Virus record (IMG/VR): IMGVR_UViG_3300005239_000666
DNA: 53,471 bases
Origin: an uncultured virus (IMG/VR IMGVR_UViG_3300005239_000666)
Taxonomy: Duplodnaviria > Heunggongvirae > Uroviricota > Caudoviricetes
Reading direction: 5' to 3' (one strand)
Part shown: positions 1-53,471 of the stretch, piece by piece
Numbering within the stretch: the first letter of the stretch is position 1
Layout: every line of letters starts with the position of its first letter
Program-made: the position numbers and the translations under genes
Notes under the pieces: model-generated
Told to the model about the DNA's origin: nothing
Seen by the model: only the letters and a program-made list of their open reading frames with translations
Database searches by the model: none

Positions 1-702
1 TAGGAACGATCTAGATAGTTCAAGATTGTTAGCAAACTTTTTACTACAGTGTACTATAGTTTTTGTTTCAAAGTTTATTACTGGCACCATTGGAAAAGCA
101 GCACACATTTTACGATCTATTTCGGCCGCTTGTTTATGTACTTCTTCTACATCGCCTTTAGTTGGTGTTCTACCATTAAATGCTTTGAACATAGTATTTT
201 TATGTTCTAATTTCTTTTTAAATTCTGGATAGTTTGCTATGTATTTAAAGTAATTAGGTGTTTTAAGTACTACGTTATAGTTATTCATATCATTTGGTTC
301 TAGATAGTCATAGTTACCTAATTTCTTTATCTCATCTGGATAAAAATCTAACGTTAAATGTTCTACATATAGAACATCAGGATCCTCTAATATTTCAGGA
401 TATCTTTTTCTTATAAAAGAGTTAGATAAAACTTGGCAAATAAAATTAGGATATTCTTTTACCATTGCAATCACTTCACGCAAGTTTTTAATCAGACCTG
501 GCTCACCACCAAGTAAACATATTCTAGTCTTATAATTCTTTAAACTTTCTAACGTTTCTCTTAAAAAATCTAAATCTACTGTTAAGTTTCTCATTTCTAG
601 AGTATAACTTGTACAGTAGTGACAATCTTTATTACAAGACATTGATAGAAAGAAATCTACAGCTAAGTAGTTTTTTTGTGCATATTCTAGATCAAATTTC
701 AT
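1..702 (-). CDS. radical SAM protein (family A, copy 1), truncated by the window edge
   Basis: Not in the ORF track. ATG at 702 overlaps the TGA of the upstream gene. It reads MKFDLEYAQKNYLAVDFFLSMSCNKDCHYC...LLGGEP, with CxxxCxxC and GGEP motifs, and is near-identical to 4714..5555. Confidence 0.85.
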   Translation of the reverse strand, partial: MKFDLEYAQKNYLAVDFFLSMSCNKDCHYCTSYTLEMRNLTVDLDFLRETLESLKNYKTRICLLGGEPGLIKNLREVIAMVKEYPNFICQVLSNSFIRKRYPEILEDPDVLYVEHLTLDFYPDEIKKLGNYDYLEPNDMNNYNVVLKTPNYFKYIANYPEFKKKLEHKNTMFKAFNGRTPTKGDVEEVHKQAAEIDRKMCAAFPMVPVINFETKTIVHCSKKFANNLELSRSFL

Positions 703-1271
703 ACCCAATTAATTATCTCTTTCTGTTGTGGTTTATTGTCTAAAATAGAAATATTTATGTTATTTCTGTCATTATCTTTATCCATATATCCAAGTGTCAT
801 TACAAATAATAATTGATCCTCACCTTTCATAAATGAAAATAGAGGGTTATCGTTTTCTTTTTCATACATTTTATTAGATAAACATAATACATAAGAAACA
901 TCTAAATTGTTCTCCATGGCAAACATTGTTACCACTTTTGAAAACATACCTATTTCTATATTAGCTTCATCATAAAAATCTCTATAGTATTTAGGATCAC
1001 ATTGAGGATAGTATGCTCCATAATCATCAATTTTCTTTTGTGTCGCAATGTTAGGTTTAGCTAATCTTGTGGTAAATATCAAGACATAAGGTGCTAATAA
1101 ATCCATATTATCTATTCCACCTTTTGTTTCAGAATAACCATTATCAAGCCCTGGACTAGCGGACAATTTAAGCATAAGTTTTTTAGTTTCAATCTTTTCT
1201 GGTCCTAATACGTGTACTTTATACGGTACTAAACCTTGTTTTGAAGCTATACATTCATAAGTTTTACTTAA
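699..1271 (-). CDS. nitroreductase-fold protein, 5' end lost in N-gap
   Basis: The frame stays open upstream of 1175 to the gap (..IASKQGLVPYKVHVLGPEK..). APYVL and EIGMF motifs are shared with the next two genes. Confidence 0.65.
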   Translation of the reverse strand, partial: LSKTYECIASKQGLVPYKVHVLGPEKIETKKLMLKLSASPGLDNGYSETKGGIDNMDLLAPYVLIFTTRLAKPNIATQKKIDDYGAYYPQCDPKYYRDFYDEANIEIGMFSKVVTMFAMENNLDVSYVLCLSNKMYEKENDNPLFSFMKGEDQLLFVMTLGYMDKDNDRNNINISILDNKPQQKEIINWV

Positions 1272-1292
1272 TNNNNNNNNNNNNNNNNNNNN

Positions 1293-2116
1293 TTTTCATT
1301 AACAAAGTTTTTATCACCGGTTAAGTATTCTATCCAATTAATATCTTTGTGTGCTGGTGGTTGATTATTTACATCTACCCAATTTATTATATCTTTATGA
1401 TCTGGTTTCCAATCCATTTTTTCTTGATCAGTTTTTTGCATGAAATTCATTCTGTAAAAATCTCCATGACCTATAGACATTATAACATGTGGTTCTCTAT
1501 TAACATAACTAAAATCTGGCCATCGTTTAGGGTTTTTTGGAAAACAAGATGTAAAAGATATATCTAATCCTTCTTCCATACATAGACCAGTTAATGCGTG
1601 ACAGAATAAACCTACTTCCATTGAAATTAAAGTGGAAATTGATTCTAATTCTGTTTCAATTACTTGTTCAGCAAAGTGACTAGACTCTTGTACACCTAAT
1701 TCCATATAGTCATTATTTTTACAAAGTCTTGTCTCAAAAACTAAAACATATGGAGCGCTTAATATATGTTGATAGTTTCTATTTACTATATGTACTGAAT
1801 CTTTTATTTTACCTTGTGCAAGGGCTCTGTCTTCAATTGCGTGATGATTTCCTACTACTTTACTCCAGAGTTTAAGTTTTTCTTTTTGAAATTTGTCCTC
1901 ACCAGGTTTATCAGGACCTAAAATATTTATTGTATATGGTTGATAGTTTTGTTTAGAAGGAGTTATCTCTAGTGCCATATCAATAAGTTCTTGAATTTTT
2001 TCTTTAGGTGGTATTTTTTTTCTGTCATACAACCAAACTTGTTTTCTTTTATTTAATGTGTGATAAAACTGACTAGCAGTTTCTCTACCCTTTGTTATTA
2101 GTTTTTCTTTACTCAT
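1293..2116 (-). CDS. nitroreductase-fold protein, 3' end at N-gap
   Basis: RKQV..YD and TPSKQNYQPY match the nitroreductase R.S.R.Y and APS..N.QPW motifs; APYVL and SIGHG also present. Likely start is the ATG at 2116, overlapping the upstream stop. Confidence 0.7.
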
Positions 2117-2957
2117 GTATGCCTTTGTTAGTTCCTTCACTAGCTAATGATATTCTTCTTTTTATTTCTTTCTTGTCTTTATCTGATAGTTTTTCTGTTT
2201 CAGATTCATCTTCAACCCAATTTATAATATCTTCATAGCTTGCTTTAGAATCTCTATCCCAATTATTTCTTATTGTGCCATCAGGATTAAATTCTTTGTG
2301 TCTTAAACCATTTTCTTTCATCCATTGCATTTTATAATATTTTCCATATCCAATAGAACATAATAATAGTGGTGTATAATTAACAAAATCTAAATCTTTC
2401 CATTTTTTTAATAATTTTGGAAAACATTGTGTATATGTAATATCAATACCTTTCTCTACCAGTAATCCTGTAAGAGAGGCTACAAATAAACCTACTTCAA
2501 CACTTGTTGCTTGTGCTAAATTTCCTAGTTGTGATTCATATTCTGGTTCACTAAAGTGACCGTCATCAGCAATACATTTTTTATTCCACTCATTTGTTTT
2601 TTCAGGATCAACAACTCTTTGTGTAATAACTATAACATACGGAGCGTTTGATAAATGTTGATATGTTCTATTAACTTTATGTTTTTCTTCTTTTATTTCT
2701 CCGCTTTTAAGTGCTCTAGTTTCTACATTATGATGATTATGCATTGCTTTATGCCACACTTTAAGTTTTTCATCATCAAATTTAGATTCTGGTCCTATTA
2801 TGTGTACTTTGTAAGGATAGTAATTTTGTTTTGATGGTGTCATATGCCAGGCTTTCCATAAACAATCTTCTATGACTTTTTTTTCTGGTATCTTATCCTT
2901 ATGATATTCTATCACATGTTTTCTTTTTTTAAATGTATTATAAATTATTGATTCCAT
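2109..2957 (-). CDS. nitroreductase-fold protein
   Basis: RKHV.EY, TPSKQNYYPY, APYVI, EVGLF and SIGYG motifs; paralog of 1293..2116. Confidence 0.7.
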   Translation of the reverse strand: MESIIYNTFKKRKHVIEYHKDKIPEKKVIEDCLWKAWHMTPSKQNYYPYKVHIIGPESKFDDEKLKVWHKAMHNHHNVETRALKSGEIKEEKHKVNRTYQHLSNAPYVIVITQRVVDPEKTNEWNKKCIADDGHFSEPEYESQLGNLAQATSVEVGLFVASLTGLLVEKGIDITYTQCFPKLLKKWKDLDFVNYTPLLLCSIGYGKYYKMQWMKENGLRHKEFNPDGTIRNNWDRDSKASYEDIINWVEDESETEKLSDKDKKEIKRRISLASEGTNKGIHE

Positions 2958-3702
2958 GTTTATCCATTCTTTTTATCAATTCGTCTGCTATTGCTTTGTG
3001 TCCTTTTTCGTTAGGGTGGGCATCCAATTCAGATACTTTTAGAAGTATATTTTGATCATTTGGATTCACAATATCCAACATATTTTCACCATCTAGATAA
3101 GCAGAAAAAGGCCAATTCATATGGTTATTTATAAGTGGTTTATAACTATCTATTATGTTGGACATTTCTTCTAAATCTTTTTCTTTTGTTCTTATTACAT
3201 CATATGGTACCAAATTGCCTTTTGCAACTCGTCCTAAAAATAAATCTTTTTCAGTAGGTTTTAATCCATTGTACATGTTTTCAAATAAATTACCCATTTG
3301 AAAATGCATATATGGTAAATTGTATCTTTCGCATAGTGTTTGAAAACTTATAAGATTTCTCATAGATTTTTTTGTCATATTTAATAAGTCTCCGTTTTGA
3401 TCAACTCTTAAAGAGTTCCACGTACTATACCAGCCTTCTTGCCAATCTTTTCTGTGACATTGTGTCCATGCAGCTATAACTAAACCTATTTCTTCTTTAG
3501 GAGTTTTTATTATTTCATCTTGCAAAGTGCTATAAATGAAATCGTTACCTTGACCACCTTTAGCTAAACAAACTAGTTCCATGCCTAGATGTTTTGCAAG
3601 GTGTTCAGGCCATTTTGGCCACGAAAAGTCCCACGTAGGGTGACAGATTGACTCAAAAGCCAATTCCGTACAACTATCACCACTAACTATTAATTTTTTC
3701 AT
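2938..3702 (-). CDS. SGNH/GDSL hydrolase-fold protein (acyl esterase or transferase)
   Basis: N-terminal GDS, a GGQGN block and C-terminal DAHPNEKGH. Confidence 0.75.
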   Translation of the reverse strand: MKKLIVSGDSCTELAFESICHPTWDFSWPKWPEHLAKHLGMELVCLAKGGQGNDFIYSTLQDEIIKTPKEEIGLVIAAWTQCHRKDWQEGWYSTWNSLRVDQNGDLLNMTKKSMRNLISFQTLCERYNLPYMHFQMGNLFENMYNGLKPTEKDLFLGRVAKGNLVPYDVIRTKEKDLEEMSNIIDSYKPLINNHMNWPFSAYLDGENMLDIVNPNDQNILLKVSELDAHPNEKGHKAIADELIKRMDKHGINNL

Positions 3703-3991
3703 AGAATAATTTGTTAAATGCTATTTTTAACTTTTGTTTTGGTTCTTCTTTAAAGTTTAAAGGACCGTAATCATATTCAGGCATTAAGTAAGTCTTCTCA
3801 ACGATATACTCATACACTGGTTCATGTTCTTTGTCAATTAATGTTTCATCAAAGATGTCACTAGTACCTAATGCTCTTTTCACCATTTGACAAGTTTTAA
3901 TAAGATTTTGATCAGTTATAGGAACAGGATTTTCGTTACTGTTAATATAACTAATTTGATCTAATTCTGTGTTTGCTATTATTTCAATCAT
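3683..3991 (-). CDS. hypothetical protein (copy 1)
   Basis: 102 aa, overlaps both neighbours, highly similar to 5552..5854. Confidence 0.75.
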   Translation of the reverse strand: MIEIIANTELDQISYINSNENPVPITDQNLIKTCQMVKRALGTSDIFDETLIDKEHEPVYEYIVEKTYLMPEYDYGPLNFKEEPKQKLKIAFNKLFYEKINS

Positions 3992-4334
3992 AGGTTATTT
4001 AATATATTATTACAAGTATCTTTTATTTCCTCATCTGTTAACCACGGATGTATAGGTAAAGTTAATATAGTTTTACTTACTACTTTAGTATTTTTACAGT
4101 TATCACTTCTATGTTCTATATTTTCATACATGGGTCTTTCTGAAATAGGTTTTTCATAATGAACATTAGCTCCTAGTTTACCTTTTATTCTATCTCTTGC
4201 CTCGCCACCTTCAACTGGATCTCCTTCATCAAATCTTATAATGTATTTATGATATGTATGATTCATACCATTAGTTGGTTTATGTACATACACATAGCCA
4301 TCTAATTGTTCATCGTACTTTTTTGCTATGGCTT
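3988..4334 (-). CDS. DegT/DnrJ/EryC1/StrS aminotransferase, C-terminal fragment (copy 1)
   Basis: HTYHKYIIR..VHYEKP..ILTLPIHP matches the C-terminus of 5851..6903; cut by N-gap 4335..4354. Confidence 0.8.
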
Positions 4335-4354
4335 NNNNNNNNNNNNNNNNNNNN

Positions 4355-4717
4355 TATATCAAAAACGATTGCTAATCTTTTATCACAATAATTACCTATT
4401 TCTTCATAAAACTTTTCTGACCTAATACTACCATTTGTTGTTATGGTTACTTTAGATTTTATTGAATTGTCTATTATGTAATATATAATCTTTTTTATAT
4501 CTTTGGCCATCAAAGGATCTCCCCATAAACCACAAAAACTATATTCTTCCATGTCGTCTAAATCATTTATTGGAAAAGCAGTTTGAAACTGTTCTAATGA
4601 CCAAGTATCCAAAGGAAGTAACTTGTGAGTTCCTAATCCGTTAGGATCAGTTCTTCTACATTGTGGGCATTTAATGTTACAAAGATTAGTAACAGAAATA
4701 TCAACTGTTTTCATCAT
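4355..4717 (-). CDS. radical SAM protein, 3' end lost in N-gap
   Basis: TNLCNIKCPQCRR (CxxxCxxC), FCGLWGDP and ITTNG motifs. Confidence 0.85.
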
Positions 4718-5555
4718 ACTTTTAATATATTACTATACTTCTCAATGGGGAAGTGTCCCTTTGGTTGTACATACTCCTTACATGTTACACAATACTTTTC
4801 ATACTTAAATAGTTGAAAGTTCATCATCTTGTCTATGTTTTCTTTTGTCATAGGAAACGATCTAGATAGTTCAAGATTGTTAGCAAACTTTTTACTACAG
4901 TGTACTATAGTTTTTTTTCAAAATCTATAACTGGCACCATAGGAAAAGCAGCACACATTTTACGATCTATTTCAGCCGCCTGTGTGTGTACTTCTTCTAC
5001 ATCACCTTTAGATGGTGTTCTACCGTTAAATGCTTTGAACATAGTATTTTTATGTTCTAATTGTTTTTTAAATTCTGGATAGTTAGCTATGTACTTAAAG
5101 TAATTAGGTGTTTTAAGTACTACATTATAATTATTCATATCATTAGGTGCTAGATAATCATAGTTACCTAGTTTTTTAATTTCATCTGGATAAAAATCTA
5201 GTGTTAAATGTTCTACATATAGTACTTCAGGATCCTCTAATATTTCAGGATATCTTTTTCTTATAAAGGAGTTAGATAAAACTTGAGGAATAAAATTAGG
5301 ATATTCTTTTACCATTGCAATCACTTCACGCAAGTTCTTAATTAAACCTGGCTCTCCACCAAGTAAACATATTCTAACTTTATATTCTTTTAACGCTTCT
5401 AAGGTTGATCTTAAAAAATCTAAATCTACTGTCAAGTTTCTCATTTCTAGAGTATAACTTGTACAATAATGACAATCTTTATTACAAGACATAGATAAAA
5501 AGAAATCTATCGCTAAATAATTTTTTTGTGCGTATGTTAAATCAAATTTTTTCAT
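4714..5555 (-). CDS. radical SAM protein with C-terminal Cys-rich (Twitch/SPASM-like) region (family A, copy 2); one-base homopolymer frameshift near 4911-4918
   Basis: CNKDCHYC and GGEP. Adding one A to the A8 run restores the frame seen in copy 1 (..TIVHCSKKF..YCVTCKEY..) and gives a TGA at 4714 overlapping the next ATG. Confidence 0.85.
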
Positions 5556-5854
5556 ATTTTACTCCAGAATAATTTATTAAATGCTATTTTCATTTTTTGT
5601 TTAGGTCCTTCTTTAAAGTTTAATGGACCGTAGTCATACTCTGGTGTTATATAAGTTTTTTCAACTATATATTCATAAACAGGTTCGTTGTATTCGTTAA
5701 TTAAACTCTCATCAAATATATCACTGGTGCCTAATGCTCTTTTTATCATTTGACAGGTCTTAATAAGATTTTGATCAGTTATAGCAACAGGATTACCATT
5801 ACTATCAATGTAACTGATTTGATCTAAAGTTTGATTTGCTATTATTTCTATCAT
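5552..5854 (-). CDS. hypothetical protein (copy 2)
   Basis: 100 aa with ATGA-type overlaps; paralog or allele of 3683..3991. Confidence 0.75.
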   Translation of the reverse strand: MIEIIANQTLDQISYIDSNGNPVAITDQNLIKTCQMIKRALGTSDIFDESLINEYNEPVYEYIVEKTYITPEYDYGPLNFKEGPKQKMKIAFNKLFWSKI

Positions 5855-6903
5855 AGTGAGGCTAATATTGTATTACATGTGTTATTTATTTCTTCATCTG
5901 TTAAAAAAGGATCAATTGGTAATGTTAAAATTGTATCACTGATATGTTTACAATTAATACAATCATCGCTTCTATGTGATATGTTTTTATACATAGGGCG
6001 TTCAGATATAGGTTTTTCATAGTGTACATTGGCATTTAATCTTTTTTTAACTCTGTTTCTTGTTTCTTTGTCTTCAAATCTGACAATATATTTATGATAC
6101 GTATGATTGACACCATTTGAGGTTGATTGTATAATTATGTCGTCCTTTAGTTGTTCATCATATTTTTTTGCTATTATTTGTTTAGCCTCAACATATTGAT
6201 CTAGTTTTTTTAATCTATAATCAATAAACTTTGCATTAAAGAATAACATTTTAGAGTTGTATCCTAGTATCTCATGGTTACCATGTTTTCTTAGCTTAAT
6301 ACACATATCAGCATAGTCTTTGTTATCTGTCAATACCACACCACCTCCGGCGATCCCACCTATCGTTTTGTTCGCATTAAAACTTATTGTACTTAATTCT
6401 CCTAGAGTACCTGCTTTAACACCGTTAAGACTAGAACCTATGGCCTGAGCTGCGTCTTCTATAAATGATATGTTTTTTTCTTTACAAAATTTTAATATCT
6501 CTGTTATATCTGACATATTACCAAATAAATGTGGATAGACAATTGCTTTTACTTTGTCTGAATACATACGTTTGATACTGTCAAGTGATATATGATAAGT
6601 TTCTTTATCTATATCGCAAAATACAGGAGTTGCACCTACCATAGATATACAAGACGCCGTTGATATCCACGAAAAGTTGGTTGTTATTACTTCATCGCCT
6701 GGTTTTATATCTAGACATTTAAGAGAAAACATTAAAGCGTCTGTGCCGTTTTGACATGCAACGGCATATTTTCTTGGTATTATACTTGTGATTGTTTTTT
6801 CTAGAAACTCTATGTTTTGTTCCTGATTTTCTTTCATGCATTCATCAAAAAGTTTAGTATAGTTCTCTTTGTCTTCAGCGTATTCAAATTTCCATGCGTC
6901 CAT
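5851..6903 (-). CDS. DegT/DnrJ/EryC1/StrS PLP-dependent sugar aminotransferase
   Basis: NGTDAL, PGDEVI, GATPVFCDID, IEDAAQAIG and SFNANK (PLP lysine) motifs. Confidence 0.93.
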   Translation of the reverse strand: MDAWKFEYAEDKENYTKLFDECMKENQEQNIEFLEKTITSIIPRKYAVACQNGTDALMFSLKCLDIKPGDEVITTNFSWISTASCISMVGATPVFCDIDKETYHISLDSIKRMYSDKVKAIVYPHLFGNMSDITEILKFCKEKNISFIEDAAQAIGSSLNGVKAGTLGELSTISFNANKTIGGIAGGGVVLTDNKDYADMCIKLRKHGNHEILGYNSKMLFFNAKFIDYRLKKLDQYVEAKQIIAKKYDEQLKDDIIIQSTSNGVNHTYHKYIVRFEDKETRNRVKKRLNANVHYEKPISERPMYKNISHRSDDCINCKHISDTILTLPIDPFLTDEEINNTCNTILASL

Positions 6904-7277
6904 TATTTCTCCTCTACCACTTTCTTTTCTCCTTTTTCATAATAAGTTTCTACCTTTATCTTATCATTTTTAGCCCTTGCTTGGCAATGGTGTAAGCAAG
7001 TTTGGTTGATTTTTTCTAAATTATCTCCTTTATCTCTAGCCTGGACTAGATCATCTTCAAATTTTTGCCATTGTTTAGTGTCTAGTATATCATCTATACT
7101 TTTATAATCTGTAAGTTTACTAACAGAGTAAATTTCTTTAAATAGTTCACTCTTTGTAGTCTTCGGGTGATCACACCAACAACATGGTAATAAATGACCT
7201 CTATTGTCTATTGCCAAAGGCATTGGCTCAAAGTCTTTGTTGCCTGGATCAGGTAAACACTTAGGATTTATTTTCAT
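6903..7277 (-). CDS. stand-alone SPASM/Twitch-like Fe-S domain protein
   Basis: C..LAIDNRGHLLPCCWC...CLHHC pattern; coupled to the upstream radical SAM gene. Confidence 0.65.
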   Translation of the reverse strand: MKINPKCLPDPGNKDFEPMPLAIDNRGHLLPCCWCDHPKTTKSELFKEIYSVSKLTDYKSIDDILDTKQWQKFEDDLVQARDKGDNLEKINQTCLHHCQARAKNDKIKVETYYEKGEKKVVEEK

Positions 7278-7896
7278 ATACTGCGTTCTTTGATTTTAAT
7301 GCTTTTGTTGGTTTAAAAGGATCATCATCCGATAACCATCTTGATGATTCTACTATTATAAAATTTATTCCGTTATCAGTTGCCATTTTTTTACAAGTTT
7401 CAATATCGTTTTCATTGTATTTAAATCTAATACATTGCCATACAGGTGTACTTAATAAATGTTTAGTCGCCTCTTTCATTATCTCAAACATCTTAACACC
7501 ATCTTGATTCTTTCTATATTTATGACTGTCTTTAGGTAGACCATCACAGGCGAATATCCATACTGCTTTAGGATTTGCCTGCCAAGATTTAATATACCAT
7601 GACATAGGTTTAGCTGTAGCTGCATTATGAACAAACACCTCTGGTACATCTTTTAGTTGAGACATTATATCATTAAATTTAGGGTGGTGTACTGGATCCG
7701 ATAACTGTCCACAAAAGGCAATATCTTTGAAATGTTTTGCTATCATAGTTATCTCAACAGCGCTTAGGTCACGTCCATGAGGTACCAAACCATGATTGGT
7801 AAACGATGTTTGTCTTTGGCAGTTAGGACATTCAAGAGGACATCTATGTGTTACATCTAAATTCAATCTAACTCTTTTTTTAAAATGTCTTTCCAT
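7261..7896 (-). CDS. short radical SAM protein
   Basis: HRCPLECPNCQR, FCGQLSDP and DGLPKDSHKYR motifs. Confidence 0.88.
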   Translation of the reverse strand: MERHFKKRVRLNLDVTHRCPLECPNCQRQTSFTNHGLVPHGRDLSAVEITMIAKHFKDIAFCGQLSDPVHHPKFNDIMSQLKDVPEVFVHNAATAKPMSWYIKSWQANPKAVWIFACDGLPKDSHKYRKNQDGVKMFEIMKEATKHLLSTPVWQCIRFKYNENDIETCKKMATDNGINFIIVESSRWLSDDDPFKPTKALKSKNAVYENKS

Positions 7897-8279
7897 TATT
7901 TTGTATCCTTCTTTAATTCTTTTCCGTTTCTATATGTGGTTTCTACTTTTATCTTATCTTCTTTTTCTCTTATTTTACAGTGATGAATACAAACGCCATT
8001 GATTTTATTTAGATTATCTCCTACGTCTCTGGCCCTTACTAAATCATTTTCAAATTCTTTCCACTCTGGTTGATCCATTAATTGTTCAACTGTATCAAAA
8101 TTTTCAAGTTTACTTACGTCATATATTTTTTTAAATCTTTCACTATTAGTAACTGCCCTTTCGTCACACCAACAACAAGGTAATATGTAACCTCTATTGT
8201 TTATTGCCAATGGCATAGATATGTAATTAGGGTCGTCTGGATTAGGAAGACAACGAGGTCTTAACTTAATATTCTTCAT
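7896..8279 (-). CDS. stand-alone SPASM/Twitch-like Fe-S domain protein
   Basis: C..LAINNRGYILPCCWC...CIHHC; paralog of 6903..7277. Confidence 0.65.
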   Translation of the reverse strand: MKNIKLRPRCLPNPDDPNYISMPLAINNRGYILPCCWCDERAVTNSERFKKIYDVSKLENFDTVEQLMDQPEWKEFENDLVRARDVGDNLNKINGVCIHHCKIREKEDKIKVETTYRNGKELKKDTK

Positions 8280-8931
8280 ACAATCTCCTGTTAGGCAACT
8301 TATCTGCTAATGTTTGTTTATACTTACCTGTCGGTCTAAATGGATCAGGTTTTCCGTCTTTGTCTTTCCATCTGGAAGATTGTGTTAATAGAAAATCTAT
8401 TCCGTTATTATTGGCCATACTCTTAGCTTCTTCTATATCATTTTCGTTATAGTTAAATATTATGTATTGCCATATCGGTATTACTTTTAAATGTTTAACA
8501 GATTCTTTCATTATTTCAAACATTTTCTCCCCATCTTGGTTTTTTCTATACTTGTGGCTATCTTTTGGTAAACCGTCACACGCAAAAGTCCATAAAGCAT
8601 TTGGATTTGCTTTCCAACATTTGATGTACCATGACATAGGTTTTGCTGAAGAAGCATTGTGTACTAAAACTTCCGGTATTTTAAGATCATTTAATCTTTG
8701 TAATATTTGAGGAAATTTAGGGTGATGTATAGGATCAGATAACTGACCACAAAAAGTAAAAGACTTAAAGTGTATTGCTAGTTTTTCTATTTCTATCATA
8801 GTTAAATCACGGCCATGTGGTACTTTACCTTTAAATGTAAAAGCAGTTTGTCTTTGACAATTAGGACATTCTAAAGGACATCTATGGGAAGAGTCTACAT
8901 TTATTGTTGTTCTAGTTTTAAAGTATGTCAT
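8266..8931 (-). CDS. short radical SAM protein
   Basis: HRCPLECPNCQR, FCGQLSDP and DGLPKDSHKYR; paralog of 7261..7896. Confidence 0.88.
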   Translation of the reverse strand: MTYFKTRTTINVDSSHRCPLECPNCQRQTAFTFKGKVPHGRDLTMIEIEKLAIHFKSFTFCGQLSDPIHHPKFPQILQRLNDLKIPEVLVHNASSAKPMSWYIKCWKANPNALWTFACDGLPKDSHKYRKNQDGEKMFEIMKESVKHLKVIPIWQYIIFNYNENDIEEAKSMANNNGIDFLLTQSSRWKDKDGKPDPFRPTGKYKQTLADKLPNRRLYEEY

Positions 8932-9787
8932 TCATTGCCTTTATAATAACTTCTATATTTGGTTTATTAGCAGGATCAGTAAGACAGTATGCCGGTCTTT
9001 TATAATAAACTGGTCCTGCGTCTTTAATATTTTTATCTCTTGCATATATAAAATTCATTCCGAAGAAACGACACTCTTGCATTAATCTTGGTGCCGGATC
9101 AAATGTGTGTTTAGTATAAACGTAAGTATCAAACATACCTAGTAAATTTTTTACAGGTACAAATACATGATTTAAATTATGGTCTATGTACTTGTCTTTA
9201 TATGCCAAGATACCATGATTTTGGTACTTGTGAATATGTTTCTTTAGTTCAGTATAATAACTTTCGTTTGTACCTAAAAACAAATATTTAAACTTAACGT
9301 CTCTGACTATAGGTTTATATACACTATAGTTAATAATCTTTTCAAATTGTCTACCTATGCCATTAACATATACCTCATGGTCGCATAAGTCAATTACTTT
9401 TTCTGGTTTAAAAAACTCTAGTGCTAAAGGATATTCTTTAGGATGGTTTTCTGAATATACTGATATAAGAGGTTTCTTAAATAACAAACGTAAAGTTAAT
9501 TGTGTATCTTTATCATAATCTTTGATACTCTTATATGCTAGAGTTATCATACTTCTACCCATAATTAAATTTACATCAGCTTCTTCATAATCAAAATATA
9601 CATTTTTCATATGTATATACTTTTCTGTTAAAGCTTCAATGTATGTTTCTTTGGTAAATTTGTAGTGAGGTATAATTATAAGTTTTGCGTTGATACCTAG
9701 ATCATTTAGATATTGTACTTGTTCAAAGCTATAATGCATTAATCCGTCACCTGGTTTACTAGTCACCACTATATTCAATCTCATCAT
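8918..9787 (-). CDS. hypothetical protein, possibly a GT-B glycosyltransferase-like fold
   Basis: Long ORF and first gene of the leftward operon. C-terminal DPAPRLMQECRFFG resembles the GT-B E...G motif. Start reassigned to the ATG at 9787, 5 nt after TATAAATA. Confidence 0.55.
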   Translation of the reverse strand: MMRLNIVVTSKPGDGLMHYSFEQVQYLNDLGINAKLIIIPHYKFTKETYIEALTEKYIHMKNVYFDYEEADVNLIMGRSMITLAYKSIKDYDKDTQLTLRLLFKKPLISVYSENHPKEYPLALEFFKPEKVIDLCDHEVYVNGIGRQFEKIINYSVYKPIVRDVKFKYLFLGTNESYYTELKKHIHKYQNHGILAYKDKYIDHNLNHVFVPVKNLLGMFDTYVYTKHTFDPAPRLMQECRFFGMNFIYARDKNIKDAGPVYYKRPAYCLTDPANKPNIEVIIKAMNDIL

Positions 9788-9792
9788 ACGCA

Positions 9793-9813
9793 TATTTATA
9801 AGACTTATAAATA
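9793..9813. promoter_or_regulatory. back-to-back divergent T4 late promoters: TATAAATA at 9793..9800 (-) and 9806..9813 (+)
   Basis: Two exact consensus matches at the divergence point of the two operons; gp55 is encoded in the window. Confidence 0.8.
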
Positions 9814-9834
9814 GCTATATAACATGGAGGCTAT

Positions 9835-10005
9835 ATGACTATAAAACAAAAACACAAAGACCTAAAAAAACAAGTTAAAGAAGCTGAAGTAAAAAGAGAA
9901 ACTAAACGTGGTTCAAGAAGTTGGACAGATTTACGTACATTAAAAAAATTAAAACTAAAAATGAAAGATAAGTTAAGATTATCTAAAAAAAGAATGAGTT
10001 TATGA
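9835..10005 (+). CDS. small basic coiled-coil protein (YdcH/DUF465-like), 56 aa
   Basis: Not in the ORF track. GGAGG SD, then MTIKQKHKDLKKQV...LRTLKKLKLKMKDKLRL; ATGA overlap with the next gene. Confidence 0.7.
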   Translation: MTIKQKHKDLKKQVKEAEVKRETKRGSRSWTDLRTLKKLKLKMKDKLRLSKKRMSL

Positions 10006-10457
10006 AGACTTACCAATACGATTTAGAAAAAATTAAAAAAGAGTTAGAGACTTTACCAGATTATAATAAACAATTATATCTACAAGGTTATTCTAAAGAT
10101 ATGGATCCTGAAGAAGGAGCTGGTAAAGGTTACGATATAGATAGTAGCGAACACACATACACTGTTCCTTTATTTGATATACCTTACATTAATAGTATAA
10201 TGGAAGAACATAAACTTACTAGAACAAGATTAATGAGAATGAAACCTAAAGCATGTTATCTTTGGCATAATGACTTAACACAAAGATTGCATATACCAAT
10301 AGTAACAAATGAACATTGTTTCTTATTATTAGATAGTGATAGAATACACATACCAGCCACAGGAGAGGCGTATGTAATAGACACTAGAAAAAAACATACA
10401 GCATTAAATTGTTCAAAAGAAAATCGTATACACATTGTTGGAGGATTACCTTACTAA
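10002..10457 (+). CDS. 2OG-Fe(II) oxygenase, Asp/Asn beta-hydroxylase-like (copy 1)
   Basis: WHND...RLHIP...KHTALN...RIHIV gives the HxD...H triad and terminal Arg. Confidence 0.8.
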   Translation: MKTYQYDLEKIKKELETLPDYNKQLYLQGYSKDMDPEEGAGKGYDIDSSEHTYTVPLFDIPYINSIMEEHKLTRTRLMRMKPKACYLWHNDLTQRLHIPIVTNEHCFLLLDSDRIHIPATGEAYVIDTRKKHTALNCSKENRIHIVGGLPY

Positions 10458-11752
10458 TGGATAATACATTATACGATTGTCTTATAACTTCTTTACCAGG
10501 TATGGATAAAAGTAAACCGGCACCTGGTCCATCTTTTCTAAAAGGTTATTTACAAACAAAAGGATTCAAAATTAAAGTTATTGACGGTCATATGTATGAC
10601 ACTCTAGATAACATTGAAAAAGAAATTAAAAAATATGACTTTAGATGGCTAGGTATATCTGTATTTTCTTATATGCAAAAAGATGATGGCTTAGAATTAG
10701 GTAAAAGATTTGAAAATTCATTTTATGGTGGATCAGGAGTTGATATAGAATGGCCTACAAAGTATTTTATAACAGGAGAAGGAGAGTATGCTCTTGTAGA
10801 ATTTTTAAATGGCAACTTTGATTATCCTGGTATCAACGGAAAACTACCAAGACAAATAGCAGACATAGAAAGTTTACCACCACCGGATTATTCAGACGTA
10901 ATACAACAACATAACTATCGTAAGTTTGTAATATCAGGATCACGAGGTTGTGTTAGAAATTGTACGTTTTGTGATGTTGCTAGTATATGGCCTAAATTTA
11001 GATGGAAGTCAGGTAAAAAAATTGCTGACGAAATGCACCAAGTATCTGAACAAACAGGTACAAAAAAAATACACTTTTCAGATTCATTAATCAATGGTTC
11101 TATGAAACATTTTAGAGACTTATGCCATGAGTTGGCAAATAGACCTAAAAAAATTAAATGGGAGGCACAGTTTATTGTTAGGGCAGAAAAGACTTTTTCT
11201 CAACAAGACTTTGATAATTTACAAAACTCTGGTTGTAATGGATTAGAAATGGGTATAGAAGCAGGTAACGAAGAAGTTAGAGATCATATGAGAAAGAAAT
11301 TTACAAATGAAGATATAAAATACTTTGTTACAAACCTAGGAGAAAGAAATATTACAATGAAGTTTTTACTTATTGTAGGATATCCTACGGAAACGGAAGA
11401 AATGTTTGAAGATACTCTACAACTATTAAGAGACTATGCTCATTATTCACATTTAATTAGTATATCTCACCACGTTATGATGACCTTTAAAAACACACCA
11501 CTAGACTTTGAACATAGAGAGTTGTTTGATAGTGACTTTGGTTTTAAATGGAAAAATGAACACTCTAACTTTGATATAAGATTTCAAAGATTTATAAAAG
11601 TATATGAATTAGGAGTTGAGTTAGGCTATCAGTTTCAAGATCACTGTTTAGAAAAAATAGAGAGATACAAATCCGATAAACTTAATGAAAACAGAAAGTC
11701 TATAGGATTTATTCACCCTAAAAAGAAAAATCAATTACACGTTCAAAGCTAA
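10457..11752 (+). CDS. B12-binding-domain radical SAM enzyme, class B methyltransferase-like (copy 1)
   Basis: N-terminal cobalamin-binding Rossmann motifs (LKGYL..G..IKVID, GISVFS, YGG, GEGE), then SRGCVRNCTFC, GIEAGN and IVGYPTET. Start is the ATG overlapping the TAA at 10457. Confidence 0.9.
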   Translation: MDNTLYDCLITSLPGMDKSKPAPGPSFLKGYLQTKGFKIKVIDGHMYDTLDNIEKEIKKYDFRWLGISVFSYMQKDDGLELGKRFENSFYGGSGVDIEWPTKYFITGEGEYALVEFLNGNFDYPGINGKLPRQIADIESLPPPDYSDVIQQHNYRKFVISGSRGCVRNCTFCDVASIWPKFRWKSGKKIADEMHQVSEQTGTKKIHFSDSLINGSMKHFRDLCHELANRPKKIKWEAQFIVRAEKTFSQQDFDNLQNSGCNGLEMGIEAGNEEVRDHMRKKFTNEDIKYFVTNLGERNITMKFLLIVGYPTETEEMFEDTLQLLRDYAHYSHLISISHHVMMTFKNTPLDFEHRELFDSDFGFKWKNEHSNFDIRFQRFIKVYELGVELGYQFQDHCLEKIERYKSDKLNENRKSIGFIHPKKKNQLHVQS

Positions 11753-11927
11753 AAGATTTATTAAATCCTAAAGTAAACTTTCTTCCTTCTTGACTAAACC
11801 CATGAGTGATTCATAATTTTCATCAACAGATTTAACAACTAACACCAAAGTCTATACATAATAATATATCCAGATTAATCTAAAAATGTGTTTCAGCATT
11901 GTATAGTGACAATAGAATTGTGTACAT
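11749..11927 (-). other. indel-ridden duplicate of the 3' end of the btuB-like gene, ending at N-gap 11928..11947
   Basis: Aligns by eye with 13646..13840 but has many single-base deletions. Confidence 0.75.
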
Positions 11928-11947
11928 NNNNNNNNNNNNNNNNNNNN

Positions 11948-12348
11948 TTACCAGATTATAAAAACAATATATCTACAAGGTATTCTAAAGACATGGATCC
12001 TGAAGAAGGAGCTGGTAAAGGTATGACGTAGATGAAGTAGAACACACATATACTGTTCCTTTATTTGATATACCTTATATTAATAGTATAATGAAAGAAC
12101 ACAAACTCACTAGAACAAGATTGATGAGAATGAAACCTAAAGCATGTTATCTTTGGCATAATGACTTGACACAAAGATTACATATACCAATAGTAACAAA
12201 TGAACACTGTTTCTTATTACTAGATAATGATAGAATACACATACCAGCCACAGGAGAGGCGTATGTAATAGACACTAGAAAAAAACATACAGCACTAAAT
12301 TGTTCAAAAGAAGATCGTACTCATATTGTTGGAGGACTACCTTATTAA
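11948..12348 (+). CDS. 2OG-Fe(II) oxygenase (copy 2), 5' end at N-gap and indel-damaged
   Basis: Near-identical to 10002..10457. Confidence 0.8.
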
Positions 12349-13649
12349 TGGATAATACATTATATGACGCCGTTATTACATCACTGCCAGGAATGGATAA
12401 GGGTAAACCTGCACCTGGTCCTTCTTTTTTAAAAGGATATTTAGAACCATTAGGATTTAAAATTAAAGTTATAGATGGTAATCAATTAGATACTTTAGAA
12501 AATATACACAAAGAAATTGCAAAATATAAATTTAGATGGTTAGGTATATCTGTATTTTCTTTTATGCAAAAAGAAGATGGTTTAAAATTAGGAGAAAAAT
12601 ATGATAATGCTTTTTACGGAGGATCAGGTGTTGATATAAAATGGCCTTCTAAAAATTTTATAGTAGGAGAAGGAGAATATGCTGTACAAGAATTTTTAAA
12701 AGGAAATTTTGATTATCCTGGTATTAACGGAAGACTACCAAAACAGATAGAAAACATAGAAGATTTGCCACCACCAGATTATTCAGACGTAATAAAAGAA
12801 CACAAATATGGCAGATTTATAATATCTGGTTCTAGAGGTTGTGTTAGAAATTGTACTTTCTGTGATGTTGCAAGTATCTGGCCAAAATTTAGATGGAAAT
12901 CAGGTAAAAAAATTGCTGACGAAATACATAGTGTTGCCGAACATACTAAATCTGAAAAGATAGCATTTTCCGATTCATTGGTTAATGGTTCAATGAAACA
13001 TTTTAGAGATATGGTTTACGAATTATCTATAAAAAAGAAAAAGGTAAAATGGGAAGGACAGTTTATTGTCAGAGCTGAAAAGACTTTTTCGCAAGAAGAT
13101 TTTGATAATTTGGCAAACTCTGGTTGTAATGGTTTGGAAATGGGTATAGAATCAGGTAATGAAAGTGTTAGAAATCATATGAAAAAAAAGTTTACTAATG
13201 ATGATATAAAATACTTTGTTACCAATTTAGGAGAAAGAAAAATTAAAATGAAGTTCTTACTGATTGTAGGATATCCTACAGAAACGGAAGAAATGTTTGA
13301 AGATACTATGCAACTATTAAGAGACTATGCAAAGTATTCACATTTAATCAGTGTATCTCACCACGTTATGATGACTTTTGAAAATACACCTTTAGATTTT
13401 GAACATAGAGAATTGTTTGGTGGAGAATTTGGCTTCAAATGGAAAAATCAAAACTCCGATTTTGATATAAGATTTCAAAGATTTATAAAAGTTTATGAAT
13501 TAGGAAACCAATTAGGTTATCAGTTTCAACAACATTGTATTGACAAAATAGAAAGATACAAATCTGATAAACTTAATGAAAATAGAAAGTCTATAGGAAT
13601 TGATCACCCTAGAAAGAAAAAAGTTAATTCTTTACATGTACAATCTTAA
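12348..13649 (+). CDS. B12-binding-domain radical SAM enzyme (copy 2)
   Basis: Same motifs as 10457..11752 (GEGE, SRGCVRNCTFC, GIESGN). Confidence 0.9.
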   Translation: MDNTLYDAVITSLPGMDKGKPAPGPSFLKGYLEPLGFKIKVIDGNQLDTLENIHKEIAKYKFRWLGISVFSFMQKEDGLKLGEKYDNAFYGGSGVDIKWPSKNFIVGEGEYAVQEFLKGNFDYPGINGRLPKQIENIEDLPPPDYSDVIKEHKYGRFIISGSRGCVRNCTFCDVASIWPKFRWKSGKKIADEIHSVAEHTKSEKIAFSDSLVNGSMKHFRDMVYELSIKKKKVKWEGQFIVRAEKTFSQEDFDNLANSGCNGLEMGIESGNESVRNHMKKKFTNDDIKYFVTNLGERKIKMKFLLIVGYPTETEEMFEDTMQLLRDYAKYSHLISVSHHVMMTFENTPLDFEHRELFGGEFGFKWKNQNSDFDIRFQRFIKVYELGNQLGYQFQQHCIDKIERYKSDKLNENRKSIGIDHPRKKKVNSLHVQS

Positions 13650-15022
13650 AAAGATTTATTAAAACCTAAAGTAAATTTTCTTCCTTCTTGACTAAACCCA
13701 TGAGGTGATTCATAATTTTCATCAAATAGATTTAACAAACTAACACCAAAGTCTATACCATAATAATTATATCCAAGATTTAAATCTAACAAATGTGTTT
13801 CAGGCATTGTTATAGTTGACCAATTAGAATTGTGTACATCTAAATGTTTACCTTTATATTTGTAATTAGTAGTTAAAGAAAATTTATTTTTTAAATCTTT
13901 TGTATTCATAAATCCAACAGACCAANNNNNNNNNNNNNNNNNNNNTTCTATCTCTTTAAAGAAACCTAATTTATATGTTTCGTGTTCTTCATCAAACCTA
14001 TGATGATATGAAAATATATTGTGTGAAAAATTAAAGAAGTATCCTAGATTATGATGTTGACTTGCTAAAGATTCATTATGTTTATAATCAAAGCCAAAAC
14101 CATATTTTTCTTTTTGATGTGTTCCTCTTATTGTATAGTTTTCACTTTCATAATGAGAGTCGTCATAGTCTCTATCATATTCATGTGTATGAAAAGTTAA
14201 ACTATTATTTAAATAATCAACACCTGTTTGTAAGGCAAAGAAAGTATTATCTGCCCATTTACCGTCTTGTATGGAAACACTATGACCATCTATATCAGAG
14301 AAAGTGTTTCTTGCAAACCAAGATGTTCGCCAATGTATTTGATCATACCATTTACTTACGTTAACACCTATTGTTTTATTATTTGTTCCATCTTTTTCGT
14401 CAGCTCCTGATAAAACAGAAACGTTTTGTGACTTATGTTCGCCAGCTGAAAAAGATATATCAAAGTCATTTAATTTAGTATAGTAATTACCACTAATAGT
14501 TTTATCATTACCATTACCACCAATACTTAATTTTTTATCATAATCTACAGTTGTTCTAAAATTAATTGCACCACCAACAGCGTCTGCTCCCCAATGAGCA
14601 CCTTGTGACCCTTTGTATACATCTATTTGTACAACATTAAACATAAAGTCTTGACCAACATCGTGGGCGCCTGTAGGTGTAGAGTAATCATTGATTGATA
14701 TTCCATTTAATAATACTAATGTATGATTAGAATTAGTGCCTCTTAAAAACACCGATGATTGTTGACCTGTAGGACCTGATTGAGTTATGTCTAAACCTTG
14801 AACATAGTTTAATACTTTAGGTAAATCAATTAGATTATACTTTTGAATTTCAGATTTTTTAATTGTAAGTGTAGGTGTTATTTTATCACCTAATGCGTTT
14901 GAGTTGTTTATGTTTGGATATATTGTAAGACAAGGAATATCGTCATCCCATTTACAATCATCTTCCTTGGAATAGGCAACATTAGCCCATACCAAGATTA
15001 ATATAAGAATTAATCTTATCAT
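13646..15022 (-). CDS. btuB: TonB-dependent outer-membrane receptor, BtuB-like cobalamin transporter (internal N-gap 13926..13945)
   Basis: Signal peptide; plug-domain motifs GQQSSVFLRGTNSNHTLVLLNG and KGSQGAHWGADAVGGAIN; C-terminal NLFDENYE...GRKFTLGFNKSF ending in Phe; preceded by a cobalamin riboswitch. Confidence 0.85.
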   Translation of the reverse strand: MIRLILILILVWANVAYSKEDDCKWDDDIPCLTIYPNINNSNALGDKITPTLTIKKSEIQKYNLIDLPKVLNYVQGLDITQSGPTGQQSSVFLRGTNSNHTLVLLNGISINDYSTPTGAHDVGQDFMFNVVQIDVYKGSQGAHWGADAVGGAINFRTTVDYDKKLSIGGNGNDKTISGNYYTKLNDFDISFSAGEHKSQNVSVLSGADEKDGTNNKTIGVNVSKWYDQIHWRTSWFARNTFSDIDGHSVSIQDGKWADNTFFALQTGVDYLNNSLTFHTHEYDRDYDDSHYESENYTIRGTHQKEKYGFGFDYKHNESLASQHHNLGYFFNFSHNIFSYHHRFDEEHETYKLGFFKEIEXXXXXXXWSVGFMNTKDLKNKFSLTTNYKYKGKHLDVHNSNWSTITMPETHLLDLNLGYNYYGIDFGVSLLNLFDENYESPHGFSQEGRKFTLGFNKSF

Positions 15023-15025
15023 GTT

Positions 15026-15127
15026 GAGTCTCCTTGCTCGTTGTATGGCCTAGGTGGCATTCGGAGTATAACCGTATCAAGTAATCTGGACGAATTTCAC
15101 GTCACTTTCCCACTACACTTTTAGGCC
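15026..15127 (-). ncRNA. class-II cobalamin riboswitch (AdoCbl-variant family, env8HyCbl-like)
   Basis: Minus strand reads GGCCTAAAAGTGTAGTGGGAAAGTGACGTGAAATTCGTCCAGATTACTTGATACGGTTATACTCCGAATGCCACCTAGGCCATACAACGAGCAAGGAGACTC. It has a GGCCTA/TAGGCC closing stem, GGGAA and GCCAC core motifs, and the SD AGGAG inside the terminal GAG/CTC hairpin loop, 7 nt before the btuB ATG. Confidence 0.95.
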
Positions 15128-15144
15128 ATTGTTATGTACTATAT

Positions 15145-15173
15145 AGTATATAATATTTTATCTAAAATGGCAA
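15145..15173 (-). promoter_or_regulatory. sigma70-type (early) promoter for riboswitch-btuB
   Basis: TTGCCA-17 nt-TATACT on the minus strand, just upstream of the riboswitch. Confidence 0.75.
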
Positions 15174-15182
15174 CTTTCCGAA

Positions 15183-15190
15183 TATAAATA
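15183..15190 (+). promoter_or_regulatory. T4 late promoter
   Basis: TATAAATA, 5 nt before the ATG at 15196. Confidence 0.75.
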
Positions 15191-15195
15191 ACTGT

Positions 15196-15537
15196 ATGGC
15201 TGGAATAGCAAACTTAACGATAGACCAAGGGTCCAATTTTACATACGATTTAGAAGTCACTAATACCGATGGTACAAATTTTGATCTTACTGGATTTACG
15301 ATGGTTGCTAAAATGTCTGGAGGTTATTCTTCTACATATCCTAGAACAGTATTTACTTGTACAGTAACAAATCCAACAGAGGGTGTGGTAACTATAAGTT
15401 TAACTGCCGATCAAACAAAAGCTTTAAAGGCAGGCCGTCACGTATTTGACGTTGTAGCTACTCACGCTGATAGTACTGTTACTCGTTTATTAGAGGGTAT
15501 TGTTATCGTAACTCCATCTGTAGTTAGAGCTTTTTAA
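15196..15537 (+). CDS. putative virion structural protein (beta-rich, Ig-like)
   Basis: ANLTIDQG..F...DLTG...G.VTISLT...T..LKAGR.V.DV...RLLEG pattern common in marine T4-like phages; late promoter. Confidence 0.6.
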   Translation: MAGIANLTIDQGSNFTYDLEVTNTDGTNFDLTGFTMVAKMSGGYSSTYPRTVFTCTVTNPTEGVVTISLTADQTKALKAGRHVFDVVATHADSTVTRLLEGIVIVTPSVVRAF

Positions 15538-16922
15538 GATTTATTCCATTCAAACGTTGCTTTGTTATCGCCTTTTTCTGCTAATTGAAATTTATTTTTA
15601 GTCATAAATTGCATTAAAGCATCCCAATTTAAACCAGATATATCATCAAAAACCCACATTGTTTGATCTGCTTTTCTTTCATTAAAGAAAGCGGCTTCTT
15701 TTAATACACTAACTGTATCGTGAGGACCATCAAAGTGTATCATTTCATATTTGTCTATCATTCTTTTATACTCATCATAGACAGGATAACCATTAGCAAA
15801 ACTATTCATAAATTCTGAATCTTCTAGGTTTACAAGATGAAACTCTGGATAATCTTCAGCAAAATTTATTAATGTAGTTTTTCTCATTAAATTATCGTAG
15901 TTAAATTTTCTGGCTAATACACTGTCTGAAGCTGCATAGTCAATATTGCCATATGGATCAACACCTAAATGAACACAAGAAGTGGTAGGATGATAATGTC
16001 TATATGCGTCTATAATAGTTTTACTTCCTAACCCTAGTCTAACGCCTATTTCCATACTTTGACCAATAGGGTTTTTTAACATTTTTACGGCCGTAGCTAA
16101 ACTTCCATACTCTATACTATCACCAGTAAATTTTTCTCCTTCATTTACTTCTAGTGAATATTTTCCAGTTTCAGGATCAATACCTGGATAAACTCTACTA
16201 ACATCTTTTGCAGTCTTGTCAATAAATCTAGTATCTTTAATACCTTTGCCTTCAACCTCTGTTACGAATGTCTTTGTATCGGCTACAACTGGTTTTTCTT
16301 CTTCAAACATATTACGATTGTTCATAATTTGTCCTACTTCAAATGTACTATTGCCTGTGTGTTTACAACGTATCGTAGTATCTGCCCATATTTTAAAACC
16401 TTTTGCTCTTGCTTTTCTACAAAAGTCAACATCTTCGGATAATGTATTGTTATGATCAAGTGCTGAATGATATGTGTATTGAGGATAACCAACTTCTCTA
16501 AATACTTTTCCTTTAATAAGGGCACAACCCATACCACAACCAACTATTTCTAAAAACGGAGTATCTTTAACTTTTACAAAAGGAATACGTCTAGAGCCAC
16601 CATTATTACTTGCCTCATAAATTTCTAATGAGTGTGTTCCTGGTATTCTTTGAATATAAAGACCTGATACAATATCTACATCATGTGCTAACATTTTAAC
16701 TAACGTATCTTTATCAAAAGATATATCACTGTCTACAGAAAACAAATAATCATAATGTTCTCCCCATTTAGCAATTAGATTTCTAATTTGATCTACTTGA
16801 TAACCAAAAAAGAATTGAAATTCAACTTTGTATCCTTCTGGTACTGTAAGATCATATATTGCTTTGTATGTTTCTGGTTCTATATACTTGTTTGTTGGTA
16901 TTGCTATTAATATTTTTTTCAT
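15534..16922 (-). CDS. GT2-like glycosyltransferase fused to a class I SAM methyltransferase
   Basis: N-terminal RN..., LFSVDSD (DxD), GMGCALI and SEDVDFC; C-terminal MEIGVRLGLG, HFDGPH and FDD. Confidence 0.8.
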   Translation of the reverse strand: MKKILIAIPTNKYIEPETYKAIYDLTVPEGYKVEFQFFFGYQVDQIRNLIAKWGEHYDYLFSVDSDISFDKDTLVKMLAHDVDIVSGLYIQRIPGTHSLEIYEASNNGGSRRIPFVKVKDTPFLEIVGCGMGCALIKGKVFREVGYPQYTYHSALDHNNTLSEDVDFCRKARAKGFKIWADTTIRCKHTGNSTFEVGQIMNNRNMFEEEKPVVADTKTFVTEVEGKGIKDTRFIDKTAKDVSRVYPGIDPETGKYSLEVNEGEKFTGDSIEYGSLATAVKMLKNPIGQSMEIGVRLGLGSKTIIDAYRHYHPTTSCVHLGVDPYGNIDYAASDSVLARKFNYDNLMRKTTLINFAEDYPEFHLVNLEDSEFMNSFANGYPVYDEYKRMIDKYEMIHFDGPHDTVSVLKEAAFFNERKADQTMWVFDDISGLNWDALMQFMTKNKFQLAEKGDNKATFEWNKS

Positions 16923-18949
16923 TGGTTAATTATCCTATTCGCATTTTTTGTTTGTTCGTCTCCGTTAATTTTATAATCGTTTAAAGGATTTATATCATTA
17001 TAATTATATAGTATATCTGATACAACTTTTACCTTGTCTGGATCGGCTTGTTCTATAAGTGAGTAAAATATAGAACCGTCTCCACCGGCTTTGTACCAGT
17101 TTTTGTTTTCATCTTGGAAGTTACTGTCATCAATATTATTTAAAAGTCCTGCTTTAAATGTTCTCAAATGTGTGTATGGCATATTCCAATTAAATTTGTA
17201 TTTTCTATATTCTTTCTTTTGTTTTATTTCCTCTGGATAGTTTTGTGCTATCAAAGGTATTCTATCAACCATTGAGTAACAAGACCCATAGGTAAATTCT
17301 GTAGTGCCGTCATAAAGATTATTGTAAAAGTGAAGTATCTCATTATCATTTATAAAAGAATCATCACCGTCTAAAAACATAACAATGTCATCTTCTTTAC
17401 AATATTTTCTTATAGACTCTATTTGATTTCTAACAGCGCCTTTGTTTTCTTCATTACGAATCACTTTTATTTTATCACTTTCCCACTGTTTGGCAATGTT
17501 GTAAGTGTTATCTGTAGAAGCGTCATCAATTACAATCATTTCATAGTTATCATAATCTTGTGAGACAACTGATTCAATACAGTTGTTAATATATCTTTCA
17601 GAGTTGTAAGTAGGAGATATTATAACTATCTTTTGTTCTACTTTTCTTGGTAAATAATTTTCTTCTATATTAGTAAATCTTCTACCAAAAACTTTTCTAA
17701 CTCTAGAATTTATATGACATACTTTTCTGTATTCTTCTTTTGATAAGTAAATTCCTAAATTTCTATATAGATGTTGTTTCCATTGTAAGGCTACAGAGTC
17801 CCAGCCAACAACACCTTTAATTTGATTACAAGCATATTGTTTTTGTTGGTGTAAATATCTATTATGATGAGCCATTATTACAGTGTTGACAAATTTTTCT
17901 ACTTGTTTTTCTTTTGGTATCCATGGAAATAAACCATTAGGTTCTATTGCATAATCTATTAAGTAGCAAGCTTCATTTACTGCTGTTTCTTCTAAAGCAC
18001 CAAAACGTGTGGTGATTAAAGGAGTGTTATATGCTATTGCTTCTAAAGATGATATACCAAATGTTTCAGGAAAAGCACCTGGAAATAATTTGTAACTTGC
18101 TCTTTCTAATATATCTGCTATTTCAGATTGTTTTATAACACCTGTAAATTCTATACCTAAATTTTTATTTTTAGGATCATTTGACATTTTAGTCCATTCT
18201 TTTCCTTGAGCGTCTAGCTCTTGTCCTGGGAAAACATAAAAACCACCAATACATATTAGTTTAGCTTCAGGTATTTTTGCTTTTATTTTTGGCCATATAT
18301 CGTTAACTAAAGGCGCCATACCTTTTGTGAAAGCTGCATTAAAAACATATAAGTGAGGATCTTTTTTTCTTATGTCAACATCATTTTTATAAGTTACTAT
18401 TCCATTTCTAGTTTGAAAGAATTTATGTTTTAATACTTCCATATTTCTTCTTTTACCATGGTCACAATTCATTACGTAAGTTGAATGAAAATCTGATAAA
18501 GTAAATACTTCATCTATATGTCCTTGTACTAAAAGGTCTTCTAATATAAGATCGCCGTTTGCAAACGTGTCGTGCATCCAAACTGCTTTATGTTTAGCAT
18601 TAGCTGTGATTGCTGAATATCTTTGAGGATTATATCCTTCAAACTGTTTGTATAAGTTAGGCGTTATAAAAGGAATTATAGTTCTTAATGAAATTACAAT
18701 ATCAAATTTAAAATCACTTTTATAATCTAAAATGGTATTGTCAAAGTATTGTACACCATCATAAGTGCCTTCTCTTGCGAGTTTTGAGTCTTTATTACAG
18801 TTGTTGAAAATAGTTACTTTGAAACCTAATTTTGTTAGTTCTTTGGCCATCAAGATAGTCGCAGACTCGCTACCACCAAGGCCTCTTTTCTTTAATGTAT
18901 CTCCGTCATACGGAAGACCAATTATATCTAAAAATGCAATAGAAATCAT
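16919..18949 (-). CDS. bifunctional glycosyltransferase (GT4/GT-B + GT2)
   Basis: GLGGSES and ETFGISSLEA (GT4); IISPTYN, IDDASTD and FLDGDD (GT2). Confidence 0.88.
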   Translation of the reverse strand: MISIAFLDIIGLPYDGDTLKKRGLGGSESATILMAKELTKLGFKVTIFNNCNKDSKLAREGTYDGVQYFDNTILDYKSDFKFDIVISLRTIIPFITPNLYKQFEGYNPQRYSAITANAKHKAVWMHDTFANGDLILEDLLVQGHIDEVFTLSDFHSTYVMNCDHGKRRNMEVLKHKFFQTRNGIVTYKNDVDIRKKDPHLYVFNAAFTKGMAPLVNDIWPKIKAKIPEAKLICIGGFYVFPGQELDAQGKEWTKMSNDPKNKNLGIEFTGVIKQSEIADILERASYKLFPGAFPETFGISSLEAIAYNTPLITTRFGALEETAVNEACYLIDYAIEPNGLFPWIPKEKQVEKFVNTVIMAHHNRYLHQQKQYACNQIKGVVGWDSVALQWKQHLYRNLGIYLSKEEYRKVCHINSRVRKVFGRRFTNIEENYLPRKVEQKIVIISPTYNSERYINNCIESVVSQDYDNYEMIVIDDASTDNTYNIAKQWESDKIKVIRNEENKGAVRNQIESIRKYCKEDDIVMFLDGDDSFINDNEILHFYNNLYDGTTEFTYGSCYSMVDRIPLIAQNYPEEIKQKKEYRKYKFNWNMPYTHLRTFKAGLLNNIDDSNFQDENKNWYKAGGDGSIFYSLIEQADPDKVKVVSDILYNYNDINPLNDYKINGDEQTKNANRIINQ

Positions 18950-18977
18950 TTATTTAAATTACCAACTCACTACAGTT

Positions 18978-18989
18978 TATTTATAAATA
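18978..18989. promoter_or_regulatory. palindromic bidirectional late promoter TATTTATAAATA
   Basis: TATAAATA on the minus strand (18978..18985) and plus strand (18982..18989), between the GT operon and the collagen operon. Confidence 0.75.
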
Positions 18990-18990
18990 T

Positions 18991-19019
18991 ACTATAACAG
19001 AATACTAAAAAAATGTCAA
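18991..19019 (-). promoter_or_regulatory. sigma70-type promoter for the glycosyltransferase operon
   Basis: TTGACA-17 nt-TATAGT on the minus strand. Confidence 0.7.
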
Positions 19020-19057
19020 TGCTTGGACATTAATATGAGGGAGATAAGTATCGCAAT

Positions 19058-21223
19058 ATGCCAGTAATTAAGAACGCCGGTGTTCGTGTCGGCCTAGGAC
19101 GTATAGGTTATACAGGATCGGGAGGTCCAACAGGTTTTACAGGTTCCAAAGGGGCTGATGGAGCCGCTGGGTCACCAGGTGGTTATTCAGGTTCACAAGG
19201 TTTCACAGGATCAGTTGGTGCTCAAGGGCCAGGTGGTGGTTACACTGGTTCGGTAGGTGCTGTAGGATTTACAGGATCCTCAGGAGGTTTAGGGTACACA
19301 GGTTCATCTGGTACAGTTGGTTTCACTGGTTCAACAGGAGTAGGTTACACAGGATCAGCAGGCTCTGATGGTTCAGACGGCTCTGTAGGTTTTACTGGTT
19401 CTACTGGAGCAGGATATTCAGGATCAAAAGGTGATCAAGGTACAATAGGTTATTCAGGTTCAAAAGGCGACACAGGTTCAGCTGGCGCCATAGGTTATTC
19501 AGGTTCAAAAGGTGATCAAGGTACACAAGGTACAATTGGTTTTTCAGGATCACGAGGTTTACAAGGTACATCGGGTTATGCAGGATCAAAAGGAGATTCA
19601 GGAACAGCAGGTTCCGATGGTTCAGATGGTTCAGTTGGTTTTACAGGATCAGTTGGTGCAGGTTACACTGGATCAAGAGGTGCTACAGGTGCTCAAGGGC
19701 CAGGTGGTGGTTATACTGGTTCAGCAGGTGGTTTAGGATATTCAGGTTCAAAAGGCGATCAAGGTACAATAGGTTATTCAGGATCAAAAGGTGCTGATGG
19801 TTCAGCCGGCACAGTAGGATTTTCAGGTTCAAAAGGCGATCAAGGTACAATAGGTTATTCAGGATCAAAAGGCGCCGATGGTTCAGATGGTTCAGATGGT
19901 GGCGTAGGTTATTCAGGATCAAAAGGAGATACAGGAACAGGTTTCACTGGTTCAGTTGGTACTGTTGGTTTCACTGGTTCAGCAGGATCAGGTTCAGATT
20001 CTCCATTTGTATTTACAACTTCAGGAGATTATAGAACACTTACAGGATATTTAGAAGGTGGTTCAACAAAAACAGTTAGAACGGCAGAGTTTTCATCTGA
20101 CTTATTAAGATTAACTTTAGCAACATTTACTCCTTCATTTTCAGCTTCAGGTAGTCCTGCAAGTTATAATAATTGGGACATACCAGCAACAGGATTTTCT
20201 GTATCTGTAGACAACCCTAGTGACATTACAAACGATTTTATAAGTTCAGTTTACTCTATCACTCAATCAAGTGGAAGTGTTAACGGTACTTTAAGTAATT
20301 ATTCAGCAGGTAGTTATTCACAAACACCAGCAGGAGGTACAGATTGGAATCAATCTTTTACTACTGATCAATCAAACTCATATATTAGACCAATATCAAC
20401 TAGTCGTACTGGAGGTTCGGCTGGTGGTACAGTTAGATTTAATAGAAACAACGGAAGTGAATCAGAATATACAGATTCAAATACAAGTTTTTCTGTAAAT
20501 TGGGCATCAGCGTCTATGAGTTTATCTAAAAATAATGTTAGCGGAAAAACATTTTTAAAATCTTATGCTAGTACATCGTACTCTACTAACACAAGTGGTA
20601 TATCAAATTCAGGAAACACTTCACATGCTTTAACAGCAAGTGGTGGTTCTTTGAGTACAAGTTCAGGAAGCGGCTATGTGAGTGGGACATTTACTTTTAC
20701 ATCACCTATACACAAAGATAATACAAGCGATACACGTACAGTATCTAATACTACTACGTTCACAAGACCTGTTGATGTAACAGGCACCTCATATACGACA
20801 GATCAGTCGTCAACAACAAGCAACGTATCTGCCTCATTTACATACCCGTCTTTCTGGATCTGGACAACAGGAGTAGGAACACCTCCAGCAGTTGCTGATA
20901 TAATAGATGATTCAACATCTACAGGTTTTGAATCGGCAGTTAATCAGTTAGCAGATCAAACAAGAACATTTTCAGTACAATCAGTTAATAATTCAGATTC
21001 AAATCCTAGAGCATTTTGGTTTGCTGTTAAAAATTCAGCGTCTCAACCTGGTACATTTAAAACAGGTGCAAGTGCAGGATTATTAAGTGATGTTAGTACA
21101 ACAGATGGTGGAACAATTACACTAGTACCTGATTCACCATTGTCAGGACAAACAGGAGAAAGTTATCATTTATATGGATTTACTTTACAACCAGGAACAA
21201 CTTACGTGGAGATAGGAGCATAG
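19058..21223 (+). CDS. collagen-like (Gly-X-Y) virion fibre protein with Ser/Thr-rich C-terminal domain
   Basis: About 300 aa of interrupted G[FY][TS]GSxG repeats, followed by a beta-rich S/T region. Confidence 0.8.
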   Translation: MPVIKNAGVRVGLGRIGYTGSGGPTGFTGSKGADGAAGSPGGYSGSQGFTGSVGAQGPGGGYTGSVGAVGFTGSSGGLGYTGSSGTVGFTGSTGVGYTGSAGSDGSDGSVGFTGSTGAGYSGSKGDQGTIGYSGSKGDTGSAGAIGYSGSKGDQGTQGTIGFSGSRGLQGTSGYAGSKGDSGTAGSDGSDGSVGFTGSVGAGYTGSRGATGAQGPGGGYTGSAGGLGYSGSKGDQGTIGYSGSKGADGSAGTVGFSGSKGDQGTIGYSGSKGADGSDGSDGGVGYSGSKGDTGTGFTGSVGTVGFTGSAGSGSDSPFVFTTSGDYRTLTGYLEGGSTKTVRTAEFSSDLLRLTLATFTPSFSASGSPASYNNWDIPATGFSVSVDNPSDITNDFISSVYSITQSSGSVNGTLSNYSAGSYSQTPAGGTDWNQSFTTDQSNSYIRPISTSRTGGSAGGTVRFNRNNGSESEYTDSNTSFSVNWASASMSLSKNNVSGKTFLKSYASTSYSTNTSGISNSGNTSHALTASGGSLSTSSGSGYVSGTFTFTSPIHKDNTSDTRTVSNTTTFTRPVDVTGTSYTTDQSSTTSNVSASFTYPSFWIWTTGVGTPPAVADIIDDSTSTGFESAVNQLADQTRTFSVQSVNNSDSNPRAFWFAVKNSASQPGTFKTGASAGLLSDVSTTDGGTITLVPDSPLSGQTGESYHLYGFTLQPGTTYVEIGA

Positions 21224-21224
21224 T

Positions 21225-22535
21225 ATGGCAAATTACGATGGTCTAACACGAAACGTCTGGCCAGGAACATGGAGTACCGGAACTAACTCGCCTATCGTTT
21301 TAGATACGGAAGTTAGAGGTACACTTCAAAGTATTTCTGGTGATAGTGGAGATAGATTAACAGATATTCCTGGTGCAAGAATAACGGAGGGTATGTTAGT
21401 ATATGTTAAAACAGGATATACTTCCGGTTCTTACACATACACAACAGACAAATATTACACTTATAAACTTCAAGGCAGTGAAGTACGTAGCAATGTTACA
21501 GGTGCTATGCCAAATGCTGACGCCAACTGGACATTATTCAGTGTTGGTGGTGGAGCAGGTTACACAGGATCAGCAGGCGCTATAGGATTTACAGGATCAG
21601 CAGGCGCTATAGGTTATTCAGGATCAAAAGGAGATTTAGGATACTCAGGATCAAAAGGCGATCAAGGTACAATAGGTTATTCAGGATCAAAAGGTGATCA
21701 AGGTACTTTAGGATATTCAGGATCAAAAGGCGATCAAGGTACATCGGGTTATTCAGGTTCAAAAGGAGATTTAGGATATTCAGGATCAAAAGGTGATCAA
21801 GGTGTAATTGGTTACTCAGGATCAAAAGGTGATCAAGGTACACAAGGTGTAATTGGTTATTCAGGTTCAAAAGGAGATTTAGGATATTCAGGATCAAAAG
21901 GTGATCAAGGTATAATTGGTTATACAGGTTCAGAGGGAAATTTAGATGTAGCAGTTGCTTCAACTCCTCCAGGTTCAGCAGGTATTGGTGACGTTTGGAT
22001 TGATGACGCAACAGGTATTCAATACTTCTACATGAACGATGGTAACAGTAATCAATGGGTAGAATTAAGTAACCAAGGTGTTGTAGGATTTACAGGTTCA
22101 TCTGGTGCTAGCACACTATCTGGTCTTACAGACGTAACTATTAGTACACCACAAAAAGGCCATACTTTAGTTTATGATGGTTCAGGTTGGGTACAAACAC
22201 AAACTCCAATTTCACAATTTGTTGTAACAGCCAATGGTTCAAGTGCATACAGATTTGATGGTGCAGGATTCCCTAGTACAAGTGGCGATAATCCTACTAT
22301 CTACCTTAAAAAAGGTCAAACATATTACTTTAGAAATACAACTAGTGGACACCCATTTAGAATACAGTCTACTGCCGGTACAGGTGGAACAGTATATAAT
22401 ACAGGCGTTACTGATAATAACGCTTCAGGATCAACAGGTGTAGTTATATTTCATGTTCCTATGAGTGCTCCTGCGACATTATACTATCAATGTTCATCGC
22501 ATGGTTCTATGGTAGGAACAATTACTATAGTTTAA
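21225..22535 (+). CDS. collagen-like virion fibre protein
   Basis: GYSGSKGDQ repeats; GDVWID...QWVE module; C-terminal NPTIYL..G..Y.F...HPF...LYYQC..H..M module (cupredoxin-like, seen in marine phage fibres). Confidence 0.8.
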   Translation: MANYDGLTRNVWPGTWSTGTNSPIVLDTEVRGTLQSISGDSGDRLTDIPGARITEGMLVYVKTGYTSGSYTYTTDKYYTYKLQGSEVRSNVTGAMPNADANWTLFSVGGGAGYTGSAGAIGFTGSAGAIGYSGSKGDLGYSGSKGDQGTIGYSGSKGDQGTLGYSGSKGDQGTSGYSGSKGDLGYSGSKGDQGVIGYSGSKGDQGTQGVIGYSGSKGDLGYSGSKGDQGIIGYTGSEGNLDVAVASTPPGSAGIGDVWIDDATGIQYFYMNDGNSNQWVELSNQGVVGFTGSSGASTLSGLTDVTISTPQKGHTLVYDGSGWVQTQTPISQFVVTANGSSAYRFDGAGFPSTSGDNPTIYLKKGQTYYFRNTTSGHPFRIQSTAGTGGTVYNTGVTDNNASGSTGVVIFHVPMSAPATLYYQCSSHGSMVGTITIV

Positions 22536-22579
22536 TTTAAAACTATTGTATTATTAAAGAATTTGAAGAAGATTTATAT

Positions 22580-22587
22580 TATAAATA
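22580..22587 (+). promoter_or_regulatory. T4 late promoter
   Basis: TATAAATA in the intergenic region. Confidence 0.7.
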
Positions 22588-22695
22588 GATGTAGAAAAGA
22601 AACGAAACACTTTTCTTGCAAGAATATAATTTTTTACTATGACAGATATTGAGGTTTTAAAATTTTAAAAAAACAATAATTAGGAGACAAACAAA

Positions 22696-23709
22696 ATGGC
22701 AATAAACTTTCCATCGTCCCCCTCATTAAACGATCTATACACACTTGGCACACGTCAGTGGAAATGGAACGGCAATGGGTGGGCACTACAACCTCTTACA
22801 GCAGGTTTCACTGGATCAATCGGTTATACTGGTTCTAAAGGTGATATCGGGTACACAGGTTCTAAAGGGGATACAGGTCTAGGTTTTAACATAGCTAAAA
22901 CTTATACAAGTGTCGCTAACTTATCAGCGGATACAAGTCCAACAGGCATTAATACTGGTGAATTTGCTATCATTGAAAACGGCTCTTTAACAGACGCCGA
23001 AAATTCTAGATTATACCTATGGAACGGTTCAGCATACTCATTCGTATCTGACCTTTCAGGTACAATTGGTTTCACAGGATCTAAAGGTTTTACAGGATCT
23101 AAAGGGGATCAAGGTATTATCGGTTTCACAGGATCTAAAGGGGATCAAGGTGTTATAGGTTACACTGGTTCTAAAGGTTTCACAGGATCAAAAGGTGACA
23201 TTGGTTACACAGGATCAAAAGGTGATCAAGGTGATATCGGTTACACAGGATCTAAAGGTTTCACAGGATCACAAGGTGAGATTGGTTTTACTGGATCAAA
23301 AGGTTTCACAGGATCAAAAGGTGACATTGGTTACACTGGATCTAAAGGGGACATTGGTTACACAGGATCAAAAGGTGACATTGGTTACACAGGATCAAAA
23401 GGTGACATTGGTTACACTGGATCTGAAGGTAATCTTGATATCACAACTTCAGCTACTCCGCCATCATCTGGCGTAGGCGAAGGTGATATTTGGGTAGACA
23501 ATGCAACTGGTGTACAATACTTTTACTACAACGATGGTAACAGCACACAATGGGTAGAGCTTTCTAACCAAGGTGTTGTTGGATTTACAGGATCAAAAGG
23601 TGATCAAGTAGACACTGTTGATTCAAGTAACTTCAGCTCAGCTGTAACTTTACTAATCAAAAATAGTTCAGGTACTACATTAAAAACAATCATAGGTAAC
23701 GCTTCATAG
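22696..23709 (+). CDS. collagen-like virion fibre protein
   Basis: AGGAG SD; INFP..P....Y....WKWNG..W N-terminal module; GYTGSKGDI tandem repeats. Confidence 0.8.
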   Translation: MAINFPSSPSLNDLYTLGTRQWKWNGNGWALQPLTAGFTGSIGYTGSKGDIGYTGSKGDTGLGFNIAKTYTSVANLSADTSPTGINTGEFAIIENGSLTDAENSRLYLWNGSAYSFVSDLSGTIGFTGSKGFTGSKGDQGIIGFTGSKGDQGVIGYTGSKGFTGSKGDIGYTGSKGDQGDIGYTGSKGFTGSQGEIGFTGSKGFTGSKGDIGYTGSKGDIGYTGSKGDIGYTGSKGDIGYTGSEGNLDITTSATPPSSGVGEGDIWVDNATGVQYFYYNDGNSTQWVELSNQGVVGFTGSKGDQVDTVDSSNFSSAVTLLIKNSSGTTLKTIIGNAS

Positions 23710-23742
23710 TAAGCAGAGCAAATTAAAAGGAGAAAATAAATT

Positions 23743-24672
23743 ATGGCAACAAGAAACCCATTAGTATACAGCAGTGGAAATCTAGTTGAAATGACTTCAG
23801 CTCAAGTTGACGCAGTTATAGATAATATTGTTTATCAATATTCTTTATCGCCGTCAGTTACGTTATCAGTAGTAGGTTCAGGTGGCTCTTTAGGAGCAAT
23901 TTCTGATACAAGAAAACAAGCAGGTGCTATTTCTAATAGTTCTTCTAGTTTTCCAGGATCAGGTACAACACAAGACCCTCAAACTGTAACAACAAACTAT
24001 GACAAAGTAAGTCAGTCAGTAGCTTCGGTTACGCCGACAGCTGACACAGGTACAACATGGCCGGTATACTACACAAGTGGTGGTGAAGTTCATGCTATGC
24101 CTTTAGCAGATATTAAGGACACGTTCTTACATCCTGCTATTGATTTACTTACAGCGAGTACAACTACAACGCAACAAGGTGGTACATATTTTATATCATC
24201 TTCAGCGTCTGTTAGTGGTGCTACTGAAGTTAGTGGTTCAAACACACCTATATTCATTGACACAAGAGCCAACACTGGCGCTTATGCTGCTGGATCTATA
24301 GGTGACCACGCACAAGATAACCCAACTACGATTACTAGTTACTATTTACAGAGAGTAAATGGTGCTACGTCATCTTACGAAAATCTATTAAATATAGACG
24401 GTACAACTCACTTACAACAAACTGGTTCATCTTTTGATACTTTGTGTCAAGAGTGGATTAGAGCGACTGCAAGTGCTTCAGTAGACGGATATACGATTAG
24501 ATACAACTTTAATGGTTCAGGTACTACAAGAGGTTCAGGTATGGCGAATACTATACTTGATGGCTCTAGTTACAATACTAGACAAGTTGGCGATGACTAT
24601 AGAGCGCAAGAGTTTCCAGCAGGTTCGGTAACGACAGCTGCAACTCACACGCTAAAGATTGTTAAAGCATAA
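23743..24672 (+). CDS. putative virion structural protein (S/T/G-rich)
   Basis: AGGAG SD, long ORF, followed by a terminator. Confidence 0.6.
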   Translation: MATRNPLVYSSGNLVEMTSAQVDAVIDNIVYQYSLSPSVTLSVVGSGGSLGAISDTRKQAGAISNSSSSFPGSGTTQDPQTVTTNYDKVSQSVASVTPTADTGTTWPVYYTSGGEVHAMPLADIKDTFLHPAIDLLTASTTTTQQGGTYFISSSASVSGATEVSGSNTPIFIDTRANTGAYAAGSIGDHAQDNPTTITSYYLQRVNGATSSYENLLNIDGTTHLQQTGSSFDTLCQEWIRATASASVDGYTIRYNFNGSGTTRGSGMANTILDGSSYNTRQVGDDYRAQEFPAGSVTTAATHTLKIVKA

Positions 24673-24701
24673 TAATCTATAGTAATCAAAGGTGTAAAAT
24701 T

Positions 24702-24735
24702 AACCCCCGGAGCCTAGGTTTCGGGGGTTTTTTAT
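24702..24735 (+). terminator. Rho-independent terminator
   Basis: AACCCCCGGA...TTCGGGGGTT stem followed by a T-run. Confidence 0.85.
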
Positions 24736-24760
24736 TGGAAAATAGCTTCTTTAAACTCGT

Positions 24761-24777
24761 TATAAATATTATAAATA
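24761..24777 (+). promoter_or_regulatory. tandem T4 late promoters
   Basis: TATAAATA at 24761..24768 and 24770..24777. Confidence 0.7.
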
Positions 24778-24811
24778 TGGTGATAGAACAAATAGAAGGA
24801 ACAAAATTTAA

Positions 24812-25992
24812 ATGCCAACAATAAACTTTCCGACAGGTCCGTCTCTAAACGATACATATAATTTAGGTGTACGTACATGGAAATGGAATGGGGAAGCATG
24901 GGCTTTACAACCACTTACAGGTGGATTTACAGGATCACAAGGTTATACAGGTTCAGCAGGCGCTGGCGGTTCATCTGGTGCGATTGGTTATACAGGTTCA
25001 ACAGGTGTCGTTTTGCCTTTAACTATAGATACAACAAACGATAGAGTAGGTATCGGAACAACATCTCCTGCAACTTCACTTCATATTGCAGCTCAAATTC
25101 CAAAAATTAGAATAGAAGATACAGATTTATCAGGAATGGCATTTGATATTAGAGGAGCTGGACCTAGTGCTGTATTTGATTTAGATCCAGATTCTTCTCA
25201 AGCGCTTGCTGATTTTGCGTTTGATATTGGCGGCAGTGAAAAAATGAGACTTCGTGGCACTGGTAGATTAGGAATAGGAACTACAACTCCATCAACAACG
25301 TTAGATGTAGTCGGTGATATCAAATCTAGTGGCAAGATATTTACAGGCGATACAGAATTACAGAGTGGAGCAAGAACTACTATTAGTGCAGGCGCTTCAA
25401 ATCTTGAAATTACTGGTACTACCAATGGTATGAAACTATATGTTAAAAATGGAGGCGTTGAAGGATTTGCTGCTGGATCGGAAGGTGGTGTAGGACACGG
25501 TGCAATTGCTTTAAGAGGCCAAACAATACTTGTGGGTGGTAATAGTAGTAAGGGTTTCGCATTTGGTAGAAATGTTAGTTGGTCCGATGTTGATTCAATA
25601 GGTCAAGACGATATAGTAATTAAAGGTGACACTGTAAATATTAATGGTGCATTAACAGTAGGTGGTGTAGCAATAACTCCTGCGACAGTACCAACAATAA
25701 GTTCAATAAGTCCTGCGACTATTGAAACAAGTACAGCAACAGCAGTTACAATTACAGGAACAAATTTCGCTTCTATACACAAGTAGAGCATAATTCTACT
25801 ACAGGTATTTGGTATACTGCCGACTNNNNNNNNNNNNNNNNNNNNNNNNNNNNNNNNNNAGGTGGTAGTTCAACTACACCAACAACATATAATTTTACCG
25901 TAAGAATAACGGATGCCGAATCGCAAACAGTAGATAGATCGTTTTCTATTACAACATCTTACGGTGCAACAGGAGGAGCTCAGTTTAACTAA
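24812..25992 (+). CDS. tail-fibre-like protein with C-terminal Ig-like domains (indels and N-gap 25826..25859)
   Basis: Same N-terminal module as 22696; RVGIGTTSP and RLGIGTTTP fibre repeats; PTISSISP...ITGTNF (IPT/TIG-like). After the gap, TYNFTVRITD...DRSFSI ends at a TAA overlapping the ATG at 25992. Confidence 0.65.
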
Positions 25993-27293
25993 TGGCTAGT
26001 ACATATTTAACAAGAACACCAAGTTCAACAGGAAACAGGAAAACATTTACTATTTCTGTTTGGGTTAAAAGAAGTGAACTATCTACAAATCAAAAAATAT
26101 TTGAAGCATCACCAGATGGCTCTAGTAGAACTGAAATTACATTTAAAACAACAGATGAATTACAATTTTATGCTGAAGTTGGTGGTGTTACAAAATATAA
26201 TTTAAAAAGTAATGCAAAATTAAGAGATACTAATGGATTTTATCATATAGTTTGTGCTGTTGACACTACACAATCTACAAGTAGCAACAGGGTCAAAATG
26301 TATATTAATGGCGAACAAATCACATCACTTGATATTAATGTTTATCCAGACCAAAATTTTGATACTCTTGTTAATCTTTCTTCTCAAATTAATGTTATAG
26401 GAAGAAGAAATCCTTATTCAGATTTTTATTTTAATGGTGTAATGTCACATTTCCATTTAATAGATGGCACAGCTTATGACGCAACAGCATTTGGTGAAAC
26501 AGACAGCACAACTGGAGAATGGCAGATAAATACTGCTCCTAGTGTAACTTATGGAACTAATGGTTTCTTTATTTTAAAAGATGGTAATTCAGTTACAGAC
26601 CAATCTGGTAATAGTAATAACTTTACAGTTGGTGGTGGTTCACTTACAAAAACAGAGGACTGTCCAGACAATGTTTTTGCTACTTTTAATCCTTTATATT
26701 CAGGTGGTGCTGTTTATAGTAATGGAAATTTAACAAGCACAATAAGTTTAGGTAGTAATAAATTTGGTGGGGTTTCAACTATTGGAGTATCTTCTGGTAA
26801 ATGGTATGCAGAATTTAAAGCCTTAAGTGATACTACAAATAATATAGCAGTAGGTATTTATGGACAACCTGGACTAGCATCTAACAATAATCAAGCAGTA
26901 GGAAAAGAAACTGACAGTATAGGTTATCGTAGTGATGGTTCTAAAGGAATAGAAAATACTTTTAGCTCTTATGGTGTATCATATACCACTAATGATATTA
27001 TTGGAGTGGCTTTAGATTTAGATAGTGGAACTAAAACAATTACATTTTATAAAAATGGTGCAAGTCAAGGTGCTATAACTATATCATTAACTCCAGACGA
27101 AGGTTTTTGGTTTTTATCAGCAAATAGTGCAGACGGTGGTAAATCAGGAATTTGGTCAGCAAACTTCGGCAATGGTTACTTCGGAACAACAGCAGTAGCT
27201 AGTGCAGGAACTAACGCCTCAGGAATAGGAATATTTGAGTATGATGTTCCCGCCGGATTTACGGCCTTGAGCACGAAAGGATTAAACGAATAA
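25992..27293 (+). CDS. LamG/ConA-like + SPRY-like domain virion or receptor-binding protein
   Basis: FTISVWVKRS, YHIVCAVDTT and MYINGE (LamG); GKWYAEF and DIIGVALDLD...FYKNG (SPRY). Confidence 0.75.
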   Translation: MASTYLTRTPSSTGNRKTFTISVWVKRSELSTNQKIFEASPDGSSRTEITFKTTDELQFYAEVGGVTKYNLKSNAKLRDTNGFYHIVCAVDTTQSTSSNRVKMYINGEQITSLDINVYPDQNFDTLVNLSSQINVIGRRNPYSDFYFNGVMSHFHLIDGTAYDATAFGETDSTTGEWQINTAPSVTYGTNGFFILKDGNSVTDQSGNSNNFTVGGGSLTKTEDCPDNVFATFNPLYSGGAVYSNGNLTSTISLGSNKFGGVSTIGVSSGKWYAEFKALSDTTNNIAVGIYGQPGLASNNNQAVGKETDSIGYRSDGSKGIENTFSSYGVSYTTNDIIGVALDLDSGTKTITFYKNGASQGAITISLTPDEGFWFLSANSADGGKSGIWSANFGNGYFGTTAVASAGTNASGIGIFEYDVPAGFTALSTKGLNE

Positions 27294-28256
27294 TGGCTTA
27301 CACAACAATTAATAAATCAACAGACTATTTTAATACTAAACTTTATACAGGTAATAGTTCTACACAATCTATAACAGGTATAAATTTTCAACCAGATATG
27401 ACATGGATTAAAGCTAGAAGTGGAACACATGGTACAGAAAATCATAATTTATTTGATGCAGTTAGAGGTGCTACTAAATATTTAATTCCAAATGGAACAA
27501 CTGCAAGTACAACAGATACAAATTCATTAACTGCATTTGATAGTGATGGTTTTAGTTTAGGTACTAGAACAGATGTAAATGGTTCTGCTGAATACGCATC
27601 ATGGAACTGGTTAGTTCTAATGGAACTGCAGCTAATACAGATGGTTCTATAAGTTCTACAGTTTCAGCTAATACTACAAGTGGATTTAGTATTGTGTCTT
27701 ATACAGGAACAGTGATGCAATAAAACTATTGGTCATGGGTTAGGAACTGCACCATCAATGATTATTACTAAAAACAGAGATACTACAAGAAATTGGTGTG
27801 TTTATCATAAATCTTTAGGTGCAACAAAATTTTTAAGATTAAATTTAACTAATGCTTCTGCTACTTCAACAGGTAGATGGAATGATACAGAGCCTACATC
27901 TTCATTTTTTACTCTTGGAGATGATGCTGAATCTGGGTCTGCAAATAATTTTATTGCCTACTGCTTCGCTGAAAAGAAGGGATATTCCAAGTTCGGATCC
28001 TACACCGGCAACGGCTCCACTGACGGTCCTATGGTGTACACCGGCTTTAAGCCAGCTTGGGTTTTACAAAAAAATACAAGTACCACTCAAGGTTGGCAAC
28101 TACAGGATAATAAAAGATTAGGATATAATCCTGATAACTATTTACTACAACCACATGCATCTCAAGCTGAAAGTGCATTACAAAGAGTAGACCTACTTTC
28201 CAATGGATTTAAAGTAAGAACAACGGATGCGGGACAAAACACTTCAGAACATTACA
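27293..28256 (+). CDS. putative tail-associated protein with YTGN repeats (indel frameshifts, ends at N-gap)
   Basis: ORFs 27293..27652 and 27758..28318 join into one gene of the MAYTTINK..LYTGN..QPD.TWIKAR / SIVSYTG / SYTGNG..DGP type. Confidence 0.65.
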
Positions 28257-28276
28257 NNNNNNNNNNNNNNNNNNNN

Positions 28277-28658
28277 ACACATAGCCTACTGCTTCGCAGA
28301 GAAACCTGGCTATTCTAAAATGGGATCTTATACCGGGAACGGAAATGCGGACGGCCCTATGGTGTACACCGGCTTTAAGCCAGCTTTTGTTATTATTAAA
28401 AAATATAATACTAGTGAAAACTGGTTGATTTTAGATACCAAAAGGGGTTCTTATAACTTTGTTGATGAATTTTTACAACCTAATCAATCTGGTGCAGAAG
28501 CAAATCATAATATAGCAGGTGGAATTGATATATTAAGTAATGGCATGAAGATGAGGCATGGTGATGGTACAATTAATGCTTCTGGTGGCTCATACATCTA
28601 CATGGCTTTTGGCCAGAGTATAGTAGGTAGTAATAACGTTCCGGCGACGGCAAGGTAG
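28277..28658 (+). CDS. alternative or duplicate C-terminal part of the YTGN-repeat tail protein
   Basis: IAYCFAEK.GYSK.GSYTGNG..DGPMVYTGFKPA is repeated on both sides of N-gap 28257..28276. Confidence 0.65.
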
Positions 28659-28681
28659 TTAAAAAGAGGATAAATAGAGTT

Positions 28682-29494
28682 ATGGCAACACCAACAACAA
28701 GAGAAGAATTAAAAGACTACGCTTTAAGAGCATTAGGTCAACCTGTTATAGAAATTAACGTTGACAATGATCAATTAGAGGATAGATTAGATGAAGCTTT
28801 ACAATATTATTCTCAATATCATATGAATGCAATAAGAAGATGTTACTTAAAATATGAGTATACACAAGCTGATTATGATAGAATTGTTACTAACGGAGAC
28901 GTAGCAGAATCACAAACTAAAAATTCGGTAACTACAACATGGAAAGAAAATCAAAATTTTATAGTAGTTCCTGAATCAGTTATATCTGTCACTAATTTAT
29001 TTCCTTTTTCAAGTAAAGGAAGTTTGAATTTATTTGATGTAAGATATCAGATGAGATTAAATGATCTCTATGATTTTTCTTCAACATCGGTAGTTAACTA
29101 TGATCTTGTGATGAGACAGTTAGACTTTTTAGATCACATTTTAGTTGGTGAAAAACCATTAAGATTTAATCAAAATGATAATAGATTACACGTTGACATG
29201 GACTGGAAAAATGATTTAAAAGTTGGAGAATTTTTAGTTATAGATTGTTTTAGAAAATTAGATCCATCAACATATACAGATGTATACAATGATCAGTGGT
29301 TAAAAAGATACGTTGTAGCATTATTTAAAAAACAATGGGGAGCAAACCTGTCTAAATTCAATGGCGTTGCCATGATTGGTGGTGTTACTCTTAACGGAGG
29401 TCAAATATACTCCGAGTCACTAACAGAAATACAAAATTTAGAAACGGAAGTAAGAACAACTTTTGAAGAGCCTCATAACTTTCTAATAGGATAA
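28682..29494 (+). CDS. gp13: neck protein gp13
   Basis: LKDYALRALG.PVIEINV, KKQWGANLSKF and GGVTLNG; synteny; GATAAATA 5 nt upstream. Confidence 0.92.
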   Translation: MATPTTREELKDYALRALGQPVIEINVDNDQLEDRLDEALQYYSQYHMNAIRRCYLKYEYTQADYDRIVTNGDVAESQTKNSVTTTWKENQNFIVVPESVISVTNLFPFSSKGSLNLFDVRYQMRLNDLYDFSSTSVVNYDLVMRQLDFLDHILVGEKPLRFNQNDNRLHVDMDWKNDLKVGEFLVIDCFRKLDPSTYTDVYNDQWLKRYVVALFKKQWGANLSKFNGVAMIGGVTLNGGQIYSESLTEIQNLETEVRTTFEEPHNFLIG

Positions 29495-29499
29495 AAACT

Positions 29500-30305
29500 A
29501 TGGTAGTAATGAATCCATATTTTCAGCACGGAGACGGCATCGGAAATGCTTCAGAGAAACACCTGTATGAAGATTTAATTATAGAAGGATTAAAAATATA
29601 CGGAAACTTAATCTACTATATGCCAAGAGAAATGGTAAATAGAGATTTAGTTTTAGGTGAAGATGTTAATAGTAAATTTAAAAATGCTTTACCTATTGAA
29701 ATGTATTTTGAAACTACTGAAGGATTTGCAGGTCAACAAGAGTTAATTAATAAATTCGGATTAGAAATAAGAGAAGATACAACACTAGTTGTTTCTAAAA
29801 GAAGATTCCATAATAAAGTAGATACTAGAGTTGCATTAAAAGTACCAGGCAGACCTAACGAAGGAGATATATTATTCTTTCCTTTGATGAATAGTTTCTT
29901 TGAAATTCAATTTGTAGAAGATCAGGAACCTTTCTTTCAATTAGGTAACTTACCTGTTTACAAATTAAGAGTTACACGTTGGGAATATTCAAACGAAGAA
30001 ATAGATGTCGGAATAAAAGACATTGATAAAAGAGAAAGAGAAAATTCAGTTAATCTATTAGTAGACAGAGTACGTTTAGAAAACGAAGCAGGCAGCGTTA
30101 AACTAGAACAGATAACATATCATATGGTAATGCTAACTTCTTATTAAACGAAGAATATGACGCAACAAAAACTACTGTACAAACTCAATCTGATTACGCA
30201 CAAAATTTAGATTTAGATACGGCAGCCGGTTTTGATACAGCGTCTGTAACAGATGACGTATTAGACTTTACTGAAAGAAATCCATTTGGGGAGGTAGACA
30301 TTTAA
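29500..30305 (+). CDS. gp14: neck protein gp14 (single-base frameshift near 30110)
   Basis: NPYF, YYMPRE, KFGLEIR and RPNEGD. The shifted frame ends DFTERNPFGEVDI* at 30305. Confidence 0.88.
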
Positions 30306-30484
30306 TGGAAAGAGATAGACATAGACAATTGCGTGAACACGCTAACAAAGTTCAAAGAGAAAAAAAAGAAATAGAACTATCAAGAGTTTTAAAAAAAGAA
30401 GTAGTTTCTGGTGCTAATGGCACACAAGATTATATAATTAAAGAAGGACCTAATAAAGGTAAAATAGCAGATAAAGGACAATAA
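30305..30484 (+). CDS. small hypothetical protein (59 aa)
   Basis: Not in the ORF track. MERDRHRQLREH...IADKGQ*; TAATG overlaps with gp14 and gp15 at both ends. Confidence 0.7.
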   Translation: MERDRHRQLREHANKVQREKKEIELSRVLKKEVVSGANGTQDYIIKEGPNKGKIADKGQ

Positions 30485-31425
30485 TGTTTGGAACACCGTT
30501 TTATAACGAAGGATTAAGAAAGATCATAATTGCTTTTGGACAATTGTTTAACAACATTGTTATAGAAAGTAAAGGTAAAGACGGTGCTATATTAAAAAGA
30601 ATAAAGGTACCTTTAGCATATGCTCCTAAGGAAAAGTTTTTAGTTCGTTTAGATGAACAAGCAGATTTAGATGATAGATCAATGGCATTAACTTTGCCTA
30701 GAATAGGTTTTGAAATATCAGGACTATCATATGATCCTAGTAGAAAACTAACAAGAGTTCAAAAATATAGAACGGAGAAAACACCGTTAAGTAGAAGTGA
30801 ATCTGTTTCTAACATGGATAGAGTGTATATGGAAGATGATAGTGGTTACATTCAATTAGAAAAAGCAAATGCGTCAACAGGAAATCCCGAGTATCCTTTA
30901 TTAGAAACGTCTGTATTACAATCAAGTGATTCAAAGTTACAAAGTTTTAACTATACACCTGTACCATATAACATAAGTTTAAATGTTTATTCTTTTACAG
31001 CAACTGCTGAAAATGGTTTACAAATTGTAGAACAAATATTACCTTTCTTTCAACCAGATTATACAGTAACAGTAAATGTTATGCCTAGTCTGAATATAAA
31101 AAGAGACGTACCTATTATTCTAAACAGTGTAAACTATGAAGACAGCTATGATGGTGCATTTACAAATAGAAGAGCAGTAATATACTCAATGAATTTCACT
31201 GCTAAAACATATCTATTTGGGCCTACAACTAATCAAGGTGTTATTAAAAAAGTACAAGCAGATTTATATGCTGATACGGAAAACTCTCCGCCAAGAGAAG
31301 AAAGAATTACAGTTGTACCAGATCCAGTATCAGCTGATGTGAATGATGATTTTGGATTTACAACAACAATAGAAAATTTTACTGACGGTAAAAAATATAA
31401 CGTGAAGACAGGAAGTGATGAATAA
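30484..31425 (+). CDS. gp15: tail sheath stabiliser/terminator gp15
   Basis: IAFGQLFNNI, VPLAYAPKEKF, LPRIGFE and QIVEQILPFFQP. Confidence 0.92.
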   Translation: MFGTPFYNEGLRKIIIAFGQLFNNIVIESKGKDGAILKRIKVPLAYAPKEKFLVRLDEQADLDDRSMALTLPRIGFEISGLSYDPSRKLTRVQKYRTEKTPLSRSESVSNMDRVYMEDDSGYIQLEKANASTGNPEYPLLETSVLQSSDSKLQSFNYTPVPYNISLNVYSFTATAENGLQIVEQILPFFQPDYTVTVNVMPSLNIKRDVPIILNSVNYEDSYDGAFTNRRAVIYSMNFTAKTYLFGPTTNQGVIKKVQADLYADTENSPPREERITVVPDPVSADVNDDFGFTTTIENFTDGKKYNVKTGSDE

Positions 31426-31427
31426 TT

Positions 31428-31892
31428 ATGGCCAAACTAGAAGACAAGGTAAATGAAATTCTAGGTATTGAAAGTATACCTGAAGCTACACAACCAAAAG
31501 AATTTAAACCACCTGTGGAAAGACCAAAAGGTGATGTAGAAATAAAAACAGAAAAAGATATCAATCAAGATTACGCTTATAGTAGAGATAGTTATTATAA
31601 TCTAATAGATAAAGGTCAAGAAGCCATTGATGGAATATTAGAGATAGCAAAAGAAGGCCAACACCCTAGAGCATATGAGGTTGCAGGTCAATTGTTAGGA
31701 CAAGTTGCAAAGACAGTTGATAAACTACAAGACTTACAAAAAAAATTAAAAGATTTAAAAGAAGTACCAAAATCTGCTAGTACAAATGTAAAGAATGCTC
31801 TTTTTGTTGGATCAACTGCCGAGTTGCAGAAAATGTTAAATAGGAAAGATAATGATACAATTGAAAAAAATATTACTCCCAAAAAGGAGTAG
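31428..31892 (+). CDS. gp16: terminase small subunit gp16
   Basis: HPRAYEVAGQL and NALFVGSTAELQK. Confidence 0.92.
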   Translation: MAKLEDKVNEILGIESIPEATQPKEFKPPVERPKGDVEIKTEKDINQDYAYSRDSYYNLIDKGQEAIDGILEIAKEGQHPRAYEVAGQLLGQVAKTVDKLQDLQKKLKDLKEVPKSASTNVKNALFVGSTAELQKMLNRKDNDTIEKNITPKKE

Positions 31893-31895
31893 AAA

Positions 31896-33527
31896 ATGAG
31901 TGAAGCATATTTAGGGAATCCTAACCTTAAAAAGGTTAATACTCCTGTTGAGTATACACAAGATCAGATAGTAGAATACCAGAAATGTGCTGGCAATCCA
32001 ATATACTTTATGGAAAAATATATCCGTATTGTATCTCTTGATGAGGGTCTAGTGCCTTTTGCGATGTATGATTTTCAAAAAGACATTGTAAAAACAATTC
32101 ACGATAACAGATTTACTATATGTAAACTACCAAGACAATCAGGAAAATCTACAACAACTATTTCTTATCTATTGCATTATGCATTATTTAATCCAAACTC
32201 TAACATAGCTATACTTGCAAACAAAAGTTCTACTGCTAGAGATATATTAGGTAGACTGCAACTTGCATATGAAAATTTACCAAAATGGTTACAACAAGGT
32301 GTAATAAACTGGAACAAAGGTAATATAGAATTAGAAAATAAATCTACCATTGTTGCGGCTGCCACTTCTTCAAGTGCTATTCGGGGTGGTTCATTTAATA
32401 TTATCTTTCTTGATGAGTTTGCTTTCGTACCTACTAACATTGCCGAAATGTTTTTTAGTTCAGTTTATCCCACAATATCTGCTGGTACAAAAACAAAAAT
32501 GATTATAGTATCTACACCTTATGGTATGAACATGTACTATAAGATTTGGATGGACGCTATCAATAAAAAAAATGATTACATTCCTATAGAGGTACATTGG
32601 AGTGAGGTGCCAGGCCGTGATGAAGATTGGAAAATACAAACAATACGTAACACAAGTGAAGAACAATTCCAACAAGAGTTTGAGTGTGAATTTTTAGGTT
32701 CTGTAAATACTTTGATATCAGCTTCTAAAATTAAAGCAACGCCTTACATAACACCTATAAAGTCTGCTCAAGGTGTTGACATATATGAAGACAAAAAAGA
32801 AGGACATACTTATGTGGCTGCCGTTGATGTATCACGTGGTGTAGATAAAGATTATTCTGCCTTTTTAGTATTTGATGTAACTAGTATGCCTTACAAAGTT
32901 GTAGCAAAATATAGAAGTAACGAAATTAAACCCTTTGTATTTCCTAATATAATATCTAGAGTTTGTTTAGCATATAATCAGGCACACATATTAACAGAGG
33001 TAAATGATATAGGTCAACAAGTGGCTGACGCCTTACAATTTGAAATTGAGTACCCTAATTTATTAATGACAACACAAAAAGGTCGTGCTGGTCAGATATT
33101 AGGTGCTATGTATAGTGGTCGTGGTTCATCTATGGGTGTTCGTATGACAAAATCTATTAAAAAAGTAGGTTGTTCAAACTTAAAAACACTAATTGAGGGT
33201 GACAAAATTGTTGTTAATGACTTTAATATTATACAGGAGATGTCAACCTTTACTAAAAGAGGTCAAAGTTGGCAGGCCGAAGACGGTTCCAATGACGATT
33301 TAATGATGTGTTTAGTCATATTTGGTTGGTTATCTAATCAACCTTATTTTAAGGAGTTGACGAATACCAATGCACGTTTAAAAATGTACGAGGAACAAAA
33401 GAATTTGATAGAGCAGGACATGGCACCATTTGGTTTTGTAGACAATGGAGTTGATGATCCTGAAGATGAGGAAACAGTGGACGAGTACGGTACTAGATGG
33501 TTTCCTGTCTCTAGAAAAGGGCAATAG
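31896..33527 (+). CDS. gp17: terminase large subunit gp17
   Basis: PRQSGKS Walker A, IFLDEFAF Walker B, DVSRG nuclease and NDDLMM. Confidence 0.97.
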   Translation: MSEAYLGNPNLKKVNTPVEYTQDQIVEYQKCAGNPIYFMEKYIRIVSLDEGLVPFAMYDFQKDIVKTIHDNRFTICKLPRQSGKSTTTISYLLHYALFNPNSNIAILANKSSTARDILGRLQLAYENLPKWLQQGVINWNKGNIELENKSTIVAAATSSSAIRGGSFNIIFLDEFAFVPTNIAEMFFSSVYPTISAGTKTKMIIVSTPYGMNMYYKIWMDAINKKNDYIPIEVHWSEVPGRDEDWKIQTIRNTSEEQFQQEFECEFLGSVNTLISASKIKATPYITPIKSAQGVDIYEDKKEGHTYVAAVDVSRGVDKDYSAFLVFDVTSMPYKVVAKYRSNEIKPFVFPNIISRVCLAYNQAHILTEVNDIGQQVADALQFEIEYPNLLMTTQKGRAGQILGAMYSGRGSSMGVRMTKSIKKVGCSNLKTLIEGDKIVVNDFNIIQEMSTFTKRGQSWQAEDGSNDDLMMCLVIFGWLSNQPYFKELTNTNARLKMYEEQKNLIEQDMAPFGFVDNGVDDPEDEETVDEYGTRWFPVSRKGQ

Positions 33528-33543
33528 TCTATTTCTAGGTTAT

Positions 33544-33551
33544 TATAAATA
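33544..33551 (+). promoter_or_regulatory. T4 late promoter
   Basis: TATAAATA upstream of gp18. Confidence 0.75.
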
Positions 33552-33643
33552 TCAGTACTGGCTTTAAATATGGATGTAAGAAAACTTACAAAGACGTGAA
33601 TTATAATATATTAATAATTAGCTAATTAAGAGGAGAATAACCT

Positions 33644-35569
33644 ATGGCATTTCAAGTATCACCAGGTGTTCTTGTACAGGAAAAAGATTTAACAAGAATC
33701 ATTCCTGCTGTATCTACATCAATTGGCGCCTTTGCTGGCGAGTTCAGAAAAGGTCCTTTAGATCAGATTACATCAATCTCTAGTGAACAAGAGTTAGTAA
33801 GTGTTTTCGGCAAACCGGATAATTCAAATTTTGAATCATTCTTTTCAGCTGCAAACTTTTTACAATACTCTAACGCATTAAGAGTAGTACGAGTACAAAA
33901 TACTGGTTTAGCAAACGCAGCCGTTTCAGGCTCAGCAGTTGCTATCAAAAATACACAAGACTACCAGGATAATTACAATGCTGGTCAGGCGTCTGTCGGA
34001 GAATGGGCAGCTAGAACAGCAGGAGTTTGGGGCAACGGCCTTAAAGTTTCTGCTTGTCACAGCGCAACAGGCTTCCAAGAGGATGCAAAAACAACAATAA
34101 ATGATTCTGCTATGTCTGTTGGTCACACAACAGTAACATTATCATCAGGAACTGGTTTTGCAGTCGGCGATATCGTTGAGTTTTCAACGAGTGCTGGTGG
34201 AACAGATTATGATGGCAGAAAATATAAAATAACAGCTGTTAACACTAACGACATAACTTTTGTTAGAGCTGATACACTACAAGGTGGTTTACATCAAGTA
34301 CCAGCTGATGGTGCAAACGTAAGAAGACTTTGGGAGTTCTATGAATTTGTTTCAGGTGCTCCAGGAACATCTCCTTACGCTGCTTCAAAAAGCGGAGTAA
34401 ATGATGAAATGCACGTTGTCGTTATAGACGAAGATGGTAACATCACAGGAAAAACTGGCGAAGTAATTGAAGTTTACGATAAAGTATCAAAAGCTTCAGA
34501 CGCTAAATCACCACAAGGCGATTCAAACTATGTAAGAGACGTAATTTATAATAAATCAAATTACATTTACTGGATGGATCATCATGCTTCAGGATCAAAC
34601 CACGGTTCAGCAGCTGCAGGAATAACTTTCACAGCAGTTGATACACCAAAAACTGATTCTTTAGTTAACGGTGCAAATGGTTCAACAGCAACAGCTGGCG
34701 AAATAAAAACTGCTTACGAGTTGTTTGAAGACGCTGAAACAGTTGATGTAGGTTTAATCATCGGTGGATCTTGTAACGCTACTCACGTAGACGATCTAAT
34801 ATCAATTGCAGAAAAAAGAATGGACGCTATTGCATTCGTATCTCCAGAGAGATCAGATGTTGCCGGTATCACTTCTTCAATCACTCAAACACAAAACGTT
34901 ATAGGATTTATGAACGGTATTCGTTCTTCATCTTACGTTATGTTAGATAGTGGTTACAAATATATGTACGACAGATATAATGACGTATATAGATATGTAC
35001 CATTAAACGGTGACATTGCAGGTCTAGCGGCTAGAACTGATTTAATTGCAGATAGTTGGTTTTCACCAGCAGGATTAAACAGAGGTGTTATCAGAGGTGC
35101 TGTTAAGTTAGCATATAATCCAAGTAAATCTCAAAGAGACGAATTGTACAAAGCAAGAATTAACCCAGTGGTTACATTCCCAGGCCAAGGTACAGTATTG
35201 TTCGGAGATAAAACTGGTTTATCTGCTCCTAGCGCATTTGATAGAATCAACGTTAGAAGACTGTTTATTGTTTTAGAGAAGGCAATATCAACTGCTTCTA
35301 AATTCCAATTGTTTGAATTCAATGATGAATTTACAAGAGCGAATTTCAGAAACATTGTAGAACCTTTTTTAAGAGAAGTACAAGGTAGACGAGGTATCAC
35401 AGACTTTTTAGTAGTATGTGATGAAACAAATAACACAGGTGAAGTAATTGATAGAAATGAATTTATTGCTGAAATATTTATCAAACCAGCAAGAAGTATC
35501 AACTTTATTACATTACAATTCATCGCAACACGAACCGGCGTTTCTTTTGAAGAAGTCGCAGGCGGTTAA
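33644..35569 (+). CDS. gp18: tail sheath protein gp18
   Basis: SPGVLVQEKD, WFSPAG, FDRINVRRLF and FEFNDEFTR. Confidence 0.97.
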   Translation: MAFQVSPGVLVQEKDLTRIIPAVSTSIGAFAGEFRKGPLDQITSISSEQELVSVFGKPDNSNFESFFSAANFLQYSNALRVVRVQNTGLANAAVSGSAVAIKNTQDYQDNYNAGQASVGEWAARTAGVWGNGLKVSACHSATGFQEDAKTTINDSAMSVGHTTVTLSSGTGFAVGDIVEFSTSAGGTDYDGRKYKITAVNTNDITFVRADTLQGGLHQVPADGANVRRLWEFYEFVSGAPGTSPYAASKSGVNDEMHVVVIDEDGNITGKTGEVIEVYDKVSKASDAKSPQGDSNYVRDVIYNKSNYIYWMDHHASGSNHGSAAAGITFTAVDTPKTDSLVNGANGSTATAGEIKTAYELFEDAETVDVGLIIGGSCNATHVDDLISIAEKRMDAIAFVSPERSDVAGITSSITQTQNVIGFMNGIRSSSYVMLDSGYKYMYDRYNDVYRYVPLNGDIAGLAARTDLIADSWFSPAGLNRGVIRGAVKLAYNPSKSQRDELYKARINPVVTFPGQGTVLFGDKTGLSAPSAFDRINVRRLFIVLEKAISTASKFQLFEFNDEFTRANFRNIVEPFLREVQGRRGITDFLVVCDETNNTGEVIDRNEFIAEIFIKPARSINFITLQFIATRTGVSFEEVAGG

Positions 35570-35590
35570 TTAGTAGAGGAGAAATAAAAA

Positions 35591-36118
35591 ATGGCAAACA
35601 TTAATGACTTCAAAGCTAAACTTGCTGGTGGTGGCGCAAGAGCCAATCAGTTCAAGGTTACAATGCCTTTTCCTGGTTACGCACAGGTTGGTGGAGAAAT
35701 AGAAGACTTAGCATTTTTATGTACAGCTACATCTATTCCGAGCATGACAGTTGCAAACGTCAATGTTCCTTTTAGAGGTAGAGCAATTAAAATTGCAGGT
35801 GATAGAACAATTCCGGCATGGTCAATTACGGTACTAAACGATACAAATTTCAAAATCAGAAATGCTTTTGAAAGATGGCAGAATGGTATCAATAATATGA
35901 CTGATAACGAGGGGTTAACTAATCCAGTTGACTACCAAGTAGACGCTTTTGTTGATCATCTTGACAGAAATGGTAATAACGTTAAATCGTATACTTTGAG
36001 AGGACTGTTTCCTACAGAGATCGGTGGTATTGATTTAAGTATGGGCGAAGCAACAGAAATAGAAACTTTTGGTGTGACGTTTGAATATCAGTACTTTGAA
36101 ACAAATACTACAACGTAA
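35591..36118 (+). CDS. gp19: tail tube protein gp19
   Basis: GGARANQF, VPFRGR..KIAGDRT and FERWQN. Confidence 0.95.
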   Translation: MANINDFKAKLAGGGARANQFKVTMPFPGYAQVGGEIEDLAFLCTATSIPSMTVANVNVPFRGRAIKIAGDRTIPAWSITVLNDTNFKIRNAFERWQNGINNMTDNEGLTNPVDYQVDAFVDHLDRNGNNVKSYTLRGLFPTEIGGIDLSMGEATEIETFGVTFEYQYFETNTTT

Positions 36119-36127
36119 TACAAAATT

Positions 36128-36153
36128 AGGAGGCGGCCTAAAAACCGCCTTCT
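36128..36153 (+). terminator. stem-loop after gp19 (terminator or processing site)
   Basis: AGGAGGCGG/CCGCCTTCT inverted repeat with a weak U-tract; late-promoter variant TATAAGTA follows at 36163. Confidence 0.6.
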
Positions 36154-36197
36154 TAAAACTATTATAAGTAGTAGTAGAACAAACAGGAGATAATATT

Positions 36198-37718
36198 ATG
36201 GCAGAGTTTTTTGGATTTAAGATTACACGAGATAAACCTAAATCCGATCCAAAACAAAACTTTAGTACACCACAAGCAGAGGACGGCACACAGGTAGTCG
36301 CTGCTGGAGGGTATTTTGCGTCTCACCTTGACATGGAAGGAAACGCAAAGACTGAAGCGGATTTAATAAGAAGATACAGAGAAATTTCAATACATCCAGA
36401 ATGTGATATGGCGATTGAGGATATTGTCAATGAGGCAATAGTTTCAAACGAAAATAAACAGGCTGTTAGATTAATGACAGATAATGTTCCTTACAGTAGG
36501 GATATTAAGAGAAGACTTGAAGAAGAATTTACAGAGATATTAAGATTACTACAATTCAACAGTAGAGGCCACGAGTTGTTTAGACGTTGGTATGTTGATG
36601 GTAGAATATACTTTCAAAAGATAATTGATACAGAAACAGGTAAGAAAGGTATTACAGAATTAAAATATCTTGACCCTCGGAAAATCAAAAAAATCAGAGA
36701 AGTAAGAAAGAGAAGACCTGACGGAGTTGCTCCATCGGCTACGAATTTAGTAGACGAAACTATGGAATACTTTTTGTATAATGAAAGAGGTGTAGGTGGT
36801 GCTAGTTTACAAGGTATTAAAATTGCCGTAGACACTATCGCATTTTGTCCATCAGGATTAATAGATCAAAACAAAAATTTAATTTTATCGTTTTTACATA
36901 AAGCAATTAAACCAGTTAATCAATTAAGAATGATTGAAGACGCTGCTGTTATATACAGAATAGCAAGAGCGCCTGAAAGACGTATATTCAAAATTGATGT
37001 TGGTAATTTGCCTAAAATGAAAGCTGAACAATATTTAAGAGACGTTATGGCAAGATACAGAAACAAACTTGTATATGACGCAGCTACTGGTGAAATCAGA
37101 GACGATAGAAATTATATGTCAATGTTAGAAGACTTTTGGTTACCAAGCAGAGAGGGTGGTAGAGGTACAGATATTACTACTTTACCAGGTGGTCAGAATT
37201 TAGGTGAGATTACAGACATAGAATACTTTAGAGCAAAACTTTATAGATCATTGAATGTACCTTCAAGTAGATTAGAAGCTTCAACAGGTTTTAATTTAGG
37301 AAGATCAACAGAAATAACAAGAGACGAATTAAAATTTACTAAATTTGTTCAAAAATTAAGAAAAAAATTTATTGAACTGTTTAATGATATTTTAAGAACA
37401 CAATTAGTATTAAAAGGAATCATTGCTGAAGAAGAATGGCCAATGATTAGAGATAATATTTTTTATGATTTTTTACAAGACGGTCACTTTGCAGAATTAA
37501 AGCAGGCTGAAATGTTAAAAGATAGAATACAACTGGCTAACGATGTAAGAGATTATGTTGGTAAGTATTTTTCAGTTGAGTATGTTAGAAAAAATATACT
37601 AAAACAATCTGATCAAGATATAGAGAAGATTGATAGTCAAATCAAAAAAGAAATTGACGATGGAATTATATCATCACCTGCTGATCAGGTTGTTGATAGT
37701 GAGGATTCGTTCAATTAA
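36198..37718 (+). CDS. gp20: portal protein gp20
   Basis: WYVDGR, RAPERRIF.IDVGNLPK, EDFWLP.REGGRGT and ITRDELKF. Confidence 0.97.
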   Translation: MAEFFGFKITRDKPKSDPKQNFSTPQAEDGTQVVAAGGYFASHLDMEGNAKTEADLIRRYREISIHPECDMAIEDIVNEAIVSNENKQAVRLMTDNVPYSRDIKRRLEEEFTEILRLLQFNSRGHELFRRWYVDGRIYFQKIIDTETGKKGITELKYLDPRKIKKIREVRKRRPDGVAPSATNLVDETMEYFLYNERGVGGASLQGIKIAVDTIAFCPSGLIDQNKNLILSFLHKAIKPVNQLRMIEDAAVIYRIARAPERRIFKIDVGNLPKMKAEQYLRDVMARYRNKLVYDAATGEIRDDRNYMSMLEDFWLPSREGGRGTDITTLPGGQNLGEITDIEYFRAKLYRSLNVPSSRLEASTGFNLGRSTEITRDELKFTKFVQKLRKKFIELFNDILRTQLVLKGIIAEEEWPMIRDNIFYDFLQDGHFAELKQAEMLKDRIQLANDVRDYVGKYFSVEYVRKNILKQSDQDIEKIDSQIKKEIDDGIISSPADQVVDSEDSFN

Positions 37719-37739
37719 TAAATTAATGGGAGAACAATT

Positions 37740-38108
37740 ATGAGTAGTGAAGTAAAAAACTTTATAGATAAATTAGGTGCCGGTAAAAACGCAGAAGCCG
37801 GTGACGCTTTTAAAGACGCATTAAGAGCAAAAGTAGGTGACGCATTAGACCAGAAAAGACAAGATGTTGCTGGCAATATGTTTAACGCAAGTGCTTTTAG
37901 TGATAAGAAACCTGAAGTAGCAACTCCAGGACAATTCAATCAAGACGGAACAATTACAAATGCTGATGGTACAGCAGGTCAAACCGGTGCAGAAATGTCA
38001 GCGGCTACGGCTCCTGAAGTAGCAGAACCATCTGCTGATTTAGCACCAGAAGCACCAGCAGTTGATACTCCGATTGAAGCACCAGCAGTTGATACACCAG
38101 AGGCATAA
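37740..38108 (+). CDS. putative prohead core protein (gp67-like position)
   Basis: Acidic, Ala/Pro-rich ORF right after gp20, with GGAG SD. Confidence 0.55.
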   Translation: MSSEVKNFIDKLGAGKNAEAGDAFKDALRAKVGDALDQKRQDVAGNMFNASAFSDKKPEVATPGQFNQDGTITNADGTAGQTGAEMSAATAPEVAEPSADLAPEAPAVDTPIEAPAVDTPEA

Positions 38109-38112
38109 TTAG

Positions 38113-38379
38113 ATGTTAAGAGTAAGCGACATTGTAGAAGAACAAAAACTATTTGACAGTAACGCATTTAAACAATTAACTCCTGTTTTACAAGACGCTG
38201 TTAAACAAGTATACAAAACTATAGAAGAAGACGATGATATCAATGCTGATAACTTAGCAGAGAAATTTGAACTTGCTGTAGACAATGTTGCTACTATTAA
38301 CGTTATAGAAAAAGAACAATTAGAGGGTTATTTTGATGACGAAATAACTGAACAATTAGAGAAATTAGGAGAAGAATAA
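38113..38379 (+). CDS. small acidic hypothetical protein in the head module
   Basis: ORF coupled to the next gene, between gp20 and gp21. Confidence 0.65.
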   Translation: MLRVSDIVEEQKLFDSNAFKQLTPVLQDAVKQVYKTIEEDDDINADNLAEKFELAVDNVATINVIEKEQLEGYFDDEITEQLEKLGEE

Positions 38380-38771
38380 TGGCAGATACAGTTACAACTC
38401 AAACAATATCAGATACATCTGGTATAAAATATGTTGTTAAAATGACTAACGTATCAGATGGTACTGGAGAAACTTTAGTAACAAAAGTAGACGCTTCAGC
38501 ATTAACCTTTATGACCGAAGACGGTAGTAGAAAGTTAAGTAAGATATGGTATTCAGTAAATACAAATAATAATAAGGCGGCGATTGAGTTATTGTGGTCT
38601 GGTAGTGTAAACTCTACAATTGTTTTTTTATCTGGAAATGGTCATTGGGATTTAAGAACTTCCGGAAATGAAATTGGTAACAATTCTACAACACCTACTG
38701 GTGATGTATTGTTATCCACTAAAAATTTTGCAGCTGGCGATAATTATACGATTTTACTAGAGTTTAGATAA
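38379..38771 (+). CDS. putative virion structural protein
   Basis: Beta-rich ORF in the head module with AGGAG SD. Confidence 0.65.
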   Translation: MADTVTTQTISDTSGIKYVVKMTNVSDGTGETLVTKVDASALTFMTEDGSRKLSKIWYSVNTNNNKAAIELLWSGSVNSTIVFLSGNGHWDLRTSGNEIGNNSTTPTGDVLLSTKNFAAGDNYTILLEFR

Positions 38772-38815
38772 TAAATCTTATAAATATAAGGAAGTTTTAA
38801 ACATAGAGGGAATTT

Positions 38816-39460
38816 ATGAAATTAATATCCGAAGAAGTACAAAATGCCGAATACATCACTGAGGAAGTGAACGGCAAGAAGAATTATAAAATTAGAGGTG
38901 TCTTCTTACAATCCGAAATAAAGAATAGAAATGGACGTGTCTATGAAAAAGAGATACTTGAAAAGGAAGTAAGTAGATATAACGCAGAATTTATTAATAA
39001 AAAAAGAGCATTTGGTGAACTTGGACATCCAGACAGTCCAACAGTAAATCTAGAGAGAGTATCACATATGATTACTAGTCTCTATCCAGATGGTACTAAT
39101 TTTATTGGTGAAGCTAAGATAATGAACACACCTTACGGTAAGATTGTAAAAGGTCTTATAGATGAAGGCGCTCAATTGGGTGTATCATCTAGAGGTATGG
39201 GTTCTTTGTCACAAAGAGGTGGTGTTAATTACGTAGGTAGAGATTTTTATTTAGCTACAGCCGCCGATATTGTTGCAGATCCGAGCGCTCCAGACGCTTT
39301 CGTAGAAGGCATAATGGAGAGTAAAAATTGGGTATGGGACAGTGGCGTTCTTGTTGAAAAGGACATTAGTGCCTGGAAAGCAAGTATTGAAAGAGCTAAA
39401 AGCGTTGCCTTAGCAGAAGCTAAAGCAGAGGTTTTTAAGGACTTTCTTAAAAAACTCTAG
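38816..39460 (+). CDS. gp21: prohead protease gp21
   Basis: NRNGRVY, GELGHP, GVSSRGMGS and DIVADPSAPDAFV; TATAAATA at 38779..38786. Confidence 0.97.
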   Translation: MKLISEEVQNAEYITEEVNGKKNYKIRGVFLQSEIKNRNGRVYEKEILEKEVSRYNAEFINKKRAFGELGHPDSPTVNLERVSHMITSLYPDGTNFIGEAKIMNTPYGKIVKGLIDEGAQLGVSSRGMGSLSQRGGVNYVGRDFYLATAADIVADPSAPDAFVEGIMESKNWVWDSGVLVEKDISAWKASIERAKSVALAEAKAEVFKDFLKKL

Positions 39461-39527
39461 TTTTATAAATATAACACGAGAATTTATAACTAGTTAAAGA
39501 AAAAATAAATAATAAGGAGATATCTCA

Positions 39528-40718
39528 ATGTCAGAAAACTTAAAGAACATTGAAGCAACAACAGATCAAAATACGGCAGTGGCTGAAAATGCTAACCCGA
39601 ATGCTGATCTACCGAAAAAGAACGCTGTAGCGTCTGAACCAACTCACCTATCAAATGGTGCTGAGGATTTAGGTGCAGCTGTAGTTAAAAATACAGATAG
39701 CAATCCGGATGCTTCAAAATCAACTAAAGAAGTTTCTGGTCAGGCTCCTCAAAAATCTGAAGGTGCTCCTGAGGCAATGCCTAAATTAGCAGGACACAAT
39801 ACGAAATTAGAGTCTACAGAAACAAAAGCTGACGATAAAGAAACAGTTAAAGAAGGCGAAATGCCTGCTGGTCTGAAAAAATACCTTGACAAAAAAGACG
39901 ACAAGGAAGCTGATACTAAAAAAGAAGAAGTTGAAGCGAAAAAAGATGACGAGAAAACAGAAACAAAAGAAAAAGACATAGACGTAAAAGAACATGTTGA
40001 AGCTCTTGTTGCTGGAAATGCTGACTTATCGGAAGAATTTAAAGACAAAGCCGCAACTATTTTTGAAACAGCAATTAAATCTAAAGTAAAAGAAATCGCT
40101 GAAGAAATGGAAACGGATTACAACAAAAGATTCGAGGAAGAAACCTCTACAGCAAAAGCTGAGTTAGTGGAAAAAGTTGATTCTTACCTATCATACGTGG
40201 TAGAAGAATGGATGAAAGAAAACGAACTTGCTTTAGAAAGAGGAATCAAAGGCGAAATCGCTGAGGACTTTATCAGTGGTCTTAAAAAATTATTTGAAGA
40301 TCATTACATAAATGTTCCAGACGAAAAATATAATGTGCTTGAAGATCAAGCTTCAAAAATTGAAACGTTAGAAAAGAAACTTAACGAATCAATTGAGAAG
40401 AATGTTGAATTAAGTAAGATAGGTAATAAGTACAAAGCGGCTGAAATTTTAGATGAAGCTTCTAAAGACTTAACTGAAACTGCAAAAGAAAAATTCAACA
40501 AACTTGCTGAAGAAGTAGATTATTCAACAGAAGCAGATTACAGAGAAAAAGTTAAGACAATTAAAGAGTCTTACTTTAAATCCAAAGACGTTTCTGGTGA
40601 CGGTATAGATGAAGTAGCGGCTGGCGAAGGAACTCCTAACGAGGACCTAAGCAATGCGATGGCTGCTTATAGTGCCGCTATAAGTCAAACAAAAGACATT
40701 AAATTGTCTAACAAATAA
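39528..40718 (+). CDS. gp22: prohead scaffold/core protein gp22
   Basis: LSEEFKDKAATIFE and YLSYVVEEWM.EN; TATAAATA at 39464..39471. Confidence 0.93.
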   Translation: MSENLKNIEATTDQNTAVAENANPNADLPKKNAVASEPTHLSNGAEDLGAAVVKNTDSNPDASKSTKEVSGQAPQKSEGAPEAMPKLAGHNTKLESTETKADDKETVKEGEMPAGLKKYLDKKDDKEADTKKEEVEAKKDDEKTETKEKDIDVKEHVEALVAGNADLSEEFKDKAATIFETAIKSKVKEIAEEMETDYNKRFEEETSTAKAELVEKVDSYLSYVVEEWMKENELALERGIKGEIAEDFISGLKKLFEDHYINVPDEKYNVLEDQASKIETLEKKLNESIEKNVELSKIGNKYKAAEILDEASKDLTETAKEKFNKLAEEVDYSTEADYREKVKTIKESYFKSKDVSGDGIDEVAAGEGTPNEDLSNAMAAYSAAISQTKDIKLSNK

Positions 40719-40740
40719 AAATAATAGGGAGATAAAAAAC

Positions 40741-42075
40741 ATGTATTTATCAGAACAATACGAAAAAAAATGGCAGCCAGTTTTAGAGCATCCTGATTTA
40801 CCAAAAATCGGTGATTCTTACAAACGTGCCGTTACTGCTACGATCTTGGAAAACCAAGAAAGAGCTATGAAGGAAGACAGCGCATTTATGACTGAAGCTG
40901 CTCCTACAAACAATACTGGTGGAACTTCAAATTGGGATCCAATTTTAATTTCATTAGTTAGAAGAGCAATGCCAAACCTTATCGCTTACGATATCGCTGG
41001 TGTTCAACCAATGACTGGTCCAACTGGACTTATTTTCGCAATGAGATCAAGATATACTTCAGCAACTGGCGGAGAAGCGCTATTTGACGAAGCTGATACT
41101 GATTACTCATCTAGAAATGCTGCTGGTGATTCAGTTACACATGACGGTGTTACAGAGCACAGAGGAACAAATCCTTCAGTTCTTAACGACAGTCCTGTCG
41201 GCGAATATACTAGAGGTCAAGGTATGACAACTGCGGCTGCTGAAGCATTAGGTGACGCTACTTCAAATGCATTTGCTGAAATGGCTTTCTCAATTGAGAA
41301 AACTACAGTAACGGCTAGAAGTAGAGCTCTTAAAGCAGAATACACTATGGAACTTGCTCAAGATTTAAAAGCAATCCACGGTTTAGACGCTGAAACTGAA
41401 TTAGCAAACATTTTATCTGCTGAGATCCTTGCGGAAATCAACAGAGAAGTTGTTAGATCAGTTTACATCAATTCAGAAAAAGGCGCTGCTACAAACACAA
41501 CTACTGCTGGTGTATTTGATTTAGATACAGACTCTAACGGTAGATGGTCAGTTGAGAGATTCAAAGGTCTTATGTTCCAATTGGAAAGAGACGCAAACAG
41601 AATCGCTCAAAGAACAAGAAGAGGTAAAGGGAACATGATTATTTGTTCTGCTGATGTCGCTTCTGCTCTACAAATGGCTGGTGTTTTAGATTACACGCCT
41701 GCTTTAAACAACAATCTAAACGTTGATGACACTGGTTCAACATTCGCTGGTGTATTAAACGGTAGATTTAAAGTATACATTGATCCATATAGTGCAAACT
41801 CAAGCGCAAGCCAATACTACGTTGTTGGTTACAAAGGTACATCACCTTATGACGCTGGTATGTTCTATTGTCCATATGTTCCACTACAAATGGTGAGAGC
41901 AGTTGGTCAGGATACTTTCCAACCAAAAATTGGTTTCAAAACTAGATACGGTTTAGTTGCGAATCCTTTTGCGGAAACTGGTGCTGTTTCAGGTGCAGTT
42001 ACAGGAATCACAGATTCAGGTACACCTAACTCAAACAGATACTACCAAAAAGTTAAAGTATCAAACATCATGTAA
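40741..42075 (+). CDS. gp23: major capsid protein gp23
   Basis: GVQPMTGPTGLIFAMR, RALKAEYTMELAQDLKAIHGLDAE and FQPKIGFKTRYG. Confidence 0.98.
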   Translation: MYLSEQYEKKWQPVLEHPDLPKIGDSYKRAVTATILENQERAMKEDSAFMTEAAPTNNTGGTSNWDPILISLVRRAMPNLIAYDIAGVQPMTGPTGLIFAMRSRYTSATGGEALFDEADTDYSSRNAAGDSVTHDGVTEHRGTNPSVLNDSPVGEYTRGQGMTTAAAEALGDATSNAFAEMAFSIEKTTVTARSRALKAEYTMELAQDLKAIHGLDAETELANILSAEILAEINREVVRSVYINSEKGAATNTTTAGVFDLDTDSNGRWSVERFKGLMFQLERDANRIAQRTRRGKGNMIICSADVASALQMAGVLDYTPALNNNLNVDDTGSTFAGVLNGRFKVYIDPYSANSSASQYYVVGYKGTSPYDAGMFYCPYVPLQMVRAVGQDTFQPKIGFKTRYGLVANPFAETGAVSGAVTGITDSGTPNSNRYYQKVKVSNIM

Positions 42076-42097
42076 TACGTTGTTTAGACGTTTTATT

Positions 42098-42128
42098 AAA
42101 AAAGGGGGCTTCGGTCCCCTTTTTTTTT
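42098..42128 (+). terminator. Rho-independent terminator after gp23
   Basis: AAAAAAGGGGGC-TTCG-GTCCCC-T9, with a cUUCGg tetraloop. Confidence 0.9.
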
Positions 42129-42161
42129 GGTCCTGGAAGATAGTATAAATAGAAGTATATT

Positions 42162-42939
42162 ATGACAAATACAGACGACAAAGAAATAACTTCACCTAGT
42201 ATAATTATGGAAGGTATGAAACACCGACCTAATGACAAATTTGGAAAACAATTATTTAAAGCAAGTAAAGTTAATTTAGATTTATCACACAGGTGTCCAC
42301 TAGAATGTTTGCGTTGTGCTAGACAAACATATGAGAATGATGGCAAAGGTGGTCTAAAAAAGAAACCAATACCAGGCAGAGATATAACAATGGAAGAATT
42401 TGATAAAATTACAGATTACTTTGACAGAATACAATTTTGTGGTCAGTATTCAGATCCAATACATCACCCACATTTTATAGATATGTTAAAAATGATAAAA
42501 AGAAAAGGCAATATAAGTCAAGTACATAGTGCCTCTACATTTAAATCAGATAAATTTTTGAATAAGCATTTATAGCCAATGTATATAGTCAATGGTGGTT
42601 TGGTATAGATGGTTTACCTAAAGATAGCCATAAGTATAGAGTACATCAAAACGGTGAGTTACATTTTAAAAGATTAAAAATGGCTAGAGGTATTTTAAAA
42701 AAGAAACCTATATGGCAAATGATAATGTTTAATTATAATCAACATGATGTGAAAAGTGTATGCAAATGGCCAAAGATATAGATGTTATTTTTAATGTAAT
42801 ACAAAGCTCTAGGTGGGTAGGAGATGATGAAACTGATCCTTTAATGCCTAAAGAAAGGAAATTAGATGTAGAAGATCACGCTTTTAATCCTCACGCACCA
42901 GCAGCTGTAGGTTTACCAAGAGGAGGAATACAAGAGTAG
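42162..42939 (+). CDS. short radical SAM protein (indel frameshifts near 42560-42590 and 42750)
   Basis: HRCPLECLRCAR and FCGQYSDP; downstream frames give GIDGLPKDSHKYR, PIWQMI.F.YN and SSRW, as in 7261 and 8266. Own TATAAATA at 42144..42151. Confidence 0.82.
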
Positions 42940-43412
42940 TGCCTAAAAATTGGAAAGATATAAGACAAAATTATCCTCATGTAAGTGAATATGATCATTT
43001 AGCAAAAGTTCATAAAAGAACAAATTTTTATGATGAAAACGGTAACTTTATATCAGACGAAGACAACGGTATAACTTCTGATATAAAGATAGACCCTATG
43101 TGTTTTAGAGGTAATATGAATTTAGCAGTAGACAACAGAGGACATTTACTACCTTGTTGTCATTGTGATACCGAAAATATGATGAATGATAAAGAATTTA
43201 GAAAGTTGGTTGACAATTCCAATATAGCCGATTATGAAAGAATAGAAGATATATTAGACACTGATCAATGGCATGCCTTTCATAAAGCACTAGAACATAA
43301 TAGAGGTCCTGTGGCCTGCTGGGATACATGTCGTACTAATAAAAAGAAAAAAGACAAACAAGAAATGGTTGTTGCTGAAGGTGGTAAACTAAAAGCATGG
43401 GAAAGAAAGTAG
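42939..43412 (+). CDS. stand-alone SPASM/Twitch-like Fe-S domain protein
   Basis: PMC..LAVDNRGHLLPCCHC...CWDTC; GTG start overlaps the upstream TAG. Confidence 0.65.
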   Translation: MPKNWKDIRQNYPHVSEYDHLAKVHKRTNFYDENGNFISDEDNGITSDIKIDPMCFRGNMNLAVDNRGHLLPCCHCDTENMMNDKEFRKLVDNSNIADYERIEDILDTDQWHAFHKALEHNRGPVACWDTCRTNKKKKDKQEMVVAEGGKLKAWERK

Positions 43413-43426
43413 TATAAATAGTACGT

Positions 43427-43681
43427 ATGAGAAATTTATTAAGATCAATACTAGGTATATTAGTAGTAATAGTATGTATTAAAGTGTTTGCTTTATTCGT
43501 ATTCTTATGTTATATTGGCTTTTTTGTACCCGAATCACCAAATCCTCTAGAAAGTATTGAAGATAAAATAGAACAAGTTGAAAAAAAAGAGCGTGTTTTA
43601 ACTGAAAACGAAAAAGAACTAGAGAAAAAATCTACTGAAAAAGACTGGGATGAAGTAGATAAGGAACGGATAAATAGTATT
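43427..43681 (+). CDS. small membrane-anchored hypothetical protein, in frame with gp3 in this assembly
   Basis: Hydrophobic N-terminus plus acidic coiled coil; TATAAATA at 43413..43420. Confidence 0.5.
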
Positions 43682-44302
43682 ATGACAACACTAAAAAACA
43701 GACAGCCTACAAAATTAGACTATGCAAGTCCAACACAATTTAAATTTGGTATAACTAAACTACCAAAAGTAGAATATTTTTGTACAGCTGCAACAGTACC
43801 TGGAATATCATTAGCCAATACACCAGCACAAGCAACACCACTTAAAGATATACCTTTACCTGGTGATAAGTTAAATTATGAAAAACTTGTTTGTACATTT
43901 TTGGTAGATGAAAATTTAGAAAACTATCAAGAGATACATGGTTGGTTAAGAGGTTTAGGCTTTCCCGAAGACCACAAAGAACATCAAAATCTTTTAGTAA
44001 GTGGTAATGATAGATTTCCTGGTAGTACAAGCAGTGTATTAGGCGAAGCAGGCCGAACAAAATATGCACCACCAAAAACAGGTGGTCTTTTTTCAGACGC
44101 TACGTTAAACGTGTTATCAAATAAAAATAATTCCGTAATAGAAGTTAGATTTAGAGACGTATTTCCTATTTCTCTATCTGGCCTCTCTTACAACCAACAA
44201 GCAACAGATGTTGATTATCTTACAGCAACTGTTACATTTGATTATAAGATATACGATTTTGCTACTAAAGGTGCAAGTCGGACAACAGTTACAACATCTT
44301 AA
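43682..44302 (+). CDS. gp3: tail completion/tube terminator protein gp3
   Basis: SPTQFKF...LPKVEYF, PGDKLNYE.L...FLVDENLENY.EIHGW and VFPISLSGL; own GATAAATA 5 nt before the ATG at 43682. Confidence 0.85.
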   Translation: MTTLKNRQPTKLDYASPTQFKFGITKLPKVEYFCTAATVPGISLANTPAQATPLKDIPLPGDKLNYEKLVCTFLVDENLENYQEIHGWLRGLGFPEDHKEHQNLLVSGNDRFPGSTSSVLGEAGRTKYAPPKTGGLFSDATLNVLSNKNNSVIEVRFRDVFPISLSGLSYNQQATDVDYLTATVTFDYKIYDFATKGASRTTVTTS

Positions 44303-44344
44303 TAAATAAGACTAGTAACAAAATGAAAGAAAAGTGGAGATATA

Positions 44345-44773
44345 ATGGACCTAGAACAGCTACAAAACGAAACAGATAAAGATTTAAATATTAACGATAT
44401 AGAGTTAGATTTAGAGTCTTTAAAAACACCTCAATTACATAACAAGTATTTAAAATACTTAACAAAATTTAAATTACTATTAACACGTGCTGAAGATGAG
44501 TATAGAATTGTTAAAAGATTAAAATGGGAATACTATACAGGCAAAGCCGATCAACAAGTATACGTAGATAGACCTTTTAATTTTAAACTATTAAAGGTAG
44601 ACGTACCACAATATATTGATTCTGATCCTGAAGTACAAAAGTTAAATCAAAAAGTAAAATATTTAGAGACGGTTGTTGACTTTTTAGATAGAACGTTAAG
44701 ACAAATAACTAATAGAACGTTTACTATTAAGAATGCAATAGACTGGAAAAGATTTACCAGTGGAGCTGTATAA
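44345..44773 (+). CDS. uvsY: recombination mediator UvsY
   Basis: ESLKTPQLHNKY, WEYYTGKA and IKNAIDW; synteny. Confidence 0.9.
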   Translation: MDLEQLQNETDKDLNINDIELDLESLKTPQLHNKYLKYLTKFKLLLTRAEDEYRIVKRLKWEYYTGKADQQVYVDRPFNFKLLKVDVPQYIDSDPEVQKLNQKVKYLETVVDFLDRTLRQITNRTFTIKNAIDWKRFTSGAV

Positions 44774-45333
44774 TGTACTTAACTAATAACAATTGTATTT
44801 CCGTATCAAAGTTTGAACCAGATTATTGCAACAAGCTAATTGCATTGTGTGATACTTTAAAACTAGAAGAAGCAGCTATACAAGACGGCAATGGTAAAAA
44901 TCGTAGTAGTAGTGTTGCGTGGGTTAAACAAAATGATGAGTTGTATCAATCTATAGAAGAAGTAATTTTTAATCATAATGTAAAAGCAGAATGGAATTTT
45001 GATTTAAAAGAATTTGAACCTTTTCAGTATACAATATACGAAGAAGGAGACCACTATGATTGGCACATAGATTCGCATACTAAACCTTACCCTAATGGTT
45101 TTATTAGAAAAATAAGTTTTACTTTATGTTTAAATGAAGATTATGAAGGAGGAGAATTTGAAATTGCAAGTTTAAATCCTAAAGGAGTTAATCAAAATAT
45201 AAAGTTTAAAGATAAATTTACAACAGGTACATTGATATCCTTTCCCTCATTTAGTTGGCATAAGGTACATCCGGTAACCAAAGGAACAAGAAAGGTTTTA
45301 GTAGGTTGGATTGTAGGTCCTCCTTTCGTGTAA
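44773..45333 (+). CDS. 2OG-Fe(II) oxygenase (prolyl-hydroxylase/PKHD-like)
   Basis: YDWHID, RKIS, YEGGEF and HKVHPVTKGTRKVLVGW. Confidence 0.9.
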   Translation: MYLTNNNCISVSKFEPDYCNKLIALCDTLKLEEAAIQDGNGKNRSSSVAWVKQNDELYQSIEEVIFNHNVKAEWNFDLKEFEPFQYTIYEEGDHYDWHIDSHTKPYPNGFIRKISFTLCLNEDYEGGEFEIASLNPKGVNQNIKFKDKFTTGTLISFPSFSWHKVHPVTKGTRKVLVGWIVGPPFV

Positions 45334-46807
45334 TGCCAGATATAAGATACATCATAGTTGACAAGATAAACGATGTCTATTTAAAAGTAGACGCTGACGC
45401 CTCTATACGTAGAGAGTTATCAGAGTATTTTTGTTTTGAGGTGCCAGGTTATAAGTTTGTTCCTGCATATAGAAACAGAGTATGGGACGGAAAAATAAGA
45501 TTATTTTCTTATGCAACTGGTCAAATATATGCCGGTTTATATCCTTATATACTTAAATGGTGTGAAGATAATAAAATACAAGTAGTAGATGGTACTAAAA
45601 CAGTTGATACTAAAGTTGATTTAAAATTAGTAGAGGCATTTACAAAAGCATTAAAGATACCTTTTGAAGTAAGAGATTATCAAAAAGAGGCATTTATTCA
45701 TGCAACAACAAAGAGTAGATGTTTATTATTATCTCCAACAGCCTCTGGTAAATCACTTATAGTATATCTATTAGTAAGATTTAATATGTTAAGACTAAAA
45801 GAAGAAAAGAAAAAGATACTTATTATAGTACCAACAACATCATTAGTAGAACAACTATTCAAAGACTTCAAAGATTATGGTTGGAATCCAGACAAAACGT
45901 ACACAAAATATATCAAGGACATGATAAAGATACTAATAAAAATGTTATTATATCTACATGGCAATCAATATACAATCAACCAAAAGTATGGTTTAAACAG
46001 TTTGGTATGGTCATAGGTGACGAAGCACACTTATTTAAGGCAGTTTCACTCACAAAGATAATGACCAAACTAGAAAAATGTAAGTATAGAATAGGTCTTA
46101 CAGGTACTTTAGATGGTACTAAAACACACAAGTTGGTGTTAGAAGGATTATTTGGTGTTGTTAATAAGGTTATATCTACAAGTGAATTGCAAGAGAACAA
46201 ACAATTAGCCGAATTAAAAATTATATGTTTAGTACTACAACATGACAAAGAAGTAAGACATATGATGAAAGATAAGAACTACCAAGAGGAGATGGATTAC
46301 TTGGTAAGAAATGAAAAAAGAAACAAATACATTAGAAACTTGGCCTCTAGTTTACAAGGAAATACTTTATGTTTATTTCAATACGTTGAAAAACATGGTG
46401 ACGAACTTGTAAAAATGATAAAAGAAAAGGCAGAGGATAAAAATGTATTCTATGTACATGGAGGAGTAGAAACAGATGATAGAGAAAAGATTAGAGAGAT
46501 TACGGAGAAAAGCGACAACGCCATTATTGTTGCTAGTTACGGCACTTTTTCAACCGGAATTAATATACGGAATTTGCATAACATTATTTTTGCTAGTCCT
46601 TCTAAATCTCGCATAAGAAATTTACAAAGTATTGGTAGAGGTTTAAGATTAAAGGACAATGATTCAGCTGCGACTTTATATGATATAGCAGACGATATAA
46701 GTTATAAAGACAAAGAGAATTATACGTTAGCACATTTTCGTGAACGGATAAATATTTACAATGGTGAAGATTTTAATTATGAGATACACAATATAGATTT
46801 GAAATGA
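45333..46807 (+). CDS. uvsW: UvsW SF2 helicase (single-base frameshift near 45895)
   Basis: PTASGKS, GDEAH, GLTGT and QSIGRGLR, split across two overlapping ORFs. Confidence 0.92.
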
Positions 46808-47280
46808 TATCAGATGAAGATTTTAGATTTTTGTTAGAAGAAAGTCGGTACGCCAAAAAGATATTAGAAATAGGTACTGGCACAGGTAAAAGTACAACTG
46901 CTTTAGTGGCAAACAGAGCAGAGGTATATACTATTGACAAAGACGATATATTTGAATATGTTGGTATTGAAGATAACATAAACAGATTTCATTGTACAAG
47001 TGTTGATTATTGGAAAGAGTATGGTCATTTTGATTTTGATTTTGTGTTTGTTGACGGATCAATCGGCGTTTATGATTGCGAAGAAATATTAAAAAGAACT
47101 AAGGATAATTTTAAAATTGTTTTCCATGATTATTTACCTAACGAAGAAAAATATCCTGGAAAAAATAAAGGTTGGTATAATATGAAAGTTTTTAAAGAAA
47201 CTTCATTATTAACTTATGATATAACAACAAAAACTGGTGGTACTCATTGTGTATTGGCAGAGCTAAAGAAGGATAAATAA
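46804..47280 (+). CDS. class I SAM-dependent methyltransferase
   Basis: ILEIGTGTGKST, FVFVDG and VFHD. Confidence 0.8.
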   Translation: MISDEDFRFLLEESRYAKKILEIGTGTGKSTTALVANRAEVYTIDKDDIFEYVGIEDNINRFHCTSVDYWKEYGHFDFDFVFVDGSIGVYDCEEILKRTKDNFKIVFHDYLPNEEKYPGKNKGWYNMKVFKETSLLTYDITTKTGGTHCVLAELKKDK

Positions 47281-47284
47281 TCAT

Positions 47285-47713
47285 ATGGAAAATAACATTA
47301 AGATTATTAAGTTGGTGAACGGAGACGATATCGTTTGCGTGGTTGACTTTACTAAAAGACAATTAGATCCAAAAAACAAAACAATCAATATAGAAAAGCC
47401 TTTACAAATAAAATACGTGCCACAAATAACAGTGCAAGGTTTTAAGGACTACATTGCATTGATTCGTTGGACGGCCTATACTAACGATGAACAAATTACT
47501 ATACCAAAAGATAAGATAATGACAATTACAAATGCTAATGATAGTATGAGTAAGAGTTATCTTGGTGTTGTTGATACATATGAGGATATTCCTCTGGCAG
47601 ATAAAGATATGAAAAAATCTGCCGTCAAATTTACTACAACAGAGAATAAAGAAATTAATAGAATCTTTGATGATTCAATATATGATGACGATGATGAAGG
47701 AACTTTACATTAG
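47285..47713 (+). CDS. conserved hypothetical protein between uvsW and gp55
   Basis: IKIIKLVNGDDIV pattern; acidic tail ending TLH; GATAAATA 5 nt upstream. Confidence 0.75.
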   Translation: MENNIKIIKLVNGDDIVCVVDFTKRQLDPKNKTINIEKPLQIKYVPQITVQGFKDYIALIRWTAYTNDEQITIPKDKIMTITNANDSMSKSYLGVVDTYEDIPLADKDMKKSAVKFTTTENKEINRIFDDSIYDDDDEGTLH

Positions 47714-47819
47714 AGGAGACCAGTACCTGGAGCTTCTCCCCAAACGGCTACACCGTTCATTATACATAAAATTATCAAAAAGTCAATGCTGATTTCGGCA
47801 CAAACCGAAATTTTTTTAA

Positions 47820-47894
47820 GCGGGTGTAGCTCAGTGGTAGAGCGTCTCGTTGCCAACGAGAAGGCCGTCGGTCCGACCCCGATCACCCGCTCCA
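47820..47894 (+). tRNA. tRNA-Gly (GCC), CCA encoded
   Basis: Acceptor GCGGGTG/CACCCGC, D arm GCTC/GAGC, anticodon arm TCTCG-TTGCCAA-CGAGA, T arm GTCGG-TCCGACC-CCGAT, discriminator T. Confidence 0.93.
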
Positions 47895-47908
47895 AAATGC
47901 TTAAAACA

Positions 47909-47937
47909 TTGACATTTAAACTGAAAGGTGTTATATT
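47909..47937 (+). promoter_or_regulatory. sigma70-type promoter for gp55
   Basis: TTGACA-17 nt-TATATT, 6 nt before the ATG. Confidence 0.8.
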
Positions 47938-47943
47938 AAGAAT

Positions 47944-48525
47944 ATGAGTAAAACAAAAAAAGAACACTATGTTAATAACAAAGAGTTTTTAGAGGCAATG
48001 AATAAGTACAGAAAAGCTGTACGAAGAGCGGCCAGATTAAAAGAAGATAAACCACTGGTAGGAAACTACCTTGGATCTTGTTTTTTAAAGATTGCTAATC
48101 ATTTGTCGTACAGACCTAATTTTATAAATTATACTTTTAAAGATGACATGATATCAGATGGTATAGAAAACTGTCTACAATACCTTGACAACTTTGATGG
48201 TAAAAAATCAAATAATCCGTTTGCTTACTTCACTCAAATAATCTATTATGCATTTATACGTAGAATACAAAAAGAGAAAAAGCAAGTGACTATTAAACAC
48301 AAATTAATCAGCAAGTCTAATTTAGATGACTTTGCTTTGCAACCAGGTGAAGATAGAGAGTTTAAGAATCAAATGACTGAATATCTACAGAAAAATCTAC
48401 CAATGGACGCACAAGAAAAGATTGCTGAAGAAATTAAAAATAGTAAAAAGAAACGTAAGAAAAGGACAAGTAAGAATAGTTTAGATTATTTTTTTGAAAA
48501 TTATGAAGATAGCCCTACTAAATGA
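47944..48525 (+). CDS. gp55: late transcription sigma factor gp55
   Basis: HYVNNKEFL, LSYRPNFINYT, MISDGIENC and NPFAYFTQI. Confidence 0.96.
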   Translation: MSKTKKEHYVNNKEFLEAMNKYRKAVRRAARLKEDKPLVGNYLGSCFLKIANHLSYRPNFINYTFKDDMISDGIENCLQYLDNFDGKKSNNPFAYFTQIIYYAFIRRIQKEKKQVTIKHKLISKSNLDDFALQPGEDREFKNQMTEYLQKNLPMDAQEKIAEEIKNSKKKRKKRTSKNSLDYFFENYEDSPTK

Positions 48526-49549
48526 TACACACTTTGGTTGCCGTAATGATTCTCCACATTTTATAAATTATCAGAATAAGTTTTATGAGGAACAATTTTT
48601 TCCTTATCTTATTAAGAATAATATTAAATGTTTAATACATTTAGGTGACGTAGTTGATAGACGAAAATTTATTAATCATAATACAGCCCACAACTTTAAA
48701 AAAGTATTTTGGGATAGATTAAAAGAACTAGATATAGAAACTCACGTTATACTAGGTAATCACGATACATATTACAAGAATACAAATGAAGTTAATGCTT
48801 TGGAAAATCTTAATGTAGGTAACAAAGTTAAGATATACACTAAAGCCACCGAAATAACTTTAGATGGTTTAGATGTATTGTTAATACCATGGATATGTGA
48901 AGACAATATGGAAGATACTCTATATAAATTAGATAACTCTACATCACAAATTGCCTTTGGTCATTTAGAAGTAAAAGGTTTTGAAATGCATAAAGGAGTT
49001 ATGAATGAACATGGTCTAGAGAAACAAAATTTTAGAAGATTTGAAAAAGTATTTTCTGGTCACTTTCATAAGAAATCAGATGACGGACATATCTTTTATC
49101 TAGGTACACAATATCAAATTATGTGGTCAGACTATAACTGTCCTAAAGGTTTTCATATATTTGATACAGATACTAGAGAACTAGAACGAATAGAGAACAC
49201 TTTACCTATATTTAAAAAATTATCATATGACGATACTAAAGAAAACTATGACAATTTAGATTTATCTTCTTATGAAAATTGTTTTGTAAAACTGTTTGTT
49301 AATAGAAAAACTAATCCAGAAATGTATGGTAATCTAATAGAAAGGTTTTACAACAATACAAATATACATGAGTTAATTATAAATGAAGATACAAATGACA
49401 TAACACAAACAGTTAGAGTTGATACTATAGATCAAGGAGAAGATACACTGACATTTTTAGGTAATTATATTGAACAGGTAGATACTGATTTAGATAAACA
49501 CAAACTAAAAGAATTTGCAAAAGAATTATATACGGAGGCCAGTGAGTAA
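48503..49549 (+). CDS. gp47: recombination nuclease gp47 (Mre11/SbcD-like)
   Basis: DTHFG, HLGD, GNHD and SGHFH; ATG at 48503. Confidence 0.95.
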   Translation: MKIALLNDTHFGCRNDSPHFINYQNKFYEEQFFPYLIKNNIKCLIHLGDVVDRRKFINHNTAHNFKKVFWDRLKELDIETHVILGNHDTYYKNTNEVNALENLNVGNKVKIYTKATEITLDGLDVLLIPWICEDNMEDTLYKLDNSTSQIAFGHLEVKGFEMHKGVMNEHGLEKQNFRRFEKVFSGHFHKKSDDGHIFYLGTQYQIMWSDYNCPKGFHIFDTDTRELERIENTLPIFKKLSYDDTKENYDNLDLSSYENCFVKLFVNRKTNPEMYGNLIERFYNNTNIHELIINEDTNDITQTVRVDTIDQGEDTLTFLGNYIEQVDTDLDKHKLKEFAKELYTEASE

Positions 49550-49901
49550 ATATAAAAATCCATTTGAAGGACCTTTTAAAGTAGTTAAAGATAAAAAAAT
49601 TAAAATTGTAAAAAGAAAAAGTGCCTACAGTTCAAAACCTTTACCTAACGATTTACTTAATGAGAAAAGAAAAAAGAAAATATACATACATGTGAATCAA
49701 CATGTGATCAGAGCGAACAAGAAAAACAATGACAACGATCCTGTGATAACAATCAAGCAAGGTAATAAGAACACTTACTGCCATGAAGTTGAGATCAAAG
49801 GACCAAGTCGTATGCGATACGGGGGCAACGACAAACCCATATTGAGCTGTGGTGCGAGAGTTGTGATAGAAACAGAATCAGAGATAGAGGTGATTAAATG
49901 A
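49542..49901 (+). CDS. hypothetical protein
   Basis: IHVNQH.IR.N...PVIT.K...CGARV.IET; probable GTG start with GGAGG SD, overlapping the gp47 stop. Confidence 0.65.
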   Translation: MSKYKNPFEGPFKVVKDKKIKIVKRKSAYSSKPLPNDLLNEKRKKKIYIHVNQHVIRANKKNNDNDPVITIKQGNKNTYCHEVEIKGPSRMRYGGNDKPILSCGARVVIETESEIEVIK

Positions 49902-51613
49902 TAGTATTTAAAAAGATAATGTATAAAAACTTCCTATCTACAGGTAATATACCTATAGAAGTTGAACTAGATAAATCACACACAACACTAATAGTAGGTC
50001 AAAACGGATCAGGTAAATCTACTTTACTTGACGCATTATGTTTTGTTTTATTTAACAAACCATTTAGAATTATAAAAAAAGATCAGATAGTAAACTCAAT
50101 AAACAATGCTGAATGTATTGTAGAAATAGATTTTACTGTAGGTCAAAAACAATATAGAATTATACGTGGCATAAAACCTAACATATTTGAAATCTATTGC
50201 GATGGTACTCTTTTAAATCAAGACGCCAATAGTATAGACTATCAAAAATATCTAGAACAAAATATAATGAGACTTAATTACAGGTCTTTTTTACAAGTAG
50301 TGTTATTAGGTGCTTCATCATACGAACCATTTATGAAAATGAAACCTAGATACAGACGAGAGGTTGTGGAAGAAATATTAGACATTAGAGTATTCGGACT
50401 TATGGATTTAATATTAAGAAGTCAACAATCAGACTTGGCTAAAAAGGTTGTAGAAATGAAACACCGTGCTGATTTAATACAAACCAAGTACGAAACAGAG
50501 TTAAATCACTTCAATGCTATCTCCGACCTTAATATGAACGACCTAGATGGTAAGAAACAGCTGGTTAACAAAAACAAAGAAGATAGTAAAGACTATATTA
50601 AAAAGATAGAAGAATTAAACGAACAAATAGGTTATAAGAAAAAAGACATAGAAAACAAGGACAAGGTACAAACAAAGGTAGGTCAACTATCTAAACTAGA
50701 AGCTAAAATAGAAACTAATCTATCTACCCACCAAAAGACATTAGAGTTTTTTGAGAATAATAATAACTGTCCTACGTGTACACAACCTATAGATCAAGAA
50801 TTTAAAACAAAAAAAATAGAATCAACTAAACAAAAAGTAAAAACTTTATCAGATGGTATGAAAGAAATACTAAATGAGATAGCTAATACAGAATTAAAAC
50901 TATCAGAAATGAATAAAGTATCACAAAAGATACATGAACTAAATATTGATATATCCAAATTTGAAACTTCTTTAGATGAGATAAATAAGTTTAGCAACAG
51001 AATACATGAAGAAATAAGATTGTTAGAAAACAAACAAGTTGATGGTAAAGAGATTGAGTCACAACTAGAAGAACTTAATAAACAATTAGAAGAAACTAAA
51101 GTTGAAAGAGATAGAATAGTTGAACAAAAAAATTATGTAGATATATTAAGAGAGATACTAAATGACAGAGGTGCCAAGGCACAGATTATACGTAAGTATG
51201 TTCCAATAATGAACAACTTAATTAATCAACACTTACAGGCAATGGATTTCTTTGTATCGTTTCATCTAGATGAGGAGTTTAATGAAACAGTAAAGAGTAG
51301 ATTTAGAGATACCTTTAACTATAATAACTTTAGTGAGGGTGAAAAAATGAGAATAGACCTTGCATTATTATTTACATGGAGACACATAGCCAAGATGAAA
51401 AATAGTACAAACACCAATCTATTAATACTAGATGAAATATTTGATGGTAGTTTAGATGGTCAAGGTACAGATGATTTCTTTAAGATTATAACACAACTTA
51501 CAAAAGAAAACATCTTTATTATATCACACAAAGGAGATATAATGTTTGATAAATTTACTAATATAATTAAATATGAGAAGTATAAAAACTTCACAAGACT
51601 ACAACCAGCATAG
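49898..51613 (+). CDS. gp46: recombination ATPase gp46 (Rad50/SbcC-like)
   Basis: GQNGSGKST, CPTC zinc hook, FSEGEK and LILDE. Confidence 0.96.
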   Translation: MIVFKKIMYKNFLSTGNIPIEVELDKSHTTLIVGQNGSGKSTLLDALCFVLFNKPFRIIKKDQIVNSINNAECIVEIDFTVGQKQYRIIRGIKPNIFEIYCDGTLLNQDANSIDYQKYLEQNIMRLNYRSFLQVVLLGASSYEPFMKMKPRYRREVVEEILDIRVFGLMDLILRSQQSDLAKKVVEMKHRADLIQTKYETELNHFNAISDLNMNDLDGKKQLVNKNKEDSKDYIKKIEELNEQIGYKKKDIENKDKVQTKVGQLSKLEAKIETNLSTHQKTLEFFENNNNCPTCTQPIDQEFKTKKIESTKQKVKTLSDGMKEILNEIANTELKLSEMNKVSQKIHELNIDISKFETSLDEINKFSNRIHEEIRLLENKQVDGKEIESQLEELNKQLEETKVERDRIVEQKNYVDILREILNDRGAKAQIIRKYVPIMNNLINQHLQAMDFFVSFHLDEEFNETVKSRFRDTFNYNNFSEGEKMRIDLALLFTWRHIAKMKNSTNTNLLILDEIFDGSLDGQGTDDFFKIITQLTKENIFIISHKGDIMFDKFTNIIKYEKYKNFTRLQPA

Positions 51614-51621
51614 GAGATAAT

Positions 51622-52362
51622 ATGGGAAGTACACAAAAAAATGTAATGAAGAAGCCAAAAGTACAGATGAATAAGATTTCTGCTAATGTAAATAAACAGA
51701 GTCCTAAGTCATATACAGATAAGGCTACAGATATGATGAAGAAGAAACCAGAGACAGGTTTTATTACACCAACAGATAACGTAGATGATGGTACTTTTAA
51801 ACTAGTACCACCAAGAGACCCTAGAATACAATCAGCAATAGCACCTTTTTCAGATGACATGCTAGAAGAACATGGTATCAAGGATAGACAAGAACTATCA
51901 GATAAAATGTTCAAGACAATGTTAAAATATGGTGGTATAGGTCTTACAGCAAATCAAGTAGGATTACCTTTTAACATGTTTGTTTTAGGTGCCCACGATC
52001 ATATAGAAAAAGGTTTAAAAATGGCATGTTTTAATCCATTTATAGTTACTAAAAGTGAGGAAGAAGTAGTAATGAAAGAGGGTTGTTTAACCTTTCCTTT
52101 TGTATTCATATCAAAAACTAGACCTAGAAAAGTGGTAGTTAAGTATGAAGACGAGAACGGTGCCTTACAAGAAGGCCACCTTGATGGTGTTGTTAGTAGA
52201 GTATTCCAACATGAGTATGAACACACGTTAGGCAAGACTTTTATAGATGGTGTATCTAAAATGAAACTAGATATGGCATATAAAAAAGCAGGAAAACAAA
52301 TGAAAGCCTATGAAAAACACAAGAAAGCCATGGAAAAAGTAGATAATAGAATGATTCCATAG
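51622..52362 (+). CDS. def: peptide deformylase
   Basis: GIGLTANQVG, EGCLT and QHEYEH motifs. Confidence 0.93.
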   Translation: MGSTQKNVMKKPKVQMNKISANVNKQSPKSYTDKATDMMKKKPETGFITPTDNVDDGTFKLVPPRDPRIQSAIAPFSDDMLEEHGIKDRQELSDKMFKTMLKYGGIGLTANQVGLPFNMFVLGAHDHIEKGLKMACFNPFIVTKSEEEVVMKEGCLTFPFVFISKTRPRKVVVKYEDENGALQEGHLDGVVSRVFQHEYEHTLGKTFIDGVSKMKLDMAYKKAGKQMKAYEKHKKAMEKVDNRMIP

Positions 52363-52367
52363 TAGGC

Positions 52368-52396
52368 TTGACATTAAGGAAAGTTTATGATAGGAT
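52368..52396 (+). promoter_or_regulatory. sigma70-type promoter
   Basis: TTGACA-17 nt-TAGGAT with TGn extension, 6 nt before the ATG at 52403. Confidence 0.7.
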
Positions 52397-52402
52397 TACA
52401 TT

Positions 52403-53471
52403 ATGACAGCAGTACCAAAAGAAGACTTTGATATACACGCTAAGCAAGATTTAGAAGGCGTTGAGAAGAAGTGGCAACAGTTTCAAGACGAAAATGATAT
52501 ATCTAATTTAGAAGATATAGACGAGAGAGTACTTACAGAAGCTATTCAAAAAGATTTAGGATACGTGTCAAAGATGACAGTACAAGAGTATACCCTATTT
52601 CAAAAGTGGCAAGAAGTACATAGAAAATTCCCTACAACCGAATCAACTACATTGTATGGTACTGAAAAAATATTAACATCACCTGAACAAAGAACTCAAA
52701 TAGATACAGTTAGAAACAATATCTGGATTCCCGAATCACCTGAAGATTATGATAAGTTAGAACCTGTATTAGAATTTACAGATGATAGTACAAAGAATTT
52801 CAAAGGCAAAGCAGTAAGAACTGCCAAACTATCAGAGAACTGGAATACATTAAGAACTTTCCTATCTACTATGAAAAACAATAGTAATATTGGTAGACAG
52901 TTATTCTTTAATGTAAATGATAATAGATCAGGTAAACATTTAGGTGTCATTTGTATATCTGGTGACTTTATGGATTTAACACCTAGAGACAGTGCTATTG
53001 GTTGGGATAGACAAAGTAAAACTTTTGGTGGTATGATTAATCATACAGCAATTGGCTCTTCTATTGTACCAACACAACCACTAGGTTACAGTTACACAGG
53101 TGGAAAACTATTAGCATATCTATGTTTATCAGATGACGTACAAAGAATATGGCAAGAAAAGTATGGTGACAAACTAGTTGGTGTTACCACAACATCTTTA
53201 TATGGTAAGGCAAAAGCAAATACATTAAGTCAATACGATGGTTTAAAATACTGGAAACGTATGGGTTTTACTATGGGGTCAGTATCATATGAACCACAAC
53301 CAGAAACTAAAAAACTAATTAAACAATGGTTAAAGAAAAATCATACTAGAAAATACTTTGAGTGGTATGAGGCAACAAGAGCCAACGGCCAACCATTAAA
53401 GAGAGATCATAAGAATAGATCATATATGTTTACCTATTCTAAAATGGGTATAGATAAAAAACTAATAAAAC
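52403..53471 (+). CDS. DUF4338 / DruA-like protein, runs off the window
   Basis: Not in the ORF track. Open frame from ATG 52403 with LTPRD..IGW, VPTQPLG...GGKLLA, VTTTSLYG...SQY and WKRMGFT.G motifs. Confidence 0.7.
   Translation, partial: MTAVPKEDFDIHAKQDLEGVEKKWQQFQDENDISNLEDIDERVLTEAIQKDLGYVSKMTVQEYTLFQKWQEVHRKFPTTESTTLYGTEKILTSPEQRTQIDTVRNNIWIPESPEDYDKLEPVLEFTDDSTKNFKGKAVRTAKLSENWNTLRTFLSTMKNNSNIGRQLFFNVNDNRSGKHLGVICISGDFMDLTPRDSAIGWDRQSKTFGGMINHTAIGSSIVPTQPLGYSYTGGKLLAYLCLSDDVQRIWQEKYGDKLVGVTTTSLYGKAKANTLSQYDGLKYWKRMGFTMGSVSYEPQPETKKLIKQWLKKNHTRKYFEWYEATRANGQPLKRDHKNRSYMFTYSKMGIDKKLIK

Follow-up and report, generated by a model that had tools for sequence, protein, structure and literature searches.

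The window analysed here, 53,471 nucleotides of an uncultured virus (IMG/VR record IMGVR_UViG_3300005239_000666) assembled as a scaffold with six N runs, belongs to a T4-like SAR11 phage (pelagimyophage), with a capsid protein 86% identical to that of Pelagibacter phage Mosig. In its hypervariable sugar-tailoring island, a riboswitch of the env8 model type leads a BtuB-like receptor gene, which converges stop to stop on a late operon encoding a small basic protein, a hydroxylase-type cupin, and a class-B-type radical SAM enzyme. The placement of env8 in a pelagimyophage, ahead of such a gene, is new; the elements and the gene order given in a preliminary description of this DNA, the sigma70 promoter included, were all present. 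A plausible reading, to which we assign a probability of about one half, is that the island holds a cobalamin-uptake cassette related to a SAR11 one, which would supply B12 under env8-type control, chiefly to the radical SAM enzyme. The receptor gene would be transcribed from the sigma70-type promoter, its leader acting as a class IIa riboswitch: with plentiful hydroxo- or methylcobalamin, an L5-L13 kissing loop would hide the ribosome-binding site and stop translation of the receptor, and with scarce B12, the receptor would be made and more cobalamin captured by the infected cell. The cobalamin user is probably the radical SAM enzyme of the convergent operon, translationally coupled to the small hydroxylase, and further class-B enzymes encoded by phages of this kind would also gain. 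If so, a SAR11 phage brings its own B12-type receptor under the control of a B12-sensing RNA switch.

The aptamer (positions 15,047–15,127, minus strand) matched the AdoCbl-II/Cbl-IIa family of Rfam (RF01689) over its full length with 75.2 bits (gathering score 36.5, E 5e-17), and scored 93.2 bits with a riboswitch model built in this analysis (R1). A single base, U11 in J1/3, separates it from the parental env8Cbl-IIa construct, taken from Supplementary Table S3 of PMC6158498, and the sister contigs L012 and L030 equal env8 over nucleotides 1–102, the engineered linker excepted. The expression platform (15,023–15,046, minus strand) comprises a 7-nt J1/13 linker, a 14-nt P13 hairpin with the ribosome-binding site read in its loop, and three nucleotides before the ATG, and is identical to env8 nucleotides 82–102. 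Linker, hairpin with its ribosome-binding site, and native AAC-ATG start context all match those of env8HyCbl/env8Cbl-IIa (RF01689; GOS read AACY021350931.1), the crystallised model switch (PDB 4FRG, cited in PMC6158498). According to the available portions of PMC5028336 and PMC6158498, env8 has a 7-nt J1/13 linker and its ribosome-binding site in L13, favours HyCbl and MeCbl over AdoCbl, and represses an E. coli reporter about 8.5-fold; PMC5028336 also describes L5 with L13 as the regulatory kissing loop. That work, by other groups, established ligand choice and translational repression in vitro and in E. coli, and the results agree with the methylcobalamin-type ligand proposed earlier for this leader. 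In the same portions of the literature env8 is an environmental sequence of unknown host, whereas here it sits in a pelagimyophage. A BLAST search with the env8-type promoter and leader (15,020–15,175) left the riboswitch part unmatched in 401 Pelagibacteraceae genomes. Among related phage receptor loci, the riboswitch was kept at 28 of 57 and absent at 29; in the 26 env8-type contigs, aptamer and platform are almost base-for-base constant, while the receptors are 79–100% identical.

A sigma70-like promoter (TTGCCA-17-TATACT; 15,145–15,173, minus strand; 10/12 matches) was found some 17 nt ahead of the aptamer, and a −35/−10 pair was seen by eye at the corresponding position in divergent relatives. 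On the opposite strand, the T4-type late promoter motif TATAAATA (9806–9813, plus strand) precedes the first operon gene by 22 nt, and according to the ORF list 13 of the 14 such sites in the window are intergenic and face gene starts, including those of the tail sheath, prohead protease, and scaffold genes. Both promoters thus lie where the preliminary description had put them, but neither kind of site is more frequent than expected by chance (38 promoter-like sites in the region against 34.2 ± 6.6, and 14 late motifs against 12.4 ± 3.6), and what speaks for them is position and conservation only. The sigma70-like site is presumed to be an early promoter read by the host RNA polymerase; the receptor would be made early and the enzyme late.

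The receptor gene (13,646–15,022, minus strand) is broken by a 20-N gap at 13,926–13,945 that hides about 250 bp (252 more bases are present in the L009 orthologue), and its intact relatives encode 535 aa. The ORF contains a Plug domain (PF07715, 1.2e-17), and its best NCBIfam families were TonB-B12 (TIGR01779, 3e-26; 92 bits against a cut-off of 599.7) and BtuB (NF007926, 3e-25), both far under their cut-offs. Searched as a profile against PDB sequences, the receptor matched BtuB at 3e-28 and the next family, Cir, at 1e-8, and with the AF2 model of the L009 orthologue (pLDDT 80.2) Foldseek ranks 1–12 were all E. coli BtuB (TM 0.75–0.82). Profiles and model together support a grouping with BtuB and not with siderophore receptors, the assignment that would have told against the earlier proposal; the protein may accordingly be termed BtuB-like, and it would transport B12. 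Like E. coli BtuB (PDB 1NQE–1NQH, 2GSK), its best profile and fold match, it has a plug and a beta-barrel, and in both systems a cobalamin riboswitch would gate receptor translation. However, the phage protein has short loops, is smaller than the solved BtuB chains (535 versus 594 aa) and shows no more than 19–20% identity, its switch is of class IIa (HyCbl/MeCbl) and that of E. coli responds to AdoCbl, and it is phage-encoded with no TonB-ExbBD or BtuFCD partner detected.

The module had been described as self-contained, which the searches for partners did not bear out: neither TonB nor ExbBD was found among the annotated ORFs of the window, where no DUF6580 homologue or other inner-membrane carrier was seen either, and TonB_C (PF03544) had no match in five related phage records, one of them complete. 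The TonB C-terminal domain was also absent from three (PF03544) and five (TIGR01352) receptor-bearing SAR11 genomes, in searches for which E. coli, Caulobacter, and B. thetaiotaomicron were positive controls, and each of five SAR11 genomes had only one MotA/ExbB/TolQ-family gene. These absences count against the uptake reading, under which an energy source for transport through the receptor is presumed.

The late operon opens with a 56-aa lysine/arginine-rich protein (9835–10,005, plus strand) that is poorly conserved, being 57–100% identical in relatives and undetected in more distant ones. It is followed by a 151-aa Asp/Asn beta-hydroxylase-type cupin with a 2OG/Fe(II) oxygenase fold (10,002–10,457, plus strand; PF05118, 7e-9, 36.1 bits, cut-off 22.6), the stop codon of which overlaps the start codon of the radical SAM gene, and which lies directly upstream of that gene in all related contigs with enough flank. 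The radical SAM protein itself (10,457–11,752, plus strand; 431 aa; PF04055, 1.5e-20) has its CxxxCxxC motif at C165/C169/C172 and a short, Rossmann-type N-terminal domain, for which PF02310 was the sole match, below threshold (E 0.011; 16 bits, cut-off 32.1); PF02310 is present in 69 of the 80 aligned relatives. With its AF2 model (pLDDT 93.2), Foldseek returned MgmA first (1.3e-17), then TsrM and OxsB, with AprD4 and MiaB also high in the ranking. AprD4 resembles class B but acts without cobalamin. Full-length fold matches to the class B cobalamin-dependent methylases MgmA (9CCB), TsrM (6WTE), OxsB (5UL3), and TokK (7KDX) had E-values of 1e-17 to 1e-13; common to them and the phage enzyme are the Rossmann-type N-terminal domain and the radical SAM barrel with CxxxCxxC. 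In contrast to these methylases, the N-terminal domain of the phage enzyme is short and diverged, and its gene is coupled to the hydroxylase-type cupin. The best NCBIfam matches were partial, to PhpK-type and other B12 radical SAM families, and missed all cut-offs. Family and fold comparisons thus support membership in class B, as had been proposed, and the enzyme would use cobalamin. Its suggested role in virion assembly had the late-promoter motif as sole basis; the gene lies in a sugar-tailoring island, and the likeliest role of these enzymes is the modification of a sugar or another small molecule, not construction of the virion.

The radical SAM/btuB junction had been noted in both of two duplicated blocks, but the duplication is a scaffold artefact, produced by a contig of a second strain placed between two 20-N gaps. 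The first copy runs into the 3'-terminal part of a second receptor gene, which belongs to the first haplotype (11,751–11,927, minus strand; last 18 codons 100% identical), after which come the gap at 11,928–11,947, a partial, frameshifted hydroxylase-type gene at the contig edge (11,948–12,348, plus strand; intact in L009), and a second class-B-type radical SAM gene (12,348–13,649, plus strand; PF04055, 1.1e-19), 100% identical to that of L009 and L031, whose stop codon overlaps that of the receptor at 13,646–13,649. This block (11,948–13,925), bounded by the gap inside the receptor gene, is 99.2% identical to the L009 type and only 83.6% to the L030 type, to which the flanking DNA is 95–98% identical. 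A phage with a real tandem duplication, holding two diverged hydroxylase and radical SAM pairs, would also account for two assembled copies 85% identical over 1.9 kb; this is very improbable given that both joints are scaffold gaps, that the frameshifts at the edge of the second copy are missing from intact relatives, and that a two-copy arrangement occurred in 0 of 44 related contigs. The occurrence of the junction in both blocks is therefore not independent evidence of linkage.

Linkage was followed instead in related loci fetched by similarity to the receptor and radical SAM genes, so that the counts are not those of an unbiased sample. An orthologous radical SAM gene converged on the receptor (type 1) in 31 of 48 informative receptor contigs, and another class-B-like radical SAM gene lay in the flanks of 10 more, including a phage genome of 165.7 kb, 100% complete, with two such genes, both PF02310-positive, at distances of 4 and 8 kb upstream of its receptor; in the fetched flanks of the remaining seven none was found. 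Between the radical SAM gene and an LtfC-like gene, the slot held a type 1 receptor in 31 contigs and a type 2 receptor in eight, and was empty in five of 44 despite 4.6 kb or more of sequence beyond the radical SAM gene. Type 2 loci share the slot and converge on the same radical SAM gene, but their receptor (595–601 aa as ORFs) is only 26% identical (26–33% in tblastn segments), brings a putative carrier, DUF6580, and has no riboswitch. These counts support a repeated linkage of the receptor with class-B radical SAM genes, both in SAR11 chromosomes and in phages, where the partners are non-orthologous. The linkage is not obligate, the riboswitch is often missing, and among close relatives much of the linkage is synteny by descent.

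The nearest cellular relatives of the receptor are from Pelagibacteraceae; they are 33% identical and, in a quick tree, group as its sister clade. Their cassette consists of an AdoCbl-II riboswitch, the receptor, and DUF6580, beside B12-binding radical SAM genes near rRNA genes: RF01689 was upstream of the receptor at 8 of 10 SAR11 loci scanned, DUF6580 downstream at 22 of 23, and a PF02310+PF04055 enzyme adjoined at all three annotated loci. Riboswitch family and pairing with a class-B radical SAM in a sugar-tailoring island are as in the phage. Unlike the phage version, the SAR11 receptors have 610–628 aa and are followed by DUF6580, the riboswitch has a long 3' platform (shared among phage loci only by L029 and L033), and their radical SAM genes share only some 24% identity with the phage gene. 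Receptor matches in 151 Pelagibacteraceae genomes were strong in nine cases and weak in 12, indicating that most SAR11 hosts are without the system; the available part of PMC3400609 lists 0 TonB-dependent transporters for HTCC1062.

Two other explanations were weighed against B12 supply to the radical SAM enzyme. BtuB is the receptor of several coliphages and colicins, and the phage protein could act in surface remodelling or exclusion, for instance as a decoy or replacement outer-membrane protein that alters susceptibility to other phages; its riboswitch would be baggage of a host-like cassette, and the receptor would be functionally unconnected with the radical SAM gene. The failure to find TonB in the host and phage records searched and the lack of a riboswitch in half of the relatives fit such a role, as does the location of the gene within the "host recognition cluster" of pelagimyophages, which PMC7029224, in its available part, relates to surface alteration and avoidance of coinfection. 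We regard it as unlikely: riboswitch and platform are near-constant beside more variable receptors, two unrelated receptor types adjoin class-B radical SAM genes, and one of them carries DUF6580, which counts against a decoy because a decoy needs no carrier.

Alternatively, the receptor might import cobalamin or another corrinoid for the infected cell in general, serving host enzymes or phage enzymes encoded elsewhere in the genome, with the radical SAM neighbourhood being only a recombination hot spot. The variable content of the slot is indeed hot-spot behaviour, and in L029 and L032 the receptor has genes of nucleotide metabolism (ThyX, RNR small subunit) as neighbours and a radical SAM gene is missing from its vicinity. 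Yet the same pairing recurs in SAR11 chromosomes with non-orthologous B12-binding radical SAM genes, and no further B12-domain genes were found in three window-like phage records, which are only 23–46% complete; general import is also judged improbable.

Compared with the supply cassette proposed here, the glutamine riboswitches of Melnitz/Mosig-type marine myophages (PMC9004378) occur in the same phage group and are likewise of a kind found in streamlined marine hosts, but they belong to another ligand class and have another target gene. In the available part of that paper, the OM43 host alone is reported to have a cobalamin riboswitch, which lies upstream of btuB.

All of the elements named in the preliminary description, that is, the riboswitch, the promoter, the receptor, and the operon with its late motif, were found in the window. 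On the minus strand, an AdoCbl-II riboswitch (15047-15127) matched RF01689 over its full length (model positions 1-81 of 81), with a covariance score of 75.2 bits against a gathering threshold of 36.5, and it precedes a TonB-type receptor ORF (13646-15022, minus strand) carrying a Plug domain (PF07715, 1.2e-17). On the plus strand, the late-type motif TATAAATA (9806-9813) stands ahead of a three-gene operon encoding, in this order, a 56-aa basic protein, a 151-aa cupin of the PF05118 family, and a 431-aa radical SAM protein, the gene for the last one converging on the receptor gene with overlapping stop codons. The hydroxylase-type gene is always located 5' of the one for the radical SAM protein, the stop codon of the first overlapping the start codon of the second. 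We considered the 56-aa protein as a possible peptide substrate, which, together with the hydroxylase and the methylase, would make up a RiPP-like trio; it is poorly conserved, and it is absent in more distant relatives that retain the enzyme pair.

A promoter-like site (TTGCCA-17-TATACT) ends around 17 nt upstream of the riboswitch. As neither such hexamer pairs nor TATAAATA occur more often than expected by chance in DNA so rich in A+T, both kinds of site were credited because of their position: a -35/-10 pair is found at the same spot before the receptor gene in divergent relatives, and 13 of the 14 TATAAATA sites, read by eye against the ORF list, are intergenic and face a gene start, including those of the sheath, the protease, and the scaffold protein. 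Contigs from four metatranscriptome runs, belonging to four studies, partly covered the riboswitch and the genes for the receptor, the radical SAM protein, and the hydroxylase, at 95-100% identity; these are assemblies from RNA libraries that may hold DNA, and they were not counted as evidence of transcription, strand, or level.

The duplication of the radical SAM/receptor junction, also put forward in the preliminary description, turned out to be an assembly artefact. The second block (11948-13925) is bounded exactly by two 20-N gaps (11928-11947 and 13926-13945), so that both joints are gaps, and it comes from another haplotype, being 99.2% identical to contigs of the L009/L031 type but only 83.6% to those of the L030 type, to which the DNA flanking it on both sides is 95-98% identical. 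Block 1 terminates in the final codons of another receptor gene, and the frameshifts at the edge of block 2 are missing from the intact L009 gene. The orthologous radical SAM gene was detected in 44 of 70 distinct related IMG/VR contigs, none of which had two copies, and a genuine tandem duplication in the phage is very improbable. About 250 bp of the receptor gene are concealed by the second gap; its intact orthologues encode 531-546 aa (535 aa in L009).

The expression platform of the leader in the window is identical to nucleotides 82-102 of env8 (env8HyCbl/env8Cbl-IIa), the model class-II cobalamin riboswitch. Compared with the parental env8Cbl-IIa reporter printed in Supplementary Table S3 of PMC6158498, nucleotides 1-102 of env8 correspond exactly to those of the related contigs L012 and L030, the engineered 12-nt linker extension aside, and the window differs from env8 by a single base at position 11 in J1/3, a position (U11 in the window) within the stretch randomised in that work. 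The published residue numbers (A9, G12, U13, U45, A46, and G96-A99) suit the window numbering, as do the P13 hairpin at 89-102 and the 7-nt J1/13 linker. PMC5028336 and PMC6158498 give GOS read AACY021350931.1 as the source of the env8 RNA, a preference for hydroxo- and methylcobalamin over adenosylcobalamin, and a repression of about 8.5-fold of a reporter in E. coli via the L5-L13 kissing loop, the former also placing the ribosome binding site in L13 and describing a short J1/13 linker. With a platform identical to that of env8, the phage leader would form the same L5-L13 kissing loop, with the ribosome binding site in L13 and the short linker, and it may also share the binding of cobalamins with small upper ligands and the repression shown by others for env8.

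A BLAST search with the promoter and leader (window positions 15020-15175) against 401 Pelagibacteraceae genomes left the riboswitch part unmatched, the matches being short, A+T-rich, and confined to the promoter portion. With a covariance model constructed for this analysis, the riboswitch was detected in 28 of the 57 phage receptor loci, as well as in the window, in every case immediately before the receptor gene, and it was not detected in 13 further loci. Of the 28 riboswitches, 26 were of the env8 type, the other two (in contigs L029 and L033) having instead a long 3' platform typical of SAR11 chromosomes. Contigs L037-L039, on the one hand, and L036, L040, and L041, on the other, have promoter and receptor type in common and differ by the presence or absence of a block including the env8-type riboswitch and the initial codons of a signal peptide, which is a different one; thus, the leader seems to be mobile as a cassette. 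The limited literature set consulted yielded no publication on phages with a cobalamin riboswitch or a gene of the btuB type, and PMC7029224 reports no riboswitches detected with Riboswitch Scanner in pelagimyophages or cyanomyophages. The riboswitch-bearing form of the phage receptor cassette and its identity with env8 are new here.

Regarding the receptor, the best NCBIfam families for its ORF were those of TonB-B12/BtuB, with scores far under the cut-offs of the BtuB equivalogs (92 vs. 599.7 bits for TIGR01779 and 88.7 vs. 836 for NF007926), obtained with the gapped window ORF as query and matching mainly over the plug. For a profile of 15 phage receptors compared with PDB sequences, the best match was E. 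coli BtuB (3e-28), followed by the Cir family (1e-8). The AlphaFold2 model of the L009 receptor (pLDDT 80.2) showed a plug within a barrel of some 22 strands by our own count, and its best 12 Foldseek matches were all E. coli BtuB (E 9e-28 to 5e-22, TM 0.75-0.82), with siderophore receptors appearing after them, from 5e-21 on. By both profile and Foldseek, the receptor was, thus, nearer to BtuB than to the iron/siderophore group. Its N-terminal region, where a TonB box would lie, is conserved and was modelled with low confidence. Among more than 560 metagenomic relatives, those with a source name were called cobalamin receptor or B12 transporter (JGI). The riboswitch context and this family likeness suggest that the receptor may bind and transport cobalamin.

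The radical SAM core of the convergent gene product was evident (PF04055, 1.5e-20, CxxxCxxC present), with C165, C169, and C172 invariant in 80 aligned sequences, and the protein had 25,502 relatives at E <= 0.001. As regards a putative B12-binding domain, 69 of the 80 aligned relatives matched PF02310 at E <= 0.01, and in the window's own protein PF02310 was the sole family matched by the N-terminal 150 residues, under the cut-off (E 0.011, 16 vs. 32.1 bits). Two glycines of this domain, G91 and G92, do not vary in the alignment, and G107 and E110 hardly do. The model of the protein (pLDDT 93.2) gave whole-length fold matches to MgmA (1.3e-17), followed by TsrM, OxsB, CysS, and TokK, which are cobalamin-bound class-B enzymes; AprD4 and MiaB ranked high by fold too, although the N-terminal domain has a single cysteine (counted by eye), which speaks against an auxiliary cluster of the MiaB type. 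The enzyme is predicted to use cobalamin. The accompanying cupin, of the Asp/Asn beta-hydroxylase type, scored 36.1 bits against a gathering threshold of 22.6 for PF05118, over profile positions 4-150 of 157, and shows an HxD motif and a later His, which we take to be a metal-binding pattern.

The scaffold belongs to a T4-like marine phage, with PHROGs matches over its 53.5 kb to portal, sheath, tube, gp23-type capsid, prohead protease, scaffold, and terminase, as well as to homologues of UvsY, a gp46/47-type nuclease, and a gp55-type late sigma factor. Its capsid protein is 86% identical to that of Pelagibacter phage Mosig, 74% to that of OM43 phage Melnitz, and 71% to that of HTVC008M, so that by core genes and closest isolates it is a pelagimyophage, whose host would be a SAR11 bacterium. 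The left 18 kb of the window have a G+C content of around 30%, and the left part is a sugar-tailoring island with two DegT-type aminotransferases, glycosyltransferases, several small radical SAM proteins, and a nitroreductase-like protein, which would fit the "host recognition cluster" of pelagimyophages presented by Zaragoza-Solas et al. (PMC7029224). Searches among isolated phages gave no blastn match for the 5.4-kb region and only distant or bacterial-contaminant tblastn matches for the receptor and radical SAM proteins, the module being thus not seen in Mosig, Melnitz, or HTVC008M in that collection; the closest phage record compared (G001) had in common with the window only its structural half.

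A profile scan of genome contigs with the phage-only alignment revealed no cellular relatives of the receptor, and a scan with a wider alignment recovered 23 loci in Pelagibacteraceae, the longest of their contigs measuring 1.5 Mb. In a quick tree, from a short search only, these loci were sister to the clade of phage and metagenomic sequences, with a second type of phage receptor outside both. RF01689 was found upstream in eight of the ten SAR11 loci scanned, a DUF6580 gene lies directly downstream in 22 of the 23, and an enzyme with PF02310 and PF04055 adjoins in all three annotated loci, surrounded by glycosyltransferases and a DegT aminotransferase, with rRNA genes nearby. Among 151 Pelagibacteraceae genomes, many of them incomplete, there were 9 strong and 12 weaker receptor matches, and 32 carried the riboswitch; the SAR11 cassette is accessory. 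Tang et al. (PMC3400609) record no TonB-dependent transporters in strains HTCC1062 and HTCC1002. According to Wienhausen et al. (PMC9296465), B12 regulation of SAR11 btuB is not known, and nothing beyond this statement was found in our limited literature set. As for DUF6580, a sequence search returned no relative of solved structure, the same literature set contained no paper on it, and the Atlas gives only the name "putative transport protein".

The module had been described as self-contained, a term that has to be abandoned, as the window has no DUF6580 homologue and no TonB C-terminal domain was detected in the host or phage records searched. In receptor-bearing SAR11 genomes (drawn, for the TonB/ExbB searches, from G002, G016, G025, G036, and G048, and also G003 and G004), PF03544 was found in none of three and TIGR01352 in none of five, with positive controls in E. 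coli, Caulobacter, and B. thetaiotaomicron, and PF03544 had no match in five phage records, one of them complete. Each of five receptor-bearing SAR11 genomes contains one gene of the MotA/ExbB/TolQ family.

The association of receptor and radical SAM genes was followed in 57 contigs with orthologues of the window's receptor, of which nine stop too near the gene to judge, leaving 48 informative ones; the counts given here were corrected for L029 and L033. The orthologous radical SAM gene converges on the receptor gene in 31 (18 of the 21 with riboswitch and 13 of the 27 without it), and another class-B-like radical SAM gene is present within the fetched flanks of 10 more, with none in the fetched flanks of the remaining 7. 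A 165.7-kb record, rated 100% complete, has two PF02310-positive genes upstream of the receptor gene, at distances of about 4 and 8 kb. Seen from the 44 contigs with the radical SAM gene, the slot between it and the LtfC-like gene holds the same receptor in 31 cases, another receptor in 8, and nothing in 5; in the 8 cases, the receptor is 26% identical (26-33% in tblastn segments), accompanied by a DUF6580 homologue, and without riboswitch. Since the loci were retrieved by similarity to these genes and many of them are closely related, the counts are descriptive and do not amount to a test. A slot of this kind might simply be a hot spot, with the receptor providing a general B12 supply, an explanation that we find unlikely; the non-orthologous pairs and the SAR11 parallel lend the linkage independent weight. 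Similarly unlikely is a role of the receptor in surface remodelling or exclusion, to which its place in the host recognition cluster could be related, and against which stand the near-complete conservation of the riboswitch and platform in 26 env8-type phage contigs, the presence of two unrelated receptor types beside class-B radical SAM genes, and the putative DUF6580 carrier that comes with one of them.

The best-supported reading, to which we assign a probability of roughly 0.5, is that of a feedback-gated B12 capture gene serving cobalamin-type radical SAM chemistry in the sugar-tailoring island, common by descent or exchange with the accessory SAR11 cassette, with transport, cobalamin use, and timing as predicted features. 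If the receptor imports B12, phages of the most abundant ocean bacterium would share in the B12 economy, and they would offer a natural test case of receptor function without a recognisable TonB. More tentatively, env8 may be a phage gene switch and pelagimyophages may carry among SAR11 populations a module for B12 acquisition and use, made of a BtuB-like receptor gated by the riboswitch, class-B radical SAM enzymes, and in some cases a DUF6580 carrier. Most recipient populations would have neither a TonB-dependent transporter nor a detectable TonB, and infected cells would become B12 sinks through uptake without canonical TonB, so that viral infection would directly influence surface-ocean cobalamin demand and the glycan chemistry of SAR11 or phage surfaces. 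The present results connect the supposed indifference of SAR11 to TonB-type uptake, the riboswitch-controlled accessory B12 cassette of a SAR11 minority, and the radical SAM-rich phage islands, so far treated separately. The most studied class-II cobalamin riboswitch, the subject of crystal structures, single-molecule folding work, and RNA-imaging tags, gains here a biological context as the leader of a BtuB-like gene in SAR11 phages, a natural example of a phage gene with metabolite feedback retained in some lineages and lost in others.

Several receptor genes were found in other settings. In L063 (7559-7910; also in L061, L062, and L064), a permuted tmRNA gene of alphaproteobacterial type (RF01849, 125 bits) immediately precedes a receptor gene that has no riboswitch and whose product is 58% identical to that of the window; tmRNA genes have been described for this phage group (PMC9004378). 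In contigs L029, L033, and L035, from other phages (around 5800-8000), the receptor gene comes after one for Fe-S assembly of the DUF59 type; rubrerythrin is encoded upstream, ThyX and PstS-like genes are close by, and in L035, which has no riboswitch, the stop codon of the upstream gene overlaps the receptor start codon. A 2.9-kb contig binned in a Flavobacterium MAG (L103) encodes part of a receptor, with 71% identity to the metagenomic query; it was probably mis-binned and derives from a phage or from SAR11. Beside the riboswitch-receptor cassette of the SAR11 island L100 (305-1600 and 3591-5711, both on the minus strand), there are genes for a PEP-mutase/cytidylyltransferase fusion, an APS-kinase-like protein, and a 706-aa B12-binding radical SAM protein, a set that hints at B12-dependent phosphonate tailoring.

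Within the window, four other N runs (1273-1292, 4335-4354, 25826-25859, and 28257-28276) bring the total to six, and a tail-fibre-like phrog_19943 is split across three ORFs near the last of them, so that other oddities of the scaffold may be assembly effects too. Two overlapping plus-strand ORFs (45306-46016 and 45881-46807) match the same DNA helicase families (phrog_16259 and phrog_16), which may reflect a gene split in two, a frameshift, or faulty assembly. A tRNA gene is located at 47820-47891 on the plus strand (Rfam tRNA, 67.5 bits). Finally, the last ORF (52403-53470, plus strand), which runs off the end of the window, contains a DruA-like (Druantia) domain (PF14236, 6e-13), a defence-system protein family here encoded within a phage genome.

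Follow-up and report, generated by a model that had tools for sequence, protein, structure and literature searches.

The riboswitch env8HyCbl is among the best-studied of its kind, with a crystal structure, smFRET and reporter genetics, as described by Polaski et al. (2016; PMC5028336) and in the work cited there. According to the same paper, which cites Johnson et al. (2012), it belongs to the Cbl-II class and derives from GenBank AACY021350931.1, it prefers hydroxocobalamin (HyCbl) and methylcobalamin (MeCbl) to AdoCbl, its ribosome-binding site is contained in L13, and with HyCbl it represses an E. coli reporter about 8.5-fold. In the numbering used there, P13/L13 comprises nt 89-102, A97 and G98 are bulged, and U45 pairs with A99. 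In which genome, then, does this RNA reside? Its gene context or a phage origin is stated in no paper that we found, in a literature search reaching few subscription journals, and it is called only environmental. A related arrangement is known for E. coli btuB, where a cobalamin-responsive leader with an L5-L13 kissing loop acts on receptor translation (PMC10653944 and PMC5028336; BtuB, PDB 1NQE and others), and that leader is another riboswitch, described as AdoCbl-binding in PMC5028336. In addition, glutamine riboswitches are encoded by the pelagimyophage-like phages Melnitz and Mosig, which infect streamlined marine heterotrophs (Buchholz et al., 2022; PMC9004378). These phages belong to the same group as the one described below, and their switches differ from it in ligand and in position, being located in the ssrA region; a cobalamin riboswitch is mentioned in that paper only in the OM43 host, upstream of the host btuB.

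Here, we analyse DNA of 53,471 nt from an uncultured virus (IMG/VR IMGVR_UViG_3300005239_000666), hereafter the window, which carries a near-identical copy of env8HyCbl. The copy is located on the minus strand at 15026..15127, with RNA nt 1 at 15127 and nt 102 at 15026, and the ATG of the next gene follows at 15022-15020. Its aptamer (15047..15127, minus strand) matches the class-II cobalamin riboswitch family (RF01689, AdoCbl-II) over model positions 1-81 of 81, with 75.2 bits against a gathering score of 36.5 (E 5e-17). This is the covariance-model check that an earlier sequence-only reading of the window had proposed, and the presence of the element at these positions is confirmed. Together with a 7-nt J1/13 linker and the P13/L13 hairpin, the aptamer makes up the full 102-nt equivalent of env8HyCbl, whose crystal structure we take to be PDB 4FRN. 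The L5 loop (nt 44-51, UUACUUGA; 15077..15084, minus strand) is the 5' partner of the kissing loop. The P13/L13 regulatory hairpin (nt 89-102; 15026..15039, minus strand) has a predicted 3-bp stem and the loop CAAGGAGA, which contains the Shine-Dalgarno sequence AAGGAG (15030-15035). L5 CUUG is complementary to L13 CAAG, with A97 and G98 in between; both loops named in the sequence-only reading, which had proposed a Shine-Dalgarno sequence in a hairpin loop pairing with an upstream loop, are present, and pairing and numbering agree with the description of env8HyCbl in PMC5028336. The same reading had spoken of a GC-richer element 5' of a btuB-like gene; the place is right, on the minus strand, and the GC excess is modest, the aptamer having a GC content of 0.47 and the 100-nt bins across the element 0.38-0.39 against 0.21-0.42 in neighbouring bins. 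The minimum free energy of the fold (-21.9 kcal/mol, z = 0.10) is no better than that of shuffled sequences, a test that is uninformative because the RNA depends on tertiary structure; the identity of the riboswitch rests on the covariance-model score and the env8 identity, not on free energy.

Comparison by eye with the 5' half, the 3' half and the DNA splint oligonucleotides printed in the supplement of PMC5028336 gives 101 identical positions out of 102, in line with the one-base difference given in the sequence-only reading. The sole difference is nt 11 (window position 15117), U in the window and C in env8, while L5, J1/13, P13/L13, the A97/G98 bulge and the layout with the Shine-Dalgarno sequence in L13 are the same as in the published description of env8HyCbl. 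Nt 11 lies in the J1/3 strand, a naturally variable segment (GCG, GUG, AUA, GUA, GCA). The exact env8 102-mer (102/102) is found on five distinct environmental contigs (L004 = L090, L007 = L104, L167, L174 and L176), and the sequence identity suggests that the env8 read AACY021350931.1 originated in a phage, either as a particle or within an infected cell. By analogy with env8HyCbl, 1 nt apart, the window allele would be expected to share its HyCbl/MeCbl preference and its translational repression through the kissing loop.

We consider it probable, at roughly 85%, that the element is a natural U11 allele of env8HyCbl, native to marine myophages of the T4 type akin to Pelagibacter phage Mosig, which acts in the following way. 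Transcription from a host-type (sigma-70-like) promoter would give a short leader that is almost wholly riboswitch. With hydroxo- or methyl-cobalamin bound, L5 would kiss L13, the 3-bp P13 hairpin would be stabilised with the Shine-Dalgarno sequence buried, and translation of a BtuB-like outer-membrane receptor of about 535 aa would be off. In an infected cell short of cobalamin the receptor would be made, and it would probably serve to supply a class B radical SAM enzyme of the phage with cobalamin.

A sigma-70-type promoter candidate (TTGCCA, 17-nt spacer, TATACT; 10 of 12 consensus matches) lies at 15145..15173 on the minus strand, some 17 nt before nt 1 of the riboswitch; the predicted 5' end of the transcript is near 15138. 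Sites of this kind show no enrichment in the region relative to shuffled sequence (14 found, 11.9 expected), and the candidate owes its weight to the fact that related loci, whether or not they carry the riboswitch, have it in the same position, which is suggestive of promoter function. Divergent from the riboswitch is a gene for a small LtfC-like, tail-fibre-assembly-like protein (15196..15537, plus strand; phrog_1084, 2e-25; phrog_3304, L-shaped tail fibre assembly, 1.1e-17). Its putative driver is TATAAATA, read from the sequence as a T4-type late-promoter motif 5 nt before the gene (15183..15190, plus strand) and retained in related loci, where the displayed strand reads TATTTATA; a T4-like late motif is cited in the methods of PMC9004378. 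Two genes with glycosyltransferase and methyltransferase domains follow (15534..18949, minus strand; PF00535, 6.7e-27; PF00534; phrog_2170), and then collagen-repeat tail-fibre genes (19058..25786, plus strand; phrog_5073 and phrog_6320, tail fibre; phrog_677, baseplate wedge tail fibre connector, 6.2e-44), which are contiguous with the riboswitch without any N. Metatranscriptome contigs from all four runs (four studies) overlap the btuB-like gene in part, and those from three of the four reach the riboswitch (X16, 14837-15538; X17, 14885-15112; X15, ending at 15088), as contigs that give no start, strand or level, one of them spanning both divergent genes, and for which DNA carry-over is possible.

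The gene under the riboswitch (13646..15022, minus strand) encodes a BtuB-like TonB-dependent receptor with signal peptide, plug (PF07715, E 1.1e-17 to 1.2e-17, profile positions 9-107 of 107) and a predicted beta-barrel. In the window it is broken by the scaffold gap 13926-13945, where 20 N replace 251 nt of the related contig L005, and its intact relatives have 535-537 aa. The viral clade of the receptor comprises 68 IMG/VR loci at 49-100% identity, and the best cellular full-length relatives among the GTDB matches listed are from Pelagibacteraceae, at 30-33%. The best PDB match of the family profile is E. coli BtuB (2.5e-32), 16 orders of magnitude ahead of the next, Cir (2e-16). In a Foldseek search with a poor AF2 model (pLDDT 56.7), E. 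coli BtuB accounts for 10 of the top 11 rows and FepA stands at rank 12; about 22-25 strand elements are predicted for the barrel, and the C-terminus reads ...KSF. The plug alone reaches Pfam significance, PF00593 being undetected in the receptor, and the NCBIfam BtuB equivalogs TIGR01779 and NF007926 score below cut-off (95.5 bits vs. 599.7 and 88.3 vs. 836). Because it misses these cut-offs, we call the receptor BtuB-like rather than BtuB; the earlier label holds for the likeness and does not extend to BtuB proper. Mature E. coli BtuB exceeds the phage protein by about 60 residues, and the two are 17-19% identical in the fold alignment. The phage receptor may transport cobalamin.

Convergent on the btuB-like gene is a gene for a probable class B radical SAM enzyme, that is, one with a B12-binding domain (12300..13649, plus strand; PF04055, 1.2e-19 to 5e-18). 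A second copy (10409..11752, plus strand), within an 84.8%-identical block repeat across the N run 11928-11947, is probably a scaffold or strain-variant artefact, because related contigs carry one copy. The best NCBIfam matches of the enzyme are B12-type radical SAM families, all below their cut-offs. C165, C169 and C172 of the CxxxCxxC core are invariant in 35 sequences, and PF02310 is matched at E <= 0.001 by 31 of the 35 aligned homologues, the match of the phage enzyme's own N-terminal domain being weak (E 0.005, 17.1 bits vs. a cut-off of 32.1). The top PDB matches of its AF2 model (pLDDT 92.9) are MgmA, OxsB, TsrM, AprD4, CysS and TokK. It shares the CxxxCxxC core and the fold (E 3e-16 to 3e-13, TM 0.63-0.67) with the cobalamin-dependent enzymes MgmA, OxsB, TsrM, CysS and TokK, but is 14-19% identical to them, and AprD4, of the same fold, also ranks high. 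Cobalamin binding by the enzyme is predicted. Among loci with at least 1.5 kb of downstream flank, a radical SAM homologue is within the locus in 14 of 16 with the riboswitch vs. 16 of 36 without it, and the gene is situated inside a phage glycan-modification cluster with glycosyltransferases, a DegT aminotransferase and further radical SAM genes. A cobalamin link between receptor and enzyme is suggested by this arrangement.

Could the switch be functional and yet the receptor serve another end? The BtuB-like protein might be no nutrient importer but a remodeller or mask of the host surface, for superinfection exclusion, as a receptor decoy or as a replacement of the host receptor, with the riboswitch reading the state of the host. 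BtuB is a classical phage and colicin receptor, and the gene adjoins tail-fibre and surface-glycan genes. The protein lacks about 80 aa relative to SAR11 or E. coli BtuB and falls below the equivalog cut-offs; it shows no recognisable TonB box, its profile alignment with BtuB beginning at BtuB residue 22, and a conserved Cys-x-Trp...Asp-Asp-Ile-Pro-Cys motif replaces the region where the box would lie. TonB_C was found in none of four SAR11 genomes with a btuB homologue, which are incomplete, with a model that matches only 3 of 14 controls. An ExbD model matches in three of these four incomplete genomes, the protein being ExbD or a paralogue; TolR is such a paralogue. Moreover, the riboswitch is absent from 41 of the 68 viral btuB-like loci, so cobalamin regulation is dispensable in many relatives. 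Against all this, a cobalamin sensor has been retained and streamlined with compensatory changes, which implies that the cobalamin level matters to the use of the gene; the class B radical SAM gene is present in nearly all switch-bearing loci with enough flank (the 14 of 16 above), and BtuB is by far the closest solved relative of the receptor. We regard a surface role in place of import as unlikely.

The RNA is phage-borne. The window contains a T4-type core of neck, gp15, TerS/TerL, sheath, tube, portal, prohead protease, scaffold and gp23 genes (29500..42075, plus strand; Portal_T4, 4.5e-183; Gp23, 1.3e-148), as well as UvsY, UvsW and gp46/47-like genes, and its gp23 is 86.2% identical to that of Pelagibacter phage Mosig EXVC030M and 74% to that of Melnitz. 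These T4-type core genes on the same molecule place it among the T4-like myophages of the pelagimyophage group. The window is a scaffold interrupted by six N runs, with strain-variant blocks in duplicate, and the runs 13926-13945 and 25826-25859 bracket a gap-free block (13946-25825) from the riboswitch through the tail-fibre genes, just as the sequence-only reading had it for the stretch through the glycosyltransferase and fibre genes to 25825. Phage genes flank the core sequence at each of the nine IMG/VR loci and each of the 20 metagenome loci, so that contigs with close homologues do classify as viral. Eight of the nine IMG/VR loci, which have the exact 42-mer core, share the order fibre-glycosyltransferase-LtfC, riboswitch-btuB, radical SAM; the ninth (L006) is flanked by genes for a primase, NrdA, a tail assembly chaperone and an Rz-like spanin. 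As far as the contigs reach, 18 of the 20 metagenome loci have flanking genes of the fibre-glycosyltransferase-LtfC type, and two are of the L006 type. On an independent, N-free IMG/VR contig of 52.6 kb (G487), an env8-type copy is colinear with gp23: 26.6 kb with 0 N lead from gp23 (98% identical) through portal, sheath, TerL, neck, fibres, glycosyltransferases and LtfC to riboswitch-btuB, and the linkage to gp23 that was to be confirmed is borne out there. The proposal that the riboswitch is native to a T4-like phage is therefore supported, every check proposed for it that was run having come out favourable.

Megablast of window positions 13000-16000 gave no match in a cultured-phage collection, and tblastn of the receptor against cultured phages gave six records, all enterobacterial or Acinetobacter, which match the plug only (22-25% coverage), none with the cassette. 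Because no cultured phage record holds the cassette, we infer the host. RF01689 was not found in the nearest virus record (G001), a 44-kb fragment that is 24% complete.

It could still be argued that the riboswitch-btuB cassette is cellular, from SAR11 or another marine bacterium, and that its phage neighbours arose from chimeric assembly, mis-scaffolding or misclassification in IMG/VR. The gaps and duplicated blocks of the window would suit this explanation, as would the SAR11 genomes themselves, where RF01689 is directly upstream of a plug-and-barrel receptor gene at six of seven loci and, in a wider set, in 33 of 151 genomes. Another env8-type copy (L012) comes from a contig of 2.9 kb assigned to a 'Flavobacterium sp.' MAG, with a radical SAM gene and an unknown gene as flanks, neither clearly viral nor cellular. 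However, the same junctions recur on many separately assembled IMG/VR, JGI, ENA and Tara contigs (some of them duplicate records), G487 is free of N from gp23 to btuB, and the cassette occurs in two different phage architectures. Furthermore, the switch in SAR11 is of a different, longer type, and in none of 401 Pelagibacterales genomes was env8-type sequence or a near copy found, the longest match being 20 nt. That 20-nt exact match, in 19 of the 401 genomes, lies inside a ppk-like ORF and is unrelated. The RNA-level search covered Pelagibacterales genomes, and there may be a cellular carrier outside Pelagibacterales. A cellular cassette behind the window is very improbable and largely refuted.

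The SAR11 RF01689-btuB-DUF6580 loci are nevertheless instructive. They resemble the phage locus in the Rfam family, in a kissing-loop core conserved with covariation and in being embedded among sugar-nucleotide genes. They differ in having an expression platform of about 90-130 nt after P1, where the env8 type makes do with a 7-nt linker and places the Shine-Dalgarno sequence in L13; CAGG, well ahead of the start codon, is the partner in their kissing loop, and their receptor, of 619-620 aa, is 30-33% identical to that of the phage. Since SAR11 cells carry this longer RF01689 switch before their own btuB, the compact env8 form looks like a phage-streamlined derivative. Two phage contigs (L105 and L122) retain the long SAR11-like form.

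Natural variation also bears on function. Among env8-type switches 16 sequence variants were found, with changes in loops and J1/3 or compensatory changes in P1 (GGCC/GGCC to CUGCC/GGCAG, or GUGC/GCAC); the natural alleles include U11, G98A, four L4 variants and the P1 swaps. In an alignment (A4) of nine sequences from three lineages (env8-type, phage long-type and SAR11), each of the four core pairs of the kissing loop is retained in every sequence (36 of 36 cells), against at most 61% pairing in slid controls, and two of the four pairs show compensatory change. The 102 nt are near-invariant across contigs whose flanking proteins differ by 10-30%. This variant pattern and the kissing-loop covariation indicate that the switch is under selection. 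That the riboswitch is an inert passenger of a captured host gene, regulating nothing in the phage, is the least probable explanation of all: the 41 loci that dispense with it and the fold no better than shuffles would agree with this, but near-invariance beside diverging proteins, the compensatory changes in P1 and the kissing loop, and the reporter repression by env8HyCbl described in PMC5028336 speak against it, and with the Shine-Dalgarno sequence inside L13 the RNA cannot be neutral for translation.

The U11 allele of a phage-native env8HyCbl, which remains our preferred reading, gives this model riboswitch a biological context, namely a T4-like pelagimyophage, where a BtuB-like receptor gene of the phage follows it and a class B radical SAM gene lies alongside. 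For its natural alleles (U11, G98A, the L4 variants and the P1 swaps), 14 years of mechanistic data are available for comparison. How an expression platform is streamlined could be studied in a natural series that runs from the long SAR11-type switch through the compact env8 type to loci with no switch and a leaderless-looking start. If the derivation of the compact form by phage streamlining is true, the architecture of a 7-nt linker and a Shine-Dalgarno sequence in L13, attractive to structural biologists, is a product of phage genome streamlining. More tentatively, as something possible rather than probable, T4-like phages of SAR11 may have a B12 economy of their own: a mini BtuB-type receptor, made by the phage under a streamlined riboswitch and placed in the host envelope early in infection, would provide cobalamin for radical SAM enzymes that build or modify glycans, and the compact env8 switch would descend from the long SAR11-type switch, with L105, L122 and the switchless relatives as surviving intermediates. 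A cobalamin switch joins the short list of phage-encoded riboswitches, and the finding suggests that abundant ocean viruses share in the acquisition of B12, a limiting-micronutrient problem at sea.

The element at 15026..15127, directly 5' of the btuB-like gene, is a riboswitch of the RF01689 family (AdoCbl-II, formerly AdoCbl-variant), as an earlier sequence-only reading had proposed. The covariance model matches 15127..15047 on the minus strand with 75.2 bits (E 5e-17) against a gathering score of 36.5 bits, 81/81 model positions being aligned; apart from this, Rfam matches just one tRNA (47820-47891) in the window. According to the sequence and this match, the 102-nt RNA runs on the minus strand from G1 (15127) to C102 (15026), and ends 4 nt before the start codon of the receptor (ATG, 15022-15020, minus strand). 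Loop L5 is read at nt 44-51 (UUACUUGA), and nt 89-102 form a 3-bp hairpin (P13/L13), whose loop CAAGGAGA holds the Shine-Dalgarno sequence, as that reading had also noticed. The minimum free energy (MFE) calculation recovers P1 and the nt 89-102 hairpin, and the stability of the fold is not above that of shuffled sequences (z = 0.10). The identification is based on the covariance model and the comparison with other sequences, and the fold energy gives no support.

Polaski et al. (2016, PMC5028336) place the laboratory model env8HyCbl in RF01689 and give its accession as GenBank AACY021350931.1. Three oligonucleotides are printed in the smFRET methods of that paper: nt 1-47 (the 5' half, carrying the label at U24), nt 48-102 (the 3' half) and a DNA splint of 36 nt that is complementary to nt 31-66. 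In a comparison by eye, the window is identical to them at 101/102 positions, and the sole mismatch is nt 11 (U in the window, C in env8), in line with the earlier reading, which had put the difference at about one base. The paper numbers P13/L13 as nt 89-102, with A97 and G98 unpaired and a U45-A99 pair; the window sequence fits this numbering exactly. The pair termed 'A48-G96' would be A46-G96 when counted on the printed oligonucleotides. The env8-type RNA has 16 variants in related environmental loci, and five distinct contigs carry the 102-mer exactly as in env8 (L004=L090, L007=L104, L167, L174 and L176). Since nt 10-13 vary naturally in the related loci (GCGU, GUGU, AUAU, GUAU, GCAU), U11 is an ordinary allele. 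In L096-L098, L158 and L170, about 75 nt separate the -10 box from P1, with an extra GC-rich insert that contains the inverted repeat GTCTACAC...GTGTAGAC, and P1 is altered compensatorily (CUGCC/GGCAG).

Is this RNA phage-borne? The window carries a T4-type core (neck, gp15, TerS/TerL, sheath, tube, portal, prohead protease, scaffold and gp23) as well as UvsY, UvsW and gp46/47-like genes, and its gp23 is 86.2, 73.9 and 71.1% identical to those of Pelagibacter phage Mosig EXVC030M, OM43 phage Melnitz and HTVC008M, respectively. The riboswitch sits in the N-free block 13946-25825 together with an LtfC-like tail-fibre-assembly gene, two glycosyltransferase (GT) genes and collagen-repeat tail-fibre genes, so the gapless stretch claimed from the riboswitch to 25825 holds. 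A sigma-70-like site (TTGCCA-17-TATACT) was found by sequence scan upstream of the riboswitch, and a T4 late-promoter motif (TATAAATA, 15183-15190) was read upstream of the divergent LtfC-like gene; both recur in relatives. The exact 42-nt core is present on 9 IMG/VR loci, with an RF01689 match in 9/9, and 8/9 share the order fibres-GT-GT-LtfC / riboswitch-btuB-like / radical SAM (rSAM). In the ninth, L006, the cassette has primase/NrdA on one side and a tail assembly chaperone plus Rz-like spanin on the other. A degenerate form of the core is matched by 20 metagenome loci, 18 with fibre-GT-LtfC/rSAM-type flanks as far as the contig extends and two of the L006 type. It should be noted that these 29 loci are not 29 independent assemblies, since some of the metagenome contigs duplicate IMG/VR records (equal lengths 18487, 20806 and 11549). 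These contigs with close homologues, which had been proposed for sorting into viral and cellular, have phage-gene flanks. Linkage to gp23, also sought by the sequence-only reading, comes from an independent 52.6-kb IMG/VR contig (G487), where 26.6 kb without N, gene-for-gene colinear with the window, join an env8-type copy to a gp23 98% identical to that of the window. The interpretation of the cassette as phage DNA is thus supported.

The window itself is a scaffold with six N runs (1273-92, 4335-54, 11928-47, 13926-45, 25826-59 and 28257-76) and with near-duplicate blocks (10053-11802 vs 11948-13700, 84.8% identical; 1-699 vs 4851-5549, 91%) that face each other across N runs and are single-copy in related contigs. 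Across the 20-N run in the btuB-like gene, identity to the related locus L005 falls from 99.7 to 94.3%. Strain variants were probably joined during assembly. Elsewhere, a UvsW-type helicase is split into overlapping plus-strand ORFs (45306-46016, N-terminal plus DEAD; 45881-46807, helicase C); the split may be real, or may come from a frameshift or an error in sequencing. DUF7483/phrog_19943 is divided between ORFs 27293-27652 and 27758-28318 (plus strand; profile positions 1-103 and 152-317), the N run 28257-28276 falling inside the second. The plus-strand ORF 52403-53470, which runs off the window end, matches the Druantia DruA domain (PF14236, E 6e-13) and adjoins a peptide deformylase gene (51622-52362).

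For cellular copies, a BLAST search of the 102-mer against 401 Pelagibacterales genomes gave nothing beyond a 20-nt match in 19 genomes, which lies inside a ppk-like gene and was ruled out as a riboswitch copy. In a profile-guided scan for the downstream protein, with one genome per GTDB species, the best full-length cellular relatives among the matches listed were 21 Pelagibacteraceae loci (30-33% identity), and closer ones may exist. The scan also gave a single partial match at 67% (L012), on a contig of 2.9 kb that was assigned to a Flavobacterium MAG; this contig has a radical SAM gene next to a divergent env8-type switch in which P1 is changed compensatorily. Identity rises to 41-44% in metagenome proteins of 604-618 aa, the canonical length, and the receptor profile finds 68 distinct IMG/VR loci (49-100%), one on a CheckV-complete 165,693-bp record that also carries gp23. 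In another IMG/VR record (G486, of locus L148; 137,583 nt), an rSAM homologue follows a btuB-like gene of 55% identity. This record has no gp23 match and 29% CheckV completeness, and may represent a larger, different virus or be of cellular origin.

Intact relatives of the receptor (13646..15022, minus strand) have 535-537 aa; the window copy is shortened to 458 aa by the 20-N run, which stands in for 251 nt. Besides a signal peptide and a plug (PF07715), the protein has a conserved Cys...Trp...Asp-Asp-Ile-Pro-Cys motif and a predicted barrel ending in Phe. Against known structures, the family profile matches E. coli BtuB best (E 2.5e-32; runner-up Cir, 2e-16), and a low-confidence AF2 model (pLDDT 56.7) tentatively agrees, with E. 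coli BtuB in 10/11 top Foldseek rows and FepA at rank 12. The receptor falls below the NCBIfam BtuB cut-offs, and no TonB box was recognised in the alignment to BtuB; therefore, the earlier label stands as BtuB-like, not as demonstrated BtuB. In four SAR11 genomes, all incomplete, a search found TonB_C in 0/4 and ExbD in 3/4.

As in the phage, RF01689 precedes a btuB homologue in SAR11 (6/7 loci scanned; 33/151 Pelagibacteraceae genomes sampled). There the homologue has 619-620 aa and is followed by a DUF6580 gene amid sugar-nucleotide genes (for example, L022 4873-5373, E 6e-29; L015 4884-5396, 2e-27). The DUF6580 protein may be an inner-membrane partner in SAR11; it has no match among the 60 window ORFs scanned. 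The cellular switches have a platform of about 90-130 nt beyond P1, and this long form occurs on two phage contigs, L105 and L122, whose receptors are 85 and 82% identical to the query. Among the 68 IMG/VR loci, the compact env8 form is found in 25, the long form in 2 and no switch in 41. In many switch-less loci the ATG lies about 5 nt past the -10 box. For instance, in the IMG/VR loci L107-L114, L128-L131, L140-L142 and L147 a promoter-like site, TTGACT-17-TATTAT, precedes the gene start by about 5 nt, which suggests that such mRNAs may be leaderless. In L115-L118, a permuted alphaproteobacterial-type tmRNA (about 2559-2910, plus strand; RF01849 125 bits, RF04321 118 bits) immediately precedes a btuB-like gene of 59% identity, at the riboswitch's place in other relatives. 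In a 9-sequence alignment, the kissing loop retains its four core pairs in 36/36 cells, compared with at most 61% in slid controls, with double changes at two positions (CCUG:CAGG in SAR11, CCAG:CUGG in L105/L122, CUUG:CAAG in the env8 type); with three lineages only, the covariation is suggestive and not statistical proof.

The radical SAM gene (12300..13649, plus strand) converges on the receptor gene. In NCBIfam it comes closest to B12-type families (PhpK and others), all under cut-off. The match of its N-terminal domain to PF02310 is weak (E 0.005), and PF02310 is present in 31/35 aligned homologues from a 1.8-billion-protein search. In comparisons with its high-confidence model (pLDDT 92.9), MgmA, OxsB, TsrM, AprD4, CysS and TokK outrank MiaB/RimO, consistent with a putative B12-type enzyme. 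When IMG/VR loci with a downstream flank of 1.5 kb or more are compared, 14/16 switch-bearing and 16/36 switch-less ones include an rSAM homologue. The surrounding genes are glycan-type (DegT aminotransferase, glycosyltransferases, further rSAM genes).

According to PMC5028336, env8HyCbl favours HyCbl/MeCbl over AdoCbl as ligand and lowers reporter expression about 8.5-fold via the L5-L13 kissing loop, which hides the RBS. In the phage, the conserved sigma-70-like promoter would be transcribed by host RNA polymerase, and expression would therefore probably be early in infection. Under cobalamin scarcity the receptor would be synthesised, and the imported cobalamin could serve the putative class B rSAM enzyme of the phage. 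The host is probably SAR11, judging from the gp23 similarity and the shared switch-receptor design.

In the full-text literature searched, no paper was found to describe env8 or RF01689 as phage-borne; an earlier mention may exist. The motif's taxa are given as 'Marine' (Weinberg et al., 2010). For this phage group, Buchholz et al. (2022, PMC9004378) describe glutamine riboswitches alone, the cobalamin switch that they mention being that of the OM43 host, and papers on pelagiphage auxiliary genes mention cobS/cobT and neither btuB nor the switch. The RNA is already known, and the phage provenance and biology of env8 are apparently new relative to the literature searched; it belongs with phage-encoded riboswitches and with cobalamin switch plus btuB modules. 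The finding is of unusual interest since this RNA is a textbook model, and it points to a phage role in marine B12 acquisition.
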